This document shows, in pieces, positions 1 to 56,929 of a stretch of DNA of 56,929 nt. Positions within the stretch are counted from its first letter, which is position 1. Every line of letters begins with the position of its first letter. Made by a program: the position numbers and the translations under genes. The notes under the pieces were generated by a model. That model saw only the letters and a program-made list of their open reading frames with translations. It had not been told where the DNA came from and ran no database searches. This DNA comes from an uncultured Candidatus Saccharibacteria bacterium (GTDB lineage: Bacteria; Patescibacteriota; Minisyncoccia; Phycocordibacterales; UBA12079), in contig CAYWKC010000002.1 in the NCBI GenBank assembly GCA_964459145.1, positions 1-56,929 on the forward strand, given 5' to 3'.

Positions 1-67
1 CTGTTAGTGCGTTAAATAATGTAGACTTCCCCACATTAGGCAAACCAACAATTCCAAGCGAAAGCAT
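1..67 (-). CDS. ychF: Ribosome-binding ATPase YchF (Obg-like GTPase), first 22 codons only; gene continues beyond window start
   Basis: Reverse complement of 1-67 starts with ATG (65-67) and reads MLSLGIVGLPNVGKSTLFNALT, the P-loop/G1 N-terminus typical of YchF. Truncated by the window edge, so absent from the ORF track. Confidence 0.75.
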   Translation of the reverse strand, partial: MLSLGIVGLPNVGKSTLFNALT

Positions 68-140
68 TTTTAGTTAAAATTTAAGAATAATAAATCCATT
101 ATTACACATTTTTAAACGAATTCCCAGAAAGTTCATAAAT

Positions 141-173
141 AAAAAACCAACGTTACTTCAACGTCAGTTTTTT
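141..173 (-). terminator. Rho-independent terminator candidate downstream of the KH-protein gene
   Basis: A6-CCAACGTT-ACTTC-AACGTCAG-T6. On the minus-strand RNA this gives an 8-bp stem (2 G.U pairs) followed by U6, 20 nt after the stop at 193. Confidence 0.45.
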
Positions 174-192
174 ATTGTTTAAAGATTAAAAA

Positions 193-540
193 TTACAATG
201 ATTTTAGATCTTCCATGGCATCGTCGACACTATTAGCATTATTATCTCCAGAATTTTCTGAAAACATTTTTGGCATAGGTCTGTTATTTCCTTCGGGTTC
301 GTTAATTTTTAAATTAACGCGAGAATTATTTTTCATTCCAACAACCCTGAGAAGCGTTCTGATGGCCTTAGCGGTGTTTCCACTTTTACCAATAATTTTA
401 CCCATATCAGCTGGATCAACATCAAGGGTAATCAACACCCCCATTTCATCTACTTTTCTATCAACTTTAACAGCCTTTGGATTATCAACCAATCCTTTGA
501 CAACATATTCTAAAAACTCTACATCTTTAATTTCTGACAT
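193..540 (-). CDS. KH-domain RNA-binding protein (YlqC/UPF0109-like) with an extra acidic C-terminal tail
   Basis: MSEIKDVEFLEYVVKGLVDNPKAV... with the GKIIGKSGNTAKAIRTLL GxxG loop. Start moved to ATG 538-540 (M29 of the tracked ORF 193-624). Confidence 0.75.
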   Translation of the reverse strand: MSEIKDVEFLEYVVKGLVDNPKAVKVDRKVDEMGVLITLDVDPADMGKIIGKSGNTAKAIRTLLRVVGMKNNSRVNLKINEPEGNNRPMPKMFSENSGDNNANSVDDAMEDLKSL

Positions 541-706
541 AATATTTATTAACAACAATTCATAATCAACTTTGAACTTTATTTTTAACTCAAAGCAATT
601 TAGTAAAAGGCAGTTGTCGACCACTGCTGAGATAATTTTAACAACTTTAACAAAAAAATCAATACCCGCACCTTTTTAAAAAACATCGCTTTTTCTAAAA
701 AAATAT

Positions 707-714
707 TGTATAAT
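707..714 (+). promoter_or_regulatory. Extended -10 (TGTATAAT) only 8 nt upstream of ATG 723
   Basis: TGnTATAAT match read directly. No Shine-Dalgarno sequence between it and the start codon. Confidence 0.35.
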
Positions 715-722
715 TTGTAAAA

Positions 723-2078
723 ATGTTGATTCTAAACAAGAAAGAACCCATATTTTTGTTTGTCGGGGATATTTTATTTTTTACTATTTCTCTTTGGTTA
801 ACCATCTTTATTCGTTATGCAAAAGTTCCCGAACAAGCCTTCTTTTTGGAACATCTCTTTCCTTTTTCTATTCTCTTCTTTTTTTGGATAATTTCCTTTT
901 TTATTGCTGGACTTTATGAAAGACAAGCTTTGGTCCAACAAAGATATTTATTTTCAACTATCATTCATACTCAAATTATTAATAGTATTGTGGCTATTAT
1001 CTTTTTCTATTTTACTTCTTTTTTTGGCCTCGCCCCTAAAACAATTCTCTTTATTTATTTAATTATTTCTCTAATCCTTATTCTTCTTTGGAGAACCTAT
1101 ATTGTCCCTTTGTTAGGAGTAAAAAATAAATTCAACGCGATGTTGATTGGGAGAGGAGAAGAAGTGATTAAAATAAAAAAAGAAGTTAATAACAATCCTT
1201 GGTATAATCTTCAATTTGTGCTTACTATTAATTTAGATAAAACATCTAAAATAGATTTTCAAAAAGAAATTCTCAATCCTGTCTACGAACACAACATTTC
1301 AACAATTGTGATGGATTTAAAAGACCCTGAACTTCAAAAAATTGTTCCTTATTTTTATAATCTTATTTTTTCCAAAATCAAATTTTTAGATATCCATAAG
1401 GTTTACGAAGATATTTTTGATAGAATTCCAATTTCTCTTATCAAATATCATTGGTTTTTAGAAAATATCAATTCTTCCAAAAGACATCTCTATTCTTTTT
1501 CCAAGCGATTGATGGATATTTTCGTTGCCTTACCTTTGGTCATAATTTTTATAATTATTTGCCCCTTCGTTTATTTAATGATGAAAATAGAAAAAGATAA
1601 AGGTCCTTTATTTTATTTTCCAGAAAGAATAGGAAAAAACAACAGTGTTATCAAATTGGTCAAATTTAGAACAATGACCCAAACATCAGCCGACGCTAGC
1701 GATTGGGGCAAGAATGAAAATAAAGTGACTAAAGTGGGGAAATTCTTAAGAAGATGGCGAATTGACGAATTGCCTCAGGCCTTGAATGTTTTAAAAGGGG
1801 ATGTTTCCCTTATCGGACCAAGACCTGAATTTCTTTCTGCAGTTCAGCAATATGAAGAAAAAATCCCTCATTATGGTATTCGCCATTTAATAAAACCCGG
1901 TTTATCTGGCTGGGCTCAAATTTATCATAAGGAAGTTCCTCGTCACTCCATTGACATAAAACAAACAGAAGTTAAACTTTCTTATGATTTATTCTATATA
2001 AAAAACCAATCATTTCTTATTGACCTAAAAATTGCTCTTAAGACAATTAAAACTCTTCTTTCTCATAGCGGTTCCTAA
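723..2078 (+). CDS. Polyprenyl-phosphate glycosyl-1-phosphate transferase (bacterial sugar transferase, WbaP/EpsL-like initiating enzyme)
   Basis: N-terminal multi-TM region. C-terminal block has KFRTM, RIDELPQ, GDVSLIGPRP and KPGLSGWAQI, the motifs of the bacterial sugar transferase family. Confidence 0.9.
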   Translation: MLILNKKEPIFLFVGDILFFTISLWLTIFIRYAKVPEQAFFLEHLFPFSILFFFWIISFFIAGLYERQALVQQRYLFSTIIHTQIINSIVAIIFFYFTSFFGLAPKTILFIYLIISLILILLWRTYIVPLLGVKNKFNAMLIGRGEEVIKIKKEVNNNPWYNLQFVLTINLDKTSKIDFQKEILNPVYEHNISTIVMDLKDPELQKIVPYFYNLIFSKIKFLDIHKVYEDIFDRIPISLIKYHWFLENINSSKRHLYSFSKRLMDIFVALPLVIIFIIICPFVYLMMKIEKDKGPLFYFPERIGKNNSVIKLVKFRTMTQTSADASDWGKNENKVTKVGKFLRRWRIDELPQALNVLKGDVSLIGPRPEFLSAVQQYEEKIPHYGIRHLIKPGLSGWAQIYHKEVPRHSIDIKQTEVKLSYDLFYIKNQSFLIDLKIALKTIKTLLSHSGS

Positions 2079-2138
2079 TTATCATTTCGGATAATAATCA
2101 GATAATTACTCTAAAATTAAATAATCAAAAATTAAATG

Positions 2139-2147
2139 TGTTATAAT
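2139..2147 (+). promoter_or_regulatory. Extended -10 (TGTTATAAT) upstream of the GIY-YIG gene
   Basis: TGnTATAAT 36 nt upstream of ATG 2183. AGAGAG purine run just before the start. Confidence 0.3.
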
Positions 2148-2182
2148 AAACCCTACTAAATAACTTTAAATTTTAGAGAGAT

Positions 2183-2437
2183 ATGTTTTACGTATATGTG
2201 TTACAGTCACGACAAGACAAGAAATTTTATACAGGTTATACAAAAAATTTAAAGTTAAGATTTGACGGTCATAATAAAGGAAAAGTTTGTTCAACAAAAA
2301 AGAGATTACCATTAAAACTAATTTATTATGAAGCTTGTTTAAATCAACAAGACGCCACACATAGAGAAAAATATTTAAAAACCCATCATGGAAAAACATT
2401 TATTAGGAGAAGAGTCAAATCATATTTAACAGGGTAA
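2183..2437 (+). CDS. GIY-YIG nuclease-domain protein (stand-alone, 84 aa)
   Basis: FYVYVLQS...KFYTGYTKNLKLRFDGHN matches the GIY...YIG...R...H/N motif spacing. Confidence 0.85.
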   Translation: MFYVYVLQSRQDKKFYTGYTKNLKLRFDGHNKGKVCSTKKRLPLKLIYYEACLNQQDATHREKYLKTHHGKTFIRRRVKSYLTG

Positions 2438-2442
2438 ATTGT

Positions 2443-2976
2443 ATGCACCAAAGTATTTTTTATTTTTTTAACAATTTAGCTTTTCAAAATAAGTTTATAG
2501 ATGTTCTCGTTATCTTCATTGCCGATTGGTTAATCTGGTGGCTTGTTTTAGCAGTAGTTTTCTTATTTATTCTCAAAAAAATAAATTTAAAAAATCTTTT
2601 GCAAATTTTTGCCATTGCTTTTATTGCTTGGTTCATGGCCGAACTAATTAAGTTTTTTTGTTTTAGTCCCCGTCCCTTTTTAGTGTTAGCAAATGTAAAA
2701 CCTCTCTTTACTCACGGGCTAAATGATTCTTTCCCCTCAGGACATACCACCCTAGCTTTTGCTTTGGCTACCGCTGTTACTCTTTTCACTAATTATAAAA
2801 TCGGATTTTTATTTTTTATTAGTGCTCTATTAGTTGGCTTATCCCGCATTGTTGTCGGAATTCACTGGCCTCTTGATATTTTAGTTGGAGCATTTCTTGG
2901 AATAACAATTGTTTTAATTTTTTATTTATTTAAAATAAAAGTAATACAAAAGGAGCAAGCCAAGCTACAAAAATGA
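2443..2976 (+). CDS. PAP2-family phosphatase (undecaprenyl-diphosphatase-like), membrane protein
   Basis: SFPSGHT and SRIVVGIHWPLD acid-phosphatase motifs, with about 5 TM helices. Confidence 0.85.
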   Translation: MHQSIFYFFNNLAFQNKFIDVLVIFIADWLIWWLVLAVVFLFILKKINLKNLLQIFAIAFIAWFMAELIKFFCFSPRPFLVLANVKPLFTHGLNDSFPSGHTTLAFALATAVTLFTNYKIGFLFFISALLVGLSRIVVGIHWPLDILVGAFLGITIVLIFYLFKIKVIQKEQAKLQK

Positions 2977-3001
2977 CTTACTCCTATTCTTAGGGATAAT
3001 C

Positions 3002-3280
3002 TTATATAACCCAACAATCTTTTGCCCCCCTTTCAAAAATTTCAGGGGAAATTTCTTCAAGACTTCCTCCTTGTATTTGGATGACTTTTCGAAACTTTCC
3101 CTCGTTTCTTATTATTTTTGATACCAGATTCCCAGTTGTCCCGATTGTGATTTTTGCGATATTTCCCATCCCCTCTATAATTTCGGAGATGATCAAACTA
3201 GCTTTACCACAAACAATCGAGTCACCCCCAATAATTAAAACCTTTATCAATTCTTGTCCCATCTTATCCCCCCTCTTCAA
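3002..3280 (-). CDS. Hypothetical small protein (86-92 aa)
   Basis: Only ORF that fills the gap between the PAP2 and rel genes. The antisense ORF 3081-3299 is low-complexity. No recognisable motif. Confidence 0.4.
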   Translation of the reverse strand: MKRGDKMGQELIKVLIIGGDSIVCGKASLIISEIIEGMGNIAKITIGTTGNLVSKIIRNEGKFRKVIQIQGGSLEEISPEIFERGAKDCWVI

Positions 3281-3407
3281 AAAATTAAAAAGAACTTAAT
3301 AAAAGTATCTGTATACATTATCCCCTTATCTTTTTACTTAACAATCTGTCACAGGGGACAACTTACTCTGTTGTTTTTTTAAAGCCAAAAAGTTATCCTA
3401 TATATCA

Positions 3408-4925
3408 ATGAAAAATACCAAAGAACTCATTTCTCTGATAAAATCACCCAGCAAGGAAGAAATAAAGATGATAACAAGAGCTTTTGATTACTCCCAAAAA
3501 GCTCATGCCAGACAATTACGTTATTCTGGTGAACCCTATTTCAACCACTCTTACGAAACTGCCAGAAACTTAGCTCTTCTTGGAATGAGCGCTATTGTAG
3601 TTGCCGCAGGTCTCTTACATGATGTTATCGAAGATGCCAGCGCCAACGAAGAAGAAATCAGAAAAGAATTTGGAGAAGAAATCCTTTTCCTTATAAACGG
3701 AGTAACTAAGTTGGGGAAAATTCGTTTTAAGGGACTTAAACGACATGCCGAAAGTTTGAGAAAATTATTTATAGCTTCCTCACAAGATATCAGGGTTATC
3801 ATAATTAAATTGGCAGATCGTATTCATAATATGGAAACTCTGCAATATGTTCCTAAAGAAAAACAGCTGAGGATTGCAACAGAAACATTGGAAATATTTG
3901 CCCCATTGGCTTATCGCTTAGGCATGGGTTTGTTAAATCGTCGATTAGAAGATTTATCTTTTCCTTACGTCTACCCCAAGGAATATGAAACCATCAAATC
4001 TATTATTAAAGAAAGAAATAGTGAAGACGTTAATTCATTAAAAAAAGTAAGCCGAACTATTATAAAAAAATTAGCTAAAGAAGGAATTACCAATATTGAA
4101 ACAAGCTATCGGAAAAAAGGACTCTATAGTTTATACAGAAAATTAGAAAGAAAAAATTGGGATGTTAATAAAATTTACGATATTTTGGCCTTAAGAATTA
4201 TTGTTCCAACCGTCAATGATTGCTATAAAGCACTTGGTATTATCCATAGTTTTAGGAGACCCATGCCTGGACGAATAAAAGATTATATTGCTTTTCCCAA
4301 GCCAAATGGTTATCAGAGCTTACATACCACCATCTTTACACGATTCGGAAATGTTATAGAAATTCAATTAAGAACAGCCGAAATGCACGAAAAAGCTGAA
4401 TATGGAATTGCTTCTCATCTGCTCTATAAATCACACAAAGTAAATAAAAAAACTGACCACTCTTATAATATGTGGATAAAAAAACTTCTCCCCAATATTC
4501 ACAAGTTAGAGAAAAAAGAAATCACTACTCCCGATGTTCCTACTTGGATTAAGAAAATAGTGGATAATCAAAATAGTGTTCATGCTAAAGAATTTGTAGA
4601 TGAATTAAAAAAAGATTTTTTTGAACATAGAATTTTTATTTTTACTCCTAAGGGAGATGTTATTGACTTGCCCATAGATTCTAACCCAATTGATTTTGCT
4701 TTTGCCATTCACTCTGATATTGGCAATCATATGTCTGGAGCCAAAGTTCAAGGTAAATTAGTCTCTCTTGATACCAAGTTAAAAAATGGGGATATTGTAG
4801 AAATAATTACCACAAAAAAAATAACCCCAACGGGTAAATGGTTAAATATTGCCAAAACAGCCGATGCAAAAAGACATATTAAATCTTGTCTGAGAAAACA
4901 AGAAGAGGAAGACAAACCCCATTAA
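3408..4925 (+). CDS. rel: RelA/SpoT-homologue (p)ppGpp synthetase/hydrolase, short form (HD + synthetase + TGS only)
   Basis: HD hydrolase motif (LLHDVIEDA, ADRIHNM), synthetase block (RIKDYIAFPKPNGYQSLHTTI, EIQLRT) and TGS (IFIFTPKGDVIDLP...GDIVEIIT). The protein ends about 35 aa after the TGS domain. Confidence 0.9.
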   Translation: MKNTKELISLIKSPSKEEIKMITRAFDYSQKAHARQLRYSGEPYFNHSYETARNLALLGMSAIVVAAGLLHDVIEDASANEEEIRKEFGEEILFLINGVTKLGKIRFKGLKRHAESLRKLFIASSQDIRVIIIKLADRIHNMETLQYVPKEKQLRIATETLEIFAPLAYRLGMGLLNRRLEDLSFPYVYPKEYETIKSIIKERNSEDVNSLKKVSRTIIKKLAKEGITNIETSYRKKGLYSLYRKLERKNWDVNKIYDILALRIIVPTVNDCYKALGIIHSFRRPMPGRIKDYIAFPKPNGYQSLHTTIFTRFGNVIEIQLRTAEMHEKAEYGIASHLLYKSHKVNKKTDHSYNMWIKKLLPNIHKLEKKEITTPDVPTWIKKIVDNQNSVHAKEFVDELKKDFFEHRIFIFTPKGDVIDLPIDSNPIDFAFAIHSDIGNHMSGAKVQGKLVSLDTKLKNGDIVEIITTKKITPTGKWLNIAKTADAKRHIKSCLRKQEEEDKPH

Positions 4926-5524
4926 AAACTTACTCCTACTTTTTTATAATTTCTGTAATTAATCTCTTTTTCTTTCTTAATTAATTCTAAAACTTTTTCA
5001 ACCAATTTCTTAGGGTCAGGGTCAAAGACAATTTTATCGTTTGGCCGATGAGCTTTTTCAATAATTAATTGGATAATTTCATCTGTAGCCCAGTCGCCTT
5101 CCAAAATACCCATAGGCTTTTCATCTTCAAAAGCAATCGTAAATTCATGAATTGTACCAACCCTTCCCGCTGAAATAAATACTGCGTCAACTGACTTAGT
5201 TAAAATTAGGTCTCTTCCTGGATAACCAAAACCTGTATAAATAATAAAATCCATATACTCTGTAGGTAATTTATAAGAATTAATATGCTCACTCTCAGTT
5301 CCTGCAGGAGAAAAACCAATGGAAGTACCTCCTTCACTTTTCGCTCCCTTAGCTGCCCAAAGAGGCAACCCCGAAGTGGCTCCTGTTACTAAAATTCCTC
5401 CTTGTCTAATTATTTCTTTTCCCAACTCTTCTGTTTTAATAATGGCATCTTTAGTTAAGTGCGTCGTATCAGCTGCGCCAGAAACACATAACTTTGGTTT
5501 TAAAAAACTACCTTTTTCATCCAT
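4922..5524 (-). CDS. LOG/TIGR00725-like Rossmann-fold protein (SLOG superfamily)
   Basis: ILVTGATSGLPLWAAKGA and SAGRVGTIHEF (compare the LOG motif GGxGTxxE). The stop overlaps the rel stop by 4 nt (convergent). Confidence 0.6.
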   Translation of the reverse strand: MDEKGSFLKPKLCVSGAADTTHLTKDAIIKTEELGKEIIRQGGILVTGATSGLPLWAAKGAKSEGGTSIGFSPAGTESEHINSYKLPTEYMDFIIYTGFGYPGRDLILTKSVDAVFISAGRVGTIHEFTIAFEDEKPMGILEGDWATDEIIQLIIEKAHRPNDKIVFDPDPKKLVEKVLELIKKEKEINYRNYKKVGVSF

Positions 5525-5538
5525 AATATAAATTAGTT

Positions 5539-5664
5539 AAAAGTCTATAAAGCCCTTATAAACCCTGATAATAATTTTGAAATTTCAATTGATAACTCAT
5601 AGTTTTTTTTAAATTGTTCAGTTTTTATCCTTTTGACTTTATGGACTTTATGAACTTTTGACTG
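5539..5664. repeat. Intergenic inverted pair of the dispersed AAAGTC-type motif
   Basis: AAAAGTCTATAAAG at 5539-5552. CCTTTTGACTTTATGGACTTTATGAACTTTTGACTG at 5629-5664. Arms AAAGTCTATAAAG and CTTTATGGACTTT are complementary at 12 of 13 positions. Confidence 0.6.
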
Positions 5665-6103
5665 TATCTATTATTTTATCAGTTTCCTCTTTTTTCGCAA
5701 TAAAAAATTTACCTAACTTTAATTTGGATAACAAAAAATAAGCCAATACCCAACCAAACATATCCATCAATAAATCCAAATATGTGTCTAAAACATAATT
5801 ATCTTGTCGCACAGACACTTTGGTTATATATTCAAAAATCTCCCACAAAATACCAATAATCAAGACAAAAGAGAAGGTGAGAATGAAAACAGAATATTTT
5901 TTAAAAACTTTTGGTAAGTAGTCGGACAAGAAAAAAAGATAATACATTAAACCAGCAATCCATAAACCACCCAAAAAATGCATAATTATATCAAACCACC
6001 AAAACCGCCAATAAAGGTAAAAATAATTAGCAATTATATCCGAAATAAAAATAACATAAATAAAAAAAACAAGAACCAATGAGAATTTTTTCTTAGACAT
6101 CAT
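5648..6103 (-). CDS. Hypothetical integral membrane protein (about 4 TM)
   Basis: Hydrophobic segments throughout (FSLVLVFFIYVIFI, GGLWIAGLMYYLFFL, SVFILTFSFVLIIGILW, FGWVLAYFLL). The last 4 codons lie inside the repeat motif. Confidence 0.6.
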   Translation of the reverse strand: MMSKKKFSLVLVFFIYVIFISDIIANYFYLYWRFWWFDIIMHFLGGLWIAGLMYYLFFLSDYLPKVFKKYSVFILTFSFVLIIGILWEIFEYITKVSVRQDNYVLDTYLDLLMDMFGWVLAYFLLSKLKLGKFFIAKKEETDKIIDTVKSS

Positions 6104-6148
6104 TGCATTATATCTTACAAATTAGAAAAAATAAATTATTTTAAAGAA

Positions 6149-6167
6149 ATGGCTATCGCATAGCCAT
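6149..6167. promoter_or_regulatory. Perfect 19-bp palindrome ATGGCTAT-CGC-ATAGCCAT in a divergent promoter region
   Basis: Read directly. Lies between the divergent starts at 6103 (-) and 6230 (+). Confidence 0.35.
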
Positions 6168-6229
6168 AAATTTAAAAAAGTGGCGAAAAAGTAAAAGATT
6201 AGATAGAATAAATAGCATAAAATAAATTT

Positions 6230-7057
6230 ATGGATAGCCAAAAGCTTACAGTGATTAAACCCAAGAAAACAATTAGTTGGGACGACCTTAAAGAAATTTG
6301 GAAATTTAAAGAATTGCTTTATTTTTTCACTTGGCGAGATATCAAAGTTAGATACAAACAAACTGTTGTTGGTATTTTATGGGCACTCTTTCAACCATTT
6401 ATGACCATGGTAGTTTTCACTGTTTTCTTTGGTGGTTTTGCCAAGATGCCCTCTGATGGCATCCCCTACCCCATTTTTGTCTACACGGGCTTATTGTTGT
6501 GGCAATTTTTTTCCGGTGCCTTATCCGATACGAGTAGTTGTTTAATCAACAATAAAGGAATTATTACTAAAGTATATTTTCCCCGTTTACTTTTGCCAAT
6601 CTCTTCCGCCATTACAAAATTCGTTGATTTTTTTATCGCTTCCATTATTCTTGTCGCTATGATGATTTATTATCAATATTTACCAAACATAGAGGGTCTT
6701 TTCATCCTACCTCTTTTGTTACTGATTACTTTCATGGCATCTGTCGGGGGAGGTTTGTTCTTAGCATCTATCAATGTTAAATATCGTGACGTTCGTTATG
6801 CTTTACCTTTCTTCATTTCTATGATGATGTTTGTAACACCCGTCATCTACCCAGCCAGTATTGCTGGTAAATATTCTTGGTTGTTAGCCCTTAATCCTAT
6901 GACTGGGGTTATTAAAGCTGCCAGAGCCGCCATTTTGGGTAATGCTCCTATCAACTGGACTCTCTTGCTTATCTCTGGAGTTACTTGTCTTATTATTTTA
7001 ATAATCGGTTTTGTTTTCTTCAAAAAAACCGAGAGGTATTTTGCTGATATAGTATAG
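6230..7057 (+). CDS. ABC-2 type polysaccharide/teichoic-acid export permease (Wzm/TagG-like)
   Basis: ELLYFFTWRDIKVRYKQTVVGILWALFQP is the signature N-terminal block of ABC-2 glycan exporters. Six TM segments. Confidence 0.9.
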   Translation: MDSQKLTVIKPKKTISWDDLKEIWKFKELLYFFTWRDIKVRYKQTVVGILWALFQPFMTMVVFTVFFGGFAKMPSDGIPYPIFVYTGLLLWQFFSGALSDTSSCLINNKGIITKVYFPRLLLPISSAITKFVDFFIASIILVAMMIYYQYLPNIEGLFILPLLLLITFMASVGGGLFLASINVKYRDVRYALPFFISMMMFVTPVIYPASIAGKYSWLLALNPMTGVIKAARAAILGNAPINWTLLLISGVTCLIILIIGFVFFKKTERYFADIV

Positions 7058-7072
7058 ATGAGTTGAAAGTCG

Positions 7073-7135
7073 TAAAGTCAAAAGTCTATAAAGTAAGAAA
7101 AATTTGCAGGGCAAACTTTTCTCCTTTTGACTTTA
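7073..7135. terminator. Nested palindrome / bidirectional terminator between the convergent wzm-like and RND genes
   Basis: Outer perfect 12-bp arms TAAAGTCAAAAG (7073-7084) and CTTTTGACTTTA (7124-7135). Inner hairpin GAAAAATTTGC-AGG-GCAAACTTTTC (7097-7121, 10 of 11 bp). Confidence 0.55.
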
Positions 7136-7138
7136 TAA

Positions 7139-10100
7139 CTACTTCGTATACCTTATATATAAAATGGGAATGAGAACCAAAGTGACCACAGTAGCAAAAG
7201 ACAAGCCAAAGATAATGGCATAAGATAAAGGAGCCCACATGGCTGAAGCAAATAGCAAGGGAATCATTCCAATTACTGTAGTAATGGTAGTCAAAAGAAT
7301 TGGACGCAAACGAATAAGAGAAGAATCAACCACAATTTCCTCTATTGATTTTTCAGGATTTTCTTTCCTCATTACATTCATTGTATCAATCAAAATAATT
7401 GCGTTGTTTACCACAATCCCCGCCAAGGCAATTACTCCAATAAAAGAAGGAAATGAAAAAGAGTTACCTGTAATGGTTAAACCTACTAAAACTCCAATTA
7501 AGGATAGCAATACCCCCACAACAATAAAGAAAGTCTGACGATAAGAATTAAATTGTAATATCAAGACCACAATAACCAATAAAAGCCCGGCGATTAAAGC
7601 AACCAACATCTCAGTAAAAGTTTTTGTGATATCTTCATTTTCTCCACCTGTTTTTAAAATAACCCCTTGTGGCAAAACCAAACTTCCATCTTTTATTTTG
7701 GATTGAAACTCTTGATTAATCTGAACAGCATTTCCTCCCTGACTCAAATTGCTAGAAACAGTGGCAATTCTTTCACCCCCTTCGTGGCTAATAAAAGCGT
7801 TACTTTTTTCCATTGAAACTTTAATCAGCGAGCCCAACAAAATAGAACCCTTGGGAACACTAATTTCTATTTGACGAATAGAATCTATAGTAGTCACTGA
7901 ACTTAAGTCGGGGTTAACATCTTTTGTATTAAGATTTAACTTTACCGAAACATCAATATCTTCTCCCCCTGTCTTAATAGTAGTAGCGGTGACACCATGA
8001 ACAGCCGTCCTTAAAACTTGAGCCACATTAACGGGAGTTAAACCAAATTCTGATAATTTAGAACGGTTAATTCCAAGAACAAATTCTGTGGTGTTGCTAT
8101 TCATACTATTAGACACATCAACCGTTCCAGAAATTTTCTTTAAAATATCGCCAGCTTGTGTAACCACTCTCTCCAAATCATCTAAGTCATCTCCAAAAAA
8201 TTTAAGGGAAATCGCACTACCTGATGGTGGACCGCTACTAGATTGTTCTACTGTTATTTTAGCTGTTTTTATAACTACCAATTGCTTTCTTAATAAATCA
8301 ACAATTTCTTCACTGGTCTGACTCCTTTTATCTCTCAAAAGAATTGTTATATTCCCTAATTTTTCACCTCCACTACTACCCGAATAACTGAAAGCATTGG
8401 AAGAACCAGTGGTCGTCACAAAAGATTCAATATAAGGTTGGTCATAAAGAATTTCTTCCACTGCTCGCATAGTTAAATCAGTCTCACTCAAAATTGTCCC
8501 TTGCTGTCTTTCCACATCAAGATAAATAAAGTCCAAATCTTCACTAGGAAACAGAGTGGTTTTAAGTAAACCCGATAAAGGTAAGGCCAAAGACAACAAT
8601 AAAGCTCCTGCCATAGACAATAAGAAAATTTTCTGAATTTTTTTGTTTGTAATAATTTTATTTAATTTAATTTTGTACCATCCTTGGAGCAAAGAAATAT
8701 ATTTTGTCTGAATTTTTAAAAGTTTTCCGTTACTATTTCCATTCTTTTTGAGAACAGACATTGCCAATAAGGGCACGATTCCTAAGGCCACAAACAAAGA
8801 AGCCAACAAAACAAAAATAAGAGTATAAGGAATCCCAGCAATAAATTCACCAATGATGCCTGATAAGAAAAACAAAGGGAAAAAAGCAGCAATGGTTGTC
8901 ATCGTCCCTGAAGTCAAAGAAGCATAAAATTCTTTAATCACAGCCAGGGCCGATTCCATACCAGACATCCCTCGTTTAATTTTTGTATGCATCGCTTCAG
9001 TCACTACAATAGCTGAGTCCACTAAAATACCTACGGCTAAAATCAAAGCAAACAAACTAATAAAATTAATGGTATTACCGGTGATATAGAGGCCCGCAAA
9101 AGCAATTAGAAAAGAAAAAGGGATAGCTAAACCAGCAATTAACGCTTCCCTCCAACCGATAGCTAAAAATAAAACCAACACCACCAAGAAAACCGTCATG
9201 AGACCTGATTGAGAAAGATTTCTGAGATCATCTTTTAAATATTTAGACATATCAACAGAAACCAAAACATCGGCCCCCTCTAAAATACCCCCATTTTGCA
9301 ATTCAGCTAACTTATTTTTAACCGCATCAGCCACTTGCGTAATATCACCCCCTCTTCTTTTAAAAACAGATAACGATACCGATTGCTGAGATGGTTCGCC
9401 ATTTAGACTTATCCTTGAAAAAGAAGAACTTTGGCTTACTCCATCCGATACAAAGGCAACATCTCTGACATAAACAACATTTCCTCCAACATTAGAAACA
9501 ACAATATCTTTAATCTCAGAAGGGTTCACAATATCACCCTTAAATTGAAGGGGGTATTTTATTTCCTGCACTTCTATTTCACCAGCTGGAATAGCACTAT
9601 TGGCTTGAGAAATAGCCGAAACAACATTAGAAATATTTAATTTAAACTTAGATAAGGAAGAGGGGTCAACCAACACTCGCACTTCCCTCTCTGGAATTCC
9701 GCTTTTAGATATTTTTGAAACACCATTAACTGTTTTCAATTCATCTTCAACCTTCTTGGTTAATTCAATAAATTTAGTAACGGGTAATTCACTTGAAATG
9801 GACAGCATCAAAACAGGTTGGTCAGCAAAATTTATTTCAGACACAATCGGATCTTCTGCCTCCGTAGGTAAATTTGATTTAACTTTATCCACTTCATCTT
9901 TAACTTTTTGAATAGAAGAAGAAATATCAGCTTTAGCATTAAACTCAACCACCACAGACGAGATACCTTGTCCCGATGTAGAAGTTACCGTATCAACTGC
10001 CTCTAAATTATTTAAAAGTTGATTTTCAATTTTATCTGTAATTAATTTTTCCGTATCAACTGCCGAAGCCCCCGGTAAAATAGTTGTTACGATAGCGATG

Positions 10101-10231
10101 GGAATTTGAATTTCAGGAGTAGATTCTTTTGTTATAGCAAATAGAGAAAACAAACCAGCCGAAATTAACCCTGCCATCAACAAAATTGTAAAACTTCTTC
10201 TTTTAATGAAAAAAATCCAAAATCTTTGCAT
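7139..10231 (-). CDS. RND-family efflux transporter permease (AcrB/HAE-like), 1030 aa
   Basis: 12-TM architecture with two large extracytoplasmic loops. Typical RND blocks are present (ALILAVGILVDSAIVVTE; GVIALAGIVVNNAIILID). Confidence 0.9.
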   Translation of the reverse strand: MQRFWIFFIKRRSFTILLMAGLISAGLFSLFAITKESTPEIQIPIAIVTTILPGASAVDTEKLITDKIENQLLNNLEAVDTVTSTSGQGISSVVVEFNAKADISSSIQKVKDEVDKVKSNLPTEAEDPIVSEINFADQPVLMLSISSELPVTKFIELTKKVEDELKTVNGVSKISKSGIPEREVRVLVDPSSLSKFKLNISNVVSAISQANSAIPAGEIEVQEIKYPLQFKGDIVNPSEIKDIVVSNVGGNVVYVRDVAFVSDGVSQSSSFSRISLNGEPSQQSVSLSVFKRRGGDITQVADAVKNKLAELQNGGILEGADVLVSVDMSKYLKDDLRNLSQSGLMTVFLVVLVLFLAIGWREALIAGLAIPFSFLIAFAGLYITGNTINFISLFALILAVGILVDSAIVVTEAMHTKIKRGMSGMESALAVIKEFYASLTSGTMTTIAAFFPLFFLSGIIGEFIAGIPYTLIFVLLASLFVALGIVPLLAMSVLKKNGNSNGKLLKIQTKYISLLQGWYKIKLNKIITNKKIQKIFLLSMAGALLLSLALPLSGLLKTTLFPSEDLDFIYLDVERQQGTILSETDLTMRAVEEILYDQPYIESFVTTTGSSNAFSYSGSSGGEKLGNITILLRDKRSQTSEEIVDLLRKQLVVIKTAKITVEQSSSGPPSGSAISLKFFGDDLDDLERVVTQAGDILKKISGTVDVSNSMNSNTTEFVLGINRSKLSEFGLTPVNVAQVLRTAVHGVTATTIKTGGEDIDVSVKLNLNTKDVNPDLSSVTTIDSIRQIEISVPKGSILLGSLIKVSMEKSNAFISHEGGERIATVSSNLSQGGNAVQINQEFQSKIKDGSLVLPQGVILKTGGENEDITKTFTEMLVALIAGLLLVIVVLILQFNSYRQTFFIVVGVLLSLIGVLVGLTITGNSFSFPSFIGVIALAGIVVNNAIILIDTMNVMRKENPEKSIEEIVVDSSLIRLRPILLTTITTVIGMIPLLFASAMWAPLSYAIIFGLSFATVVTLVLIPILYIRYTK

Positions 10232-10281
10232 AATATTTTTCTTATGAACAAAGCGAATTAGAAAAATATTACCCTGTTAAA

Positions 10282-10333
10282 TTGAATTTCTGTGAAATTC
10301 AAACCATTTAATTTTTTGTTAAAAAATTAAATG
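10282..10333 (-). other. Two adjacent perfect AT-rich hairpins in the adaptor-RND intercistronic spacer
   Basis: TTGAATTTC-TGT-GAAATTCAA (10282-10302) and CATTTAATTTTTT-GTT-AAAAAATTAAATG (10305-10333). Confidence 0.4.
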
Positions 10334-10372
10334 ATATTTAACATGGATCACCTAACCCACTTTGTGTATAAA

Positions 10373-12013
10373 TTACTTGACTACTTCCACTGCTTGCCCT
10401 TCTTGCAATCCTCTAGCATCCGTTATAATTTTCATATCAACACTGACTCCTTCTGAAATTATAATCTTTCCTCCAAGAATTGAACCCAACACCACAGGAT
10501 GTGCTACCAACTTGTTTTCTCTGTCAATTGTATAAACAACAGTTCTATCAGCTCCAATTTTAATAGCTGAAATTGGCACCGAAAAATCGACAATGACTTG
10601 GCCTTCTGATGAAGACCTTTGCAACAATAAAGACACTGATTGCCCATTGGTTAGAGAGATTTCTGAATCAGCCACACTAATTTCAACTTTTATTTTTTTA
10701 GTTTGAGGATCAAGAGAAGGGGCTATATTTTTAATTACCCCCTGCCAATTGGAACCAATGGCAACTGTTGAACCAACTTTTATGTCATTTCTATCTTCCT
10801 CGGTAATATAAGTAATTATTTCTAAAGTTTTATTATTAGCTAAAGTAACCACTGGAATAAAAGCAGAAACAAAGTCCCCTGACTCTAATTCAAGAGAGTT
10901 AATAGTCCCACTAATGGGAGCCCTAATGATAGTTTTTTCTAAACTGGCGTAAGCTGATTGTAAACCCGCTTCGGCCTGTTTTAATTGAGCTTCAGCAATA
11001 ATAACATCTTCACTCCTTCCTCCCGCTTCAGCTTGATCATAATTTAATTGAGCAATTTCTAAAGCTGATTCAGTATTATTCAAACCACTCTTCGTGGCAG
11101 AAAGAGTACTAACAGCTAAATTAATAGTTGTCCTAACTAAACTAATATTAGCTTTCCAAGTATTAATAGTTGTTTCAGATAAATTAGAATTAGGAGCTAA
11201 AGCATTAACAGCTAAAGCTAAATTATTGAGAAAAATTCTAATTGAATCAACATCACTACTGGCTTTGTCTAATTTTTCAATTAAATCACTACCCGCACTT
11301 AAGGTATCTAATTCTACATCCCAATTGTCTAACATTTTTTCAATAAGGAATCTCCCCCATTCAATATCAATTTCCAATTGTGAACTATACACCGAAAATA
11401 ACACTTGTGGATTATCCTCACGAGGATTTCTAAACATAATGTCTATTTTATTTCTCACAGAATCATCTATTTTAACAAAAGTATCATTTAACACATTGAT
11501 TGCTGAGATTTTAGTTTCGTTTAAGGTTTTTTGGGAATTATCTAAAGTGGTTTTTAAAATGGAAAGTTGTTCATCCCTCCCCCCCTTCTTTATTTTATCC
11601 AAACTGGCTTGAGCCACCTCTACATTAGCTTTAGCTTGAGTAACAGCTGACCTTTGCGACCAATTATTTATTTCTGCAATAACTTGGTCAACATAAACAA
11701 AATCGCCTAATTTTTTATACAAACCAATCACTTCACCTGACGTTTGAGAATAAATAGTCGCCGAAGATTGAGATTGAACTTCTCCCAACAGTGGCAAAGG
11801 GTCATTATTCAAAGATAAATCCCGAATTGACATTACACTGACTTGTCTAATATCTGAATCAATTCCATCCACGACGGTGCCTTGAATAATTATCAATTGT
11901 TGATAAAAAACAACAACTAAAATAGCGAAAATAAGCAAAATTAAAATCTTTTGGTTACGACGCAATTCTTTAATTTTAGTCATTTTATTTTGTAGGGTCT
12001 TTAAATTTAACAT
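10373..12013 (-). CDS. RND/ABC efflux periplasmic adaptor (membrane-fusion protein, HlyD-like) with an unusually long coiled-coil insert
   Basis: N-terminal TM anchor, a lipoyl-like half (SGEVIGLYKKLGDFVYVDQVIAEI ... APISGTINSLELESGDFV) and about 230 aa of helical repeats between the halves. Confidence 0.8.
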   Translation of the reverse strand: MLNLKTLQNKMTKIKELRRNQKILILLIFAILVVVFYQQLIIIQGTVVDGIDSDIRQVSVMSIRDLSLNNDPLPLLGEVQSQSSATIYSQTSGEVIGLYKKLGDFVYVDQVIAEINNWSQRSAVTQAKANVEVAQASLDKIKKGGRDEQLSILKTTLDNSQKTLNETKISAINVLNDTFVKIDDSVRNKIDIMFRNPREDNPQVLFSVYSSQLEIDIEWGRFLIEKMLDNWDVELDTLSAGSDLIEKLDKASSDVDSIRIFLNNLALAVNALAPNSNLSETTINTWKANISLVRTTINLAVSTLSATKSGLNNTESALEIAQLNYDQAEAGGRSEDVIIAEAQLKQAEAGLQSAYASLEKTIIRAPISGTINSLELESGDFVSAFIPVVTLANNKTLEIITYITEEDRNDIKVGSTVAIGSNWQGVIKNIAPSLDPQTKKIKVEISVADSEISLTNGQSVSLLLQRSSSEGQVIVDFSVPISAIKIGADRTVVYTIDRENKLVAHPVVLGSILGGKIIISEGVSVDMKIITDARGLQEGQAVEVVK

Positions 12014-12202
12014 ATTTTTCTTTAGGCGAACATCTTTGATGTTTTAGCCCCTAGTAAACTTCTTAAAATCACTGGAGCATTATAGCAAAAATAACCAAAA
12101 AAGACAGGTTTTTCGTTTTTCTTTATTTTTAAATAATTTATAGATTTTCTCCTTTAAAATGGTAAAATACCCATCAAGAGTAACTATCTCTATAACAAAT
12201 AA

Positions 12203-12805
12203 GTGATAATGGGAACTTTTCTTAAAACAACAGCTAAAAAAATTTATTGTTCTTCTCCTCTAAACTTCTTTAGATGGTTTTTTTCTTCCTTAAAGATAAA
12301 AACCTGTCACAAACTATTTAAAAATAAAGAGAAACTAAAATTGCATCTTGGTTGCGGAGGAAGGTATTTCGCAGGATACAAAAATATTGATATTCGAAAA
12401 ACAAGAACCACTGATTTGGTTTGCGACATAAAGAAACTCCCTTATCCCAATAATTCAGTGAAATTAATTGAAACCTACCACACGATTGAACATCTTCCCA
12501 AACACGATTTACCTAAAGCTCTCAAAGAATGGGAAAGAATTTTAATTTCTGGAGGAAAATTAATTATTGAATGCCCAAATTTTGATGAAGTCGTCCGAGA
12601 ATATTTAGAAGGAAACGAACAAAGGATAAATAATATTTTTGGTTTGCAAAGATTTCGAGGAGATATTCATTTGTTCGGCTATAACTTTGACAGTTTAAAA
12701 AAACTTTTAGAAGAAGCCAATTTTATAGCCATTCAAAACAAAGAACCACAAGATTCACATAAAACAAAAGAACCTTGTCTGAGAGTTGAATGCAAAAAAA
12801 GATAA
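12203..12805 (+). CDS. Class I SAM-dependent methyltransferase
   Basis: LHLGCGG motif I, HTIEHL, GGKLIIECPN. The tracked start is GTG 12203; ATG 12209 is equally possible. Confidence 0.7.
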   Translation: MIMGTFLKTTAKKIYCSSPLNFFRWFFSSLKIKTCHKLFKNKEKLKLHLGCGGRYFAGYKNIDIRKTRTTDLVCDIKKLPYPNNSVKLIETYHTIEHLPKHDLPKALKEWERILISGGKLIIECPNFDEVVREYLEGNEQRINNIFGLQRFRGDIHLFGYNFDSLKKLLEEANFIAIQNKEPQDSHKTKEPCLRVECKKR

Positions 12806-12848
12806 GAAAAACCATAGATTTTTTACGAAAAAATGCTAAAATTATTTT

Positions 12849-13229
12849 ATGAAAGATTATGACAATTGGAATAAAAAGAAAAAAGAAGCAAACGAAGAAA
12901 TTCCTAGGCTATATACTGTGCGAGAAATATGGTGGTGTCGTTTTGGTGTTAACATAGGATTTGAACAGGACGGAAATGGAAAAGATTTTTTAAGACCCGC
13001 TGTTATAGTGCGTTCATTTGGCGCCAATATATGCTTAGTGATACCGTTAACAACGTCAAAACAGAAACATCCTTTACGCATAACTATTGGGAAGATTCAA
13101 GGAGAAAATGCAAGTGTGATACTTTCACAACTAAGAATATTTGACACCCGACGTCTTGTTGAAAAAATGGGGTTTCTTGATAAAAATAAATTCAATGAAT
13201 TAAGAAAAGCCGTTAGAAATTTATTCTAA
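12849..13229 (+). CDS. PemK/MazF-family endoribonuclease toxin with a lysine-rich N-terminal extension
   Basis: Alignable by eye to EndoA/MazF: REIWWCRFGVNIGFEQDGNGKDFLRPAVIV / VIPLTTSKQ / SVILSQLRIFDTRRL. Confidence 0.8.
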   Translation: MKDYDNWNKKKKEANEEIPRLYTVREIWWCRFGVNIGFEQDGNGKDFLRPAVIVRSFGANICLVIPLTTSKQKHPLRITIGKIQGENASVILSQLRIFDTRRLVEKMGFLDKNKFNELRKAVRNLF

Positions 13230-13238
13230 CGGCTTTTC
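13209..13238 (+). terminator. Rho-independent terminator overlapping the MazF-like stop codon
   Basis: GCCGTTAGAA-ATTTA-TTCTAACGGC (perfect 10-bp stem) followed by TTTTC. Confidence 0.7.
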
Positions 13239-13339
13239 TAAATCTTATCTCCTCCTTGCGGAGGTAAGGCCGAAGCCACTTGTACTTATATACTAACAAA
13301 GCCCAAAAAAAAGTCAACCCTACTATTCTTATAATTAGT

Positions 13340-13717
13340 ATGTCCAACCCAACAATAAATGAAAAAGTTATATATCCTGAATTATCCTACAAAATTACAG
13401 GTATTCTTTTTGCTGTCCATAATGAACTAGGTCAATATGCAAGAGAAAAACAATATGGTGATTTATTGGAAGAAAAGTTAAAAGAGACAAAATTACCTTA
13501 TAAAAGAGAGCTGATAGTCTCTAACTCTGGAAATATCTTAGATATTGTCATTAACAATCAAATAGTTCTAGAACTCAAAACAGTCAGAATAATCACAAAA
13601 GATAACTATCGACAAATACAGAACTATCTTCAAACAACTGGTATTAAATTGGGATTACTAGTGAATTTTAGAAGTAAATATTTAAAACCAATCCGCATAA
13701 TCCGTGTTGATTCATAA
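13340..13717 (+). CDS. GxxExxY-family protein (PD-(D/E)XK nuclease fold)
   Basis: ILFAVHNELGQYAREKQYGDLLEEKL and ILDIVINNQIVLELKTV...IQNYLQTTGIKLGLLVNF match the family pattern. Start moved to ATG 13340 (M21 of the tracked ORF). Confidence 0.75.
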   Translation: MSNPTINEKVIYPELSYKITGILFAVHNELGQYAREKQYGDLLEEKLKETKLPYKRELIVSNSGNILDIVINNQIVLELKTVRIITKDNYRQIQNYLQTTGIKLGLLVNFRSKYLKPIRIIRVDS

Positions 13718-13741
13718 AGATTTATAGAGTATTATTAATAT

Positions 13742-13824
13742 ATTCGTAAATATTCGCATTGTTCATAGGGATCATTCGTATATTCGTATGTATATCTATA
13801 TTTGTGTCATTCGCATTATTCGTA
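13742..13824 (+). promoter_or_regulatory. Six direct copies of YATTCGYA arranged as three close pairs, immediately upstream of the Wzt-like start
   Basis: ATTCGTA or ATTCGCA at 13742, 13752, 13774, 13782, 13809 and 13818. Within-pair spacing is 10, 8 and 9 bp. The start codon is at 13832. Confidence 0.5.
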
Positions 13825-13831
13825 TATTTGT

Positions 13832-15106
13832 ATGTCAAACTCACCCATTATTTCAGTTAAAAACATTTCCAAAAAATACAATATTACCCACCAGCAAGGT
13901 GGTTATGTTGCCATACGAGATGTTATGGCTAATATCGCCAAAAAACCCTTTTCTTTTCTTAAAAAGAAAGTCAGAAAGATGACGGGGAGAGAAACCAAAG
14001 AAGAGTTCTGGGCTTTAAAAGATATTAATTTTGAAATCCACCAAGGTGAGGCGGTGGGAATTATCGGGGCCAATGGAGCTGGAAAATCAACCCTCTTAAA
14101 AATCCTCACTGGCATTACTCCCCCTACCACTGGAAAAATTAAAATGCATGGCAAGGTCGCTTCCCTTTTGGAAGTTGGGACTGGCTTTCACGGAGAATTA
14201 ACTGGACGTGAAAATATTTTTTTGAATGGAGCTATTTTAGGGATGACCAAGAATGAAATCGCAAAAAAATTTGATGCTATTGTGGAATTTTCTGGTGTAG
14301 AAAAATTTATAGATACACCAGTTAAAAGATATTCTTCTGGGATGTTAGTCCGCCTTGGTTTTTCTGTCGCTGCCCATATGGAACCTGATATTCTTCTGGT
14401 AGATGAAGTTTTAGCTGTTGGAGACGCTGATTTCCAAAAAAAATGTCTTGGCAAAATGGACGAGGTCACCCACGAAGGTGGCCGAACTATTCTCTTCGTC
14501 AGCCACAATATGGATGCCATCCAAAAACTTTGTAAAAAAACTATCCTCCTCAAAGACGGCCAGATTGAAATGGTTGGAGAAACTAAAAATGTAATTAGTA
14601 GATATTTGAACAACAAAAAAGAACTAACTAATACATCTTTGCAAGACCGAACTGACCGAAGAGGAACCGGTAAAGTTATTTTTACAAATTGTGAAATTTT
14701 ATTATCAGACTCAAAAAAAATTAAATTACAAATAAGTTATTTAAATAAAACTAACAAAGAATATAAAAATATAAAAGTATCAGTTGACATCATAGATAGC
14801 AACGACTTAAGTTTAAGTAATCTAACAAATAATACTTTAAATCAGAAAATCGACTTAAATAAAGAATTAGGAACAATTGGTCTAGAAATAAATAATATAA
14901 ATCTAACAAGTGGGCAATATTACATATCTTTATTTTTAGCAATGGATGAATCAAATTCTGAAATATTTGATTGGGTTTCAAAAGCAACAAAAATAACAAT
15001 AAACAACAATAATTTTTATAAGACAAATAAACTACCTCCAATAAAAAGTCCTGTTTTATTAAATTTTAAGTATGGAATGGAAACAAAAATCTCTAAAATA
15101 CTATGA
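13832..15106 (+). CDS. Polysaccharide/teichoic-acid export ABC ATPase (Wzt/TagH-like) with a C-terminal extension of about 170 aa
   Basis: Walker A GANGAGKST, signature YSSGM, Walker B ILLVDEVLAVGD. Start set to ATG 13832 (MSNSPIISVKNISKKY); the upstream extension only translates the repeat array. Confidence 0.9.
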   Translation: MSNSPIISVKNISKKYNITHQQGGYVAIRDVMANIAKKPFSFLKKKVRKMTGRETKEEFWALKDINFEIHQGEAVGIIGANGAGKSTLLKILTGITPPTTGKIKMHGKVASLLEVGTGFHGELTGRENIFLNGAILGMTKNEIAKKFDAIVEFSGVEKFIDTPVKRYSSGMLVRLGFSVAAHMEPDILLVDEVLAVGDADFQKKCLGKMDEVTHEGGRTILFVSHNMDAIQKLCKKTILLKDGQIEMVGETKNVISRYLNNKKELTNTSLQDRTDRRGTGKVIFTNCEILLSDSKKIKLQISYLNKTNKEYKNIKVSVDIIDSNDLSLSNLTNNTLNQKIDLNKELGTIGLEINNINLTSGQYYISLFLAMDESNSEIFDWVSKATKITINNNNFYKTNKLPPIKSPVLLNFKYGMETKISKIL

Positions 15107-16101
15107 AAGATAAAGCACAAACTAGAAATAAACAACTAAATACCCCCATTCTTTTTATGATTTTTAATAGGCCCGAGATAACCCAACAAGTTTTTAGAGA
15201 AATTAAAAAAGCCAAACCTAAACAACTTTTCATAGCTGCCGACGGGCCAAAGACAAACCAACCTAAGGAAATAAAGTTATGTCTTGAAACAAGAAAAATA
15301 AAAGAAGAGATTGACTGGTCTTGTGAAGTTAAAATTTTATTCAGAGATAAAAATCTAGGTTGTAAAATTGCTGTCAGCTCAGCCATTAACTGGTTTTTCG
15401 AAAATGTAGAACAAGGCATAATCTTAGAAGATGATTGTCTTCCCTCCCAATCTTTTTTTTGGTTTTGCGAAGAATTACTTAAAAAATATAAAGACAATCA
15501 AAAAATAATGCACATAGCAGGGATGACTTATGTCGAAAAAACAAACAATACAAAAAATTACAGTTACCACTTCGCTAGAATAGGTGGTATTTGGGGCTGG
15601 GCAACCTGGAGAAGAGCTTGGAAATTATATGAACCAGAAATGGAAAGTTTTCCTCAAGTTAAAAAAGAAAGGATATTTGATGATTTGTTTATTGGAGAAA
15701 ATAAACTTAAAAAAATATATCTGAGTTGGTTTAATAAGGCATATAAAAATACACACACATGGGACTATCAATGGACATACACAAAAATAATTAATAATTC
15801 CATAAATATAATGCCAGCTAAAAATTTAGTTAGAAATATTGGTTTGGGTGTAACTGGAGCAACCCACACAATTGAACAATCGAAGAGATATTCACAAATG
15901 GAATTAAATGAGTTAAAATTCCCCCTAATACACCCAAAATTTATCGTGATTGATAGAAAATTTAATTATGCTAATTTTAAATATACCACTAAGAAAACAT
16001 CACGAAGTGTATTTATTGATTATTCAAAAAGGATAACTTATTATATTTCTCCGATTTTACCAAAATGGTTAAGAAAAATTTTAAAAAATATAAAAAAGTA
16101 A
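15103..16101 (+). CDS. GT-A-fold glycosyltransferase, GnT-I/HlpA-like (paralogue of 29964-30947)
   Basis: NTPILFMIFNRPEITQQVF...LFIAADGP...ILEDDCLP (EDD acidic motif)...GIWGWATWRRAW. Confidence 0.6.
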   Translation: MKDKAQTRNKQLNTPILFMIFNRPEITQQVFREIKKAKPKQLFIAADGPKTNQPKEIKLCLETRKIKEEIDWSCEVKILFRDKNLGCKIAVSSAINWFFENVEQGIILEDDCLPSQSFFWFCEELLKKYKDNQKIMHIAGMTYVEKTNNTKNYSYHFARIGGIWGWATWRRAWKLYEPEMESFPQVKKERIFDDLFIGENKLKKIYLSWFNKAYKNTHTWDYQWTYTKIINNSINIMPAKNLVRNIGLGVTGATHTIEQSKRYSQMELNELKFPLIHPKFIVIDRKFNYANFKYTTKKTSRSVFIDYSKRITYYISPILPKWLRKILKNIKK

Positions 16102-16103
16102 TT

Positions 16104-17294
16104 ATGGGAAATTCAAAAAAAAGACAAATAAATTTATCTGTTCGCGCACATACAATTCCAAAATTTTATATTTTAGAAATTGATGAAGTGGCAAATAAGT
16201 TAATTGATATTGGAAAGGATGTTATTAAATTAAATTTAGGAAAATCAGAGTTACCTTTGCCAAAATGTGTTGCCGATGAAATGTCCACAAAAATATATGA
16301 TAGTGTAAAAAGAGAATTAATCGAACCAAAGGGATTGGAAGTTTTGCGAGAAAAAATTGCTGATTTGCATAATAAAAAAAGTAAAATAAGAATTAGCCCT
16401 AATCAAATATTTATAAATCATGGCACAAGCCCATTCTTTCTTTCATTGTTGTTATTATTAATCAACCCAGGAGAAGAAGTTCTATTTCCACTTCCTTATT
16501 ATCCAAGCTATATTGCTGGCGCGAATTTGGCTGGTGCAAAAAATAGATTTTACAACATAAAAAATGGCAAAATAGATTTGAATAATTTTGAAAAGCAATT
16601 TAGATCTAGAAAAATAAAAATAATTTTTTTAAATTCGCCCGGCAACCCTTATGGCAATATTCTTTCAAAAGAAGAATTAAAAAAAATTCTAGATATTGTA
16701 GACGGAAAAGCAATTATTATATCGGATGAAATTTATGATGAATTTACCTATGCAAATAATTTTATTTCTATATTAGAGGTTTGTGAGTCAAAAAGAGATA
16801 ACATTGTAATTTTAAATGGTTTCTCTAAAACTTATCATATGTACACCAGAAGGCTAGGGTATGCAATTGTGCCCATGGCACTTACTTCCGCTCTTTTGAA
16901 ATTTCAACAACATAATTTGGTTTGTATCGATGCAATAACTCAATTTGGAGGATTAACTGCTTTAAATAATATTGATAACATCCGCAAAGAAACCAAAGAT
17001 GAAATCATAGATTTCAATAACAGGTTAGAAGATTGCAAAAAAATTATAGATTCCACCAAACTAAAGCTAATCAGACCAGAAGGAGGCTTTTATATGTGTG
17101 TGGATGTTTCTGCATATATTAATGATGAGACTCCAACTTCTTTGCTGTTAGCAAAAAAAATTCTTGACAATACATATGTAGCCGTAACTCCTAGCGAAGA
17201 TTTTGGAATTGATAATTTTTTTAGAATTAGTTTAACTTGTTCAAAGGTTGTCGAAGGAGTTGATAGAATATGCAGATACTTAAATAAACTATAA
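16104..17294 (+). CDS. PLP-dependent aminotransferase, class I/II
   Basis: LNSPGNPYGN, ISDEIYDEF and GFSKTYHMYTRRLGY (Schiff-base Lys context). Start at ATG 16104, 2 nt after the upstream stop. Confidence 0.8.
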   Translation: MGNSKKRQINLSVRAHTIPKFYILEIDEVANKLIDIGKDVIKLNLGKSELPLPKCVADEMSTKIYDSVKRELIEPKGLEVLREKIADLHNKKSKIRISPNQIFINHGTSPFFLSLLLLLINPGEEVLFPLPYYPSYIAGANLAGAKNRFYNIKNGKIDLNNFEKQFRSRKIKIIFLNSPGNPYGNILSKEELKKILDIVDGKAIIISDEIYDEFTYANNFISILEVCESKRDNIVILNGFSKTYHMYTRRLGYAIVPMALTSALLKFQQHNLVCIDAITQFGGLTALNNIDNIRKETKDEIIDFNNRLEDCKKIIDSTKLKLIRPEGGFYMCVDVSAYINDETPTSLLLAKKILDNTYVAVTPSEDFGIDNFFRISLTCSKVVEGVDRICRYLNKL

Positions 17295-17298
17295 AAAT

Positions 17299-18030
17299 AT
17301 GAATACTAATTTAAAAGTGGTTGTTTGTGCTGCTGGTCAAGGCAAAAGAATATCAGATATTACTACAAATTGTCCTAAACCAATGATAAAAGTTGGTAGA
17401 AAATCAATACTCGAATATATGTTAGATAATTTTTCCGCTTTTGGATTGAAAGAAATAATAATTATCGTTGGATATCAAGCCGAGCACATCGTTAACTCAA
17501 TCGGGGAAAAATATAAAAACTGTCAAATAACTTATATCTACAATAAAGACTTTGAGTCCACAAATAACATTTATTCTCTTTGGCTTGCAAAAAAAGAGAT
17601 AACAAACGGTATGATTTTTTTTAATGCAGATATAATTTTAAATCGAGGAATAATTAAAAAAGTTTTATCCTCTGTTCACCAAGAAAGTATCGTTGTTGAT
17701 TTTGACCATATTATTGAAGACTCCGTAAAAGCAGTTTATGAAGGCGATAATCTAATCAGGATAGGAAAAGAAGTTACAGGAAAAAAAATTGGTTGGGCCA
17801 TAGGAATTTACAAACTTTCTCAATTAGCAAGTGAAAAATATTTTGAAATATCTGAAAGACTTTTTGAAATTGAAAAAAATAAGAATGTCTCTTTTGTAGT
17901 TCCTTTTGAGAAAATGATTAAAACATTCTCAATTAAAGCAGTTCCCGTTGATAATTTACCTTGGGTAGAAATAGACACTCTAGAAGATTACAAATATGCA
18001 CTTAAAAAAATAGACAGTATTTTAAAATAA
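17299..18030 (+). CDS. Sugar-/alcohol-phosphate nucleotidyltransferase (LicC/cytidylyltransferase-like)
   Basis: VVCAAGQGKRISD...PKPMIKVGRKSILEY is the N-terminal NTP-transferase signature. WVEIDTLEDY near the C-terminus. Confidence 0.7.
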   Translation: MNTNLKVVVCAAGQGKRISDITTNCPKPMIKVGRKSILEYMLDNFSAFGLKEIIIIVGYQAEHIVNSIGEKYKNCQITYIYNKDFESTNNIYSLWLAKKEITNGMIFFNADIILNRGIIKKVLSSVHQESIVVDFDHIIEDSVKAVYEGDNLIRIGKEVTGKKIGWAIGIYKLSQLASEKYFEISERLFEIEKNKNVSFVVPFEKMIKTFSIKAVPVDNLPWVEIDTLEDYKYALKKIDSILK

Positions 18031-18031
18031 T

Positions 18032-19372
18032 ATGATTTTTACTAATCACGATAAAATTGCAATATCTGAAGAAAGAAAAAAGGTTCTTCATTTTGCTGAG
18101 CATGGAATAATTACTGTTTTACCAAGAAAATTCATGCGGGAAAAAATAAAATTGGTTGGTAATAAGTTAAAAATATCCAACGATTTGATTGACATAAAAA
18201 ACAAAAGGATATTTGTAATTGGAGCTGGAAAGGCCTCAGCTATGATGGCAGTTGAATTGGAAAAAATATTAGGAATTAAAAAAATTATTGATGGAATTGT
18301 AGTTACTAATGACAAGTTTTCAAAACCAAAAAAAATTAAAATACACTTGGCGGATCACCCAATACCGTCCTCTAGAGGTACAATAGGAGTCAAAAAAATA
18401 CTGAATTTAAAAAAAAAGTATAATATTGATAAAAATGATTTGATTATATCGCTCTTATCTGGAGGAGGTTCTTCTCTTGCTCCTCTTCCGGCCGATGGAG
18501 TTACCTTAGATGATAAAATTAAAATGGTAAATATATTAATCAGCAGCGGAGCAAATGTTAATGAAATGACTACATTAAAAAAGAAAATATCCAAAGTAAA
18601 GGGAGGAAAACTCGCACAATATTTTTTCCCTACACCAATAATCTCTTTAATATTATCTGATGTTGTAGGTGATAACCCGACAGTGATTGCCTCAGGCCCA
18701 CTTACCTTTGATACTACAAGTTTTCAAGACGCTTGGAAAATAATTAAAAAATATAGGATTGAAAAATCCCTTCCTAAATCAATAATTTCTTTAATTGAAA
18801 AAAATAAATTTACAAAAAATTTAGACCAAAATTTTAGCCATGTAAAGCAGTATATTTTGGCTAATAACCATATTGCGATAGAAAGTATTAAAAAAATCGC
18901 GTTAAAAGAAAACCTTAAAATACAGACCGAAGAGGAAATTGAAGGAGAAGTTCAAAAAATTGCTCAAAAAATCTGTCTTAAGATTTTATCTAAACCCATA
19001 AATGAACCGTCTTTGTTTTTATTTGGCGGAGAGTGTACGGTTACTTTACCAAAAATCCACGGGGAGGGAGGAAGAAATCAAGAATTTGCACTATCTTTTC
19101 TTAATACCATCAATAAATTAAATATAAAAAATAAATGGTGTCTTGCTTCAATCGCCACCGACGGAATCGACTTTATTAAAGAATCATCTGGTGCAATAGT
19201 TGATAATTATTCTTTTAAATTCATAAATAGAAAAAAACTTAAAATAAATGAATATTTAAAAAACCATAACTCATATAATTTTCTTAAATTAATTAACTCA
19301 AATATAAAAATTGGACGACCGACAGGAACAAATGTTTGTGACTTGATTATTCTTTTGATATTACCTAAATAA
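18032..19372 (+). CDS. Glycerate 2-kinase family protein (GckA/TtuD; DUF4147 + MOFRL)
   Basis: IGAGKASAMMA, LLSGGGSSL, KKISKVKGGKL, LILSDVVGD, GGECTVTL...GEGGRNQEFALSF, TDGIDF, TGTNVCD. Confidence 0.8.
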   Translation: MIFTNHDKIAISEERKKVLHFAEHGIITVLPRKFMREKIKLVGNKLKISNDLIDIKNKRIFVIGAGKASAMMAVELEKILGIKKIIDGIVVTNDKFSKPKKIKIHLADHPIPSSRGTIGVKKILNLKKKYNIDKNDLIISLLSGGGSSLAPLPADGVTLDDKIKMVNILISSGANVNEMTTLKKKISKVKGGKLAQYFFPTPIISLILSDVVGDNPTVIASGPLTFDTTSFQDAWKIIKKYRIEKSLPKSIISLIEKNKFTKNLDQNFSHVKQYILANNHIAIESIKKIALKENLKIQTEEEIEGEVQKIAQKICLKILSKPINEPSLFLFGGECTVTLPKIHGEGGRNQEFALSFLNTINKLNIKNKWCLASIATDGIDFIKESSGAIVDNYSFKFINRKKLKINEYLKNHNSYNFLKLINSNIKIGRPTGTNVCDLIILLILPK

Positions 19373-19510
19373 ATTAGAATTTATGAAAACTCAGACAAAC
19401 ATTTTAATTTCTTCCAAGACATTAATAATAAATACTCTAAAAATTGATTTATAAAATATATTAATTTTGAGATACTTTTTTATTAAAACACTAAATATTT
19501 AGATTAAGAG

Positions 19511-20809
19511 ATGATAAAAAAATTTTTAAAAAAAATACCACATTTAAGATTTTGTTTTAATAAAATAAAACAAATTCTAAACAAAATAAAAATAATAAAT
19601 GAACCTATTAGAATTTATCTTGCACATAAAAAAATAAAAAAGGTTATAGAACTAAAAAAAGAAAAAATTTTAAATGGCAGTAAAATTAGAGTTGCTTTTT
19701 TTATTACTCAAAAACAATTGTGGAACTCTCAAACAGTTTACGATAATTTACTCTCTAATGACTTGTTTGAACCTGTTATTGTAACTTTTCCAAACTGTGA
19801 AGACAAAGTAAATAGCAAAAAAGTTACTTGCGAAGATAATTATAATTTCTTTGAAAGTAAAAAAATGAATGTTGTTCTGGGGTATGATATAAATAACAAT
19901 TTATTTTTAAATTTAAATGACATTAATGCTGATATAATATTTTATGACCAGACAACCCCCAATTTGCCAAACAATCTGTTATGGGATGAAGCAGGTAAAA
20001 ATTCTTTAGTATGTTATATCCCCTATGGTTATAAAGTAGCCAAATTTTATGAAGCCCATTTTAATTCAAAACTTACTAATAATTGTTGGGCTATCTTCGC
20101 TGAAAGTGATTGGCATAAGAAACAATTTAAAAAATTCGGATTAGCGAAAGGGAAAAATGTGGTTGTTTCCGGTTATCCAAAATTAGATGTTTATAATATA
20201 AAAAATGATAATTTAGATAGCGATAAAAATACAAAGAAAATAATCATCTGGGCACCTCATTGGTCAATAAAAAATAGTTCTATAGAGTATTCAACATTTG
20301 ATAAATATTATAAATTTTTCATTCAATATGCAACCAACAATAAAGATATATTTTGGGTATTTAAACCACACCAAAGATTAAGATATTATCTAGAAGAAAT
20401 AGGGTTTATGACAAAAGATAAAATTAATGATTATTATAAACAATGGGATAAACTACCCAACTGTCAATTTTACAATGATAGTGACTATTTTGATTTATTT
20501 AAAAATTCAAATGCTCTAATAACTGACTGTGGCTCTTTTCTCGCAGAGTATCTACCAACAAAAAATCCAATTATGTTATTAGTTAGTGGTAATTCAGCTG
20601 GATATAATGAAATAGGAGACAAGTTAGTAAATACTTATTATAAAGCTTTTAATGAAAATGATGTCAAAAAATTTATCAATAATGTTGTAATTAAGAATAA
20701 TGATTTTCTGAAGGAAAAAAGATTAAAAAACTTAGATCTTGTTCAACCGAATCCTGGTGGTGCAGGTAAATTTATCGTAAATCATATCCGGAAAATACTT
20801 ATTAAGTAA
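19511..20809 (+). CDS. CDP-alcohol (glycerol/ribitol)-phosphotransferase-like protein, TagB/TagF family
   Basis: IIWAPHWS (compare APTWR), FKPHQRL, and NALITDCGSFLAEYLPTKNPIMLL (compare LITDYSS...P). Confidence 0.65.
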   Translation: MIKKFLKKIPHLRFCFNKIKQILNKIKIINEPIRIYLAHKKIKKVIELKKEKILNGSKIRVAFFITQKQLWNSQTVYDNLLSNDLFEPVIVTFPNCEDKVNSKKVTCEDNYNFFESKKMNVVLGYDINNNLFLNLNDINADIIFYDQTTPNLPNNLLWDEAGKNSLVCYIPYGYKVAKFYEAHFNSKLTNNCWAIFAESDWHKKQFKKFGLAKGKNVVVSGYPKLDVYNIKNDNLDSDKNTKKIIIWAPHWSIKNSSIEYSTFDKYYKFFIQYATNNKDIFWVFKPHQRLRYYLEEIGFMTKDKINDYYKQWDKLPNCQFYNDSDYFDLFKNSNALITDCGSFLAEYLPTKNPIMLLVSGNSAGYNEIGDKLVNTYYKAFNENDVKKFINNVVIKNNDFLKEKRLKNLDLVQPNPGGAGKFIVNHIRKILIK

Positions 20810-20888
20810 TAAATTAAAAAAAATAAATATAAAATGAAAGAAATAAAAAAAATCAAAACCTATTATTAGATAAATTTGAAATGCCAAG

Positions 20889-21617
20889 ATGATAAAAAGA
20901 ATATCTAATAAAATATTAAGAAAGTTTGGTTATTCACCGATAAAAGGTGGCTTAAATTATATCAATGCAAAAAATACGATTGAACAAGCGAAGAAAAGAA
21001 AATTGACTATATGCGAATATTTAGAAAGCACAAAAGATGATAAGAGAAAAATAGGGAGAAGAGATAGAATTATCAATATGATGGAATCGTTAGATATATT
21101 TTCTAATGCAAAAAACATATGTGAGATTGGCACAGGCACAGGAATGTATCTTGAGAAAATAATTAAAAAAACTCTTGTTCAAACATACGAGGTATATGAA
21201 ACTGCTATTGATTGGAAAGAATACCTTAATTTTGAATATAAAACAAAAATCAAACACCTGATTCTTCATGATGCAGATGGAATTACCCTACGTCAAACAA
21301 GATCAGCTACAATAGATTTGGTACACGCTCACGCTGTATTTGTTTATATTCCTTTTATTGATATTTATAATTATTTAAAAGAATGTGTGCGTATTTGTAA
21401 GAAAGAGGGGTATATTGTTTTTGATGCAATCTCTGATGACAAACTTAATGTAGAAGCTGTTCAAAAATGGTCTAATATTAACTGTAGATTTGCGGTAATA
21501 ACACCTCATAAATTTATTTTAGATTTTATTAAAAAAAATAATCTCATTCTGTTAAATTCTTTTAATGAAGTTTATGGTGGGACTTGTTCTAAATATTACA
21601 TATTACAAAAGAAATAA
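20889..21617 (+). CDS. Class I SAM-dependent methyltransferase
   Basis: ICEIGTGTGMYLEKII motif I. DLVHAHAVFVYIP...KEGYIVFD. Confidence 0.6.
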   Translation: MIKRISNKILRKFGYSPIKGGLNYINAKNTIEQAKKRKLTICEYLESTKDDKRKIGRRDRIINMMESLDIFSNAKNICEIGTGTGMYLEKIIKKTLVQTYEVYETAIDWKEYLNFEYKTKIKHLILHDADGITLRQTRSATIDLVHAHAVFVYIPFIDIYNYLKECVRICKKEGYIVFDAISDDKLNVEAVQKWSNINCRFAVITPHKFILDFIKKNNLILLNSFNEVYGGTCSKYYILQKK

Positions 21618-21645
21618 ACTTAATTACAATAATTTTAAAAATAAT

Positions 21646-22083
21646 ATGAGTACAAATATAGAAAAAATAATATATAAAAACAAAATTCTTGCAATTATTA
21701 TAAAAAATGATTTCAAACAAGAGGGAATTGCTTTTTTTACTGATAATAATTTCTCTCAGCAGTTAGGTTATATGAATAGACCTGAGGGATATATAATAGC
21801 CCCCCATCGACATAATTTGGTGCCTAGGAAAGTCGTTCTAACACAAGAAACATTATTCATAAAATCTGGTAAAATTCGTGTTGATTTCTATGATGATAAA
21901 CAAAATTATCTGGAAAGTAGGATTGTTGTAAAAGGTGACATAGTATTATTAGCTACTGGTGGACACGGTTTTAAGATGATAGAGCGAAGTGAAATAGTCG
22001 AGGTAAAACAGGGTCCCTATGTTGGGGAAATGGACAAGGTAAGATTTGATCAAATAGGTGAATCTAAATTAAATATTAAATAA
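21646..22083 (+). CDS. Cupin-fold protein (candidate sugar-nucleotide isomerase/epimerase)
   Basis: APHRHN...TQETLFIKSGKIRVDFYD...GDIVLLATGGHGF is a cupin two-motif pattern. Start moved to ATG 21646 to remove the overlap with the upstream gene. Confidence 0.55.
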   Translation: MSTNIEKIIYKNKILAIIIKNDFKQEGIAFFTDNNFSQQLGYMNRPEGYIIAPHRHNLVPRKVVLTQETLFIKSGKIRVDFYDDKQNYLESRIVVKGDIVLLATGGHGFKMIERSEIVEVKQGPYVGEMDKVRFDQIGESKLNIK

Positions 22084-22085
22084 CC

Positions 22086-22829
22086 ATGTCTAAAAATTTT
22101 CAAATATATTCAAAATATTACGATTTACTTTATAAGGACAAAGATTATACTTCTGAAGTAAATTATGTAATAAATAAAATTAAAAAATTTTCACCAAAAA
22201 CAAATTCTATTTTAGAGTTTGGCTCAGGTACTGGCAGACATGGTATTCTTTTACAAAAAAAGGGATTCAATGTTTTTGGATTAGACCAAAGCGGATATAT
22301 GATAGCAGAAGCAAAGAAACGAGGCTTATCTTGCCAAATAGCTGATATCAGCAATTTTAAATTAAAAGAAAAATATGATGCTGTTATTTCTCTTTTTCAT
22401 GTAGTTAGTTACCTTACCGACAATGAAAAATTAATCGCCACCTTCATCAGCGCAAATAAACATCTAAACAAAAACGGATTATTTCTATTTGATGTTTGGT
22501 ACTCTCCTGCTGTATATAAACAAAAAGCATCACCGCAAGTTAAAAAGATGCAAAATAAAGAAATCACCATCACACGAGTAGCTACATCTAAAATAGATAT
22601 AAACAACAACATAATAGATGTACAATATGCAATAACTGCAAAAGACCTAGCAACGGGGAAAATAAGTAAGCTATCTGAGGATCATCCAATGAGACATTTT
22701 AGTATCCCTGAAATTGATTTATTAGCAAGACTTACAGGATTTGAAATATTAAAAACTGAAGAATTTTTAACAGGGAATAAACCTTCTGAGAATACTTGGG
22801 GAGTTTGTTTTATTTTAAAAAAAATATAA
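22086..22829 (+). CDS. Class I SAM-dependent methyltransferase, TylM1/DesVI-like sugar N-methyltransferase candidate
   Basis: YSKYYDLLYKDKDY...ILEFGSGTGRH...GLDQS...ISLFHVVSYL...GLFLFDVW...TWGVCFIL. Confidence 0.65.
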   Translation: MSKNFQIYSKYYDLLYKDKDYTSEVNYVINKIKKFSPKTNSILEFGSGTGRHGILLQKKGFNVFGLDQSGYMIAEAKKRGLSCQIADISNFKLKEKYDAVISLFHVVSYLTDNEKLIATFISANKHLNKNGLFLFDVWYSPAVYKQKASPQVKKMQNKEITITRVATSKIDINNNIIDVQYAITAKDLATGKISKLSEDHPMRHFSIPEIDLLARLTGFEILKTEEFLTGNKPSENTWGVCFILKKI

Positions 22830-22833
22830 AAAT

Positions 22834-23940
22834 ATGATACCAGTAAACACCCCTTTATTAAATGGCAATGAGAAAAAATATTTATTAGATTGTATCCACA
22901 CTGGATGGATATCTTCTGAGGGGCCCTTTGTTAAAAAATTTGAAGAAAAATTTTCTAAATATGTTAATCGTAAATTTGGAATTGCTGTTTCAAGTGGTTC
23001 TGGTGCTTTGGATATAGCAGTTCAAGCATTAAAAATTAAAAAGGGTGACGAAGTAATAATGCCTACTTTTACTATCATCTCCCCTGCCCAATCAATCATT
23101 AGGATAGGGGCTAAACCTGTTTTAGTTGATAGTGACCCAATTACTTTCAATATAGACGTCTCTCAAATTGAGAGAAAAATAACATCTAAAACAAAAGCAA
23201 TCTTGGTTGTGCATATCTATGGGTTACCAGTAGATATGGATCCTATTTTAAGATTATGTAAAAAATATAAATTATATCTAATTGAAGATGCAGCCGAAAT
23301 GCATGGACAAACATATAAAGGTAAAAAATGTGGTTCATTTGGAGATATTAGTATATTTAGTTTTTATCCTAATAAACACATTACTACTGGAGAAGGTGGA
23401 ATGATAATAACAGATAATTCTGAATTGACCGAACGTTGTAGTAAACTTCGTAATTTAGCTTTTGAACCAAAAGGTAGAAGATTTATTCATAAAGAATTGG
23501 GTTGGAATTACAGAATGACAAACATGCAAGCTGCTTTAGGTTTAGCTCAACTAGAAAAAATTGAAAAACATATCATAAAAAAAAGAAAAATAGGAAATTC
23601 TTATCAAGAAGGGTTAAAAAATATACGAGGATTTCAATTACCCTTAGCAAAAACAAAATACGCTGAAAATATATATTGGATTTTCCCTTTAGTAGCAGAA
23701 TCACAAGAATTATGTGAAAAAACCACAATAGAATTAAATAAATTAGGTATAGGCACTCGCCCTTTCTTTTGGTGTATGCATGAACAACCCGTTTTCAGAA
23801 ATATGGGTTTATTTAAAAAAGAAAATTATCCCGTGGCAGAAAAATTGGCAAGAAATGGATTTTATATCCCAAGTGGTTTAGGTTTAGATTCGAAAGAAAT
23901 CAAAAAAGTGATAAATACACTAATAAAATTGAAGAAATGA
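22834..23940 (+). CDS. DegT/DnrJ/EryC1/StrS-family sugar aminotransferase (PLP)
   Basis: GNEKKYLLDCI..GWISSEGPFVKKFE, DAAEMHG, SFYPNKHITTGEGGMI, GWNYRMTNMQAALGLAQL. Confidence 0.9.
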   Translation: MIPVNTPLLNGNEKKYLLDCIHTGWISSEGPFVKKFEEKFSKYVNRKFGIAVSSGSGALDIAVQALKIKKGDEVIMPTFTIISPAQSIIRIGAKPVLVDSDPITFNIDVSQIERKITSKTKAILVVHIYGLPVDMDPILRLCKKYKLYLIEDAAEMHGQTYKGKKCGSFGDISIFSFYPNKHITTGEGGMIITDNSELTERCSKLRNLAFEPKGRRFIHKELGWNYRMTNMQAALGLAQLEKIEKHIIKKRKIGNSYQEGLKNIRGFQLPLAKTKYAENIYWIFPLVAESQELCEKTTIELNKLGIGTRPFFWCMHEQPVFRNMGLFKKENYPVAEKLARNGFYIPSGLGLDSKEIKKVINTLIKLKK

Positions 23941-25130
23941 GAAAATTAAGGATAGGAATTTGGATAAATAGTAATATTAAACCAGAAGCAGGCGGTGGTT
24001 ATGATTATTATAATGAATTATTAAAAGCTTTAAATAATTATTCTTTTAAAAATGCTGAAATTATTTTCCTCAGCAATAAAAAAATAACTGTCGATAATTT
24101 TAAAATTGAAGTTATAGATGAACTAAAAGATAAATCTTTATTTTTCAAAATAATAAAAAAAATTAGCCCTTTATTTAAAAATATAAGAAAGGTTGAGGAT
24201 AAGATAAAAAATAAACAAAAAGATAAACTTAAAAAAACAATTTATAAATATGCTGATATTATCTATTACTTAACTCCGGGATGTGTTTACCCTGATTTTC
24301 CATATATTTATACACTCTGGGATTTAGGACATCTTAATTCCTATGCTTTTCCAGAATTTAGTATGAATGGAAATTTTGAAGGGAGAAAAAAACACTGTGA
24401 TTTGTTTCTTCAAAAAGCTTTGACAATATTTACAGAATCAGAAACAGGGAAAAAAGAATGTAAAAAATACTTAAATATAAATGAAAAAAGAATCAAGATT
24501 GTTCCCATTTTTCCTTCTGGAATAGTTAATCCAAAATGTATTTCAATAAAACCAGAAAAAATAAAAGATGGTGAATTTTTTATACACTATCCAGCTCAAT
24601 ATTGGACACATAAAAATCATTACAATCTATTATCAGCAATGATTCTTATAATCAAAGATTTTCCTAAAATTAAATTAATTTTAACTGGTTCTGACAAAGG
24701 AAATAAAAATTATATTCTAGAGACAATTAAAAAAAACGGATTAAAAAATAATATCATAGACCTTGGTTTTGTGCCAAAAGAAGAATTAAAATGGCTTTAT
24801 GAAAATTCTCAAGGCTTAGTTATGCCGACATTATTAGGTCCAACTAACATACCGTTACTTGATGCTTCAAAATTAGGATGTCCTGTGGCATGCACCAATT
24901 TACCAGGACATATTGAACAATTAGGAAACTATGGATATTATTTCAACGGGACAGATCCAAAAGATATTTCAATTCAGGTTATTAAAATGATAAATGATAA
25001 AAAAAATAATGTTAAAAGAGAATATAATAATAAATTTAACATTAAAAATACACTAAATTACCTTGACAAAGCTTTTACAGAAATAAAACAAATAAGATTT
25101 TGTTGGGGAGAGAATGATAAAATATTTTAA
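23937..25130 (+). CDS. Glycosyltransferase family 4 (GT-B)
   Basis: C-terminal GT-B block LILTGSDKGN...GFVPKEELKWLYENSQGLVMPTLLGPTNIPLLDASKLGCPV. ATGA overlap with the upstream gene. Confidence 0.75.
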   Translation: MRKLRIGIWINSNIKPEAGGGYDYYNELLKALNNYSFKNAEIIFLSNKKITVDNFKIEVIDELKDKSLFFKIIKKISPLFKNIRKVEDKIKNKQKDKLKKTIYKYADIIYYLTPGCVYPDFPYIYTLWDLGHLNSYAFPEFSMNGNFEGRKKHCDLFLQKALTIFTESETGKKECKKYLNINEKRIKIVPIFPSGIVNPKCISIKPEKIKDGEFFIHYPAQYWTHKNHYNLLSAMILIIKDFPKIKLILTGSDKGNKNYILETIKKNGLKNNIIDLGFVPKEELKWLYENSQGLVMPTLLGPTNIPLLDASKLGCPVACTNLPGHIEQLGNYGYYFNGTDPKDISIQVIKMINDKKNNVKREYNNKFNIKNTLNYLDKAFTEIKQIRFCWGENDKIF

Positions 25131-25265
25131 ATTATGAGTTTAATAAAAGAAAAAATAATGTTGTTAGAAACTTCACATTTGGTATTATGACAAATAATTA
25201 CCTCAAACTTTATAAAAAATTAATAAATACTTACAAAATTTTAAAGCCAAATAGTTAGTTTTTAT

Positions 25266-26183
25266 ATGATAACAATTTTTACAATTCCAAAATCATTTAC
25301 AAATCCGCATATTAATATAATCCAACGAAACGCTATTAAAAGTTGGGTACTTTTACAGCCTGCTTGTGAAATCATCTTAGTTGGGAATGATGACGGAGTG
25401 GCTGAAATTGCCAGAGAGTTTGGGGTAAGGCAGATCCCCAATGTTGAATGTAATAAATTTGATACCCCCTTATTGAATTCTGCTTTTGACTTAGTAAGAA
25501 AAGTTAGCCAAAATGATATCTTAGCGTATGTAAATTCCGATATTATTCTTTTTGATGATTTTATAGATTCTTTAAAATATTTGCCCAAAAAGTTTTTAGT
25601 CGTTGGACAAAAATGGGATTTAAATATCACAAAATTTATAGATTTTAATAATTCCAATTGGGACAAATTATTAAAAGAAGAAACAAAAGAAAAAGGTAAA
25701 TTACAGTCACCGGCTGGAAGTGATTATTTTATATTTAGGAAACAATCTTTTGAAAATTTACCCGCTTTTGCCGTAGGAAGAATTGGTTGGGATAATTGGA
25801 TGATTTATGAAGGAAGAAGACAGAAAATGCCAGTAATAGACGCCACACAAGCAATAATGGCTATCCATCAAAATCATGATTACTCTCACCAAAACGATAA
25901 CGGAAAAAACATCAGTACTAATTCTGAAGCTCAAAAAAATATCAAACTAGCTAAAGGTAGAAAACATTTCTTTGTATTAAAACATACAAATTATGAATTA
26001 ACCTTTACGGGTTTAATAAAAAAGAAATTTAATTTAAATTTATTTAAACAATACCTTCAGAACACCCCCGAAATATTGCCTAGTCACAAATTTTTTTGGC
26101 AGTTCTTATACCCAATTTTGTTTGTTTCAAATAAATTTATAAAACTTATATGGAAAAACCATCAAAAAAATATGATTATTTAA
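25266..26183 (+). CDS. Hypothetical protein, possible GT-A-like glycosyltransferase
   Basis: ITIFTIPK...IQRNAIKSW...ILVGNDDG...YVNSDIILFDD (DxD-like). No firm family assignment. Confidence 0.4.
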   Translation: MITIFTIPKSFTNPHINIIQRNAIKSWVLLQPACEIILVGNDDGVAEIAREFGVRQIPNVECNKFDTPLLNSAFDLVRKVSQNDILAYVNSDIILFDDFIDSLKYLPKKFLVVGQKWDLNITKFIDFNNSNWDKLLKEETKEKGKLQSPAGSDYFIFRKQSFENLPAFAVGRIGWDNWMIYEGRRQKMPVIDATQAIMAIHQNHDYSHQNDNGKNISTNSEAQKNIKLAKGRKHFFVLKHTNYELTFTGLIKKKFNLNLFKQYLQNTPEILPSHKFFWQFLYPILFVSNKFIKLIWKNHQKNMII

Positions 26184-27256
26184 TTGTCGGGGCTGGACTG
26201 TTTGGCTGTACTTTTGCATATTCAGCAAAAAATAATGGGAAAAAATGCCTCGTGATTGATAAGCGCCCACATCTTGGCGGAAATGTTTATTGTGAAAAGA
26301 TAGAAGGTATTAATGTCCATAAATATGGAGCACATATTTTCCACACATCAGACAAACAGGTTTGGAATTTTGTAAATAAATTTGTAGTATTTAATAGATA
26401 TACTCATTCTGTATTGGCAAATTACAAAGGACAAATATACAGCTTGCCTTTTAACATGTTTACTTTTTATCAACTCTGGGGAACTCAAACCCCAGAGCAA
26501 GCTAAGAAAAAAATAGCTGAACAAGTTAAAAAAGCCGGAGTAAAAAAACCAAAAAATTTAAAAGAACAAGCTATTTCCCTTGTAGGTACGGATATTTATG
26601 AGAAATTAATTAAAGGATATACCGAAAAACAATGGGGACGAAAAACAACTAATCTCCCAGCGTTTATAATAAAAAGGTTGCCCATCAGATTTACTTATGA
26701 TAATAATTATTATAATGATAGCTTTCAAGGAATACCAATTGGTGGATATAATAAATTAATCAATGAACTACTTAAGAATACGGACACTCGATTAAACTGT
26801 GATTTTTTTTCAAATAAATCTGAACTAAGCAAAATTGCAGAAAAAATAGTATTCACTGGAAAGATTGACGAATATTTTAACTATAAATATGGGAAATTGG
26901 CCTACAGAAGTTCACATTTTGAAAACGAGGTCTTGGAAACCAACAATTTTCAAGGACATTCTGTCATAAATTATACTTCCATAGATGCCCCTTTTACACG
27001 CATAATTGAACACAAACACTTTGAATTTGGAACACAACCAAAAACAGTTATTACAAAAGAGTATCCTTTAGAATATCAGGGAGTTGGAGAAGCCTTCTAT
27101 CCGATAAATGATACAAAAAATACCAACCTTTATGAAAAATACAGAAAACTATCTCTAAAAGAGAAAAATATCATTTTTGGAGGAAGATTGGCTGAATATA
27201 AGTATTATGATATGGATCAAGTGATTAAAAAAGCATTAAATCATAAGTTTAAATGA
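26150..27256 (+). CDS. glf: UDP-galactopyranose mutase
   Basis: YDYLIVGAGLFGCTFA (FAD GxGxxG), HKYGAHIFHT, YTEKQWG, GRLAEYKYYDMDQV. Confidence 0.9.
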   Translation: MEKPSKKYDYLIVGAGLFGCTFAYSAKNNGKKCLVIDKRPHLGGNVYCEKIEGINVHKYGAHIFHTSDKQVWNFVNKFVVFNRYTHSVLANYKGQIYSLPFNMFTFYQLWGTQTPEQAKKKIAEQVKKAGVKKPKNLKEQAISLVGTDIYEKLIKGYTEKQWGRKTTNLPAFIIKRLPIRFTYDNNYYNDSFQGIPIGGYNKLINELLKNTDTRLNCDFFSNKSELSKIAEKIVFTGKIDEYFNYKYGKLAYRSSHFENEVLETNNFQGHSVINYTSIDAPFTRIIEHKHFEFGTQPKTVITKEYPLEYQGVGEAFYPINDTKNTNLYEKYRKLSLKEKNIIFGGRLAEYKYYDMDQVIKKALNHKFK

Positions 27257-27687
27257 TGTGGAATAAAATATTTTTGGTAATTAAAAAGTCCCGTCTTGCA
27301 AGTCTATTACTTAGATATCGCCTATTCATAACATACGCAATTATTGGAACAATAAGTGCCAGTTTTGATTTTATTGTTTTTATTTCATTGACTCGTTTTA
27401 TTTCATTGAACTATATGATTGCGAATGTTATTAGTGTTAGTTGTGGAATATTAAATAGCTTTTTATTCAATAGACATTTTAATTTTAGGGTAAAAAGTTA
27501 CCCAGTTAAAAGATTTTTAATTTTTTACAGTATCGGATTATTGGGACTAATTATAAGCTCTCTGGTCTTATGGTTATTTATTGAAGTATTTAACATTAAT
27601 ATAATAGTATCAAAATTGGTAACTATTTTATTAATTACAATATTACAATTTTCTTTAAATAAATTAATCACATTCAAAATAAACTGA
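27253..27687 (+). CDS. GtrA-family membrane protein (polyprenyl-P-sugar flippase-like)
   Basis: 144 aa with 4 TM. FDFIVFISL...NSFLFNRHFNFR is typical of GtrA. ATGA overlap with glf. Confidence 0.8.
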   Translation: MMWNKIFLVIKKSRLASLLLRYRLFITYAIIGTISASFDFIVFISLTRFISLNYMIANVISVSCGILNSFLFNRHFNFRVKSYPVKRFLIFYSIGLLGLIISSLVLWLFIEVFNINIIVSKLVTILLITILQFSLNKLITFKIN

Positions 27688-27688
27688 T

Positions 27689-28408
27689 ATGAACAAATTA
27701 TTTATTGTAATGCCCGCATACAACGAAGAAACAAATATTGAAATGGTAATAAATCAATGGCACCCCATTGTTAAAAAAATTGGCTCTAGCAGTAAATTAG
27801 TGATTTTTGACGACGGGAGTAAAGATTCTACATTTTCAATTATGCAAAAATTACAAGAAAAATATCCTTATCTAATACCAGCCAAGAAACAAAATTCTGG
27901 GCATGGCGCAACCTGTCTTTACGCTTATCAATATGCTATCACCAATAAAGCAGATTATATTTTCCAAACTGATTCAGATGGGCAAACTAGCCCAGATGAG
28001 TTTTGGGATTTTTGGAATTTGCGTAAGAATTATAATTTTATTATCGGAACAAGAAAAAACAGAAAAGACGGTTTCAGTCGAAAAATAATCACTAAAGTTT
28101 TAAAATTAATAATATTTTTAATTTTTAAGGTAAAAATAGATGACCCTAACACCCCCTTTAGGTTAATGAAAACAAAAAAATTGAAAAAATATTTGAGTAT
28201 TGTCCCACCAGATTTCTTTCTATCTAATGTATTAATTAGCATTTTAATTGTTAAAAATAAGGAATTATATAAATGGCTACCCATTTCATTTCGACCCAGA
28301 CAAGGTGGCGTTAATTCTATAAATTTAAAGCGAATATTTAAAATTGGAATAAAAGCCTTAAGGGATTTCAATAATATAAAAAATAAGTTAAATAATTATG
28401 AAAGATAG
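27689..28408 (+). CDS. GT2 polyprenyl-phosphate glycosyltransferase (GtrB/DPM1-like)
   Basis: IVMPAYNEE, VIFDDGSKD, QTDSDGQ, NTPFRLM. Confidence 0.85.
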   Translation: MNKLFIVMPAYNEETNIEMVINQWHPIVKKIGSSSKLVIFDDGSKDSTFSIMQKLQEKYPYLIPAKKQNSGHGATCLYAYQYAITNKADYIFQTDSDGQTSPDEFWDFWNLRKNYNFIIGTRKNRKDGFSRKIITKVLKLIIFLIFKVKIDDPNTPFRLMKTKKLKKYLSIVPPDFFLSNVLISILIVKNKELYKWLPISFRPRQGGVNSINLKRIFKIGIKALRDFNNIKNKLNNYER

Positions 28409-29942
28409 AATTAAAAAATTGTTTTCTGAGAAAAAAGATTTCATTCACCCTTCTTCAATTCTGCTTATTTGGTTTTTTATTATTTTTTTCTTCATTAAAA
28501 ACAATATCGGTAATTCAAGTTTTTGGTTTGATGAAAGTGGACAGTTTTGGATAGCAAAAGGTCTTAATCACTATTCTCAATCATTTTCTGTCGCAGGAAA
28601 TCTATGGCAGGTTCTATCAAATAATATTAAATTTAATCTTGACCCTGGTGGTTTTTCAATAATCTTGCATTTCTGGACAATGTTATCAAATAATCTCCTC
28701 TTTTTAAGAATTTTACCTCTTTCCTTTTTCATATTAGCAATAATTTTAGTTTCTAAATTATGCATAATTTGGAAACCAAAAAATTATTTAGCGTATTTAG
28801 GAGGTTTTATTTTATTGTTATCCCCAATTCTTAATTACTACGCATTCGAACTACGCCCATACAGTATGGAAATATTAGCTACGATATTATCTATTTACTT
28901 TTGTTATAAAATCAAAGATATCTTGAATGATTACAAATATGCATCGTTCTCGGGGATTTTACTAGCTTTTTTATTAACCTCTAGATATAGTGTTTTATTT
29001 TCAATTATTTCACTCACAATCATAATTTTTTACACATTAATTTTCAAATCTTTCAAGAAAAAAAACATTATTAATTTTATAATCTTTATCCTTCCAATAA
29101 TAATTAGTTGTTTCCTTATTTATGAATTTACTCTCCAATATCAAAACCCTACTGGAATTCCTCCTTCCTATGTTAATGAATTGATGTTTAAGACATGGCC
29201 TGTTTCAGATGTATTATTTAATAAATTAATCGATAAAACAACACTAAAAGTATTATTTCCTTTTTTATCTTTGATCCTTCTGTATTTAATTTCTTTCAAA
29301 AACAACTATCTAAAAAATATTCTTAAAACCTATAATTTATTTTTTTATTACTCTTTAATTTTAAATTTAATATTTATTATTCTCTCTTTTTTGGGAAAAT
29401 ATCCATGGGCAATAAACTCTAGGTGGAATATTTCAATTCATTCCCTTTTCATAATTAGCTGGCTACCGTTAATATTTATACTTATGGATTTTTTATCTGT
29501 AAAGAAAAATTTTTTATTTAAATCATTTCGAATTATAATTTTAGCAATTTTTATTATATACTCTTTTGATAAGGCTTATACTTTTCGATATATAACTTCT
29601 GATTTAATTTATTTAAATTATACTAAAAATAATGTTAGTCCTGATTCAAAAATTTTGATAAATACTGAAGCCAGTCCAACATTAAGATACTTGTTTGAAT
29701 ATGGATCATTGAAAAATTTTAAGAATAGTTACACCTATAAAAATTTTTCAATGTTTAACGATACAGATAGTGATTCTATAAAAAATTTTGACAAAGTTGA
29801 TAATTACGACTATATTATTTTGACTGGCCTTGATTATTCTAAATCCAATATAAAGAATATTTTAGATCAAAAACCAAATTGGATTGATGCTACAGTAGGA
29901 GAAAAATCAAAATTATTAAAAAATATTAATACCGTAAAATAA
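28398..29942 (+). CDS. Multi-pass membrane glycosyltransferase, GT-C fold (ArnT/PMT-like, in the GtrC position)
   Basis: About 11 predicted TM helices, FWFDESGQF near the first loop, and a soluble C-terminal domain of about 100 aa. Overlaps the GtrB-like gene by 11 nt. Confidence 0.5.
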   Translation: MKDRIKKLFSEKKDFIHPSSILLIWFFIIFFFIKNNIGNSSFWFDESGQFWIAKGLNHYSQSFSVAGNLWQVLSNNIKFNLDPGGFSIILHFWTMLSNNLLFLRILPLSFFILAIILVSKLCIIWKPKNYLAYLGGFILLLSPILNYYAFELRPYSMEILATILSIYFCYKIKDILNDYKYASFSGILLAFLLTSRYSVLFSIISLTIIIFYTLIFKSFKKKNIINFIIFILPIIISCFLIYEFTLQYQNPTGIPPSYVNELMFKTWPVSDVLFNKLIDKTTLKVLFPFLSLILLYLISFKNNYLKNILKTYNLFFYYSLILNLIFIILSFLGKYPWAINSRWNISIHSLFIISWLPLIFILMDFLSVKKNFLFKSFRIIILAIFIIYSFDKAYTFRYITSDLIYLNYTKNNVSPDSKILINTEASPTLRYLFEYGSLKNFKNSYTYKNFSMFNDTDSDSIKNFDKVDNYDYIILTGLDYSKSNIKNILDQKPNWIDATVGEKSKLLKNINTVK

Positions 29943-29963
29943 CTTGGATTAATTACTTATTAC

Positions 29964-30947
29964 ATGCAAACTAATTTTAATACTCCTATTTTATTTTTGA
30001 TCTTCAATCGCCCTGACACCACTCAAAAAGTTTTTGATGAGATTAAAAAAGTTAGACCCAAACAACTCTTCGTAGTTGCTGATGGAGCAAGAACTAATGA
30101 GGAGCAAAAACTTTGCAACCAAGCAAGAAAAATAATTAATCAAATTGATTGGGATTGTGAAATACACAAAAATTATTCAGATAAAAATCTTGGCTGTAAA
30201 ATAAGAGTTTCCTCTGGTATTGATTGGTTCTTTGAGAATGTTGAGAAAGGGATTATTTTAGAAGATGATTGTGTCCCTCACCAAAATTTTTTCCGATACT
30301 GCGAAGAATTATTAAAAAAATACAAAGATAACAATAAAATAATGTCTATCAGTGGAAATAATTTTCAGGGTGACCACAAGAGAGGTTCAGGAAGCTATTA
30401 TTTCTCAAATTACTTTCACTGCTGGGGATGGGCAACATGGAGAAGGGCTTGGAAACATTATAATGTCAAAATGAAAACATTTCCCGAATTTAAAAGACAG
30501 AAGAAAATAGAAAATATTTTTAAGAAAAAAGAAGCTCAATTATATTGGTTAAATATTTTTGATAATGCTTACCATAATTTGGTAAATACATGGGATTACC
30601 AATATCTATATACAATTTTAAATAATAAAGGAGTAAATATAATTCCTAATACAAACCTTGTTTCTAATATTGGTTCAAATAAAAGTTCTCGTAAGTTAGA
30701 AATGACTTCAAATAAAACTATCAATAAAATAAGGTTACCAATGAAAGAATTACTATTTCCTCTTATTCATCCTAAACTCATTAAAATAGATGACCAAGCA
30801 GATGATTATACTGATAAACATTTATTTAGAAGAAAAAGAGAAAAAGGAATTTTCAGTCTACTGAAAAAAATTCTTAAAAAATTAAGATTGTACAATTTTA
30901 TAAAAAAATATGTCAAAAAACAAAACAAGGAAACAATCCAAAGATAA
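29964..30947 (+). CDS. GT-A-fold glycosyltransferase, GnT-I/HlpA-like (paralogue of 15103-16101)
   Basis: NTPILFLIFNRPDTTQKVF...LFVVADGA...ILEDDCVP...CWGWATWRRAW. Confidence 0.6.
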   Translation: MQTNFNTPILFLIFNRPDTTQKVFDEIKKVRPKQLFVVADGARTNEEQKLCNQARKIINQIDWDCEIHKNYSDKNLGCKIRVSSGIDWFFENVEKGIILEDDCVPHQNFFRYCEELLKKYKDNNKIMSISGNNFQGDHKRGSGSYYFSNYFHCWGWATWRRAWKHYNVKMKTFPEFKRQKKIENIFKKKEAQLYWLNIFDNAYHNLVNTWDYQYLYTILNNKGVNIIPNTNLVSNIGSNKSSRKLEMTSNKTINKIRLPMKELLFPLIHPKLIKIDDQADDYTDKHLFRRKREKGIFSLLKKILKKLRLYNFIKKYVKKQNKETIQR

Positions 30948-31779
30948 AAAAGTTGCTTTTACAATGGGAATTACCAATAATTGGGCTTTTGCGGGGGGGA
31001 CAATTCTTTTTGGCTTAAAAAATAATCCACCTAAGATTCCCCACGATGTTATAATCTTTGAATATAATTTAAGTGATAAAAATAAAAACTTATTAAGAAG
31101 TATTTGTCCATGTATTTTCCAAAAATTTAATATTTCGCAGATTCAAGCAGAAAATTTCAAAAGAATTTCCAAAATGGCCTTTGCTCGCTATGAAAATTTC
31201 TCTCTTTTAAGCCAATACTCTATTGTAGTTTGGTTAGATGCGGATATTTTAATCAAAGGAGATATCTCATTTTTAGGACGATCCTTTCCGTCAGGGATTG
31301 CCATGCACAAACACAAAAAAACAACTCTCAAAGAAGGCATTAAAGGAAATTTTGTTGGTTATAATTTAGAAAAAGAAGTTTTTGCTAGCGGAAGCTTGGT
31401 TTTAAGTGATACTATCAAAAACCCAGAAATTCTAAAAGAATGGTGTTATAAAAAAACCAATGAATGGGCAAATAAAATAAGTGGGGATATGCAAATATTA
31501 AATCTAATGCTACAAGAATTTAATTTAACCCCTTATGAATTACCAGAAACTTACTGTTGCCCCCCAAAGAGAGAAAAAATTGATACTTTGATTGTTCACC
31601 CATGGTGGAGAAAAAAATTCTGGAACAAAGTTATTAATCCACAATGGGATCATTATTACAAAAAATGGAGAGCTTTAGGTGGAGACGCCCCCAAATTACC
31701 TTACCCCATTAGACGATGGGTAAAATATAAGGCATGGAAGGTGGGTTTGTTAAAAAAATATGGAAAAAATTATTCATGA
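30910..31779 (+). CDS. Glycosyltransferase family 8-like
   Basis: FARYENFSLLSQYSIVVWLDADILIKGD (DxD). An alternative start at ATG 30964 would remove the 38-nt overlap. Confidence 0.6.
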   Translation: MSKNKTRKQSKDKKVAFTMGITNNWAFAGGTILFGLKNNPPKIPHDVIIFEYNLSDKNKNLLRSICPCIFQKFNISQIQAENFKRISKMAFARYENFSLLSQYSIVVWLDADILIKGDISFLGRSFPSGIAMHKHKKTTLKEGIKGNFVGYNLEKEVFASGSLVLSDTIKNPEILKEWCYKKTNEWANKISGDMQILNLMLQEFNLTPYELPETYCCPPKREKIDTLIVHPWWRKKFWNKVINPQWDHYYKKWRALGGDAPKLPYPIRRWVKYKAWKVGLLKKYGKNYS

Positions 31780-32624
31780 ATTCTGCTAAGTAAGTAAATA
31801 ATTTCACTAGATTTTTCTTGAATACCGAAAAATTTTAACTGTTTTTTTATTGTCTTATTAGCTCTTCTCAGGTGTGATTTCAATTTAGAATATTGAGAAC
31901 AATAAAGTTTAATAGCTTTTTTCTTTTTTCTCCCTTCTCCACTTCTAACTCTTATATACATAGGAATGACACTTAAATTAAATCTTTTTTCTAATTCTTT
32001 TTGGGGAACAAAAAAATCATTATCATTTTTAGAAATTAAATTTGAAGTGTAAGGCATATCTTGATAAAAACATATAAAAAAATTATCTGGATCAGAAGCT
32101 ATAGAAACAACTGCATTAGTTATTATCTTATGGTCTATATGCGAAGGAACTGCTGGAACATAAATAAAGCACTTCTTTTTCTTATTTTTAGACAAAAAAG
32201 AAATTAAATCTGATTTGATTTTAAACCTTAATTCTTCTTCGCTGTAATATTTCTCTTTAAGCTTGTCCCTATGTTGTCTCTCAAAATAATTAAAATTAAG
32301 ATAATTAGATTTAGGAATATCTAAAAAAGAAAAAGCTTTTTTTTCTTCTTCTCTTCGTTTTAGGATAGCTTCATCACTGTTCTTGAAACCACATTTACTA
32401 TCCCATTTACTAGAGAATGGGATTTTAGGTCTCCCCCCGAAGACAGTAACAATATAAATTTGTTCACTCAACGAGGATGTTAAGAACCCCCCCATTGAAA
32501 TTACTGCGTCATCAAAGTGAGGGGAAATTATCAGGTGCATTTCATCTAAGTCATTTTTTAAATGAGCTTTAAATTCTTTAATTTTAGGAAAAATTCTATT
32601 TTTTTTAGAGGAAAAATCACACAT
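31770..32624 (-). CDS. PIG-L/LmbE-family N-acetylglucosaminyl deacetylase
   Basis: LIISPHFDDAVISMGG and HIDHKI zinc-site motifs. Confidence 0.8.
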   Translation of the reverse strand: MCDFSSKKNRIFPKIKEFKAHLKNDLDEMHLIISPHFDDAVISMGGFLTSSLSEQIYIVTVFGGRPKIPFSSKWDSKCGFKNSDEAILKRREEEKKAFSFLDIPKSNYLNFNYFERQHRDKLKEKYYSEEELRFKIKSDLISFLSKNKKKKCFIYVPAVPSHIDHKIITNAVVSIASDPDNFFICFYQDMPYTSNLISKNDNDFFVPQKELEKRFNLSVIPMYIRVRSGEGRKKKKAIKLYCSQYSKLKSHLRRANKTIKKQLKFFGIQEKSSEIIYLLSRIHE

Positions 32625-32682
32625 AATGCTAATTATAAGCTAATTTCACCTATAGATAAAGCAGTGCAACAACAACAACTTT

Positions 32683-33492
32683 ATGATAAAATCTAAAATA
32701 ATGGAAATCCAAATAGAGAAAAACACCAAAGAACCGTGGGATGACCGACATAAAATAGTTTCTGCCTTAATAAATAAAAATGGAGCTGAAATCGCTGTAG
32801 AACTCGGAGTAGCTTTTGGAGGGAATTCAGAAAATATATTAAGTAATACCAATGTAAAAAAATTATATGGGGTAGATTCATACAAAAATCGTTGGACATA
32901 TAATGATGGTATGAATAAGAAACAACCAGAATTAGATTATATTTATCAAAAAACAATTGAAAGGTTAAAAAAGTTTGGTCAGCGCTATGAACACATAAGA
33001 AAATCTTCAAGAGATGCTCTCAAAGATACCCCTAACAATCTTGATTTTGTCTATATTGATGCCGACCATTCTTATATAGGGTGCTTAAATGACTTACGGT
33101 TATGGGTGCCAAAAGTGAAAGTGGGAGGAATTATTGCTGGCGATGACTATCACAGTAAAACATCACCTGGAGTAACAATTGCTGTCAATAAATACTTTAA
33201 AAAATTAAAATGGGGGGGGTGCGCCGAGGGTCCTCATGTCTGGTGGGTAAAAAAAGAAAAAATCAATCCAAATTTATCTTTTTTTAATAAATTATTTTTG
33301 TTTAATCCAATTATTAGAAAAATCCATTTTTTCTTGGGAGAATTTTATAACGCAACTTTTGGAAAATTCTTTTTCAAAACATATTTTTTTAGGAAAAGAT
33401 TTAAACACAAATTTAGAGAAGTTATTAAAAAAATTCTCCCAAATAAATTACTGGTTTGTTTAAAAAAATATCATGCAAAAGACACCAAATAA
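32683..33492 (+). CDS. Class I SAM-dependent methyltransferase (Methyltransf_24-like)
   Basis: VELGVAFGGNS...LDFVYIDADHSY...GGIIAGDDY. Confidence 0.7.
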   Translation: MIKSKIMEIQIEKNTKEPWDDRHKIVSALINKNGAEIAVELGVAFGGNSENILSNTNVKKLYGVDSYKNRWTYNDGMNKKQPELDYIYQKTIERLKKFGQRYEHIRKSSRDALKDTPNNLDFVYIDADHSYIGCLNDLRLWVPKVKVGGIIAGDDYHSKTSPGVTIAVNKYFKKLKWGGCAEGPHVWWVKKEKINPNLSFFNKLFLFNPIIRKIHFFLGEFYNATFGKFFFKTYFFRKRFKHKFREVIKKILPNKLLVCLKKYHAKDTK

Positions 33493-34384
33493 CAAATCTC
33501 AGCATTGTGTCTTTATTTTATGGAGTAACGGTTTTAAACATGCTCCTGAAATAATTGATATTATTCGTAATTATCCTGAAATAGAAATTCAGAAGGTTTT
33601 TTTATACCAAACGGATAAGATTAAAAAATTTATTGACCAAGTTTATGCTAATGATGATATTCCTAAAGTCCATATAAGAAAAAAGACAAAATACATAAAA
33701 AAAAGTAAAAACCCTAATGTAGCGGTTGTTTTGGCGATCAATCATAGACCAGAAGAAATCTTAAGAGGACGAGGAGAATTTCGCCATATAGAATGTCAAC
33801 GAGTAAAAGATTTAAAAGACAAAATACGAAATCAATTCAACCCCAAAAAAGCAGACGGTAGTAGAATAGAAGAACATGTTATTCATGCCACTGATTCTGA
33901 ACACCATGTAGATTATCTTCTCAGAGTGTTAGGATACAAAGAAGGTCTCCAACATTTCACCAAAACTCCTAATCAAATTATCCCTGTCCCCCATCATATT
34001 AAATCCTTTTCACACTTTACTTTAAAAAAAGTCCCAATAGATTCAATTTATTGCCACATTTTAACAGGCACTCGTCATTCATTTTCAACAGAGATTATGC
34101 CGTTAAAAGACTCCCCTCACTATAAATTTCTTACAGGTCAACCTGAAATATATGAAGAATATATCAAAGAGTTTAGTGGTATTTATATCACCGATGATTA
34201 CAGTCCTCAAAAATTTAGCAACCTAATAAAAGATTTTTCTTATCTCTCACCCCCACATGAATTAAACTATATCATCACAGATGAGTTTCAATTAAATAAA
34301 TATGTAATTAGGAATGGACTACACCGAACAGCTATTTTAAAGAGCCAAGGTTATAAAGAAGCTTTAATTCTCATAAAAGAATAA
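33473..34384 (+). CDS. Hypothetical two-domain protein: NDK-like N-half, ParB/Srx-like C-half
   Basis: CVFILWSNG...KIRNQF...HVIHATDSEHHVDYLL resembles the NDK pattern (FIMIKPDG...IHGSDS.E.A..EI). VPIDSIY...YVIRNGLHRTAILKSQGY resembles the ParB DGxHR block. Confidence 0.35.
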   Translation: MQKTPNNKSQHCVFILWSNGFKHAPEIIDIIRNYPEIEIQKVFLYQTDKIKKFIDQVYANDDIPKVHIRKKTKYIKKSKNPNVAVVLAINHRPEEILRGRGEFRHIECQRVKDLKDKIRNQFNPKKADGSRIEEHVIHATDSEHHVDYLLRVLGYKEGLQHFTKTPNQIIPVPHHIKSFSHFTLKKVPIDSIYCHILTGTRHSFSTEIMPLKDSPHYKFLTGQPEIYEEYIKEFSGIYITDDYSPQKFSNLIKDFSYLSPPHELNYIITDEFQLNKYVIRNGLHRTAILKSQGYKEALILIKE

Positions 34385-34387
34385 AAT

Positions 34388-35104
34388 ATGGACAATATCC
34401 CAAAAATAAATATCGCTGAAATCTTTAAAGAAATTGAAGATTTAAATTATATTCTTATTAAGAAACCCGAGCATTTCCCCGCTTATTATACTGGAAGTGA
34501 TTTGGATATTATTTGTGATAATAAAAAAGAATTAATCCAAAAAATCTTAATTATTGGGAATGTTTATGTTGAAAAACACAATTTTGAAATAAGAGTTTCT
34601 TCCAATGAAAATACCAAACACACCAAAGTAGATTTTTATTTTGGAGAAATGTTAGTATTGCGATTTGACGTTCACGAAGGTCTGCCTAAATTCAAAAATG
34701 TCAAAATACGTGATGATTACTCTAATTCCTTATTGGAAAACAAACAAAAATTAGAAATAAAAGATAAAGAAAAAACTTTTACAATAAATATTCCAGCAGA
34801 TATTGATGAATTAATTTTTCGTTATATAGAATATTATGAATGGTTTGAAAGACGACCAGATAAATTGAAACATCTAAAATATGTGGAAGATAATATAAAA
34901 AACGAGAACGACAAAAAAACTTTTTTTGACCGTCTCCATCTTTATATGGATTTGGTGGGCAAAGATGATATTTCTGCCCCCGCCAAACAATTCAAACAAA
35001 ATAAATTAGTCCAAACTAATATCAAAACTAAAATTAAACGAGAATTAAAATACCACGCCCCTCTAATTTACAAAACACTCATCAAAATTAAAAGGAAACT
35101 ATGA
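34388..35104 (+). CDS. Hypothetical protein with a pol-beta-type nucleotidyltransferase-like motif
   Basis: YYTGSDLDIICD...KVDFYF fits the G[SG]...DxD...D pattern. The rest is unassignable. Confidence 0.35.
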   Translation: MDNIPKINIAEIFKEIEDLNYILIKKPEHFPAYYTGSDLDIICDNKKELIQKILIIGNVYVEKHNFEIRVSSNENTKHTKVDFYFGEMLVLRFDVHEGLPKFKNVKIRDDYSNSLLENKQKLEIKDKEKTFTINIPADIDELIFRYIEYYEWFERRPDKLKHLKYVEDNIKNENDKKTFFDRLHLYMDLVGKDDISAPAKQFKQNKLVQTNIKTKIKRELKYHAPLIYKTLIKIKRKL

Positions 35105-35943
35105 TAATAACAAAATTAAATGGTGGATTGGGTAATCAACTTTTCCAATATGCTCTTGGTAGACATCTAGCAAACATCAAAAAAACAACTCTCAAATTGG
35201 ATATCAATAGATATCAACAAAAAAATAGTATTCGACAATATAAATTAAATAATTTTAATATTACTGAAAATATAGCTACACGAGAGGAAATAAAGAAATT
35301 AAAAAAATTTTCTAAAATACCTTTTTTATCAAAATATAAAAAAGAAAAAAGTAGAGATTTTGATAGTTCAATTTTATCAACAAAAAACAACTCCTATTTA
35401 GAAGGTTATTGGCAAAGTGAAAAGTACTTCCAAGATGTTAAAGATATAATCAGAAAAGAATTTACTTTAAAAAATTCCTCGTCAGATAGTTTTAATAAAT
35501 TAAACAAAAAAATTTTAACAGCGGGAAATAACTCTGTCGCTTTACACGTTCGACATGGGGACTATTCACAAGATCCAAAAAAAAATGAACGACATACTGC
35601 CTTACCACTTAGATATTATGAAAAAGCAATTAAACTTATATCAGAAAAAATAACCAATCCTTTCTTTTTTGTCTTTTCAGATGACATAGAATGGTGCAAA
35701 CAAAATCTTAAACTTGATAATGTTTATTATATAGAAAACAAAAACTTGCCAGATTACGAAGCGCTAATTGCAATGAGCAAATGCAAACACCAAATAATTG
35801 CCAATAGTTCTTTCAGTTGGTGGGGAGCTTGGTTAAATTCTAATTCAAACAAAACTGTAATTGCCCCTACTCCATGGTATAACGATTTAAAAATAAATAT
35901 GGATGACCGTCTTCCTGGAAACTGGATCAGAATAAGCGTTTAA
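35101..35943 (+). CDS. Alpha-1,2-fucosyltransferase (GT11)
   Basis: GGLGNQLFQYALGRHLA, LHVRHGDY and NSSFSWWGAWLN are the three GT11 signature motifs. Confidence 0.85.
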   Translation: MIITKLNGGLGNQLFQYALGRHLANIKKTTLKLDINRYQQKNSIRQYKLNNFNITENIATREEIKKLKKFSKIPFLSKYKKEKSRDFDSSILSTKNNSYLEGYWQSEKYFQDVKDIIRKEFTLKNSSSDSFNKLNKKILTAGNNSVALHVRHGDYSQDPKKNERHTALPLRYYEKAIKLISEKITNPFFFVFSDDIEWCKQNLKLDNVYYIENKNLPDYEALIAMSKCKHQIIANSSFSWWGAWLNSNSNKTVIAPTPWYNDLKINMDDRLPGNWIRISV

Positions 35944-36835
35944 TAAATTTAAACAATCGATACCCTAACCCATTGAACAACAAACTGATATAGTGCATCA
36001 AAGCTACAGGTCTAAAATAAGTTTTGAATGTCTTTAAAAACATTTTTCTTGCTTCTTTATACTGCCCATCGTTCCTATAAAATTTAGCTAACAACATCAA
36101 GTGCTTTGATAAAATTAGAGGTCTTTTTTCAAAATCTTCTCTATATTTATCCAAAAGCAGATGTCTTCCAACAATTCTTCTTTTGTAACTACTGCCCATT
36201 TGTTCATGATTGCTCTTCAAACACATTCTAATAAGTGGCTTATTGATAGCGACTCCTCGGTATTTTTTAGTAATCCGTATAATTAAATCAATATCAGTGT
36301 GACTGGGGAAATCTTCACTCAATAATCCTACCTCTTCAAAGACATCTCTTTTGATAACCAAAGTGCTTGAAAGAAACCCATTAAATTTTCTAAGCGCGAA
36401 TTCAAAATAATCATCTTCCCCCCCTGGAACTTGAGAATTAATTTCTCCTTTATCCCTAACCTCAGTAATGGCAGTAAAACAAAAGCCCGTATCAGAAGAA
36501 GCTTTTTCTAAAACTTCTATTTGTAATTCTAATTTTTCAGGCAACCAAACATCATCATCATCAAGAAAAGCAACATACTCACCTTGAGCAGATTTTATGC
36601 CAACATTTTTACCTCCGGAGCAACCTGTATTTTCAACTTGAGGCAAATATTTAATCCGGGCATCATTAAATTTTTTAACTATTGACTCAGCTGGTTTTTC
36701 TATCCCGTTATCCACAACAATAATTTCAAAATCTTGAAATGTTTGGTCCAAAACACTTTGGATAGCTAAAGGAACATAATCAGGACGATTAAAAGTAACT
36801 ATAACGACACTGACTTTAGGAATATTTTCTATCAT
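35927..36835 (-). CDS. Glycosyltransferase family 2
   Basis: VSVVIVTFNRPDY, IIVVDNG, VAFLDDDDVW. Confidence 0.85.
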   Translation of the reverse strand: MIENIPKVSVVIVTFNRPDYVPLAIQSVLDQTFQDFEIIVVDNGIEKPAESIVKKFNDARIKYLPQVENTGCSGGKNVGIKSAQGEYVAFLDDDDVWLPEKLELQIEVLEKASSDTGFCFTAITEVRDKGEINSQVPGGEDDYFEFALRKFNGFLSSTLVIKRDVFEEVGLLSEDFPSHTDIDLIIRITKKYRGVAINKPLIRMCLKSNHEQMGSSYKRRIVGRHLLLDKYREDFEKRPLILSKHLMLLAKFYRNDGQYKEARKMFLKTFKTYFRPVALMHYISLLFNGLGYRLFKFIKRLF

Positions 36836-37569
36836 TTTTTATAAATTCTAACTTTGTGTTGCTTGTGTAGAAACCAATTATTCCTTCTGGAATCTCCTCT
36901 CATATAAACAAAATTTAATTTGTTTTTCCAAGCTACATAATTAAAACTTAACTGGTCCCGACGACTGCCCTTTTGAATTTCTTGCCACCAATCCTCCATA
37001 GTTTGAACAACATCCTCTTTGTTGTGCTTTCTTAAAATTACCATTGTCACAGCCAACCCATTATGCTGAGGATATCCCCCTTGCTTGTATCTTTCAACTT
37101 GTTTCTCCATCAATTCAGGATTATCTTTATATTTTCCATCTTTTTCAATTTTTAAAAGATATTCCGCTTCATCATAAAGACAATCTCGACAATCTTCCTT
37201 ATCTTCAATCCAAAAAAGCTTTTTCCACCTTTTTGTATGTTGGTTATGACTAAAAACAGCCAAGTTAACATCGTTTAGATATTTTTTTATTAATTCATTT
37301 ATATCCCCTCTTAATAAAAGATTTCCATCTATCCAAACGCTTATTTCATATTCAGATAAATATTTATGAGGGAAAACTTTATACATTCTGGCATTTCTGA
37401 CAGGATCTTCAAATTTAGGTTTAACCTTTTTTACTTGCCAAACATTTGAGACAAAATCTTGGTCTGTAAAACAAACAAAATCACACCCTTCAGGAATAAA
37501 TTTGGGCTCAATTAGATTATCCTTTCCGCCAAAAATGGCTGTATAAATTACTGTTTTATTTTTACTCAT
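36832..37569 (-). CDS. DUF616/TOD1-like glycosyltransferase-domain protein
   Basis: VIYTAIFGGKDNL...CFTDQ...WIDGNL...RDQLSFNYV. Confidence 0.7.
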   Translation of the reverse strand: MSKNKTVIYTAIFGGKDNLIEPKFIPEGCDFVCFTDQDFVSNVWQVKKVKPKFEDPVRNARMYKVFPHKYLSEYEISVWIDGNLLLRGDINELIKKYLNDVNLAVFSHNQHTKRWKKLFWIEDKEDCRDCLYDEAEYLLKIEKDGKYKDNPELMEKQVERYKQGGYPQHNGLAVTMVILRKHNKEDVVQTMEDWWQEIQKGSRRDQLSFNYVAWKNKLNFVYMRGDSRRNNWFLHKQHKVRIYKK

Positions 37570-38195
37570 TTTTTATTGGCAATAATTACAATTGTTTCTA
37601 AAAACTTATTAGTAAACAAAGAGATAAATTTATAAATTAAATACAAAAATTTTCTCTTAAAACTCTGTTTATACTTAGACCAACTATCGTCTAAATATTT
37701 TTCTTCTACCACTTTCCAACCGTTTTTTTCTAAGAGTTTTTTTAACACAATAAAATTAAAGTAGGCGGTGTGATCATTGTTTACCTCTGGTTCTCTTTTA
37801 AACATTTTTTCGATAATATTAAACAAACCAAAACAATTAGGTGTTGTAATTATCAATTTACCGTCATCTTTTAAATTTCTCTTACAAGCATCCAAAAATA
37901 AACCTAAATTAGAAAGGTGTTCAATTAAATCACCAGCAAAAATTACATCAAATTTTTTATCAAAATCAAAATTTTCTGCTGACTGTTTCTTATAGTTTCT
38001 GATATTTTCTAATTGATTTTCATCAAAAGATAAATCCACTCCAAAAACTTCTTTGGCTTGAAATTTCAAAATATTATGCACCCAATCTGGATTATCAATA
38101 CCAATCGCTTGCCCCCAAAAACCCACATCTAAAACCACATCCTTCTCATCAACTAAATTTTGAATTAATTCTTTTTTTGATTGATACACTTTCAC
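37566..38195 (-). CDS. Class I SAM-dependent methyltransferase
   Basis: VLDVGFWGQ...VFGVD...FDVIFAGDLIEHL...GKLIITTPN. Confidence 0.7.
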   Translation of the reverse strand: MKVYQSKKELIQNLVDEKDVVLDVGFWGQAIGIDNPDWVHNILKFQAKEVFGVDLSFDENQLENIRNYKKQSAENFDFDKKFDVIFAGDLIEHLSNLGLFLDACKRNLKDDGKLIITTPNCFGLFNIIEKMFKREPEVNNDHTAYFNFIVLKKLLEKNGWKVVEEKYLDDSWSKYKQSFKRKFLYLIYKFISLFTNKFLETIVIIANKK

Positions 38196-39358
38196 AATAA
38201 TTTTTTATATTGTTTTAAAATCTCTTCAATTTCAAATTCCTTGGTTTTTCCTCTTATTTTTTGAGAATAATTATTTCTCAATTTTTCGTCTTTAACCAAA
38301 ACTAAGATAGCTTCCGCCATTTTTTCTCCATCCCTTTTAGCTACCAAAATACCATTTTCGGCATATTCTATCTTACCTTTTTCTAATTGTTTATTAAAGT
38401 CGGAGTTTGGGGCCAATAATTCCCGTGAACCTGAACCACAATCTGTGGCAATAATCGGCAAACCAAAAATTCCTGCTTCTATTAGAGAATTAGAGAAACC
38501 TTCCCATAGCGAAGAAGAGACAAAAACATCTGAATTTCTCATATAGAAATAAGAATATTCGTCATTGGGATACCCTAATAGAGAAACATCTTTCAAATTC
38601 AAATCTAGAATTAAATTCTTTAATTCTTTTTTCTGCCCACCTTCTCCCAAAATTATCAATTGAGCATCTATTTTATTTTTTACCAAACTGAAAGCTTTAA
38701 TTAAAGTTGTAAAATCTTTTTGTTTTTCTAATCTTCCTACTGCCAAAATAGTAAATTTTTCCGTTAAAAACTTTTGGCTTTTGACTTTACAAACTTTTGA
38801 CTTTTCTTTTATCTCTTGAATAAATTTGGGATTATAAATAACTTTGATTAGGTTTTTTGATAACTTACTTGTCTTTACCAAATCTTGAGCCACACTTTTA
38901 GAATTAGCAATAATTGTATTGGCCCTTGGGTAGAAAATTTTAATTAAAAAAGGAATTAATTTATCTCTCTTATTCTTATAATTCTTAAATAAATCAGAAA
39001 AAGTCATCCCCACACGAACTAAAATTTTAGTTTTTGTTCTTGAAATTATTTTAGCTAAAATTAAAATTAAATTAGCATGTTCTGAAGTGCCTAAAATAGC
39101 TACGGGTCTTTCTTTTCTGAAATATTTCATTATTGGAAAAATGGAAAATAAAATTCTTGAAACTTTTAGGTCAATAATATTTATTTTTGAGTCTACTCTG
39201 TCTTTCCAAGACCCTTCTCTACTAAATAATAGTAAATCAACCACAAAACCATCTTCCAGAAACCCTTTAGCTAAATCTAAGACAACCTTTTCCCCCCCAC
39301 CACCATAAAGACCAATGAGAAAAAATCCTATTCTTTTTCTGTTTATCTCTTTTTTCAT
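38192..39358 (-). CDS. Glycosyltransferase family 4
   Basis: GGGGEKVV N-terminal motif, then VGRLEKQKDF...SSLWEGFSNSLIEAGIFGLPIIATDCGSGSRE. Start moved to ATG 39358, giving an ATGA overlap with the upstream stop. Confidence 0.85.
   Translation of the reverse strand: MKKEINRKRIGFFLIGLYGGGGEKVVLDLAKGFLEDGFVVDLLLFSREGSWKDRVDSKINIIDLKVSRILFSIFPIMKYFRKERPVAILGTSEHANLILILAKIISRTKTKILVRVGMTFSDLFKNYKNKRDKLIPFLIKIFYPRANTIIANSKSVAQDLVKTSKLSKNLIKVIYNPKFIQEIKEKSKVCKVKSQKFLTEKFTILAVGRLEKQKDFTTLIKAFSLVKNKIDAQLIILGEGGQKKELKNLILDLNLKDVSLLGYPNDEYSYFYMRNSDVFVSSSLWEGFSNSLIEAGIFGLPIIATDCGSGSRELLAPNSDFNKQLEKGKIEYAENGILVAKRDGEKMAEAILVLVKDEKLRNNYSQKIRGKTKEFEIEEILKQYKKLL
38771..38806 (-). repeat. In-frame copy of the AAAGTC-type motif inside a GT4 gene
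   Basis: Minus strand reads GAAAAGTCAAAAGTTTGTAAAGTCAAAAGCCAAAAG and encodes EKSKVCKVKSQK, just before the VGRL start of the C-terminal domain. Confidence 0.55.
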
Positions 39359-40380
39359 ATTGATAAAGCTTTCAAATATTTTTCGATAACGATCATCGGT
39401 ACATTGTCTAAACATCTTAAAATATCACCCCGACAGCTTTCCAAATGTTCTCGCCCTTCATAAATGCCATGCTGACAGCCATCAATTGTATACAAAATAG
39501 TTGCTTTAGAATTGTAATAAGGAAGCCAATTAGGAGTCCCATTTATAGCGATAACCAAAGATTTTACCTGCAAGAAAGACGCCAAATGAGAAGTCCCTGT
39601 ATCAACCCCAATAAATAATTTGGAGTTATCCAACAAAGTGCACAATCTTGTTATGTCTGGATTAATCAAAATAATAGCTTTGTCTGCAAAAGTATTTAAA
39701 ATTTCTTTATCAGTTTTTCCCCCAGTCAAAATAATTTTAATTTTAGGGGGAAAGGTTTTGATAAAATCTATAATTTCAATAATTTCTTCTTGGTTGAAAC
39801 TTCTGCCTTGAGTTGCCGCCAAAGGATTAAAAATGATGTATGTGCCCTTTTCCAACCCTAATTCTGCCAAAACGTTTTCATCCTTATTATATTTTAACCT
39901 TGGAATTTCTTTTTTAACTTCAAAACCTAATTCTCTAATTACAATTTTTAAAAAATCTGGATAAATAATTTTGGTGTTATATTTCAACAATTTTGAATAA
40001 ATCAACTTATTGATTTTTTGACCGTCCTCAAAACCAATTAACCGACTTCCTCTAAAAAAAGCCATTTTTTTAGCTATTATTTTTATAGACAAAGAAAGTT
40101 TCCCCGGAGTGGGAGCAGTAATAATCAAGTTTTTAGAAAAAACAAATCTGAATAAACTTAAAATTCCTAATAGGCCTTTCGCACTTTTTCTATTAGCTAA
40201 AATTATTTTTAGATAGGAATATTCTTTGGCAATTTGAGAAAGAAACTTAAAATTCTTAGGAACTATTACATTCAGAACAATTGAATCATCATTTAAATGA
40301 ATATTTTCCAAAAAGAAAATCGTCATTAAAAAATCACCGATAGAACCATTTTGAAAATATATTAGGTTTTTATATTTCAT
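39355..40380 (-). CDS. Glycosyltransferase family 9 (heptosyltransferase-like)
   Basis: FIGVDTGTSHLASFLQV, and IIFNPLAATQGRSF. Confidence 0.7.
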   Translation of the reverse strand: MKYKNLIYFQNGSIGDFLMTIFFLENIHLNDDSIVLNVIVPKNFKFLSQIAKEYSYLKIILANRKSAKGLLGILSLFRFVFSKNLIITAPTPGKLSLSIKIIAKKMAFFRGSRLIGFEDGQKINKLIYSKLLKYNTKIIYPDFLKIVIRELGFEVKKEIPRLKYNKDENVLAELGLEKGTYIIFNPLAATQGRSFNQEEIIEIIDFIKTFPPKIKIILTGGKTDKEILNTFADKAIILINPDITRLCTLLDNSKLFIGVDTGTSHLASFLQVKSLVIAINGTPNWLPYYNSKATILYTIDGCQHGIYEGREHLESCRGDILRCLDNVPMIVIEKYLKALSI

Positions 40381-40482
40381 CCCGTTAAAAATAGTTTGTT
40401 TCTATACAAACACCTTTTGTTTAATTATTAATTTTTTACTATATATTTTCATTTAACTAATATACTTTATTTTAACAAATTT

Positions 40483-41523
40483 CTAACGGGATTTATTGAT
40501 AATTTTTATTAATTCTCCTGCTAAAATTTTTGGAGTAGCTATTTGGATAAACCGATTATAAGCATTCTCTGCTAATTTTTCTCTTAAAGCAGAATCATTT
40601 TTCAACTTAAGAATTGCCTTGGCTAAAACCTCAGGACTGGCAGTTGGAATTAAATGCAAATCATTTTCATTGAACAATTCCCTAATCGCTGGAGTATCAG
40701 CTGTAATTATTGGCTTTTGACAAGCCATATATTCATAAACTTTATTGGGGATAACTCTTTGTGTTTTATTGGTGTCACCAAAAATTCCCAAACAAATATC
40801 TGCTTGTGAAATATATTCTGCTAATTTTTCATAAGGAACATTTTCAATAAAATTAACATTACCAGAAAAACTTTTTTCATACCATCTTTTAACTCTTGAA
40901 CCAATCAAATTAAATTGAATATCTTTATACAACTTAAGTAATTTAGCTGATTCTAAAATATACTTTACCCCCTGTAAAGGAATAACATTTCCGTGATAGT
41001 GAACAATAAATTTACTCTTTCTTCTTTTGTCTTCAACTTTAATTGGTCTCAAAACACTGTCATCTGCTCCAACAGAAATCCTTACAAATTTTCCTTCATT
41101 TAGACCAAATTCTTCAACAAAATATTTAATATGTTCGTTGGTATCCAATAAAACTTTATCAGCTAATTTACAAGCTAACCAGTCCATTAACCAAAAATAT
41201 TTTGCCTTTAAGCTTCTTTTTTTGGTGTTTTTCCTATCAAAGACAGTTGAATCATAGACAGACACAAAAGCATCAAAAATTATCGGTTTTCGTGTTAAAA
41301 ATTTAGCTAAGACAACAGCATGCCAACCAGGAAAAGCCACCAATAAAACATCATATTGTTTACGAATTTTCCAGTGTTTTTTAATTAAATCAAAGTATTT
41401 AATTATTCCCCTTAGTTCTGTCCGACATTCAATAATTTCAACACCATTCAAAATTAAACCTTGAATAAGTATTTTATTCCGAGAATAATTAGGATTGTAA
41501 CCACCAAAGAAACAAATTCTCAT
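40483..41523 (-). CDS. GT-B glycosyltransferase (GT4-like), paralogue of 42571-43626
   Basis: MRICFFGGYNPNYSRNKILIQGL...LLDTNEHIKYFVEEF...RVIPNKVYEYMACQKPIITADTPAIRELF. Confidence 0.75.
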   Translation of the reverse strand: MRICFFGGYNPNYSRNKILIQGLILNGVEIIECRTELRGIIKYFDLIKKHWKIRKQYDVLLVAFPGWHAVVLAKFLTRKPIIFDAFVSVYDSTVFDRKNTKKRSLKAKYFWLMDWLACKLADKVLLDTNEHIKYFVEEFGLNEGKFVRISVGADDSVLRPIKVEDKRRKSKFIVHYHGNVIPLQGVKYILESAKLLKLYKDIQFNLIGSRVKRWYEKSFSGNVNFIENVPYEKLAEYISQADICLGIFGDTNKTQRVIPNKVYEYMACQKPIITADTPAIRELFNENDLHLIPTASPEVLAKAILKLKNDSALREKLAENAYNRFIQIATPKILAGELIKIINKSR

Positions 41524-41528
41524 AGATA

Positions 41529-42563
41529 TTACATTAATTTATTTTTCCAAGTTTTAGGAAGTTTGGAATGATCTAAATCAAAATCTTGTATGTATTTAAA
41601 GTCCTGTGGTCCTATAGTTTTTACCCATTCTATCATTTTTAAAATTCCCTCCTTTAAATTGGTTTTATTTTTAAAATTCAAAAGGTCCTCGGCCACTTTG
41701 TGACTACTGAAAGCATATTTAACCTCTTGGGGCCTGTCCTCCATATGAACTGGATTAAATTCCTTGGGAATGTCATCAGAGCTAAAAAAACTTTTTAAAA
41801 CAACATCAGATAATTCATTTAAAGTAACTGGTTCATCACCACCAATATTTATTATTCTCCCTTCGCATTTTTCAGAAAAAGCACTTTTAATCATAGCTGG
41901 TGTTACATCATCAATATATGAAAAAGCTCTTTTTTGTTCGCCATCCCCATAAATAAAAAAATGTTTGCCGTTTAATAATCGGTTCATAAAAATACCGATT
42001 ACATTACGATAGGGATCTATAAGATTTTGTTTCGGACCATAGACATTATGAGGGCGAATAATTACATATTTGAAGCCATAGACTTCTGACATAACTTTTG
42101 TAGAAGTTTCCATTCCACTTTTTGCCATAGCATAAATATCTTCTGGATGAGGTGTCATACTTTCTAAAAAAGGTGTTTGCTGTGCTCCGTAAACACTCAT
42201 TGAACTGGTTAATATCATTTTTTTAAGTCCGTTTTTAATAGCGGGAATCAATAAATTCAAATAAGCCACTAAATTGTTATCCAAAGCACTAAAGGGAGTG
42301 AACTGGCTTCTCCCTTCCGTAGCATCTGCAGCTAAATGAAAAATAATATCTGGTTTTAAAATATTTATGTAATCTGCTACTTTCTGTCTATCTTTTAAAT
42401 CTAATTGGGTAAACCTTTCTTTATTAGAAACATTCTTTAAAAAACCCCCAGATAAATTATCTACTCCATAAACATTGTGTCCCTCATCTAATAATTGATC
42501 AAAAAGATGACACCCCATAAAACCAGCTGAACCAGTTATTAAAATCTTATCTTTTTTTTGCAT
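41529..42563 (-). CDS. NAD-dependent sugar-nucleotide epimerase/dehydratase (extended SDR)
   Basis: ILITGSAGFMGCHL (GxxGxxG), YAMAKSGME (YxxxK), RPHNVYGP. Confidence 0.85.
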   Translation of the reverse strand: MQKKDKILITGSAGFMGCHLFDQLLDEGHNVYGVDNLSGGFLKNVSNKERFTQLDLKDRQKVADYINILKPDIIFHLAADATEGRSQFTPFSALDNNLVAYLNLLIPAIKNGLKKMILTSSMSVYGAQQTPFLESMTPHPEDIYAMAKSGMETSTKVMSEVYGFKYVIIRPHNVYGPKQNLIDPYRNVIGIFMNRLLNGKHFFIYGDGEQKRAFSYIDDVTPAMIKSAFSEKCEGRIINIGGDEPVTLNELSDVVLKSFFSSDDIPKEFNPVHMEDRPQEVKYAFSSHKVAEDLLNFKNKTNLKEGILKMIEWVKTIGPQDFKYIQDFDLDHSKLPKTWKNKLM

Positions 42564-42570
42564 AATAAAA

Positions 42571-43626
42571 TCAAGCTAAACTCTGAATAATATCCTTTAA
42601 CTTAGCACCTAAAATAGTAGGGGTTAAATTCTGAACAACCTTATTGTAACCATTTTGGGCCAATTTTTCCAGCTTATCAGGGTTATTTTTTAGGAACAAA
42701 ATTGCTTCTGCTAAAGCATTAGGACTTGCTGAAGAAATCAGATATAAATCATTTTCATCAAATAATTCTCTGATAGCAGAAGTATCAGCTGTTATAATTA
42801 CCCTCCTTCTTGCAACACACTCAAAAACCTTGTTGGGGATAACTCTTTTTGTTTTAATTGTATCTCCAAAAATTCCTAGGCAGATATCCGCATTATCAAT
42901 AAAATCTGGTATTTTAAAATAACCAACTTTTCCGAGAAATTCAACATTATTTGTGTTAGAAAAAGAATAGCGATTATCCTCAACTATATTCGGACCAACA
43001 AAAACAAATTTTATATCCAAATGTTTTTTTAACAAAAAAGTCGTTTTAAGAATATATTCAATTCCTTGCAAAGGGATATTCGTTCCATGAAAATGAACAA
43101 CAAACTGATTGTTTTTTGTTTTTTTAGAATTTGGTCTTAAGAAAAAATTATCCACTCCTATAAAAATTCTTCTAAACTTTTCTTTTTTTATTTTAAATTC
43201 TTCAACAAAATATTTTATATGCTCGTTGGTATCCAGCAAGACAACATCTGCTAATTTAGCTGATGTTTTGTCAAGCCACCAATAATATTTAGCTTTAAAA
43301 CTTCCTTGTTTAGTATTTTGTCTATCTAAAACCTCTGATTCGTAGAGTGGAGCAAAACAATCAAAAATTATTTTTTTGTGAGTTAAAAATCTCGCCAATA
43401 TCATTGCTTGAAATCCTGGAAAAGCCACAAATAGTACATCATAATCTTTGCGAATTTTCCAATGTTTTCTTGTGAGATCAAAATATTTTAAAATTCCTTT
43501 TTTATCTGAATGACATTTTATCACTTCTACACCATTTTGTTTTAAACCAGAAATAAGTACTTTATTCCTTGAATATTCTGGGTCATAAATCCCAAAAAAA
43601 CAAATTGTTAAATTTTCTTTAATCAT
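42571..43626 (-). CDS. GT-B glycosyltransferase (GT4-like), paralogue of 40483-41523
   Basis: LTICFFGIYDPEYSRNKVLISGL...LLDTNEHIKYFVEEF...RVIPNKVFECVARRRVIITADTSAIRELF. Confidence 0.75.
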   Translation of the reverse strand: MIKENLTICFFGIYDPEYSRNKVLISGLKQNGVEVIKCHSDKKGILKYFDLTRKHWKIRKDYDVLFVAFPGFQAMILARFLTHKKIIFDCFAPLYESEVLDRQNTKQGSFKAKYYWWLDKTSAKLADVVLLDTNEHIKYFVEEFKIKKEKFRRIFIGVDNFFLRPNSKKTKNNQFVVHFHGTNIPLQGIEYILKTTFLLKKHLDIKFVFVGPNIVEDNRYSFSNTNNVEFLGKVGYFKIPDFIDNADICLGIFGDTIKTKRVIPNKVFECVARRRVIITADTSAIRELFDENDLYLISSASPNALAEAILFLKNNPDKLEKLAQNGYNKVVQNLTPTILGAKLKDIIQSLA

Positions 43627-44357
43627 ATTTTTCCTTTAATAAATTGCAAACCAGAAATTTTACCTAAAAATTGACACCAAGTAGTGCTTTTATCTATTGA
43701 TAAACGAGGTAATTCAAAAATCTGGCCTTTACTGTTTACACACTCTTCTTTAACTGTAAAAGCCAACCTATAACCGGAATCCTTCACTTTATTTGTTACT
43801 TGTTCATTAAAAATGCCCTTGGGATAAGAAAAGTAGTTACAATTGATTTTTAATTCATTTTCTAGAATTTGTTTACTTTCTTTAATTTCTCTAGCCAATT
43901 CTTCCCCAGAAATTTTAGTTAAGTCAGGATGACTCATAGTGTGACAGCCAAACTCTACCAATCCAGAAGCCTGCATTTCTTTTATTTCGCTCCAACTTAA
44001 ATACCCTTTCTTTCCAACCAAATCAATCACCAAAAAAATAATAATGGGAAAATTGTGTTGTTTAATTAAAGGAAATACCACAGAAAAATTGTCTGAATAA
44101 CCGTCATCAAAAGTTAAGATGATTGTTTTATAAGTAAAACCTGTTTGCTCCTTAAGAAACTCTTCTAACTTTCCAAGACTGACAACATTAAAATTTTTCT
44201 TCTTTAAAAAAGCTAACTGTTTTTCAAAGTTTTGAGGAGAAACCGACAAAAACCGCCCATCATTAGAAATTGAGTGATACATCAAAACACCTACTTTTTT
44301 CGATTTGAAAACTAAGGAAAGCAAATATTTTTTAAAACTAATAATATCTTTAGACAT
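43623..44357 (-). CDS. Polysaccharide deacetylase (NodB/CE4 domain)
   Basis: ILTFDDGYSDNF, HTMSHPDL, FSYPKG. Start taken at ATG 44357; 44372 is also possible. Confidence 0.85.
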   Translation of the reverse strand: MSKDIISFKKYLLSLVFKSKKVGVLMYHSISNDGRFLSVSPQNFEKQLAFLKKKNFNVVSLGKLEEFLKEQTGFTYKTIILTFDDGYSDNFSVVFPLIKQHNFPIIIFLVIDLVGKKGYLSWSEIKEMQASGLVEFGCHTMSHPDLTKISGEELAREIKESKQILENELKINCNYFSYPKGIFNEQVTNKVKDSGYRLAFTVKEECVNSKGQIFELPRLSIDKSTTWCQFLGKISGLQFIKGKI

Positions 44358-45411
44358 GATAAGAATTAACAATATTTTTAATTAGATTTTCTAAACTGTG
44401 CCGTTTAACTATTTCTGATCTAAGTTCTATTTGAGGTCTACTTTCTTTAGAAATTTCTATTATCTTCTCGGCTAACTCATGAGCATTATCATTTTTAAGA
44501 ATAAACCTTGCTGGCAGTGTGTTTTCAAAAGTTTTGTTCAAAACAACAACCGGAATGCCACAAGCCATGGATTCTAAAACGACCTTATCCATCCCCCCGG
44601 TTGGGCAAAGATTAATACTTAAACCAGCTTCTTGATATTTTTTTATAATATCTCTATTAGGAACACTCCCGACAAAATTGACGAGAGATGGAATATTTTT
44701 ATCTTCGACAATCTTTTTTAACTTATCTCGATACTTTATATCTTTTTCTGATGTTACCGGACCAACTAAATCAACCTTAAGATTTTCATAGCTATATTGT
44801 CGTACCAACAAGTCCACAGCTTCTATTAGAAGTTGTTGATTTTTTATAGGAGAAATCCGACCAACACACAAAATCTTTAAGAAACCATTATTTGCCAATG
44901 GTTGGACAAGATTATATTGATTAGTATCAATTCCATGACCAACAACCTTTACTTTTTTGTTTTTCAAACCAAAACTTTCAGGTGAAGCTGTAAAGATAAT
45001 ATCCGCCAATTTACTTGCTAAGTATAACTTAAAATTAATTGCCTTGTGTGTATACCACAATCCGATTTTCTTATGCCAGAGACGCCACAAAATACCTCCT
45101 AACACCAAATATTCTGGATTCATATGGACAAACACAGTATCGTAGCTCTTTCTCTCTTGCCAGATGTATTTATAAAAATTAAAAATATATTTTAATTTAC
45201 TTTCAACTTTATGGACTTTTGACTTTTGACTAATATTTTCCTTTCCCAAGGAAAATATTTCCACATTCCTTGGTAAATCACATTCCCCTACTCCTAAAGC
45301 AACCACTGTGACTTTTTCACAGTGTTTAGCGAATTCAGCAATCCACCCATGGGAAAAACCAAGAACATCATCATTTTTATCTACCTTTTGGGTTAATATC
45401 AATATTTTCAT
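44350..45411 (-). CDS. Glycosyltransferase family 4
   Basis: VGRISPIKNQ...GGMDKVVLESMACGIPVV. Confidence 0.8.
   Translation of the reverse strand: MKILILTQKVDKNDDVLGFSHGWIAEFAKHCEKVTVVALGVGECDLPRNVEIFSLGKENISQKSKVHKVESKLKYIFNFYKYIWQERKSYDTVFVHMNPEYLVLGGILWRLWHKKIGLWYTHKAINFKLYLASKLADIIFTASPESFGLKNKKVKVVGHGIDTNQYNLVQPLANNGFLKILCVGRISPIKNQQLLIEAVDLLVRQYSYENLKVDLVGPVTSEKDIKYRDKLKKIVEDKNIPSLVNFVGSVPNRDIIKKYQEAGLSINLCPTGGMDKVVLESMACGIPVVVLNKTFENTLPARFILKNDNAHELAEKIIEISKESRPQIELRSEIVKRHSLENLIKNIVNSYHV
45196..45234 (-). repeat. In-frame copy of the AAAGTC-type motif inside a GT4 gene
   Basis: Minus strand reads ATTAGTCAAAAGTCAAAAGTCCATAAAGTTGAAAGTAAA and encodes ISQKSKVHKVESK. Contains the 12-mer ACTTTATGGACT (plus strand, 45206-45217). 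Confidence 0.6.
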
Positions 45412-45457
45412 ACTTGACTTTTTTTATGGATAATATATTATATTAGTAATCACCAAC

Positions 45458-45494
45458 GGAAAAGACCACCCTACAAGGTACCGTCCTTGTGGGG
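45458..45494 (-). terminator. Terminator-like hairpin spanning the NYN gene stop
   Basis: Minus strand: CCCCACAAGG-ACGGTA-CCTTGTAGGG (9 of 10 bp), then TGGTCTTTTCC. Locally GC-rich in an AT-rich context. Confidence 0.5.
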
Positions 45495-45992
45495 CCTTTT
45501 CTTTTTATATGAAAGCTTCTTATCCAAATTATTCATAAATCTTAAATAAGGTCGAACTATTTTGAACCTCAATAGAGCAGAGAATTTAAAATAATTTGGA
45601 ATCAAAACCACCTCTAATTTGTTCTTCTCTAATAAATATTTTATTAAACAATAAAAATCTCCATCACCACTTACAATAACAGCTTTGTTAAAATTTTCAT
45701 ATTCAATCATTGTCTGTAAAACTAATTCTGCATCAACATTTCCTTTTGTGGTTCCATCTTTATATTCAAGAGTAGGCTTAAAAATACAAATAAAACCGGC
45801 ATCTTGTAAAAACTTATATAAATCATTATTTCCTTCAACATAACCAACAAAAATGAAAGCTTTTTTTACTTGATATTTTTCTTTTAAATATATTTTAAAT
45901 CTAGCAAAATCTAATTTCCAACCCAGAGCTTGAATACTTAAATTCAAATTCTGACTATCTATAAAAGTATAATTGTTTTCCCCTTTTTTCAT
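45471..45992 (-). CDS. NYN-domain (LabA/DUF88-like, PIN-like RNase fold) protein
   Basis: NYTFIDSQNL...KAFIFVGY...GNVDAELVLQ...AVIVSGDGDFYCL. Confidence 0.8.
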   Translation of the reverse strand: MKKGENNYTFIDSQNLNLSIQALGWKLDFARFKIYLKEKYQVKKAFIFVGYVEGNNDLYKFLQDAGFICIFKPTLEYKDGTTKGNVDAELVLQTMIEYENFNKAVIVSGDGDFYCLIKYLLEKNKLEVVLIPNYFKFSALLRFKIVRPYLRFMNNLDKKLSYKKKRPHKDGTL

Positions 45993-45994
45993 AT

Positions 45995-47122
45995 TTAAAT
46001 TTTATCAATAGTCTCAGACCAAGATTTCTGGATAATATCCAAAACTTCCTCTTCAGTTTGGGGAATTTTTTTCAAACAGTCAGTGTAGGCTTTTTGTTGA
46101 AATTCTTCCAAGAGTTCTGGGTGTTGTTGAGCATTTATCATATTTAGAGAAAAACAATTTTGGTCACCCACATCACACAAAAAAGAATTATTGCTACTTA
46201 AAACCTCACCAACAATACCAACTTTAGTAGTCAAAATCGGGCAATGAGAGAAAATTGCCTCAACCAAAGATAAACCATAGCCTTCATAATTAGAAGTGGA
46301 AAGAAATAAATTAGCTGTTTTATAATAAGTAACCGGATTATCTGTCCATTTATTAAAAATAATATTTTCTTCTAAACCCAGTCTTCTGGCTTGCTTTCTC
46401 AAGGAGTTTTTAAAAGAACCTTTTCCAACTATAATTAACCCTGTTTTGGGAAAAATCTCTACAACTCTTACCATAGCATTAATTGCCATTGAAATATTTT
46501 TTTCCTTTTCCAAACGATTTACCATCACCATAATAAATTTAAATTGAGAATATCTTTGTTTTAAGTCAAAATCAGGTTCAGAAACTTGAATAAAAGTGGG
46601 GCTAACAAAAATCGGCAAAATTGTTACTTTTTCTTGTAATTTTTTAGACAAAGATAACTTTATTCTTTTGGAAACAACCCGAAGATGGTCAGCTTTGGGT
46701 AATAAAAATTTAGCCAACCAAGACCGAATTCGGTTAGCCCAAGAATGTTTGATAAAATAAGGACTAAAAATATCCGTATGAATTTGAAATTCCAGCTTAG
46801 CTTTTAATTTTTTGGCCACTTTCCAAGCAATCCACCCAGTTTCATAAGGGTCTTGAGCCGTGACTAAGTCAATATTTTTTAGTTGAACTCCTATTCTCTT
46901 TGCGTCTAAAATATAACGAAATTTATTAAGAGAATTAGTTGGATAAATAAAAACTCTTTCACTTATTTTTAGATTTTTTTTAATTCCGCCATCTTTAAGT
47001 TTTCTATTCAAAACAATAATATGTAAATTATCAGTCACTGTGCCATAATCAACCATCCTTCGCCGAACAGAGCTGTTCTCATCAAATATTTTCTTATCTA
47101 CGCTAATCATCAAAATATTCAT
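45995..47122 (-). CDS. Glycosyltransferase family 4
   Basis: VNRLEKEKN...STSNYEGYGLSLVEAIFSHCPILTTKVG. Confidence 0.8.
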   Translation of the reverse strand: MNILMISVDKKIFDENSSVRRRMVDYGTVTDNLHIIVLNRKLKDGGIKKNLKISERVFIYPTNSLNKFRYILDAKRIGVQLKNIDLVTAQDPYETGWIAWKVAKKLKAKLEFQIHTDIFSPYFIKHSWANRIRSWLAKFLLPKADHLRVVSKRIKLSLSKKLQEKVTILPIFVSPTFIQVSEPDFDLKQRYSQFKFIMVMVNRLEKEKNISMAINAMVRVVEIFPKTGLIIVGKGSFKNSLRKQARRLGLEENIIFNKWTDNPVTYYKTANLFLSTSNYEGYGLSLVEAIFSHCPILTTKVGIVGEVLSSNNSFLCDVGDQNCFSLNMINAQQHPELLEEFQQKAYTDCLKKIPQTEEEVLDIIQKSWSETIDKI

Positions 47123-47146
47123 ACTATTTTCATTATATCAAAAATT

Positions 47147-48334
47147 TTATTTTTTATATTTTTCCAAAGTTTCCTTTAGAGAATTTGCTACAATGAATCC
47201 CCCATCTTCTTCAAACTCTTTCTTGCTCTCCATTAATTCTGTATAAAGAATACCCTCTCTCAATAATTTTTCTAATTTATCTAAAGTATTTTGAATAGAA
47301 AATTGTTTTGATTTCTCGTAAGCGTTTTGAACAAGAGTTTGCCTAAAATTATCATTTTGAAAAATTTTTATAACAGCATTTTTAATGGCTTCTTTGTCAT
47401 TGGGTTCAACTAAAATCCCTTCTTGATTATTTTCAATTAATTCCGGTAACGAGCCCACTTTAGTAGCTAATACGGGCAAACCAAGCGCCATCGCTTCCAC
47501 TGTATCAAATGAAAAACTTTCCCAATTAGTGTTAAGAACAAAGATATCAGCTAGTTGTTTTTGTTTTAATAATTTATCTCGACTTAACTGCCCAACTAAA
47601 ATAACCTTATCCTCCAAATTAAGTTTTTCAATTGTTTGTTCTAATTCTTCTTTTTGCGGACCACTGCCAACTATTACCAACTTTGCTTCTGGAATTTCTT
47701 GTAAAATATCCGGTATTGTTTCAATTAATACTTTAAAACCTTTCCATGGCACCAACCTCCCTACCGACAACAACACCTTACTTTCGACTTTATGGACTCT
47801 TGGCTCGTTTATTTTTATCCCATTATAAATAACTTCAATTTTTTTAGATTCAATTCCCCAATTTAAGATAATACTCTTAAAATAGTGACTTGGAACAACA
47901 ACCTTTTCTGCCCGCTTAGCCACCCAAGTTTGAATTTTTTTGAAAAACTTAACAACAAAACCATAATTATTTTTTAAAGAAAAGATGTCCAAATTATCTT
48001 TAACTCTAAATCTTTGCACTCCTTGTTCCCAAGCGTAATCCCCAGCAATTCTAATAAAAAATCTCTTCTTTAAAAAAATATTAGCCAGCATGGTTGGCAA
48101 ACCAACACTCACGGGATCTTGAGCATAAATTACATCACAGCCCTTAATTCTCTTGATTATCTTAAAAAAATAAAACAAATGACGAATAATCTTGGGTAAA
48201 TGTCTAACTTCACCAAAAGACAACACCTCTACATCAATCCCCCGTTGGGGTAATTCATCAAAAAGCAGTTTTGAATAAGTGGCTGGACCACCAATATCAG
48301 GAGGATATATTCCAGTTGTAATTAAAATCTTCAT
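47147..48334 (-). CDS. Glycosyltransferase family 4
   Basis: PPDIGGPATY...VGRLVPWKGF...NTNWESFSFDTVEAMALGLPVLATKVGSLPE. Confidence 0.85.
   Translation of the reverse strand: MKILITTGIYPPDIGGPATYSKLLFDELPQRGIDVEVLSFGEVRHLPKIIRHLFYFFKIIKRIKGCDVIYAQDPVSVGLPTMLANIFLKKRFFIRIAGDYAWEQGVQRFRVKDNLDIFSLKNNYGFVVKFFKKIQTWVAKRAEKVVVPSHYFKSIILNWGIESKKIEVIYNGIKINEPRVHKVESKVLLSVGRLVPWKGFKVLIETIPDILQEIPEAKLVIVGSGPQKEELEQTIEKLNLEDKVILVGQLSRDKLLKQKQLADIFVLNTNWESFSFDTVEAMALGLPVLATKVGSLPELIENNQEGILVEPNDKEAIKNAVIKIFQNDNFRQTLVQNAYEKSKQFSIQNTLDKLEKLLREGILYTELMESKKEFEEDGGFIVANSLKETLEKYKK
47777..47803 (-). repeat. In-frame copy of the AAAGTC-type motif inside a GT4 gene
   Basis: Minus strand reads CCAAGAGTCCATAAAGTCGAAAGTAAG and encodes PRVHKVESK, just before VGRL. 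The 12-mer ACTTTATGGACT lies at 47787-47798. Confidence 0.6.
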
Positions 48335-49470
48335 ATCTTATGTGAAAAAAGTTTGTTCATAGCTTTAGCAATAACATCCCAATCGTATTTCTGGCGAACC
48401 ATTTTATAAGCATTGATAATTATTCTTTCTCTTAATAATTTATCTTCAAGAAATAATTTAACTTGCTCAGCGATAGATTCAGGGTCTTTAGTTCTACAAA
48501 AAAGACCCGTTTCTTTATCCTTCAAAAAATCTGGGATTCCACCAACTGGTGTAGCAATAACAGGAGTTTTCGTTGCCATCGCTTCCAAAAAAGAATTGCC
48601 CAAACCTTCAGAAAGAGACGGGCGAACAAAAATATCCGAAATTTTGAGATACTTGGGTAATTCTTCTTGATTAACAAAGCCCAAAAAATTAACCCGATTT
48701 TCTAACCCTCTTTCTTTTGAAATTTTTACCAATTTTTCCCTGTCTTCACCCTCTCCTAACAAAAGTAATTTAATATGAGATGGTAAATAAATTAAAGATT
48801 TAATCAAATCTTCTAAGCCATTTTTATAAGTCAACCGCCCAGTATGAATTAAAAAATTGTCCTTCTCTTGTTTTCCTAATTGATGTTTAAGTTCTTTTTG
48901 ATGCTTATCTGAAAATAATTGATTAAAATTTTTAACATCAACCCCATTAGGAATAATATCAATCGGACAAATTGCTCCCATTCTTTTTGCCCAACCAGCT
49001 AAATAGGAGCTAATACACTGGATTTTGTCAGCCCTTTTGAAAATATTTTTAAACTGTCCTTTAACAAACCTTGCCCGCTTTTGTATATGTTTGGGGCTAT
49101 CTCCTTCCTGTAAAGTCAAAATAAAAGGAATCTGTGGGTAACCCCGCTTGAATTTCGAAGCAGCTAAACCAGCATAACTTGCCATGATTGACCAAATTAA
49201 ATCATACTTATGTTGTTTCTTTAATTTTATGGCTATGCGATAACCATAAAATGCTAAGAGTAATTTATCAATCATTGGATTACCAATGCCCATCCGAAAA
49301 ACTTCAACGTTTCCAATTTTTTCTTGTTGAGGAAGTCGTTTGTCCATTTTCGCCGTCAAGAGGTGAAATTCTAAATCTGGGTTTCTCTCCGTAATTTCCT
49401 TAACAGCTACTTCTGCCCCACCGACAAAAGGGTGATAGGCCGTTGAAAATATAAGGATTTTTCTCTTCAT
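48331..49470 (-). CDS. Glycosyltransferase family 4
   Basis: HPFVGGAEVA...TGRLTYKNG...RPSLSEGLGNSFLEAMATKTPVIATPVGGIPD. Confidence 0.85.
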   Translation of the reverse strand: MKRKILIFSTAYHPFVGGAEVAVKEITERNPDLEFHLLTAKMDKRLPQQEKIGNVEVFRMGIGNPMIDKLLLAFYGYRIAIKLKKQHKYDLIWSIMASYAGLAASKFKRGYPQIPFILTLQEGDSPKHIQKRARFVKGQFKNIFKRADKIQCISSYLAGWAKRMGAICPIDIIPNGVDVKNFNQLFSDKHQKELKHQLGKQEKDNFLIHTGRLTYKNGLEDLIKSLIYLPSHIKLLLLGEGEDREKLVKISKERGLENRVNFLGFVNQEELPKYLKISDIFVRPSLSEGLGNSFLEAMATKTPVIATPVGGIPDFLKDKETGLFCRTKDPESIAEQVKLFLEDKLLRERIIINAYKMVRQKYDWDVIAKAMNKLFSHKI

Positions 49471-49512
49471 ATCACTTATTGTAGCAGAAAAGACAAAGTT
49501 TATATAGAAAAA

Positions 49513-51006
49513 TTATTGATCTAGTTTACTGGCTAAAACAATTCCTGCTACAGCCAAAAGAACAACTCCTACCAATAAAACAGTCCATTTGTTAAACAGT
49601 GGTTTTTTTGATTTCAGCTTTAAAGGTTGCTCCTGGAGATTTTGAGATGAAGAGATATCTTGAATTTCCCAATCTTCATTGGAAACAATTTTCTCTGTGT
49701 CTTCTTCTACTTTTTCAGAAGAATAATCCTCTGGTTCTGTAATTTTTTGAATGGAAGCTACTTGATTGGTAGGAAGAATAACTATTTTTTCTTGAAGAGG
49801 AATATTCTGAGTTGTTTCTTCTTTCTTTTTATAAACAAAAGCGACGCTTCCATTCGGATATAGTAAACTAATTTGATTGGTTTGATTTGAAAAAAGACCT
49901 GTTGTTTTAGATGAAAGTTTTAAATATTTTTTTGGCAAAATAATAGTATCTCTTGGAAAAGTAAAATAATTATTATCTACCTTTAATCGCCACCAAGATA
50001 AGTTTAATTCATAAGAAGAAGGGTTGTGTAATTCAATGAATTGTTTATTGGGAAGAGAAAATTCCACGTTAGAAATTGTAATATTCGAGGGAAGAACATT
50101 AATTTTTAAGCGGTCACTCCCCACATATTTACCAGAAATAACTTGTAAAACCACCATATATTCTCCTGGGTATTGATAAGCATATAAAACTTTTTGTCCT
50201 TGAGCTTTTCCTCCGTCACCAAAAGTCCACTGATACTTTTCGTTTTCAAGAGGTTCATTCTTCAATCCACAGGAAATCCCTTCAAAAAGAAAATCAGCCC
50301 CTGTAATAGGCTTATCTTGGGGCAAAATAATAGTCCCAAAAATCTGCGGTTTTATTTTATAGGGAGTTACCACTGATGAAGGAGTCGTTTGAGATTGAAT
50401 TTCGCTTTGTGGCTCTTCAGGAGAATCTTCCTCTGAATCATTCTCTTCACCACCATTCTCGGGTTGAGAACTTAAATAATTGGCTTCTCCTGGAGTAGGA
50501 GCGGAAGCCAACCAAACCCCATTAATTTTTTGAAGAGAATTACCATCACCATTGGCTCCCCAGTCTGATAAATAACTGACAGTATCAATGTCAATTAAAT
50601 CAGCATTTCTAATAACAAAGGCTTCCCCTGTGTTAGAAAGTGAAAAAGCAGAAGCAAAAACTAGACTTGAAAAATTTGGATAATCTATCTTAAATTTTTC
50701 AAAATTATCAACAATTAACGCATAAGCCCCGCTTGGTAATAAAACAGAACCTCCTTCTGGAAGTGATTCAATTTTGTGATTGGTCTTAGCTTCAAAAAAT
50801 TTCCACCCTAACAAATTAATTTCTTCTGTTGCCATATTATGAATTTCAACCCATTCTCTTCCGCCATCACTTCCTTCGGCTAAGTCATACATTATTTCCG
50901 TTATTTCAATTTGCGCAAAGATGATAAAGGGAGAGAAAAACAAAACATAAAAAATGGCTGTCAAAGACAGCCATTTTTTATGTTTCTCCTCATCATTTAT
51001 TTTCAT
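49513..51006 (-). CDS. Membrane-anchored surface protein: lamin-tail-like domain, acidic linker, PKD-like domain, second lamin-tail-like domain, C-terminal TM
   Basis: - N-terminal hydrophobic segment WLSLTAIFYVLFFSPFIIFA.
- ITEIMYD...REWVEIHN...LLGWKF, and FIELHNPSSYELNLSWWRL (LTD-like).
- YQWTFGDG...YAYQYPGEYMVVLQV (PKD-like).
- C-terminal WTVLLVGVVLLAVAGIVLA. Confidence 0.7.
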   Translation of the reverse strand: MKINDEEKHKKWLSLTAIFYVLFFSPFIIFAQIEITEIMYDLAEGSDGGREWVEIHNMATEEINLLGWKFFEAKTNHKIESLPEGGSVLLPSGAYALIVDNFEKFKIDYPNFSSLVFASAFSLSNTGEAFVIRNADLIDIDTVSYLSDWGANGDGNSLQKINGVWLASAPTPGEANYLSSQPENGGEENDSEEDSPEEPQSEIQSQTTPSSVVTPYKIKPQIFGTIILPQDKPITGADFLFEGISCGLKNEPLENEKYQWTFGDGGKAQGQKVLYAYQYPGEYMVVLQVISGKYVGSDRLKINVLPSNITISNVEFSLPNKQFIELHNPSSYELNLSWWRLKVDNNYFTFPRDTIILPKKYLKLSSKTTGLFSNQTNQISLLYPNGSVAFVYKKKEETTQNIPLQEKIVILPTNQVASIQKITEPEDYSSEKVEEDTEKIVSNEDWEIQDISSSQNLQEQPLKLKSKKPLFNKWTVLLVGVVLLAVAGIVLASKLDQ

Positions 51007-52717
51007 CTAGTTTTTTAACGTAAAGCATTTTTTCTAAAGTATCTTTAGATATTTCTTTTACATTTTTCTCCTCATTTTTTTTATTCTCGTGTTTTCTCTG
51101 AACGACAGACACTGGTTGAACTTCTAACCCAACGGTCTGTTTATTAAAAGATTTTTTTAATTCTTCTCTGCCATTATTTTGGACATTTTGAATGGCGTTA
51201 GATAAAGCTTTTCTTAATTCAATTCTTTTATCTTGATTATTTTCTAAATTGTTTTCCTTTTTTAAAGTAACATTATCAATTTTTTTATAATCTTTCCTGT
51301 TCCGTAAATCGTTTAAACTCATCCGAGGAGTTTTTTTAGAATAATTTCTTTGAAACGATTGTGGTTGTAGTCTAATTTTTTCACTTCCACTAAATTGTTT
51401 AGCGGGCTGTTTATTTTGCACAATATCTGGTGTATACCAATCAATTATATTTTTCTCTACCTCGTCTCTTAATTGAGCAAATTGTTTTTGTGAAGATTCT
51501 ATTATTTCTTGCTTAAAAGACATTGTTGGTTTAGCAATAGGAGGTAAAGTTCTCGCAGAAAAAGGGGTCGACCCAATACCATCTATCATTAATTTTAAAT
51601 AAACCTGAGCAAAATCTAAATTAACAATATCATCGGCTGTAAAGTCCGGCGAAAATTCTTTTTCAAAAATCTCCGCATCATAAGAACCTAAACGAAAAAT
51701 AATCATCGTCCCAACGTTACCAAATACAGCGGCTCTCACTTCGTCCTCCATTTGTTCTATATATTGATGAGCAATAGTAAGATTTAGTTTATATTTCCTC
51801 GCTTCCGATAAAATATTCGTAAAGGATTCATTAGCGAAGGACTGAAACTCATCCACGAAGAAATAAAAATTAGGCAATTTATTTAGTTCGTCTTGAGAGA
51901 CATCCGCTCGAGACATTGCTCCCAAATATATTTTGGTAATTAGCATACTTCCTAAAAGATTAGCAGCATCCTCCCCAATCTGACCTTTAGATAAATTAAT
52001 TATCAGAATTTTTTTCTTGTCCATTATTTCCCTAACATCAAAAGAAGATTTTTCTTGTCCAATAATATTTCTCACAATAGGATTGGAAACGAATTGCCCG
52101 ACCTTATTTTGAATAGCTGCTCCAGCTTCCTGCATATATCTTTCACCATATTTTGCAAATTCATCCATCCAAAAAGATTTAACTGAGGCATCACTAACAT
52201 TATCTACTACTTTCTTACGATAATTTTTATCAGAGAGCATTCTATTAACCCCCAACAAAGTTGCTCCTGGAAACTCCAATAAAGCTAATAAAATATTATT
52301 CAAGATGTATTCCATTCGAGCCGACCAAGCATCCACCCAGATTTTCTTAAAAGCACTCATCAAACCACTAGCCACTAAATGTCTTTTATCTTCCCCCACA
52401 TCTTCCATTACATTAAATGAGATAGGATTATTTAAATCAAAGGGCGCAAAATAGATAACATCATCAATTCTATGTTCTGGAACATAATCTAATAACAAGT
52501 CAGCTGTTTTGCCATGAGGATCCATAAAAGCTATTCCATTTCCGTTTTTGATATCTTGCACCGCCATATTTTCAAGCATAGTTGACTTCCCCATACCAGT
52601 TTTCCCAATGGTATAAACATGCCTCGTCCGATCTGAGGCCTTAATACCAAAACGCACTCGCTTATTCCTTCGATCAGTTTCAGCAAAGTATGTAATTGGA
52701 TTTTTTTCTTCCATCAT
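50993..52717 (-). CDS. VirD4/TraD/TrwB-like (type IV coupling-protein-like) P-loop ATPase without TM segments; K/E/N-rich tail
   Basis: - Walker A GKTGMGKST and Walker B FYFFVDEFQSF.
- LTIAHQY, and VGTMIIFRLG.
- No hydrophobic N-terminus.
- The last 150 aa or so are low complexity.
- 14-nt overlap with the downstream LTD gene. Confidence 0.65.
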   Translation of the reverse strand: MMEEKNPITYFAETDRRNKRVRFGIKASDRTRHVYTIGKTGMGKSTMLENMAVQDIKNGNGIAFMDPHGKTADLLLDYVPEHRIDDVIYFAPFDLNNPISFNVMEDVGEDKRHLVASGLMSAFKKIWVDAWSARMEYILNNILLALLEFPGATLLGVNRMLSDKNYRKKVVDNVSDASVKSFWMDEFAKYGERYMQEAGAAIQNKVGQFVSNPIVRNIIGQEKSSFDVREIMDKKKILIINLSKGQIGEDAANLLGSMLITKIYLGAMSRADVSQDELNKLPNFYFFVDEFQSFANESFTNILSEARKYKLNLTIAHQYIEQMEDEVRAAVFGNVGTMIIFRLGSYDAEIFEKEFSPDFTADDIVNLDFAQVYLKLMIDGIGSTPFSARTLPPIAKPTMSFKQEIIESSQKQFAQLRDEVEKNIIDWYTPDIVQNKQPAKQFSGSEKIRLQPQSFQRNYSKKTPRMSLNDLRNRKDYKKIDNVTLKKENNLENNQDKRIELRKALSNAIQNVQNNGREELKKSFNKQTVGLEVQPVSVVQRKHENKKNEEKNVKEISKDTLEKMLYVKKLDENK

Positions 52718-52736
52718 CTTTATTATAGTTTATTTT

Positions 52737-53933
52737 TTAATCTGTTAGAAGAGCCCCCGTTGTATATCTATTGCTGGCAGACCATAACATCCAACTATCT
52801 AATCCCGCATCATACACGGCCTGAATCTGGGCACGAACTTCTTTTGCATTATAATCAGCCCCTAAATCAAAATCCTGAAGCCACGGCCTTAATTTATTAG
52901 GGTCAAGACCTGCATTTTTAGCTTTAGCCACAGCTTTATCCATTGAATATTTAACTACTTCGTAAGGATGAGAAGCAGGATTGGCATAACCAATAAAACT
53001 AGTTGGATAATGTGAGGGATAAACCATCGGGGCCACAAAATCAAAATATGGCAGAGTATATTCCAAAATTTGACCAATGTTTAAATCGTCATTGTTTGTT
53101 GTTACCATTCCAAATAAATCAGCTGATAAAACTACCCCCGTATCGCCTAATTCTGCATCTACATAGATAAAAAATTCTCTTAATATCTTCGCTTTCCCTG
53201 TGTCTACATCGGCAAAAACCCTTTCTTCACTAAAAGGATAATAAATTTGAAACATATCTCCATCTGAAGGAAAACGAATATAATCAAAATTAATTTCATC
53301 AAAACCAAGATTGTATGAATATCTAGCTAAATCAATAACATAATTCCAAACCTCAATTGAACCAGCATCCAACCAGCTAATCCCTTTGCGATCTTTCCAA
53401 ATATCTCCTCCTTCCTTTTTCTTAACCGCCAAATCTGGACGCTGTTGAACAAAATGGGGGTCTTGAAAAACAGAAATTCTACCAATCACATAAATATTTT
53501 TACTATGTAAGTATTCCAAAAACTCTCTCGCATCGGGGATTCTATTTTCTGAAGCCCCATATTTTGACAAATTTTCATCTTGAACCTCAAAGGCAATTTT
53601 CCCTGTGTAATCTTTGATGTCTATCACAACCGAGTTGAGTTCTGTGTTGTCAATAAGATTTACTAAATTATTTCTAATATTTTTTGTTCCCGCTACCCAG
53701 CTAGTCATATAAATAGCTTTGACTTGTGGGGGTAATGATACATGAGTAGCTACTTCAACTTCCTCCTCCATAGCAGTGACTTTCATTACCAATGCCTCAT
53801 TCAAGAAACTAATTGTTGAAACTGAATGGTAAACAGACAAAAAGGAAAAACCAAAAAAACAGAGGAAGCACCCCCCGACTATTTTTTTCAAAATTTTTAA
53901 TTTATTATTCTCCTTTAATTGAACAATCGCCAT
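52737..53933 (-). CDS. Putative glycoside hydrolase (DUF4015/GHL-type TIM barrel), signal-anchored
   Basis: N-terminal anchor GGCFLCFFGFSFLSV. AIYMTSW, VVIDIKD, GFDEINFDYIRFPSDG and PMVYPSHY are typical of this family. Confidence 0.55.
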   Translation of the reverse strand: MAIVQLKENNKLKILKKIVGGCFLCFFGFSFLSVYHSVSTISFLNEALVMKVTAMEEEVEVATHVSLPPQVKAIYMTSWVAGTKNIRNNLVNLIDNTELNSVVIDIKDYTGKIAFEVQDENLSKYGASENRIPDAREFLEYLHSKNIYVIGRISVFQDPHFVQQRPDLAVKKKEGGDIWKDRKGISWLDAGSIEVWNYVIDLARYSYNLGFDEINFDYIRFPSDGDMFQIYYPFSEERVFADVDTGKAKILREFFIYVDAELGDTGVVLSADLFGMVTTNNDDLNIGQILEYTLPYFDFVAPMVYPSHYPTSFIGYANPASHPYEVVKYSMDKAVAKAKNAGLDPNKLRPWLQDFDLGADYNAKEVRAQIQAVYDAGLDSWMLWSASNRYTTGALLTD

Positions 53934-54126
53934 TTTCTATATAGATATTATCTTTTAAATCTTTGTCTTGCTTGCTTGTCAATAAACTCATTTTTCGAGA
54001 AAAATAAAGCGACTGGATAAGGATTATTAAACCCAATAAACTATAAATCAAATTTTCCCAAGAACTAGGAAACCCCAAAAAAGGCATTATTATTAATAAA
54101 AAACCGAGAAATGCTATTTTTTTCAT
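53905..54126 (-). CDS. Small membrane protein (2 TM), hypothetical
   Basis: KIAFLGFLLIIMPFLGFP and LIYSLLGLIILIQSLYF. Fills the rsmI-GHL gap on the same strand. Confidence 0.45.
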   Translation of the reverse strand: MKKIAFLGFLLIIMPFLGFPSSWENLIYSLLGLIILIQSLYFSRKMSLLTSKQDKDLKDNIYIENGDCSIKGE

Positions 54127-54141
54127 TAGAGATATTATACT

Positions 54142-54837
54142 TTATTTTTTCTGAATAACAAAAACAAATTCTCCTTTTATTTTTTCAGGATTTTTATCAA
54201 AAAAATATAAAATTTCTGAAATAGTTCCTGAAATAATTTCTTCATAAATTTTAGTTAGCTCTCTAGCAATGGTTATTTTTCTTTTCTCTTGACTATTTTC
54301 TTCTAATTGGTTTTTTAGTGCTTCTAACGTTTTTAAAACTCGGTGAGGTGATTCATAAAAAACTACCGTTCTCTCAGAATTAACAATTTCTTTCAACAAA
54401 GTTTGCTTTCCCTTTTTGTGTGGGAGAAAACCTAGAAACAAAAACTGATCAGCTGAGAAACCACTAATTGATAAAGCCGTAACAAGAGCACTTGCCCCTG
54501 GGATAGAAATAATTTTGACAGATTTATCAAATTTTTTTCTTACCTCTGCTACCAATTGAAAACCTGGATCGGAAATAGTTGGAGTGCCTGCATCTGAAAC
54601 TAAAGCTAAATCTTTGTCTTGCCCTAATAAATCTAAAACTTTATCCACTTTATATTTTCCACTAAAAGAATGATAAGAAATTGTGGGAGTTTCAATCTTA
54701 TGCTTATCTAAAAGTTTTCTAGTAACCCTAGTATCCTCACACAATACAAAATCTACTTCTTTAAGAATTCTTAAAGCCCTGAGTGTGACATCCTCCAAAT
54801 TACCTATCGGAGTGGCGACTATATATAAATTAGACAT
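54142..54837 (-). CDS. rsmI: 16S rRNA (cytidine1402-2'-O)-methyltransferase
   Basis: LYIVATPIGNLEDVTLRAL..L..VDFVLCEDTR, SDAGTPTISDPG, IPGASA. Confidence 0.9.
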   Translation of the reverse strand: MSNLYIVATPIGNLEDVTLRALRILKEVDFVLCEDTRVTRKLLDKHKIETPTISYHSFSGKYKVDKVLDLLGQDKDLALVSDAGTPTISDPGFQLVAEVRKKFDKSVKIISIPGASALVTALSISGFSADQFLFLGFLPHKKGKQTLLKEIVNSERTVVFYESPHRVLKTLEALKNQLEENSQEKRKITIARELTKIYEEIISGTISEILYFFDKNPEKIKGEFVFVIQKK

Positions 54838-54880
54838 AATATTAAATTACTTCACAACAATCTTTGGTTCACACTGTTAG

Positions 54881-54952
54881 AGCCGAAGGTGAGAATTGAA
54901 CTCACGACCTACGCGTTACGAGTGCGTTGCTCTACCACTGAGCTACCCCGGC
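54881..54952 (-). tRNA. tRNA-Thr (anticodon CGT)
   Basis: Folded by hand: GCCGGGG / TA / GCTC-AGTGGTA-GAGC / A / ACGCA-CT[CGT]AA-CGCGT / T-arm GTGAG-TTCAATT-CTCAC / CTTCGGC-T. Two G.U pairs in the acceptor stem and one A.C mismatch in the anticodon stem. No encoded CCA. Confidence 0.8.
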
Positions 54953-54959
54953 CTACCTG

Positions 54960-55032
54960 AGCCCGAGGGCGGGTTTGAACCGCCGACTTACGCCTTACCA
55001 TGGCGTTACTCTACCAACTGAGTTACTCGGGC
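54960..55032 (-). tRNA. tRNA-Thr (anticodon GGT)
   Basis: GCCCGAG / TA / ACTC-AGTTGGTA-GAGT / A / ACGCC-AT[GGT]AA-GGCGT / AAGTC / GGCGG-TTCAAAC-CCGCC / CTCGGGC-T. Perfect cloverleaf. No CCA. Confidence 0.9.
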
Positions 55033-55070
55033 CTAATAAATTATATCTTATTAGATTTTAGAGTTTTTTG

Positions 55071-55096
55071 CAAAACAAAAAACCCTCTCGGGTTTA
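55071..55096 (-). terminator. Rho-independent terminator after tRNA-Asp
   Basis: Minus strand: AAACCC-GAGA-GGGTTT followed by TTTGTTTTG. Confidence 0.6.
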
Positions 55097-55112
55097 TGTT
55101 TTTCTAAAAAAG

Positions 55113-55185
55113 CGGACCCGACCGGATTTGAACCGGCGATCTATCGCGTGACAGGCGATTGTGTTAACCCCTACACCACGGGTCC
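55113..55185 (-). tRNA. tRNA-Asp (anticodon GTC)
   Basis: GGACCCG / TG / GTGT-AGGGGTTA-ACAC / A / ATCGC-CT[GTC]AC-GCGAT / AGATC / GCCGG-TTCAAAT-CCGGT / CGGGTCC-G. No CCA. Confidence 0.9.
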
Positions 55186-55880
55186 ATTTTTTGATTTCTT
55201 ATTTTTAAAAAATTCTTCAAATCGTTTTTTCTTTCTTAATAAAAGCAAATTCGTTTTAAGATTATCATACATTAAATGATATAACAATAATGAGTCGTTA
55301 ATGCTAAACTTCAAACAATATGCATTGCTATTTTTCCTTTTGTAAATTCCACCCCCCTTTATTCCTCTTTTCTGCAAACTTTTACATAAATCTTTAAGAA
55401 ATTCATTTGATGCAGAGGTAAAAGCTGTTTGTATAGTATAGGTATTTTTAAATCGTTTCCTCTGGATAAACCCAGTCCACACATTCCCGTCTCCATCAAA
55501 ATAACCTCGGATAAACTTTCCGAAATACTTTTTAGGAATATTAGGAAGTTTTAGTCGATAAGTTTTTCTTTCTTTAACGCCTAATTTCGCCAAATCCTCA
55601 CAAATTTCATTGCTCCCTATCTGTAATCGATAAAATGTACTTTTATCTTTCTTGTGAATTCTTTTGCTTATTTTATGTTCAGAGTCAAGCACAAGACGAA
55701 TACTATATAACAGATCTTTATCTTTTATTTGAATGGCAAAATAACTAGCCCCTCTTTTCCCAGTGAATACATATCCATCCGCCATAAAAAACCTAAAACA
55801 TAGGCCATTTCACTTGACCATTTCTTAAAAAATTTTTTATTAACTTGTTTAAAGATTGGCATCCTATCATTATACTTCAT
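55171..55880 (-). pseudogene. Two-motif LAGLIDADG homing endonuclease; first motif split by a 1-nt frameshift in a T6 run. The tracked ORF 55171-55785 is the downstream part.
   Basis: An upstream frame from ATG 55880 reads MKYNDRMPIFKQVNKKFFKKWSSEMAYVLGF. After the T6 run (plus-strand A6, 55786-55791) the tracked frame continues MADGYVFTGKRG. One extra T would join them as AYVLGFFMADGYVF (motif 1). Motif 2 is FIRGYFDGDGNVW. The stop lies 15 nt inside tRNA-Asp. Confidence 0.65.
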
Positions 55881-55922
55881 GACAGGACATGACACCAACT
55901 AATATTGTTGATACAAATTTTG

Positions 55923-55996
55923 TGTCGATGGTTGGAGTTGAACCAACGATCTGGCGCGTATGAGACGCCCGCTTTAACCAACTAAGCTACATCGAC
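55923..55996 (-). tRNA. tRNA with anticodon CAT, elongator type (Met, or Ile2 if lysidine-modified)
   Basis: GTCGATG / TA / GCTT-AGTTGGTTA-AAGC / G / GGCGT-CT[CAT]AC-GCGCC / AGATC / GTTGG-TTCAACT-CCAAC / CATCGAC-A. The G1-C72 pair argues against an initiator. Confidence 0.85.
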
Positions 55997-56677
55997 GTTA
56001 TTTAATTCTTTTGTTGCTTTTAAAAGACCTAATATTTTATACTTTAGCTCTGAACTTTTTCTTACTTTTAAAGATAAAACTCCGTAATAATTTTCATAAT
56101 TCTCGTACACTTTTTTTTGCTTCATTTTTAACAATACAGGATTCCCAAACTGTTCAATAGGTAATTCTAACAAATTAGACCAAAATTTCAAAACTTTATT
56201 AATGCGAGGCTTATGCATCTCATTTATAAAGATCCTAGGCATAAATTCTTCTTTTTTTATACCGAAGACAACATTAAACCACTTATACATAAACAAAATT
56301 GCTTCTTGATCCGAATTAACAAAAGCTAAGGAACTTTTATCTGATTTTACTCCCTCACCCCAATATAAACCGAGACCCGTCATAAACAAATCTCTTTTTG
56401 ACATTTTTTTAATAACTTCAACCCCTGATTTTTCATAAAATTTAATCTTTTCTAACTTTTTTTTGCGATTCATATTTGCCCCGATCATTCTTCCGTTATG
56501 ACCAGCTTCAATAGCGTTTCTCTTCAAAATCTCTTTTTGTTTTTTTGTTAAAGTAATCTCCTGGCACCATGAACTAACAGACCCTTTTGAGACATTCAAT
56601 TTTTTAACAATTGTATTAATACTCCAACCTTCCCTTCTTAATTGTTGCGCTTTTATTTTTTCTTGAAACTTAGCCAT
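55982..56677 (-). CDS. HTH + LAGLIDADG-like (single-motif) endonuclease-type protein
   Basis: N-terminal REGWSINTIVKKLNVSKGSVSSW (HTH-like). LFMTGLGLYWGEGVKSDKSSLAFVNSD resembles a LAGLIDADG helix-plus-strand block. The stop lies 15 nt inside tRNA-CAT. Confidence 0.5.
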   Translation of the reverse strand: MAKFQEKIKAQQLRREGWSINTIVKKLNVSKGSVSSWCQEITLTKKQKEILKRNAIEAGHNGRMIGANMNRKKKLEKIKFYEKSGVEVIKKMSKRDLFMTGLGLYWGEGVKSDKSSLAFVNSDQEAILFMYKWFNVVFGIKKEEFMPRIFINEMHKPRINKVLKFWSNLLELPIEQFGNPVLLKMKQKKVYENYENYYGVLSLKVRKSSELKYKILGLLKATKELNNVDVA

Positions 56678-56790
56678 TTCACTATATATTATAATATATG
56701 GTAAGTCTTATTACAAGGATAAAAACTTGTCTTTTCTAATTCATCTGTTAATATCTTAAATAGTTAAATTGTCCTTATCTGTTGTTACCA

Positions 56791-56823
56791 AACACCGCCA
56801 GCGGTTTAGCTGGCGGTGTTTTT
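56791..56823 (-). terminator. Strong hairpin downstream of tRNA-fMet
   Basis: AACACCGCCAGC-GGTTTA-GCTGGCGGTGTT (perfect 12-bp stem). T/A runs on both sides, so it could act bidirectionally. Confidence 0.65.
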
Positions 56824-56828
56824 ACTTG

Positions 56829-56899
56829 TTGCGGGAGCCTGATTCGAACAGACAACTGGAGGTTATGAGCCTCCCGAGTTACCCTTACTCCATCCCGCG
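56829..56899 (-). tRNA. Initiator tRNA-fMet (anticodon CAT)
   Basis: CGCGGGA / TG / GAGT-AAGGGTA-ACTC / G / GGAGG-CT[CAT]AA-CCTCC / AGTT / GTCTG-TTCGAAT-CAGGC / TCCCGCA-A. The C1xA72 mismatch and CGCGGG...CCCGCA acceptor match bacterial initiators. Confidence 0.85.
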
Positions 56900-56929
56900 A
56901 TATATATTAAATTTTATAAAAACTTTAAC

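Follow-up and report, generated by a model that had tools for sequence, protein, structure and literature searches.

A candidate cassette for CDP-glycerate synthesis beside a TagF-like transferase in a Saccharibacteria glycan cluster

What would an aminotransferase, a nucleotidyltransferase and a MOFRL-family kinase supply to the TagF-like transferase encoded beside them? The question is raised by four genes in a 56,929-nucleotide stretch of DNA (hereafter, the window) from an uncultured Candidatus Saccharibacteria bacterium. From comparisons of sequence we judge it somewhat more probable than its contrary that this cassette makes and phosphorylates glycerate, couples it to CDP, and places phosphoglycerate on a cell-surface glycan. 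The initial annotation had suggested that the TagF-like enzyme receives a nucleotide-activated kinase product and transfers it as a head group of the phosphoglycerate type, and the comparative evidence favors that suggestion. Its statement that no gene set had been assigned needs revision: CDP-glycerate synthesis was reported in 2025 for CpgD (CCNA_01210) of Caulobacter crescentus, a CTP:phosphoglycerate cytidylyltransferase that prefers D-2-phosphoglycerate (PMC12275187), and for the S-layer glycan of Paenibacillus alvei the addition of glycerate-2-phosphate had been ascribed in 2010, as a proposal, to a TagF-like domain (PMC2943079). Both are partial precedents, and CDP-glycerate-type chemistry has been demonstrated to date only for a Caulobacter lipid.

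Gene order and genomic setting

All four genes lie on the forward strand. They encode an aminotransferase (AT; 16104–17294, with an alternative start at 16065), a nucleotidyltransferase (NT; 17299–18030; NTP_transferase 45.8 bits, NTP_transf_3 35.9 bits in Pfam), a kinase with DUF4147 and MOFRL domains (18032–19372; PF13660 217 bits, PF05161 94 bits) and a TagF/TagB-family Glyphos_transf protein (19511–20809; PF04464 26.3 bits, gathering cut-off 22.1). The open reading frames and Pfam matches agree with the families and intergenic gaps (4, 1 and 138 nt) given in the initial annotation. The 138-nt spacer before the TagF-like gene is without a terminator-like site, promoter-like sites around the four genes are no more frequent than chance, and the whole set falls within a long series of genes, all in one orientation, that begins with the Wzt ATPase gene at 13802 and extends to 31779.

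The neighboring genes belong to a glycan export cluster. Upstream are genes for a Bac_transf initiating transferase (723–2078), a Wzm-like ABC-2 permease (6230–7057), a Wzt-type ABC exporter ATPase with a C-terminal carbohydrate-binding domain (13802–15106, + strand; ABC_tran 77.7 bits, Wzt_C 35.2 bits) and a 332-aa GT-A-like glycosyltransferase (15103–16101, + strand) that has no match in a Pfam search; directly 3′ of the TagF-like gene is a SAM methyltransferase gene (20889–21617, + strand; Methyltransf_11 29.8 bits). The Wzt-type exporter is consistent with glycan assembly in the cytoplasm, and we lean toward viewing the four genes as a precursor-supply-and-transfer unit within an ABC-transporter-dependent glycan cluster. 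The source genome is 578 kb and 98% complete, and both this size and the named organisms with relatives of the module proteins suggest CPR/Patescibacteria. Across 20 relatives of the genome no AT, NT, TagF-like gene or kinase of the cassette clade was found. By this distribution the four appear to be accessory genes.

A kinase, a nucleotidyltransferase and an aminotransferase that recur together

The initial annotation had considered that the kinase might lack its catalytic residues, and this is not the case: the protein aligns with P. horikoshii PH0495 (1X3L; 237 bits) across the family motifs, and the GGGS loop, KGG, SDV.GD, GGE.TV, GGRNQE, TDG.D and TGTN are invariant in 34 members of its clade. 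The clade reads TDG.D[FY]I where some canonical MOFRL members read TDG.DG. The kinase misses the cut-offs of NCBIfam glycerate 2-kinase equivalog models (229 versus 670 bits, 197 versus 550); because these models are lineage-specific (Thermoplasmata, Thermoproteota), the shortfall does not exclude glycerate 2-kinase activity. The genome encodes a second MOFRL protein on another contig (C20:883–2160), 3 kb from enolase, which is 36–37% identical to the cassette kinase and is kept in 17 of 18 family genomes. In a phylogenetic tree the cassette kinase falls in a 64-row clade (SH-aLRT 100) holding all NT-linked and NT-fused members, and the housekeeping MOFRL clade is separate, with support likewise 100. 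Judged by sequence, then, the C20 copy is the housekeeping enzyme and the cassette kinase an accessory paralogue, which we propose as a candidate dedicated supplier of D-2-phosphoglycerate. The reason for a dedicated supply is unexplained, since 2-phosphoglycerate is a glycolytic intermediate and the genome encodes both enolase and a His_Phos_1 protein that is a possible mutase.

The best solved relatives of the NT are LicC (1JYK, 1.6e-16, aligned over NT residues 4–123), IPCT (2XME, 1.5e-8) and PntC (6PD1, 7e-8). One glucose-1-P cytidylyltransferase matches at 3.8e-8, more weakly than LicC; the remaining sugar enzymes in the PDB search match more weakly and at the N-terminus only, and NCBIfam models for sugar-1-P nucleotidyltransferases give weak matches, all far under cut-off. 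Clustering with sugar-1-P enzymes, against which the initial annotation had cautioned, is thus not what we see. The N-terminal G-x-G-x-R loop, catalytic Lys and N/D-x-D strand Asp are all present, and among 21 NT-clade sequences the conservation of AAGQGKR (R17), PK27P and N109-A-D111 is 90% or higher. The conserved residues of the clade (R17, K27, T88, N90, S93, N109, D111) match R16, K26, T88, N90, T93, N110 and D112 of CpgD in spacing, as judged by motif matching rather than alignment. In CpgD (structures 10WG–10WK), T88 and T93 are reported to contact cytosine, N90 and N110 to contact ribose and glycerate, and R16, K26 and D112 to be catalytic (PMC12275187, PMC13228409). Several of the matching residues are also common to LicC. 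We classify the NT by sequence as a LicC/IPCT/CpgD-type (COG1213) cytidylyltransferase and not a sugar-1-phosphate enzyme, and propose it as a candidate CTP:2-phosphoglycerate cytidylyltransferase making CDP-glycerate.

The AT (Aminotran_1_2, PF00155, 191 bits) has T. maritima aspartate aminotransferase as its top solved relative (1O4S, E 5e-47) and falls in a sharply bounded clade whose 36 proteins show 47–59% identity, beyond which homologues drop to at most 42%; none was found in 12 genomes of the same family. Each of the 119 homologues aligned keeps the PLP-binding Lys (GFSKTY). A second Lys of 1O4S (NGAKQAL), which we take from work on the T. thermophilus enzyme to bind the distal carboxylate of Asp or Glu, is Ser in 37/37 members of the clade (NNGTSPFF), and because this replacement spans the whole clade the AT is unlikely to be a true aspartate aminotransferase. 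Its sequence points to a class I/II enzyme, AspAT Ib-like, of a module-specific clade. Serine aminotransferases usually belong to class V, not class I. A class I enzyme for serine and hydroxypyruvate counts against the serine route proposed below.

These three genes recur together in other organisms. Among 20 metagenomic loci retrieved with a motif pattern specific to the kinase clade, the NT adjoins the kinase or is fused upstream of it in 14 of the 16 that are informative, and NT-MOFRL fusions of ~695–708 aa account for 7 of the best 50 kinase homologues. The AT lies directly upstream of the NT in 7 metagenomic loci, 13/36 AT-clade proteins are on contigs of exactly the same size as those of kinase-clade proteins, and the order AT-NT-MOFRL recurs in unrelated metagenomic contigs. 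The expectation that the four genes co-occur elsewhere is borne out in part: the association exceeds chance for AT, NT and kinase, which form the conserved unit, and it does not extend to the TagF-like subfamily of the window.

The enzymes that accompany this unit in related loci bear on its substrate. Two loci (L120 and L107) have a dehydrogenase gene directly upstream of the NT, and in L120 this gene separates the AT from the NT. The best-scoring model for the dehydrogenase of L120 is glyoxylate reductase at 320 bits (PGDH 267, GhrB 240), and that of L107 is 59% identical to it. The nearest relative of the cassette kinase (L111/P0003, 57% identity) is accompanied by GAPDH and an HAD phosphatase in place of the AT. 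The window cassette is without a dehydrogenase gene, and the genome's sole 2-hydroxyacid dehydrogenase, on contig 12, is generic and 33–35% identical to the cassette-linked ones. On sequence grounds the feeder enzymes of related cassettes seem to converge on glycerate, and the AT with a dehydrogenase would fit a path that leads from serine through hydroxypyruvate, D-glycerate and 2-phosphoglycerate, in that order, to CDP-glycerate.

An alternative that we regard as unlikely, though worth weighing, is that the kinase clade changed substrate, so that the cassette activates some other small hydroxy or amino acid that the AT produces (O-phosphoserine to give CDP-serine, or phospho-lactate, -malate or -hydroxyglutarate), with the TagF-like enzyme transferring the phospho-acid. 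Such a shift is possible given the low equivalog scores and only 36–37% identity to the housekeeping copy, from which the clade is distinct, and the class of the AT is unusual for serine and hydroxypyruvate. Related cassettes also carry quite different acid-building enzymes (MR_MLE, KduI, SDR and GH57 in L113, L125 and L110). An asparagine-synthase homologue (AsnB; in 8 related CPR loci, none in the window) and methyltransferases in relatives show further tailoring of the head group. Against this, the kinase motifs are intact, the GAPDH and HAD phosphatase beside the nearest kinase relative would yield glycerate rather than an amino acid, and the dehydrogenase beside the AT most resembles glyoxylate/hydroxypyruvate reductases. 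A dedicated aminotransferase would be needed for hydroxypyruvate but not for pyruvate, oxaloacetate or 2-oxoglutarate, which are abundant, and the AT clade is without the Lys of the acidic-side-chain site.

The TagF-like transferase and its partners

The PF04464 match of the TagF-like protein covers only profile positions 140–292 of 367, and many of its homologues carry a precomputed match to that family. A PDB sequence search gave no matches. The AF2 model (pLDDT 94) has TagF as its top VIA match (3L7K, Z 23.7, rmsd 3.2 over 313 residues) and scores Z 21.5–23.7 with TagF, TarL and capsule multienzymes; UDP-GlcNAc 2-epimerases, which share the fold, are tied within 1 Z unit (Z 23.2). Across 40 homologues H250 and H287 do not vary, and H287 may correspond, by offset only, to H584 of TagF, whose catalytic His residues are H444 and H584.

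Two fusion proteins link this enzyme to its neighbors. P0128 (756 aa) joins an N-terminal half resembling the TagF-like protein (58% identity) to a C-terminal half resembling the GT-A-like glycosyltransferase (41% identity, E 9e-67), so that the two genes flanking AT-NT-MOFRL in the window have fused counterparts in another organism; the glycosyltransferase is probably a working partner of the TagF-like enzyme. In P0136 (597 aa), a TagF-like homologue is fused to a methyltransferase domain. The methyltransferase of the window may modify the transferred group; BLAST showed no similarity between it and the methyltransferase that related cassettes have in common.

Does the TagF-like enzyme use the product of the cassette? 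That AT-NT-MOFRL makes CDP-glycerate for a lipid or other acceptor, or that the TagF-like enzyme takes a different CDP donor, seems to us improbable. The closest TagF-like homologues (at most 67% identity) are found in Arcobacter, Pseudothioglobus, Sphingomonas and others, within a subfamily widespread in Proteobacteria and Campylobacterota. None is on a kinase-clade contig, and the usual donor of the subfamily may accordingly differ; tblastn at E 1e-4 detected the protein in 0/20 related loci. The CDP-alcohol phosphatidyltransferase family is present in 8/20 of those loci and is the family of CpgA, the presumed user of CDP-glycerate in Caulobacter (PMC9393093). On the other side, another Glyphos_transf subfamily is present in 7/20 of the related loci. 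The 98%-complete genome of the window contains no CDP-OH_P_transf (PF01066), LicD, TagD or PEP mutase, and it has a single Glyphos_transf gene and a single NTP_transf_3 gene, namely the TagF-like gene and the NT, leaving a donor maker and a donor user without other partners. The cassette is flanked by the TagF-like and GT-A genes, and no terminator lies between them. By sequence, the 578-kb genome yielded one candidate for a transferase using a CDP donor, namely the TagF-like gene. We infer its tie to the cassette from position and the lack of a genomic alternative, not from recurrence.

That adjacency is meaningless, with kinase and AT salvaging serine or glycerate into glycolysis and the NT supplying the glycan with activated sugar-1-phosphate or phosphocholine, is already disfavored and very improbable: enzymes of the MOFRL kinase and AspAT-like types are common in ordinary metabolism and the NT has its weak sugar-1-P matches, but LicC is its top solved match, NT-MOFRL fusions and conserved order extend across many contigs, a separate housekeeping kinase lies near enolase, and the 20 relatives that lack AT, NT and clade kinase retain that housekeeping kinase.

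A proposed route and its relation to known systems

In the route that we favor, leading to phosphoglycerate on the glycan, the AT would convert L-serine to hydroxypyruvate and a D-2-hydroxyacid dehydrogenase, here with its sole candidate on contig 12, would reduce this to D-glycerate. The accessory kinase would form D-2-phosphoglycerate, the established activity of its family, and the LicC/CpgD-type NT would join this to CTP as CDP-glycerate, as suggested by its fusion or adjacency to the kinase and by the CpgD precedent. The TagF-like enzyme, probably with the GT-A protein, would then move phosphoglycerate onto a lipid-linked glycan at the cytoplasmic face, a step suggested by gene position and by the absence from the genome of another user of CDP donors, and Wzm/Wzt would export the finished glycan. 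It is conceivable, if rather doubtful, that the GT-A and TagF-like enzymes alternate to build teichoic-acid-like repeats of sugar and phosphoglycerate, or that phosphoglycerate caps the chain end and is read by the carbohydrate-binding domain of Wzt. In the first case ultra-small bacteria would have a wall polymer bearing carboxylates, with serine as its source and a line of dedicated aminotransferase, kinase and cytidylyltransferase to supply it.

In a branch of the serine cycle, serine-glyoxylate aminotransferase, hydroxypyruvate reductase and the glycerate 2-kinase GckA act in turn, and the window system would likewise use an aminotransferase, a D-2-hydroxyacid dehydrogenase and a MOFRL kinase to reach 2-phosphoglycerate, an order that L120 keeps exactly, ahead of its NT. 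The window AT, however, is class I (AspAT-Ib-like) rather than class V, its cassette is without the dehydrogenase, and the product would be diverted into a CDP-ester and not to enolase. Wall teichoic acid and TagF-like capsule polymerase systems (TagD/TarI with TagF/TarL; Cps3D/Bcs3 multienzymes) follow a like logic, with a CDP-activated phospho-alcohol, a GT-B transferase of the TagF fold and an ABC-2 exporter, but the predicted donor of the window is a phospho-acid (glycerate) rather than glycerol or ribitol, and its activating enzyme is LicC-type, not TagD- or IspD-type.

The S-layer glycan of P. alvei CCM 2051T carries glyceric acid 2-phosphate (GroA-2-P) linked to ManNAc; its slg cluster includes wsfC, with a TagF-like domain, tagD, wsfA, wsfP and wzm/wzt, and the glycan has a Bac_transf-type start, is built in the cytoplasm and is exported by Wzm/Wzt (PMC2943079). 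The TagF-like domain of WsfC, joined to glycosyltransferase domains, is the one predicted to add GroA-2-phosphate (PMC2943079). The window likewise encodes a Bac_transf protein, Wzm and Wzt, along with a TagF-like enzyme and a GT-A whose counterpart in P0128 is fused to a TagF-like domain, and an asparagine-synthase homologue occurs both in P. alvei and in the 8 related CPR loci. The P. alvei cluster differs in that its listed cytidylyltransferase is of the TagD type (COG0615), and neither a MOFRL kinase nor a LicC-type enzyme nor an aminotransferase is listed, whereas the window is without TagD and AsnB.

In the CPG2 pathway of Caulobacter a sphingolipid accepts the phosphoglycerate, and CpgA, which is presumed to transfer it, is a PgsA-like CDP-alcohol phosphatidyltransferase (PMC9393093), of a family (PF01066) absent from the window's genome. 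Both systems have a COG1213/LicC-IPCT-type cytidylyltransferase, the D-2-phosphoglycerate preferred by CpgD is the expected product of a MOFRL kinase, and in both CDP-glycerate is the proposed phosphoglycerate donor for an anionic envelope component. No dedicated supplier of phosphoglycerate is known in Caulobacter, whereas the NT of the window is accompanied by a kinase and an AT. By these comparisons the window system may work like CpgD and CpgA while not being a member of the Caulobacter CPG2 pathway.

The glycan locus and its genome setting

The aminotransferase (16104–17294, alternative start 16065), nucleotidyltransferase (17299–18030), DUF4147 and MOFRL domain kinase (18032–19372) and TagF-like Glyphos_transf protein (19511–20809) lie where the initial annotation had placed them, with ORF calls giving intergenic gaps of 4, 1 and 138 nt. 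Pfam agrees with the family that had been named for each, marginally so for the TagF-like protein, which is barely over cut-off (26.3 vs 22.1 bits). We saw no terminator-like site in the 138-nt spacer between the kinase and TagF-like genes. All four genes belong to a co-oriented run that extends from a Wzt-type ABC ATPase with a Wzt_C domain (13802–15106) through position 31779 and also encodes methyltransferases, a DegT aminotransferase, Glf, GtrA and several glycosyltransferases. Upstream of the run are a Bac_transf initiating transferase (723–2078) and a Wzm-like permease (6230–7057). The locus is an ABC-transporter-dependent glycan locus.

Several neighboring genes deserve mention in their own right. 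Between the Wzm and Wzt genes, on the minus strand (7139–12013), are an AcrB-type RND pump (1030 aa, 608 bits) and an HlyD-type membrane-fusion protein, a notable pair for an ultra-small genome whose host presumably has no outer membrane. Directly upstream of wzt, a PemK/MazF-type toxin gene (12849–13229) and a PD-(D/E)XK nuclease-family gene (13280–13717) suggest mobile or addiction elements bordering the glycan operon. The genes at 26150–29942 (UDP-galactopyranose mutase Glf, GtrA, a GT2 enzyme and a 514-aa protein weakly matching the LA_3751/LA_3752 putative glycosyltransferase family) point to galactofuranose and to a lipid-carrier-linked side-branch system resembling WsfH/WsfD of Paenibacillus alvei. 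The adjacent divergent glycan block includes a GT11 fucosyltransferase-like gene (35101–35943) and a TOD1/MUCI70 glycosyltransferase-like gene (36832–37569), both from families that are mostly eukaryote-associated.

The window represents contig 2 of an assembly that totals 577,910 bp, with an estimated completeness of 98%. Searches of 20 relatives, three of the same genus among them, found none of the aminotransferase, nucleotidyltransferase, TagF-like gene or clade kinase (the clade is described below). Across 400 sampled genomes of the phylum, no relative of the window kinase exceeded 44% identity and no genes of the cassette lay near those matched. Given this absence from relatives and a kinase without close kin among the sampled genomes, we regard the cassette as an accessory acquisition. 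The kinase homologues include Parcubacteria- and Wolfebacteria-named entries, which together with the small assembly point to CPR/Patescibacteria. The genome encodes two MOFRL proteins, and the second, 36–37% identical to the window copy, is the one conserved in 17 of 18 same-family genomes. On contig 20, 3 kb separates this housekeeping glycerate kinase (883–2160) from enolase (5147–5944). A search of the genome for cofactor-independent phosphoglycerate mutase (PF01676) found none; the only candidate is a His_Phos_1 gene on contig 8, which could be a mutase.

Nucleotidyltransferase and kinase

The best solved relative of the nucleotidyltransferase is the CTP:phosphocholine cytidylyltransferase LicC (1JYK, E 1.6e-16), followed by inositol-1-phosphate cytidylyltransferases and the phosphonate cytidylyltransferase PntC. 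These top relatives do not place it firmly with sugar-1-phosphate enzymes, a placement that the initial annotation had named as counting against its reading. A PntC-like phosphonate route is rejected because the genome has no PEP mutase, and a LicC/LicD phosphocholine system because it has no LicD. A sugar-1-phosphate nucleotidyltransferase is rejected on NCBIfam scores and on the solved relatives; one glucose-1-phosphate cytidylyltransferase matches at 3.8e-8, and the other sugar-1-phosphate matches are weaker and cover the N-terminus only.

A functional parallel is CpgD of Caulobacter, a COG1213-type enzyme that converts CTP and phosphoglycerate to CDP-glycerate and prefers D-2-phosphoglycerate (PMC12275187). 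In CpgD structures, T88 and T93 read the cytosine, N90 and N110 contact the ribose and glycerate, and R16, K26 and D112 are catalytic (PMC13228409). The clade of the window nucleotidyltransferase (21 sequences) conserves R17, K27, T88, N90, S93, N109 and D111, each at 90% or more, with the same spacing as in CpgD, an agreement at the level of motifs and not of an alignment. LicC, when aligned, carries Asp at the N109 site.

The kinase retains the family motifs intact in an alignment to PH0495 of P. horikoshii. In a maximum-likelihood tree of 117 MOFRL proteins, it falls in a 64-row clade (SH-aLRT 100) that contains every nucleotidyltransferase-linked member, and the housekeeping paralogue groups with its orthologues from the family in a clade of its own (SH-aLRT 100). 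Seven of the 50 closest kinase homologues (homologue identity 41–57%) are fusions of about 695–708 aa that join NTP_transferase, DUF4147 and MOFRL domains. A search for related loci with the window kinase alone found nothing, and in a genome search with the clade alignment, ordinary MOFRL genes at no more than 40% identity dominated the matches listed. We defined a clade-specific motif pair (GGRNQEF, then TDGxD[FY]I 23 residues later) and ran it as a DNA pattern over metagenome contigs, which yielded 20 loci. The initial annotation had proposed a co-occurrence search, and this pair does co-occur: of the 16 loci with sufficient upstream DNA, 14 have a homologue of the window nucleotidyltransferase (33–50% identity) that either immediately precedes the kinase gene or forms one fused gene with it. 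Judged by neighborhood, protein family and published precedent, the nucleotidyltransferase and kinase probably produce CDP-glycerate.

Proposed glycerate supply and transfer

The aminotransferase is AspAT-Ib-like, with 1O4S of T. maritima as its best solved relative (5e-47). A role as a CobD-like phospho-amino-acid decarboxylase is less likely, since the protein scores 217 bits for AspAT-Ib and 110 for HisC/CobD. Its clade comprises 36 proteins at 47–59% identity, below which identity falls to 42% or less. The PLP lysine is invariant among homologues, and all 37 clade members have Ser at the site of a Lys in 1O4S (NGAKQAL) that we take to be the distal-carboxylate binder in Ib AspATs; this substitution argues against Asp or Glu in that pocket. 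Thirteen clade members match kinase-clade proteins in exact longest-contig size (e.g., 268591, 116271, 72295), which indicates that the two lie on the same contigs, and in seven loci of the metagenomic set the aminotransferase is directly upstream of the nucleotidyltransferase. None of 12 same-family genomes has an aminotransferase homologue at E 1e-5 or better, so the gene comes with the cassette.

In the serine-to-2-phosphoglycerate branch of the serine cycle, an aminotransferase, a hydroxypyruvate reductase and a MOFRL kinase act in that order. Metagenomic locus L120 has a D-2-hydroxyacid dehydrogenase between the aminotransferase and nucleotidyltransferase genes, and L107 has one, 59% identical, immediately upstream of the nucleotidyltransferase. 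The L120 enzyme scores 320 bits against the NCBIfam model for glyoxylate reductase, 267 for PGDH and 240 for the glyoxylate/hydroxypyruvate reductase GhrB, all below cut-off. The window cassette contains no dehydrogenase; this step would have to fall to the only 2-Hacid_dh gene in the genome, on contig 12, whose product is 33–35% identical to the cassette-linked dehydrogenases. On context, family and precedent, the aminotransferase may supply hydroxypyruvate from serine, a role that we assign tentatively. The closest relative of the window kinase (57% identity, same 98%-supported subclade), encoded at locus L111 and identical to database homologue P0003, has no aminotransferase beside it; there the nucleotidyltransferase is immediately preceded by genes for a GAPDH homologue and a HAD phosphatase, an alternative way to glycerate. 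Elsewhere (L113/L125 and L110) the aminotransferase is replaced by an enolase-superfamily MR_MLE enzyme, a KduI/IolB-like protein, an SDR and a GH57-like protein, and the activated acid may be reached there through sugar acids.

For the TagF-like protein, PDB sequence and profile searches gave no match, and matches came from fold search alone. Its confident AF2 model (pLDDT 94) is closest to the teichoic acid polymerase TagF (3L7K, Z 23.7, rmsd 3.2 over 313 residues), tied with UDP-GlcNAc 2-epimerases of the same fold (Z 23.2); TagF-like capsule multienzymes and TarL follow at Z 21.5–22. Two histidines are invariant across 40 homologues. The genome has a single Glyphos_transf gene and a single NTP_transf_3 gene, and searches of this 98%-complete genome found no CDP-alcohol phosphatidyltransferase (PF01066), LicD, TagD or PEP mutase, so the sole candidate maker and sole candidate user of a CDP-linked donor are neighbors. 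The lack of PF01066 fits a cell that cannot make phospholipid head groups. A classical CDP-glycerol supply is rejected because TagD is missing, and amidation to glyceramide because the genome has no AsnB, an enzyme common in related loci.

The partnership of transferase and cassette is less regular elsewhere. The nearest TagF-like homologues, which reach 67% identity, belong to Arcobacteraceae, Pseudothioglobus, Sphingomonas and other groups, and their contigs are not those of the kinase clade, which speaks against a fixed partnership; one TagF-like and one aminotransferase homologue are both on 2711-bp contigs, so short that chance is possible. Among the 20 related loci, 7 encode a member of another Glyphos_transf subfamily, 8 a CDP-alcohol phosphotransferase, 8 an AsnB-type amidotransferase and 9 a SAM methyltransferase. 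In the 756-aa database homologue P0128, a TagF-like domain is fused to a region homologous to the 332-aa GT-A protein encoded in the window at 15103–16101 (41% identity, E 9e-67), and the cassette thus sits exactly between two genes that elsewhere work as one protein. That GT-A-like gene has a diverged paralogue at 29964–30947; both have no or marginal Pfam matches, and the C-terminal half of P0128 matches each at about 40% identity. From context, family and precedent, we lean toward transfer of phosphoglycerate to the glycan by the adjacent TagF-like enzyme.

Relation to known systems

In the searchable literature, the term CDP-glycerate is confined to the Caulobacter CpgD work, whose authors left open the source of phosphoglycerate and the enzyme that uses the donor. 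Glyceric acid 2-phosphate is chemically established on the S-layer glycan of P. alvei, whose slg cluster encodes the WsfP phosphotransferase, Wzm/Wzt and multidomain WsfC, with a TagF-like domain predicted to add this group; tagD and a homologue of asparagine synthase are listed for the cluster too (PMC2943079). A Shewanella LPS core contains phosphodiester-linked glyceric acid (PMC4052302). Because of these precedents, the initial annotation's statement that no gene set had been assigned is outdated in part, for CpgD and the WsfC prediction. We found no published system in which a MOFRL kinase occurs together with both a LicC-type enzyme and a class I aminotransferase.

We infer the function of the cassette as a whole by comparison. 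If confirmed, it would assign a set of genes to the glycerate-phosphate substituents known chemically on S-layer glycans and LPS cores (PMC2943079, PMC4052302), and CPR bacteria would be seen to devote a noticeable share of a 578-kb genome to anionic surface decoration gained by gene transfer. What the cassette contributes is a dedicated kinase, which in relatives forms one protein with the cytidylyltransferase, and interchangeable glycerate feeders, either aminotransferase and reductase or GAPDH and phosphatase. The proposed donor user here is of the TagF type, in place of the lipid-type one presumed in Caulobacter, and the window locus follows the same logic as the slg cluster of P. alvei.

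Follow-up and report, generated by a model that had tools for sequence, protein, structure and literature searches.

The coupling proteins of type IV secretion systems (T4CPs: VirD4, TrwB, TraD, DotL and Cagbeta) are DNA-dependent translocases. Their P-loop nucleotide-binding domain belongs to the FtsK-HerA superfamily and has an all-alpha domain inserted in it. Their C-terminal extension is variable but closes with a short conserved motif; TraD binds TraM through its own. Orphan VirD4-like genes in the Patescibacteria are already known. In 2025 Quinonero-Coronel et al. (PMC12102498) reported 5,713 VirD4-type homologues, spread over 2,918 of 3,035 genomes of the Patescibacteria; only 148 of these homologues lie close to virB4. 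VirD4-like genes are dispersed, about two to a genome, most Patescibacteria have a chromosomal type IV secretion system (T4SS) elsewhere, and exaptation of these homologues "cannot be ruled out" (PMC12102498). The ATPase we describe is like these orphans, a VirD4-type homologue apart from virB4. A related observation is that the Southlakia T4SS locus has no recognizable coupling protein (PMC10633639). What is new here is a short subfamily without a transmembrane (TM) helix, its synteny, a facultative LTD partner and an embedded hairpin. The split into short and long forms, the DUF4015/GT4 synteny and the inter-cistronic hairpin are not described in PMC12102498, and neither is the LTD neighbour, since the word "lamin" does not occur there.

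The window is a stretch of 56,929 nt (57 kb) of contig CAYWKC010000002.1, and all coordinates are given within it. A first-pass annotation singled out two genes, a soluble VirD4/TraD-like ATPase and a membrane protein with lamin-tail-like (LTD) and PKD modules, and proposed that they form a minimal two-part module for DNA acquisition or exchange. We believe that part of this stands. The adjacency recurs and the domain calls hold, but an obligate, physically coupled DNA-acquisition machine does not follow. Our preferred reading, to which we give a probability of roughly 0.6, is a vertically inherited gene block with a conserved motor ATPase and an optional surface protein whose expression is attenuated by a hairpin, with no obligate machine.

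Both open reading frames are real and lie on the minus strand, the ATPase gene at 50993..52717 and the LTD gene at 49513..51006. They overlap by 14 nt (51006-50993+1), as the annotation had it, and the motifs it quoted (GKTGMGKST, FYFFVDEF, LTIAHQY, REWVEIHN, FIELHN and EENDSEEDSPEE) are all in the translations. Its statement that the window holds no other T4SS part, relaxase, pilin or ComEC also survives, since Pfam scans of all the other ORFs in the 57 kb gave no VirB4, VirB6, relaxase, pilin, PilB or ComEC, nor any integrase.

The ATPase (574 aa) is a soluble VirD4/TrwB-type P-loop enzyme by its profiles and its predicted fold. TrwB_AAD_bind covers residues 27-343 (2.3e-10, 40.4 bits against a cut-off of 20.5) and TraG-D_C also passes (2.3e-6, 28 bits against 22), so the T4CP-like call holds in the profile scans that had been suggested for it. 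Walker A (GKTGMGKST, residues 38-46) and Walker B (FYFFVDEF, 283-290) are invariant across 36 homologues (alignment A1), and AHQY lies at 316-319. Judged by its sequence, the enzyme is catalytically intact and of T4CP type. The AF2 model, which is of the monomer only, reaches a pLDDT of at least 90 over the core, residues 1-430 (51428-52717, minus strand). As in the T4CPs, an all-alpha domain is inserted in the nucleotide-binding domain, at residues ~112-233 (seven helices between strands 87-90 and 237-241, pLDDT >90), and in Foldseek it can be aligned with TrwB, DotL and Cagbeta. The best Foldseek matches are DotL (6sz9_A, 1.2e-10), HerA (9x1m and 4d2i), Cagbeta (8dol) and TrwB (1e9s). In sequence the similarity to TrwB is confined to the Walker regions, with an E value of 0.33 for the single sequence and 5e-4 with a profile.

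HerA and FtsK share the superfamily fold, and the Foldseek E values to HerA are 3e-10 to 8e-10. The first-pass annotation had named HerA/FtsK among the assignments that would count against it. However, the DUF87/HerA profile gives 20.4 bits, under its cut-off of 23.2, and Pfam finds neither FtsK_SpoIIIE nor the gamma domain. Unlike HerA, the enzyme has no HAS beta-barrel, with only ~30 residues (three short strands in the AF2 model) before Walker A, and no NurA, Sir2 or DUF4297 partner adjoins it. These features do not fit a HerA-type helicase.

From the T4CPs, too, there are differences. We required a 19-residue hydropathy window reaching 1.6 to call a TM helix; the maximum in the ATPase is 1.49, Walker A is already at residue 38, and the threshold is not attained in any of its 120 best homologues. 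The annotation was right that the enzyme has no TM helices, and in this it is unlike the T4CPs, whose N-terminal TM domain holds the hexamer at the secretion channel. Neither the 57-kb window nor the +/-10 kb around the gene in 80 related loci contains a relaxase or T4SS gene. In contrast to the T4CPs of mobile elements, the gene sits on the chromosome in a single copy, is inherited vertically and is much better conserved. It has more than 8000 homologues, with 59-88% identity among the 120 listed, and all the named ones are Patescibacteria; conservation is strong throughout the Paceibacteria-type genomes. Relative to the respective window proteins, median identities are 71.5% (ATPase), 54.5% (RsmI), 53.3% (DUF4015) and 35.9% (LTD protein). 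Plasmid matches are all below 60%, the best at 39.8%. Relatives at 57% identity or less carry an N-terminal TM helix and DUF8128. This long form is found with a second DUF8128 paralogue, sigma70_r4/HARE-HTH and SecDF, without DUF4015 or GT genes, and no DUF8128-like ORF lies near the short form. On sequence grounds, the window ATPase is a member of a short, TM-less subfamily of a Patescibacteria-wide family.

The K/E/N-rich tail of about 150 aa that the annotation described is residues 431-574 (50993..51427, minus strand). It is variable and rich in K, N, E and Q (25, 18, 13 and 12 per 144 residues), and AF2 predicts disorder, with pLDDT mostly below 50 and short helices at 495-514 and 558-565. 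Two islands are conserved, RMSLNDL (~495-505) and EISKDTLEKML (~555-566), and four leucines (L501, L505, L561 and L565) never vary in alignment A1. The tail is like the T4CP extensions, variable and ending in a conserved short motif. That motif, E[VI]PEDVLRxLL, is kept whether or not the locus has an LTD gene.

The downstream gene encodes a surface-anchored protein of 497 aa, and the annotation called its domains and topology correctly (LTD-PKD-LTD, a signal and a C-terminal anchor, by Pfam, hydropathy and AF2). The LTD regions, on whose detection it had staked its proposal, match PF00932 in two stretches (3.5e-22, 79.3 bits against a cut-off of 34.3), and PKD_4 scores 4.7e-9 (36.6 bits against 27). 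The layout, drawn also from alignment A2, runs from a signal peptide at ~1-32 (hydrophobic segment 13-31, cleavage at FAQ|IE) through LTD1 (~33-175), an acidic, S,T,P-rich linker (176-218), a PKD-like module (219-305), LTD2 (306-395) and a disordered stalk (396-470) to a TM helix at 473-495 (49522-49590, minus strand; by a hydropathy peak at 475-493 and the terminal helix of the AF2 model) and the cytoplasmic end SKLDQ. AF2 models three beta-sandwich modules, those of the LTDs at 33-168 and 310-392, joined by disordered linkers. In Foldseek the PKD module matches the ColG PKD domains 4tn9 and 4jrw (TMt 0.73-0.79), and the whole model matches the Ig-like arrays of phage Hoc, Bap and the Sap/SbsB S-layer. 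Like those proteins and LTD surface proteins, it combines a signal peptide, tandem Ig-like modules, flexible linkers and a surface anchor. Unlike LTD surface proteins and S-layer arrays, it has no SLH, LPXTG, nuclease or metallo-beta-lactamase domain and is held by one C-terminal TM helix.

We looked for the domains of a competence-type DNA receptor and found none. Pfam and Foldseek give no nuclease, DNA-handling or DNA-binding domain or fold in the protein, and ComEA HhH, ComEC and EndA-like domains are absent from it and from the whole window (Pfam); what the model resembles is adhesin and S-layer arrays. These points count against the DNA-acquisition role assigned to the pair. The family has 493 homologues, in Patescibacteria only among the matches seen, and the 36 aligned in A2 share 34-60% identity and the same architecture; the depositor of one called it an "S-layer-like protein array protein". 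Many end in a conserved cytoplasmic motif, [DE][DE][FY]x[IV][IL][ED], that could be a dock for a cytoplasmic partner. The window protein lacks it, and after cleavage of the signal peptide its cytoplasmic part is about 5 residues, SKLDQ.

Gene order was compared in 80 GTDB loci (80 species) centred on the ATPase, with +/-10 kb, and in a second sample of 10 look-ups starting from LTD homologues. The conserved order is RsmI, small membrane protein, DUF4015, ATPase, three GT4 genes, GtrA. In the window, all on the minus strand, these begin with an RsmI-like TP_methylase of the 16S rRNA methyltransferase family (54142..54837; cluster 7, in 25 loci, with TP_methylase annotated in related loci) and a 73-aa protein with two hydrophobic segments and thus two TM (53905..54126). 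There follows a DUF4015 protein (52737..53933; Pfam 4.5e-100), a putative glycoside-hydrolase TIM-barrel anchored in the membrane by an N-terminal hydrophobic segment, whose gene is 19 nt upstream of the ATPase gene. The three GT4-type glycosyltransferases (45995..49470; Pfam Glycos_transf_1 / Glyco_transf_4) lie directly 3' of the LTD gene. They are the first genes of a surface-glycan region of ~49 kb (about 700-49470); the remaining window genes are sugar transferases, Wzm/Wzt, GLF, DegT, GtrA and similar (Pfam), and the only RNA genes are five tRNAs (Rfam, ARAGORN).

No neighbour of the ATPase is more constant than DUF4015, which lies upstream on its strand in 55 of the 80 loci and in every LTD-first locus with a long enough upstream flank. 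The small membrane protein (cluster 4) is in 43 loci, typically directly before DUF4015, and GT4 genes (cluster 0) are at +1 to +3 in 43-47, in most relatives directly 3' of the ATPase. The ATPase is single copy per locus. Because the block holds an unrelated rRNA methyltransferase, much of the adjacency is inherited synteny.

The LTD neighbour does recur, as a check of co-occurrence had been meant to reveal. All 20 LTD homologues in the 80 loci are the +1 gene on the strand of the ATPase, and none lies outside that slot within +/-10 kb. From the LTD side, 8 of the 10 look-ups are directly downstream of an ATPase, one is ~1.3 kb off and one is not adjacent; the counter-example is L090, whose LTD gene stands beside GT genes and whose 800 nt of available upstream sequence contain no ATPase. 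The 14-nt overlap is kept in the closest relatives, and in L086 the two genes stay together though the downstream genes are not GT. The pairing is not obligate, however. The slot is filled by an LTD gene in 20 of the 80 species, a GT4 glycosyltransferase or other sugar gene stands at +1 instead in ~74% of informative loci, and LTD presence is scattered across the ATPase tree. The ATPase is tied more constantly to DUF4015 and GT4-GtrA.

Between the two cistrons a terminator scan found an RNA hairpin, AAACAUAAAAAAUGGCUGUC-UUU-GACAGCCAUUUUUUAUGUUU followed by UGUUUUUCU (50943..50985, minus strand). It is the strongest inverted repeat of the window and unique there. The stem is a perfect 20 bp with a GC-containing core between an A-tract and a U-tract, the loop is 3 nt, and folding gives an MFE of -31.8 kcal/mol (z -6.1). 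It begins 7 nt past the ATPase stop codon and falls within codons 8-21 of the LTD gene, in the signal peptide. Four related loci (L087, L088, L089 and L091) keep it with compensatory changes. Over the five sequences 97% of cells pair and 9 of the 20 pairs are changed on both sides; none of 500 shuffles matches this, and slid controls give 44-54%. In L089 G-U pairs make the hairpin specific to the sense strand (-22.9 against -8.5 kcal/mol antisense).

A stable, conserved sense-strand stem-loop with a U-tract, 3' of a stop codon, is what would be expected of an intrinsic terminator or attenuator. With these and with RNase III stems it shares the GC-containing stem, the 3-nt loop, the U-tract and an upstream A-tract that extends the helix, and like intrinsic terminators it sits a few nt past a stop codon. 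It differs from intrinsic terminators in lying within the next gene's coding sequence, in signal-peptide codons, and in being maintained by compensatory substitutions that alter amino acids; stems of this type are also longer (20-28 bp) than typical terminators. Since the hairpin is inside the LTD coding sequence, full-length LTD mRNA would require read-through. Its position points to attenuated rather than stoichiometric co-expression of the two proteins.

Put together, our preferred reading of the block would run as follows. The ATPase would be a housekeeping-grade soluble T4CP-type enzyme of a chromosomal block in the Paceibacteria (Parcubacteria). By homology it may assemble into an NTPase ring and push along a polymer (nucleic acid or unfolded protein), and the conserved helix that ends its disordered tail would recruit it to a membrane partner encoded elsewhere. 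The obvious candidate for that partner is the dispersed chromosomal T4SS described for Patescibacteria. The LTD protein would be secreted and C-terminally anchored, its three Ig-like modules borne on flexible acidic and S,T,P-rich stalks, and is probably an adhesin or S-layer-like surface protein that evolves fast and is dispensable. Its gene heads the surface-glycan cluster, which may glycosylate it. The covarying hairpin in the first 60 nt of its coding sequence would act as an intrinsic-terminator-like or RNase III-type element, with read-through probably dependent on a ribosome that masks the 5' arm while at the stop codon of the ATPase gene or the start of the LTD gene. LTD expression would then be attenuated and conditional relative to the ATPase. 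Against this reading stand the specific position of the LTD gene, L086, the conserved overlap and the C-terminal motif of many LTD homologues.

Those same observations favour the alternative closest to the original proposal, in which the LTD protein at the cell surface binds DNA or some other ligand, maybe from a host, and a T4CP-like translocase powers import or exchange independently of a T4SS. To the 20 of 20 genes at +1 and the 9 of 10 LTD-first look-ups next to or near an ATPase it can add the type IV pilin gene directly upstream of the ATPase in ~10 of the 80 loci and the DNA-dependent translocation of T4CPs. We still consider it unlikely. Roughly three quarters of the species have no LTD in the slot and yet a highly conserved ATPase, no ComEC- or VirB6-type channel is linked in the window or the 80 loci, the LTD protein matches no nuclease or DNA-binding fold, and L090 has the LTD gene with no ATPase in the 800 nt before it. 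Also against it are some 5 cytoplasmic residues and no C-terminal motif on one side, a tail motif that persists without LTD on the other, and a terminator-like hairpin separating the cistrons. A T4SS elsewhere in the genome was among the findings that the annotation said would refute it, and this genome may well have one, as most Patescibacteria do (PMC12102498).

It is rather improbable, in our opinion, that the ATPase is a partner of the DUF4015 protein, the small membrane protein and the products of glycan, pilin and surface-protein genes in exporting or building part of the envelope (for example a surface glycoprotein, polysaccharide or pilus-like fibre), with the LTD protein as optional cargo or accessory. 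The block order, identical in LTD-first loci, the pilin genes at -1 and a window that is a single large surface-glycan region all speak for it. However, RsmI and tRNA genes are also in the block, so the gene order is at least partly historical; long-form relatives live in another context; the LTD protein's ordinary signal peptide implies Sec export; and we know of no T4CP-family ATPase that drives glycan or Sec-type protein export. A bolder and similarly doubtful version is that in Paceibacteria a T4CP-derived motor, having lost its anchor and DUF8128, drives a CPR-specific envelope translocation independent of T4SS. Such a motor would attach through its conserved C-terminal helix to DUF4015, the small membrane protein or pilin components, LTD-PKD-LTD would be an optional receptor capturing, for example, DNA or a host surface, and a ribosome-sensitive terminator in the signal-peptide codons would gate its expression.

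That the ATPase belongs to a HerA/mad8-type anti-phage or conflict system or a degraded mobile element, with LTD an unrelated passenger, is very improbable despite PADLOC matches to mad8 (2.1e-13) and HerA (2e-10), Foldseek matches to the DndH C-domain and defence HerA complexes, and closest non-CPR relatives that are orphans on non-mobilizable plasmids beside transposases or CHAT/TPR proteins, because no nuclease, Sir2 or methylase partner adjoins it, the window has no integrase or relaxase, the PADLOC matches are generic P-loop/T4CP similarity, and a single-copy, strongly conserved gene fixed in chromosomal synteny over many species is the opposite of defence-island behaviour.

Patescibacteria make up a large part of bacterial diversity and depend on other cells, and this locus bears on how they carry macromolecules across the envelope. 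The first-pass annotation read a VirD4/TraD-like ATPase and its lamin-tail domain (LTD) neighbour as a minimal two-part machine for DNA uptake or exchange. Our analysis upholds what it said of the domains, of the ATPase as a soluble protein and of the neighbour as recurrent, but not the obligate DNA-uptake module, as the LTD protein appears dispensable and a conserved island in the ATPase tail seems independent of it. We believe, with a probability of about 0.6, that the ATPase is a housekeeping soluble motor derived from a type IV coupling protein (T4CP) with partners encoded elsewhere, followed by an optional, attenuated adhesin- or S-layer-like surface gene that heads a glycan cluster.

The two ORFs, both on the minus strand, are listed at 50993..52717 (ATPase, 574 aa) and 49513..51006 (LTD-PKD-LTD protein, 497 aa). 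These coordinates give the 14-nt overlap claimed for the genes, and every peptide motif quoted from either protein is found in the translations. The VirD4/TraD-like class holds as well: ATPase residues 27-343 match Pfam TrwB_AAD_bind at 40.4 bits (cut-off 20.5), and TraG-D_C scores 28 bits (cut-off 22). The DUF87/HerA Pfam score is under its cut-off, and NCBIfam gives only fragmentary sub-threshold matches to TraD, CedD and TrbC. A PDB sequence search with the single protein or a profile returned a marginal TrwB match near Walker A and nothing more, so the classification rests on Pfam and Foldseek. By hydropathy neither the ATPase nor its best 120 homologues have a segment of transmembrane (TM) grade, as had been proposed. 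The K/E/N-rich tail is equally real, residues 431-574 being K/N/E/Q-rich by composition and disordered in the AF2 model. In the partner, Pfam finds LTD in two stretches (3.5e-22) and PKD_4 in one (4.7e-9), which are the modules annotated there. Hydropathy also agrees on its two ends, an N-terminal hydrophobic segment of signal type ending FAQ|IE and a C-terminal TM anchor at residues 475-493 with SKLDQ alone after it.

The adjacency of the two genes is real and specific. For 80 GTDB species loci that contain the ATPase, we predicted the ORFs and grouped them into clusters. An LTD-family gene occurs in 20 of them, always next downstream on the same strand (20/20) and with gaps of -121 to +196 nt. 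The reverse test, which started from 10 LTD family members of 35-60% identity, found 8 of the 10 immediately downstream of the ATPase, so the claim of a recurrent neighbour stands from both sides. In L086, the locus of a ninth of these members, the LTD gene lies ~1.3 kb from the ATPase and the genes downstream are not glycosyltransferases (GT). Scanning metagenome contigs with the LTD protein gave a single locus, L090, the tenth, which is a counter-example to adjacency, and no large hairpin sample; here GT-type genes follow the LTD gene, a TrpR/YerC-like gene lies upstream, and the contig's 800 nt of upstream sequence do not contain the ATPase. The spacer upstream of that LTD gene (L090 520-810) holds several direct repeats of a ~25-nt unit (ACTGTAAAAAGTT...-like) that reads 'LTVKN/TVNCKK' in translation.

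Across the loci the ATPase is 71.5% identical to the window's, RsmI 54.5%, DUF4015 53.3%, GT 46.6% and LTD 35.9%. The LTD partner appears dispensable and fast-evolving while the ATPase stays constant. In a neighbour-joining ATPase tree, which is poorly resolved, the LTD-positive loci are dispersed over several deep branches, a pattern that fits an old association with repeated loss.

The idea that the ATPase and the LTD protein form a pair module is the best of the alternatives, and we consider it unlikely. Adjacency speaks for it, but the LTD protein looks like an accessory, not a core component, which argues against a minimal DNA-uptake machine. The alignment of the LTD family and the AF2 model describe a signal peptide that can be cleaved off, three modules of beta-sandwich type, a pair of disordered linkers and a TM helix at the end. 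In the window's protein only ~5 residues are left in the cytoplasm. Foldseek matches it to Ig-like arrays of phage Hoc, Bap and the S-layer proteins Sap and SbsB, and to the ColG PKD domain; no nuclease or DNA-binding fold is among these matches. The ATPase tail has two conserved islands in the family alignment, and the terminal one, E[VI]PEDVLRxLL (a helix with the sequence EISKDTLEKML in the window's ATPase), is visibly kept in LTD-less loci, which suggests that its ligand is not the LTD protein. Many LTD-PKD-LTD homologues end in the TM helix, a basic stretch and a conserved extreme C-terminal [DE][DE][FYI]x[IV][IL][ED] (e.g. L086 3661-4803), as in ADEYEIIE, AEDFKIIE and SDDIEIID. This end may be a cytoplasmic docking or sorting signal; the window's protein and its closest relatives are without it and end KLD[QEK].

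Another possibility, to which we would give still less chance, is that the ATPase acts together with DUF4015 and the glycan genes as a motor for envelope export.

The consensus order of the locus is RsmI, a small TM protein, DUF4015, a pilin or spacer in some cases, the ATPase, the LTD gene where present, and then three GT4 genes and GtrA, which follow the ATPase in the 80-locus set. DUF4015 lies upstream on the same strand in 55/80 loci, the small membrane protein is present in 43/80 and RsmI in 25/80, and the +1 gene is a GT4 glycosyltransferase in 47 loci, i.e. most of the LTD-less ones. The window follows this order: upstream of the ATPase are a DUF4015 protein (4.5e-100), a 73-aa membrane protein, an RsmI-like methylase and a tRNA cluster with LAGLIDADG-type ORFs interleaved. 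This Paceibacteria VirD4-like ATPase is soluble, its sequence is better conserved than that of RsmI, a housekeeping neighbour, and its place in a block for envelope biogenesis is fixed. Its conservation and position narrow the search for partners to the tail helix, DUF4015 and the small membrane protein. The DUF4015-ATPase gap is only 19 nt in the window; in many other loci 300-600 nt separate the two genes and contain no convincing ORF. In ~10/80 loci (L007, L010, L012, L013, L021, L031, L055, L056, L058 and L078) a gene resembling type IV pilins (N-terminus ...GFTLIELLVVIAIIGILS...) lies between them, at position -1 or -2 to the ATPase. The remaining small ORFs of this interval, which we also checked as pilin candidates, look spurious.

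Under our preferred reading, that of a housekeeping motor followed by an optional surface gene, the expression of the second gene would be attenuated. On the coding (-) strand, at 50985-50943, a terminator scan picks out a terminator-like hairpin that begins 7 nt beyond the stop codon of the ATPase. Its stem of 20 bp is perfect, the loop measures 3 nt, the tail is U-rich, and an A-tract and a U-tract enclose the GC-containing core UGGCUGUC/GACAGCCA. It folds with a z-score of -6.1. In the window, which has ~30% GC, it is unique and no inverted repeat is stronger. It covers LTD ORF codons 8-21, and the M(K/R)IN start conserved across the LTD family places it inside the coding sequence. Four relatives, with LTD proteins that share just 46-60% identity with the window's, have the hairpin too, with stems of 27 bp (L088), 28 bp (L087), ~20 bp (L091) and 14 bp with G-U pairs (L089). 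In the 5-sequence alignment 97% of cells pair and 9/20 pairs are altered on both sides; 0/500 shuffles reach the observed value, and slid registers pair 44-54%. It is absent from two other related loci, L001 and L092, and three more (L002, L037 and L086) have other terminator-like hairpins directly after the ATPase stop.

The folding energy in L089 is -22.9 kcal/mol (z -3.6) for the sense strand and only -8.5 (z -0.4) for the antisense. This strand specificity and the uniqueness in the window indicate a probable RNA element, and on the same grounds we reject a repeated element or a DNA-level palindrome. It would act as an attenuator, with read-through probably depending on a ribosome covering the 5' arm; it could alternatively be an RNase III site. 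Either way, LTD output would be uncoupled from ATPase output. A covarying terminator-like hairpin within signal-peptide codons is a compact case of dual coding and lends itself to a direct test in metatranscriptomes.

The ATPase has more than 8000 matches among database proteins, and all named homologues of it and of the LTD protein come from Patescibacteria/Parcubacteria/Paceibacteria MAGs. Identity for the best 120 is 59-88% and falls mainly within residues 1 to ~430. Searched exhaustively, the 50%-identity representatives include 21,643 relatives at E<=1e-3, of which 5,752 reach E<=1e-30. Among the matches listed, all representatives above ~57% identity are short, the ATPase beginning at residues 1-40. 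An N-terminal extension of 300-460 aa, consisting of a TM helix and PF26449 (DUF8128), occurs in ~44 of the 150 representatives listed, every one at <=57% identity. Solubility thus appears to be a property of the Paceibacteria subfamily. We rejected a split gene supplying the missing part, because no DUF8128-like ORF is found in the window or within +/-10 kb in the 80 related loci. In two long-form lineages (L093 5636-13423 and L094 5658-13087) two DUF8128 paralogues lie a few genes apart, flanking a sigma70_r4/HARE-HTH protein, with DUF5663 and large unannotated proteins nearby and SecDF downstream. The contigs are not related to each other, and the context conserved between them offers no functional clue beyond the second paralogue and the sigma/HARE-HTH gene.

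The ATPase core is confident in the AF2 model (pLDDT mostly >90) and has a RecA-like fold, into which seven helices (residues 112-233) are inserted. Its top Foldseek matches are DotL (1.2e-10), HerA (~3e-10 to 8e-10), and Cagbeta and TrwB (~1e-8). HerA has a HAS barrel, whereas the ATPase does not. Two of the features that define T4CPs, a membrane anchor and linkage to a T4SS or relaxase, are missing from the ATPase, linkage being judged at the locus. Fold and matches point to a protein that derives from a T4CP and is predicted to work like one. A defence system (PADLOC calls mad8/HerA) is very improbable given the ATPase's conservation and synteny. A mobile remnant is very improbable too, as the best plasmid-borne homologue is 39.8% identical and itself an orphan gene on a non-mobilizable plasmid.

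A 2025 survey of 3,035 Patescibacteria genomes counted 5,713 VirD4-type homologues, which are spread over 2,918 of the genomes; only 148 of the homologues lie near virB4. Nearly every genome has VirD4-like ATPases remote from any secretion system, and the survey left their exaptation open (PMC12102498). In Southlakia, no coupling protein can be recognized at the T4SS locus (PMC10633639). Orphan T4CP homologues in Patescibacteria have already been published. The literature searched has no account of the short TM-less subfamily or its synteny, of the facultative LTD neighbour or of the embedded covarying hairpin; we found nothing relevant there on the lamin tail domain with Patescibacteria, DUF8128 or DUF4015.

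Pfam scans covered all the other sizeable ORFs in the window. No VirB4, VirB6, relaxase, pilin or ComEC was found among them, in agreement with the annotation, nor PilB/PilC. A large surface-glycan region spans ~700-49470 (Bac_transf, PAP2, Wzm/Wzt, many GT1/2/4/8/9/11, GLF, DegT, epimerases, GtrA and deacetylases), and the window further holds RelA/SpoT, an AcrB-HlyD pair, MazF and a NYN protein. The pair at 7139-12013 (-) is an AcrB/AcrD/AcrF-family RND transporter (1030 aa, 3.8e-182) adjoining an HlyD-type membrane-fusion protein (546 aa), a diderm-style efflux system in the genome of a member of the Patescibacteria, thought to be monoderm. Between this pump and the Wzt ABC transporter, at 12849-13717 (+), a MazF/PemK toxin gene (1.2e-14) precedes a PD-(D/E)XK nuclease-family gene (7.7e-22); no antitoxin was identified. 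The NYN-domain (RNase-like) gene at 45471-45992 (-) (5e-13) lies amid the GT4 genes downstream of the LTD gene. The tRNA cluster at 54880-56899 (-) has five genes (Thr-CGU, Thr-GGU, Asp, Met, Met) and two interleaved ORFs. One of these (55982-56677) overlaps tRNA-Met and has a weak HTH_23 hit as its sole match. The other (55171-55785) is of LAGLIDADG type (LAGLIDADG_3, 2.9e-11) and shares ~15 nt with the 5' end of tRNA-Asp; L089 and L092 have LAGLIDADG_3 ORFs in the equivalent position, upstream of RsmI.

Follow-up and report, generated by a model that had tools for sequence, protein, structure and literature searches.

The tRNA gene cluster of phage T4 encodes SegB, a free-standing GIY-YIG homing endonuclease (PMC2330249). 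As far as the available text of that report goes, SegB resembles the locus described here, in which two ORFs (ORF1 and ORF2) directly precede tRNA-Met and tRNA-Asp, in that a free-standing endonuclease gene lies between tRNA genes and is missing from the otherwise homologous clusters of relatives; we also list as alike its recognition site, which centers on the T-psi-C loop, a motif conserved among tRNAs, and its inheritance along with the flanking tRNA genes. It differs in its GIY-YIG family, in residing in a phage and not a cellular genome, in cleaving at tRNA 3' ends and in being a single gene, as opposed to the tRNA-identity-specific lineages found here, and the accessible portions of the report contain no description that we could find of an ORF–tRNA overlap or a leader position. 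In Patescibacteria/CPR, insertions in rRNA genes carry LAGLIDADG homing endonucleases (PMC11270868, PMC11809585, PMC7143001; tRNA has 0 mentions in the available part of the first). Judged from the accessible text, these share with our locus the phylum, the enzyme superfamily of ORF2 and highly conserved RNA genes as targets, but they lie inside rRNA genes, in introns or insertions of which the rRNA has to be freed, whereas nothing interrupts the tRNAs at our locus and each gene would sit in a 5' leader removable by RNase P.

Solved LAGLIDADG enzymes of archaeal or organellar origin, namely 2dch_X ('putative homing endonuclease'), I-AniI and I-DmoI, are like ORF2 in having two motifs and invariant acidic residues, but they are intron-encoded. 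Domain 2 of I-DmoI also aligns with the ORF1-family motif; ORF1 differs from the solved enzymes in its added helix-turn-helix (HTH), its single motif and a predicted strand–helix order that was unmatched in Foldseek. In mitochondrial transcripts, tRNAs serve as 'punctuation' through separation by RNase P. In Escherichia coli, secG and leuU form an mRNA–tRNA co-transcript that is likewise separated by RNase P (PMC2241853). Both cases resemble the present one in having coding RNA directly upstream of a tRNA, with release by RNase P at nucleotide 1 (as would occur here), and differ in that they involve ordinary host genes with their own stops; the upstream gene here is patchily distributed and endonuclease-type, and its stop often lies within the tRNA. 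In the literature searched, we found no description of such endonuclease-type genes in tRNA 5' flanks.

Five tRNA genes form an array on the minus strand of the window (the entire 56,929-nt stretch analyzed), the same set being called by ARAGORN and Rfam/Infernal. The features of the locus are as follows.

56828..56899, minus strand: tRNA-Met (CAT) of initiator type, at the head of the array (ARAGORN; Rfam tRNA, 53.5 bits)
56790..56821, minus strand: G+C-rich, terminator-like 13-bp hairpin after tRNA-fMet (hairpin scan, which itself assigned it to the plus strand)
56688..56716, minus strand: promoter-like TTGTAA-17-TATAAT before ORF1 (10 of 12 matches)
55982..56677, minus strand: ORF1, 231 aa (ORF translation), with stop TAG at 55982-55984, nucleotides 13-15 of tRNA-Met
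55922..55996, minus strand: tRNA-Met (CAT) (ARAGORN; Rfam, 69.1 bits)
55880..55899, minus strand: degenerate copy of the upstream element of the ORF2 family (pattern search)
55869..55874, minus strand: TATAAT box, with 6 nt between it and the conserved start of ORF2 (from the sequence)
55725..55862, minus strand: 5' piece of ORF2, from the conserved start ATG at 55862 to a stop at 55725-55727 (ORF reading and homologues)
55786..55791, minus strand: run of six T's (T6), the frame break inside motif 1 of ORF2 (comparison with homologues)
55171..55785, minus strand: 3' piece of ORF2, 204 aa, with stop TAG at 55171-55173, nucleotides 13-15 of tRNA-Asp
55112..55185, minus strand: tRNA-Asp (GTC) (ARAGORN; Rfam, 67.1 bits)
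55080..55095, minus strand: intrinsic terminator-like hairpin and T-run after tRNA-Asp (terminator scan)
54959-55032, minus strand: tRNA-Thr (GGT) (ARAGORN and Rfam/Infernal)
54880-54952, minus strand: tRNA-Thr (CGT) (ARAGORN and Rfam/Infernal)
54142-54837, minus strand: rsmI, flanking housekeeping gene (Pfam TP_methylase, 9e-30)

The hairpin after tRNA-fMet, the terminator after tRNA-Asp and the adjacent rsmI were thus all found where the original prediction had them. The two programs place the 5' ends of tRNA-Asp and tRNA-Met at the same nucleotides (55185 and 55996), and the predicted overlaps persist: both ORFs read 15 nt into their tRNA, with codons counted from tRNA nucleotide 1 and TAG at nucleotides 13-15 (...AAC GTC GAT GTA GCT TAG for ORF1; ...GGA CCC GTG GTG TAG for ORF2). 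Both tRNAs are uninterrupted, as had been predicted, and align with positions 1 to 71 of the complete tRNA model with no insertion; the ORFs, lying outside uninterrupted host tRNA genes, are therefore free-standing and not intron- or intein-encoded. The initiator-type tRNA-Met shows a C1-A72 mismatch in the Rfam alignment. Based on the whole-genome tRNA list, the tRNA-Met behind ORF1 is the sole elongator-type CAT tRNA found in the assembly, and tRNA-Asp (GTC) is single-copy. The two tRNA-Thr genes are separated by 6-7 nt, and neither has an ORF in its 5' flank here, whereas relatives have up to 984 nt and 311 nt in the corresponding spacers.

We consider it likely that both ORFs belong to phylum-wide families that are specialized in tRNA 5' flanks and behave like free-standing homing-endonuclease genes. 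Position across genomes was surveyed in 61 relatives and in 300 genomes drawn evenly from the phylum (counts over 301), which public homologue names identify as Patescibacteria/CPR. Both proteins have conserved homologues in the hundreds to thousands. The ORF2 family is present in 22/61 relatives, and tblastn gave a hit at 22 of its loci; every one of these lies immediately upstream of a tRNA on its own strand, the stop falling between -4 and +44 when counted from tRNA nucleotide 1 (19 of these tRNAs were called by ARAGORN, and in the other three cases an insertion interrupts a tRNA-Asp gene). The phylum sample contains this family in 27/301 genomes; of its 24 strong loci, 23 are followed by a same-strand tRNA, with stops between -34 and +44. 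The ORF1 family is present in 28/61 relatives and 65/301 genomes of the phylum sample; a same-strand tRNA follows at 28 of 29 loci in the latter (stops between -40 and +23, with +10 in twelve cases) and at 12 of the best 19 loci in the relatives (stops -48 to +15), where four others are divergent from a tRNA 68-97 nt away, one is convergent and two have no tRNA. The family-wide location directly 5' of tRNAs is far beyond chance. Counted against our reading are the 5/19 ORF1-family loci of relatives that face the tRNA in another orientation, together with the ordinary genes that border on tRNAs in this genome: one ClpB-like (-8), one DnaX-like (-11) and an ORF of 122 aa (+10). In reconstructed trees, the protein clades track tRNA identity across host families: ORF1-family genes group by tRNA-Met, Gln, Ile, Gly, Trp and Val (SH-aLRT 99, 96, 100, 99, 99 and 98, respectively), the Leu-associated genes of the ORF2 family form one clade (100) and its Asp group is supported at 91.

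ORF2 had been predicted as a two-motif LAGLIDADG ORF starting 42 nt after tRNA-CAT. Both motifs are present (..MADGY.. and ..GYFDGDGN..), but not in one ORF: the first frame stops at 55725-55727, and the 204-aa frame that extends to tRNA-Asp opens only at 55785. The 5' piece begins MPIFKQVNKK..., as homologues begin MPIYKKVNK, and runs to the first half of motif 1 (..AYVLGFL) before falling out of frame; the frame from an ATG at 55880 ends at the same stop. Seven T's in place of the six would restore GFFMADG, as intact homologues read, and the 11 closest intact homologues all have GFFMADG, GFFAADG or GFLFADG at the break site. The T6 run is reproduced without gap or difference in Logan contigs of two runs (X2 and X3), no stable RNA structure was found downstream of it (z -0.54) and the ORF2 reading frame is not intact in this genome. 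Read against its homologues, ORF2 is a true two-domain LAGLIDADG gene, broken by the loss of one nucleotide in the T-run. It matches Pfam LAGLIDADG_3 (PF14528; 2.9e-11, 43.9 bits, cut-off 22.5), LAGLIDADG_1 (PF00961; 7e-6, 27.3 bits, cut-off 23.1) and phrog_4645 'endonuclease' (4e-29), and the family profile matches the solved enzymes 2dch_X (3.7e-12), I-AniI (1.6e-6) and I-DmoI (2.9e-3). Among 20 family members, D29/G30 and D124-G125-D126-G127 are invariant. At the level of sequence, the assignment of ORF2 as a putative LAGLIDADG endonuclease is solid.

For ORF1, the description as HTH-LAGLIDADG-like holds in part. Its layout combines an N-terminal HTH (HTH_23, 22.1 bits, below the Pfam cut-off of 24.6) with a C-terminal domain bearing a LAGLIDADG-like motif (LYWGEGxK...NSDP), and the family comprises 5320 representatives at E<=0.001. 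A Pfam search of the window protein gave no LAGLIDADG match for the C-domain, and 1 of 18 ORF1-family C-domains reached LAGLIDADG_3 (E 0.0086). The sole nuclease match of the family profile was I-DmoI domain 2 (E 3.3e-4, 1.7e-3 and 1.6e-3 in three profile searches), and profile–profile comparison of the two families with hhalign was not significant (probability 0.2 and 0.1). The classic LAGLIDADG fold runs alpha-beta-beta-alpha-beta-beta-alpha; the predicted C-domain runs helix-strand-helix-strand-helix-strand-helix-strand-helix. Foldseek searches of the PDB with models of the full protein (pLDDT 87.5) and the C-domain (pLDDT 89.3, pTM 0.83) returned nothing at E<=0.001 and no LAGLIDADG chain among the matches listed, the best being IspF and MotB (E 0.02-0.03). 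Fold search and predicted strand–helix order together rule against the classic fold for ORF1. E108 and G109 are invariant or nearly so in the family. A homodimer was predicted with a score of 0.63, compared with 0.01 for the best control (20 of 30 solved one-chain pairs and 1 of 23 solved single chains attain this score), and the runs had at least 81% of contacts in common and pLDDT of at least 82. The predicted interface is the motif helix (C-domain residues 4-23), with residue 18 opposite residue 18; ORF1 is thereby predicted to pair through this helix with an acidic residue at each helix end, the arrangement that characterizes LAGLIDADG dimers and pseudo-dimers. The endonuclease identity of ORF1 would hold at the level of the motif only.

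Each gene fills the space from a promoter-like site to tRNA nucleotide 1. The ORF1 ATG lies 10 nt past the end of the -10 box and lacks a Shine-Dalgarno sequence before it, so its mRNA would be near-leaderless. Empty alleles of relatives have a TGnTATATT box 9-21 nt before tRNA-Met nucleotide 1, and the ORF1 promoter-like site may be this same promoter; the TATAAT-N6-start arrangement of ORF2 recurs at two loci in relatives. Upstream, relatives have a hairpin and T-run in the same place, with hairpins after tRNA-fMet at seven loci. The terminator scan found no terminator between either ORF and its tRNA, and there is essentially no spacer; the terminator after tRNA-Asp is likely the end of an ORF1–tRNA-Met–ORF2–tRNA-Asp transcription unit. 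In such a unit, ORF and tRNA would be co-transcribed, the tRNA released by RNase P and the ORF translated. Each ORF also contains a promoter-like site, at distances of 168 and 132 nt from the respective tRNAs; these count against our reading, since the tRNAs could be driven separately; the promoter scan (12 sites versus 7.1 expected) discriminates poorly in A+T-rich DNA.

The original prediction also called for comparing the tRNA cluster in relatives with and without the ORFs, and close relatives do have empty sites. The Met–Asp spacer measures 49-56 nt when empty (G008 and G049) versus 717-1116 nt when filled, and the fMet–Met spacer 36-119 nt versus 758-831 nt. G008 has an ORF1 homologue and a Met–Asp spacer of merely 49 nt, and G002 an ORF2 homologue and an fMet–Met spacer of merely 103 nt. 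Related genomes are thus polymorphic for presence and absence at one same site, and the genes are also missing from same-genus genomes that have the same tRNAs. Remnants of ~60 aa occur at two loci, several copies have internal stops and there are up to nine copies per genome. With RsmI identity to relatives as the yardstick of divergence, the reconstructed ORF2 tree conflicts with host genera at one same locus: within genus g4, the homologue of G016 groups with genus g1 (69% identity to that of the window) and the homologue of G010 with genus g5 (54%), while g4 RsmI proteins are 66-68% identical to that of the window. ORF1 of G000 and G008 is 74% identical, and RsmI of the same pair 68%. In family f1, ORF2 identities rank in the same order as RsmI identities, so vertical inheritance combined with losses could explain much of the spread. 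Where the genes do spread, the enzyme would cleave an endonuclease-free allele at or near the tRNA, and the break would be repaired from the filled allele, with conserved neighboring tRNA genes as homology arms. The view of the ORFs as free-standing homing endonucleases that colonized tRNA 5' flanks is strongly supported for position and mobility-like behavior and, as regards enzyme identity, stands for ORF2.

The shared 15-nt register, which had been singled out, proved incidental. Stops of both families range from -48 to +44, most commonly +10; among the 87 members with a same-strand tRNA, 55 stop inside it and 32 at or before nucleotide 1, often merely 1-5 nt off. Conserved tRNA nucleotides supply the in-frame stops (TAG at nucleotides 8-10 or 13-15, TAA/TAG in the D-loop), which accounts for the register. 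In this genome, a frame-1 stop ending at +15 is offered by 13 of 33 tRNAs and a frame-2 stop at +10 by 19 of 33; because such stops are frequent and two ORFs share a frame with a chance of ~1 in 3, two ORFs at +15 are unremarkable. The overlap might still be an adaptation, as originally proposed, in which an RNase P cut would yield a non-stop mRNA, tmRNA would tag the protein and a toxic endonuclease would stay scarce. The genome does encode RNase P RNA (105.8 bits) and tmRNA (126.2 bits), the majority of family stops lie within the tRNA, and ORF passes into tRNA with neither terminator nor spacer. We nonetheless regard this as unlikely: the register is unconserved, about one-third of the family stops outside the tRNA, the residues encoded in the overlap are unconserved tails, conserved tRNA nucleotides provide the +10 and +15 stops anyway, and the non-endonuclease 122-aa ORF likewise reads 10 nt into its tRNA, so no adaptation is needed to account for the overlap. 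We take its length of 15 nt as a by-product and not a fixed feature; the ORFs would simply extend as far as the tRNA and end at whichever in-frame stop comes first.

A different origin is suggested by an element upstream of ORF2-family genes. In relatives it reads GGTTAG-N9-CTGTCA, the letters and spacing of the stretch of tRNA-Asp from D-loop to anticodon loop, and is present at 11 of 12 Asp-clade loci (0.03 matches on average in shuffles), the window copy being the one that fails the pattern; a local-alignment test was confounded by the adjoining tRNA-Met. The ORF2-type cassette could have begun as an intron-like insertion into a tRNA-Asp gene near the anticodon loop, with the element as relic 5' half and the downstream tRNA-Asp as a substitute for the lost gene, either brought in by the cassette or kept alongside it. 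Besides the preserved spacing, tRNA-Asp genes with anticodon-loop group I introns directly behind ORF2-family genes (two loci), insertions at two further loci and, in this genome, a partly duplicated 5' end of tRNA-fMet lying upstream of that gene speak for such an origin. It seems improbable to us, as the match is limited to loop-like blocks, with acceptor and stem parts missing, and the element is kept among cassettes without tracking each host's tRNA. Its conservation among cassettes points instead to an inherited, selected part, such as a promoter, operator or target mimic. I-TevI represses its own gene through an operator that resembles its homing site, and by analogy the tRNA-Asp-like element at the ORF2-family promoter may resemble the target and be bound by the enzyme without being cleaved.

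LAGLIDADG proteins can become maturases, and the two families could have been domesticated as DNA- or RNA-binding factors acting by 'their' tRNA, for example as promoter repressors or maturase-like helpers in precursor processing. The HTH of ORF1, inverted repeats (GAACA...TGTTC) bracketing several ORF1-family promoters, the conserved tRNA-Asp-like element and the old, stable pairing with a given tRNA would fit such a role. We hold it to be quite improbable, given the patchy distribution in relatives and phylum alike, absence from same-genus genomes that have the same tRNAs, the short leader before the same tRNA in genomes lacking the gene, remnants and broken copies (ORF2 of the window among them) and invariant catalytic acidic residues. 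There is a negligible chance that the locus reflects spurious ORFs of A+T-rich spacers, wrongly placed tRNA ends or an assembly-error frameshift, for although the assembly is redundant (C10 equals C2:38409-56929 at 99.7%), the window ends at a gap of N's and abutting genes are common in this compact genome, the agreeing tRNA calls, the abundant homologues and the contigs from other runs that reproduce the region, T6 run included, refute this for practical purposes.

Under the favored reading of the ORFs as homing-endonuclease-like genes of tRNA flanks, two selfish-looking nuclease genes sit directly before two essential tRNA genes in a bacterium with a tiny genome. In transcripts, each would form an extended 5' leader on its essential tRNA, which the host could tolerate because RNase P removes any leader at nucleotide 1; RNase P would thereby do for these genes what self-splicing does for endonuclease genes carried in introns, and the breakage of ORF2 by a 1-nt deletion would be a stage that such genes usually pass through. 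As the use of tRNA 5' flanks is phylum-wide, the DNA immediately upstream of a tRNA looks like a place where they can safely reside.

Both open reading frames in the tRNA array extend by exactly 15 nt into the tRNA gene that follows, in a frame that starts at tRNA nucleotide 1, as the original prediction had stated from the sequence. ARAGORN and Infernal/Rfam agreed on 55996 and 55185 as the 5' ends of the two tRNAs concerned, so software-defined boundaries leave the overlap in place.

Features of the tRNA array (tRNAs called by both ARAGORN and Infernal/Rfam)
56828-56899, minus strand: initiator-type tRNA-Met (tRNA-fMet)
55982-56677, minus strand: ORF1, 231 aa, 3' end ...AAC GTC GAT GTA GCT TAG
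55922-55996, minus strand: tRNA-Met(CAT)
55171-55785, minus strand: ORF2, the frame reaching tRNA-Asp, 204 aa, 3' end ...GGA CCC GTG GTG TAG
55112-55185, minus strand: tRNA-Asp(GTC)
54959-55032, minus strand: tRNA-Thr(GGT)
54880-54952, minus strand: tRNA-Thr(CGT)
54142-54837, after the tRNA array: rsmI (Pfam TP_methylase, 9e-30)

According to the whole-genome tRNA list, the tRNA-Met(CAT) and tRNA-Asp genes are the sole genes of their kind in the assembly (G000; 578 kb, 23 contigs, G+C 30-36%). Going by the public names of homologues, this genome belongs to Patescibacteria/CPR. Positions 38409-56929 of the window recur on another contig (G000:C10:1848-20362) over 18.5 kb at 99.7% identity, rising to 100% in the last 6.9 kb, where both ORFs lie; the assembly thus holds a redundant or strain-variant contig. 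The window itself ends in a run of 100 N's. Just past that end, upstream of tRNA-fMet, is a 59-nt direct repeat (G000:C10:20305-20438; C11:1-55) made up of the A+T-rich promoter region and the first 25 nt of tRNA-fMet, followed by ~45 nt that include a perfect palindrome re-using anticodon-arm letters. This structure may record an earlier break or insertion at tRNA-fMet, or it may be a contig-end assembly problem.

Our main result is that a position directly 5' of a tRNA is a trait of both protein families. Among 61 sampled relatives, the ORF2 family was present in 22 genomes, and all 22 loci located by tblastn lay directly before a same-strand tRNA, with stops at -4 to +44 relative to tRNA nucleotide 1. 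ARAGORN identified 19 of these tRNAs; in the remaining three, all tRNA-Asp, an insertion interrupts the gene, and in two of them it was confirmed as a group I intron. The ORF1 family was present in 28 of the relatives' genomes, and its best loci were arranged as follows.

Arrangement of the best ORF1-family loci in relatives (n = 19)
Same-strand tRNA just 3', stops at -48 to +15: 12 loci
Divergent from the tRNA, 68-97 nt away: 4 loci
Convergent, 2 nt from the tRNA 3' end: 1 locus
Without a tRNA in the locus: 2 loci

The pattern extended to a phylum sample of 300 evenly drawn genomes. Here the ORF2 family occurred in 27/301 genomes, with a same-strand tRNA at 23 of 24 strong loci (stops -34 to +44), and the ORF1 family in 65/301, at up to nine copies per genome, with a same-strand tRNA at 28 of 29 loci (stops -40 to +23, twelve of them at +10); the loci inspected were the best-scoring 19-30 per search, and kin among them are not independent. 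As background, only six other ORFs of at least 81 aa in the window's genome end between -20 and +10 of any of its 33 distinct tRNAs. Ordinary genes in this compact genome also abut tRNAs, including a ClpB-like gene that ends 8 nt before tRNA-Tyr and a DnaX-like gene 11 nt before tRNA-Gln. An 81-aa ORF (G000:C14:12053-12298) ends 1 nt before tRNA-Pro(TGG); its N-terminus looks GIY-YIG-like by eye, and it may represent a third nuclease type parked before a tRNA.

The +15 register shared by the two ORFs is real, but it is not conserved. Across the 87 family members with a same-strand tRNA (both samples plus the window's two ORFs), the stop falls inside the tRNA in 55 and at or before nucleotide 1 in 32, often only 1-5 nt away. 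Offsets vary, the common ones being +10, +15, +23, +36 and +44, which are places where tRNAs themselves offer stops: in the window's genome, frame 2 meets a stop whose last nucleotide is +10 (the U8-A9-G10 TAG) in 19/33 tRNAs, and frame 1 meets one that ends at +15 in 13/33. The overlap encodes tails that are not conserved, and a 122-aa ORF with an ordinary, apparently membrane-anchored, coiled-coil product rather than an endonuclease-type one (G000:C1:117629-117997) extends 10 nt into tRNA-Gly(CCC), where the TAG of nucleotides 8-10 terminates it. The register is therefore incidental, and the meaningful feature is a coding sequence running right up to the tRNA without a spacer.

By sequence, ORF2 is a bona fide two-domain LAGLIDADG enzyme. 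It matched Pfam LAGLIDADG_3 (2.9e-11) and LAGLIDADG_1 (7e-6) as well as PHROGs phrog_4645, 'endonuclease' (4e-29), its family profile matched the solved enzymes 2dch_X (3.7e-12), I-HjeMI, I-AniI and I-DmoI, and acidic residues are invariant in both LAGLIDADG motifs of the family. The single open two-motif frame originally described, however, proved to be two frames. The conserved start is the ATG at 55862 (MPIFKQVNKK...), with a TATAAT box 6 nt before it, and its frame stops at 55725-55727; the 204-aa frame into tRNA-Asp opens only at 55785, and the two join at a six-T run (55786-55791) halfway through LAGLIDADG motif 1. None of the 11 closest homologues is broken, and each reads ...AYVLGFFMADGY... 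or a close variant at this site, so the window's gene is one T short. Logan contigs from two further sequencing runs (X2 record 15 and X3 record 22; a third run, X1, may be the source sample) match the break site without difference or gap, which places the break in the population's DNA rather than in an artifact of this assembly. We take it as a recent inactivating deletion, in preference to programmed -1 frameshifting: a T_TTT_TTA heptamer is present, but slippage is unlikely given a 100-nt fold no better than shuffles (z = -0.54) and unbroken close homologues. Elsewhere in the genome, a weak LAGLIDADG-like match to ORF2 (E = 5.6e-4; G000:C13:1703-2026, equivalent to L005:1501-1824) lies in a 165-aa open frame ~360 nt past the 3' end of the 16S rRNA.

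The identity of ORF1, originally described as HTH-LAGLIDADG-like, is less straightforward. Its HTH falls just below threshold (HTH_23, 22.1 versus a Pfam cut-off of 24.6 bits) and passes in many homologues, while the LAGLIDADG label is weaker than first stated. The family has 5,320 representatives (E <= 0.001), publicly named 'hypothetical' or 'helix-turn-helix domain-containing'. The only nuclease matched by its profiles was domain 2 of I-DmoI, at E = 3.3e-4 with a profile of 18 sequences, 1.7e-3 with the C-domains of 18 sequences and 1.6e-3 with 102 sequences; the alignment spans the motif LYWGEGxK...NSDP, with invariant Y105 and G109 and a nearly invariant E108. A two-copy model of the C-domain passed controls, scoring 0.63 compared to 0.01 for the best control, a mark attained by 20/30 proteins solved as one-chain pairs versus 1/23 solved as single chains. 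Runs had at least 81% of contacts in common, with pLDDT of at least 82. In the symmetric interface predicted, the motif helices of the two copies meet, and residue 18 (C-domain model numbering) of one faces residue 18 of the other. Single-motif LAGLIDADG enzymes likewise pair through the motif helix. The best database relatives of the C-domain (P0121-P0128; 396-576 aa) carry two HTH-plus-domain units per chain and are either real tandem fusions or two adjacent genes called as one; they are reminiscent of the dimer-to-monomer route of LAGLIDADG enzymes.

Other comparisons point away from membership. Pfam did not recognize the C-domain, hhalign comparison of the two families, with 18 or 102 sequences on the ORF1 side, fell short of significance even though the motifs aligned in register, Foldseek with two confident models found no LAGLIDADG structure, and the predicted strand-helix order is unlike the classic fold. 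An ESM Atlas search of the C-domain returned no usable match, and NCBIfam and PHROGs searches of ORF1 gave nothing meaningful. Assignment as a PD-(D/E)XK nuclease was rejected by eye, the order of conserved residues being unfitting. Given this mixed evidence, it is probable that ORF1 acts in the manner of a dimeric LAGLIDADG-type nuclease, with the HTH as an addition, and we do not file it as a LAGLIDADG member. In the Gln and Ile lineages of the family (L011, L013, L017, L020), an inverted repeat, ..GAACA.. ~30 nt ..TGTTC.., brackets a -10-like box and reaches exactly to the start codon. It may serve the HTH domain as an operator, or it may form an RNA hairpin.

In the protein trees, members cluster according to the tRNA behind them rather than according to host family. 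ORF1-family clades were recovered for Met (SH-aLRT 99), Gln (96), Ile(TAT) (100), Gly(TCC) (99), Trp (99) and Val (98), and the ORF2-family tree places a Leu clade (100) apart from an Asp group (91) and one Cys-associated gene, with Phe-associated members seen in the phylum sample. The fMet-Met-Asp-Thr-Thr array is conserved in relatives with spacers of 4-1,116 nt. One relative (G008) has an ORF1 homologue (74% identity), yet only 49 nt from tRNA-Met to tRNA-Asp, and another of the same genus (G002) has an ORF2 homologue (69%), yet only 103 nt from tRNA-fMet to tRNA-Met. Remnants of ~60 aa lie right before tRNA-Asp at two loci (L053, L055), several ORF1-type copies contain internal stops, and two genomes of one genus (g4) carry, at the same locus, ORF2 homologues of different clades that are 69% and 54% identical to the window's, while their RsmI proteins are 66-68% identical. 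Between G000 and G008, ORF1 is 74% and RsmI 68% identical. These observations are compatible with gain, decay and exchange. Vertical descent may still account for a large share, since ORF2 identities within host family f1 rank in the same order as RsmI identities. Exact insertion junctions could not be mapped by comparing same-genus genomes, because spacers are too diverged even within a genus. The window's spacers before its two tRNA-Thr genes, 79 and 6 nt long, are empty. Lengths of up to 984 and 311 nt occur in relatives (tRNA arrays of L006, L007, L035, L037, L041 and L053), so other inserts probably occupy those leaders too.

Upstream of 11/12 Asp-clade genes we found the element GGTTAG-N9-CTGTCA, followed after ~5 nt by TATAAT; the window's copy (55880-55899) is the degenerate exception. 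Its blocks and spacing are those of the D-loop and anticodon loop of tRNA-Asp, and shuffles averaged 0.03 matches to the pattern; this count was used for the relic-tRNA question, local alignment upstream of ORF2 homologues being confounded by the neighboring tRNA-Met. The element may have been left behind when a tRNA-Asp gene took up an insertion long ago, or it may be a target-like operator, for which autorepression by I-TevI offers an analogue. Classical invasion was also seen, with group I introns in the anticodon loop of tRNAs behind endonuclease-type genes.

Group I introns in tRNA anticodon loops (Rfam, 51-82 bits)
L040:1019-1277: in tRNA-Asp
L042:2120-2343: in tRNA-Asp
L112:2252-2511: in tRNA-Thr

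Those in tRNA-Asp stand directly behind ORF2-type genes, so the same tRNA has been invaded in both ways. Further insertions, in tRNA-fMet of L008 and tRNA-Asp of L045 and L068, fell below the Rfam threshold.

The best promoter-like site, TTGTAA-17-TATAAT (56716-56688), precedes ORF1; 10 nt separate the end of its -10 box from the ATG, and there is no Shine-Dalgarno sequence. Apart from weak intragenic hairpins, no terminator-like site was found from ORF1 to tRNA-Met or across tRNA-Met-ORF2-tRNA-Asp; a clear terminator follows tRNA-Asp (55095-55080). Empty alleles of relatives have a TGnTATATT box 9-21 nt before nucleotide 1 of tRNA-Met, and filled alleles have a similar box 10 nt ahead of the ORF. 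Each ORF also contains a promoter-like site of its own, at 168 and 132 nt from the respective tRNA. In DNA this rich in A+T such matches turn up often (12 found versus 7.1 expected). On the most likely reading of this layout, each ORF would sit between the tRNA's own promoter and nucleotide 1 and would be transcribed as a near-leaderless message that is simultaneously the tRNA's 5' leader. RNase P, whose RNA is encoded (105.8 bits), would then part message from tRNA.

T4 SegB, a free-standing GIY-YIG endonuclease with its gene inside a phage tRNA cluster and a recognition site that includes the conserved T-psi-C motif, is the closest known case judging by the available text (PMC2330249). LAGLIDADG genes of CPR bacteria are known from rRNA-gene insertions (PMC11270868, PMC11809585, PMC7143001); in the text available, a term search of PMC11270868 gave no mention of tRNA, and PMC7143001 briefly notes the insertion of two protein genes between tRNA genes. 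In the main texts of openly accessible articles, we found neither endonuclease genes nested in bacterial tRNA leaders nor tRNA-specific endonuclease lineages nor the ORF1 family; an earlier description elsewhere is possible.

Tentatively, and with more doubt than confidence, we read these observations jointly: tRNA 5' leaders of Patescibacteria would be a dedicated niche for endonuclease genes, occupied by two families with lineages per tRNA species. One family, unannotated and with more than 5,000 representatives, would pair by a LAGLIDADG-like helix on a non-classic scaffold. The near-leaderless genes would insert between tRNA promoter and nucleotide 1, lacking their own terminator and, in most copies, their own stop codon; RNase P would free the tRNA, playing the role that self-splicing plays for intron-borne genes; and the tRNA-Asp-like element at ORF2-family promoters would be a target mimic for self-repression. 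Where the stop lies inside the tRNA, cleavage would turn the endonuclease message into a non-stop mRNA and so limit expression. This brake, already part of the original prediction, seems unlikely to us when taken alone: a tmRNA is encoded (126.2 bits), but the data do not require it.

If true, this would be a third harmless lifestyle for homing-endonuclease genes at essential targets, besides self-splicing introns and inteins: a gene hidden in a tRNA leader and removed by the cell's own RNase P. Leader inserts would explain why tRNA-array spacers range from 4 to >1,000 nt in these tiny genomes, and a large family now called 'hypothetical' or 'helix-turn-helix domain-containing' would gain a probable role. 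The lineages, one per tRNA, would offer many natural enzyme-target pairs for studying the evolution of DNA specificity, and it would become possible to test directly how translation, RNase P and tmRNA act together on a single transcript.
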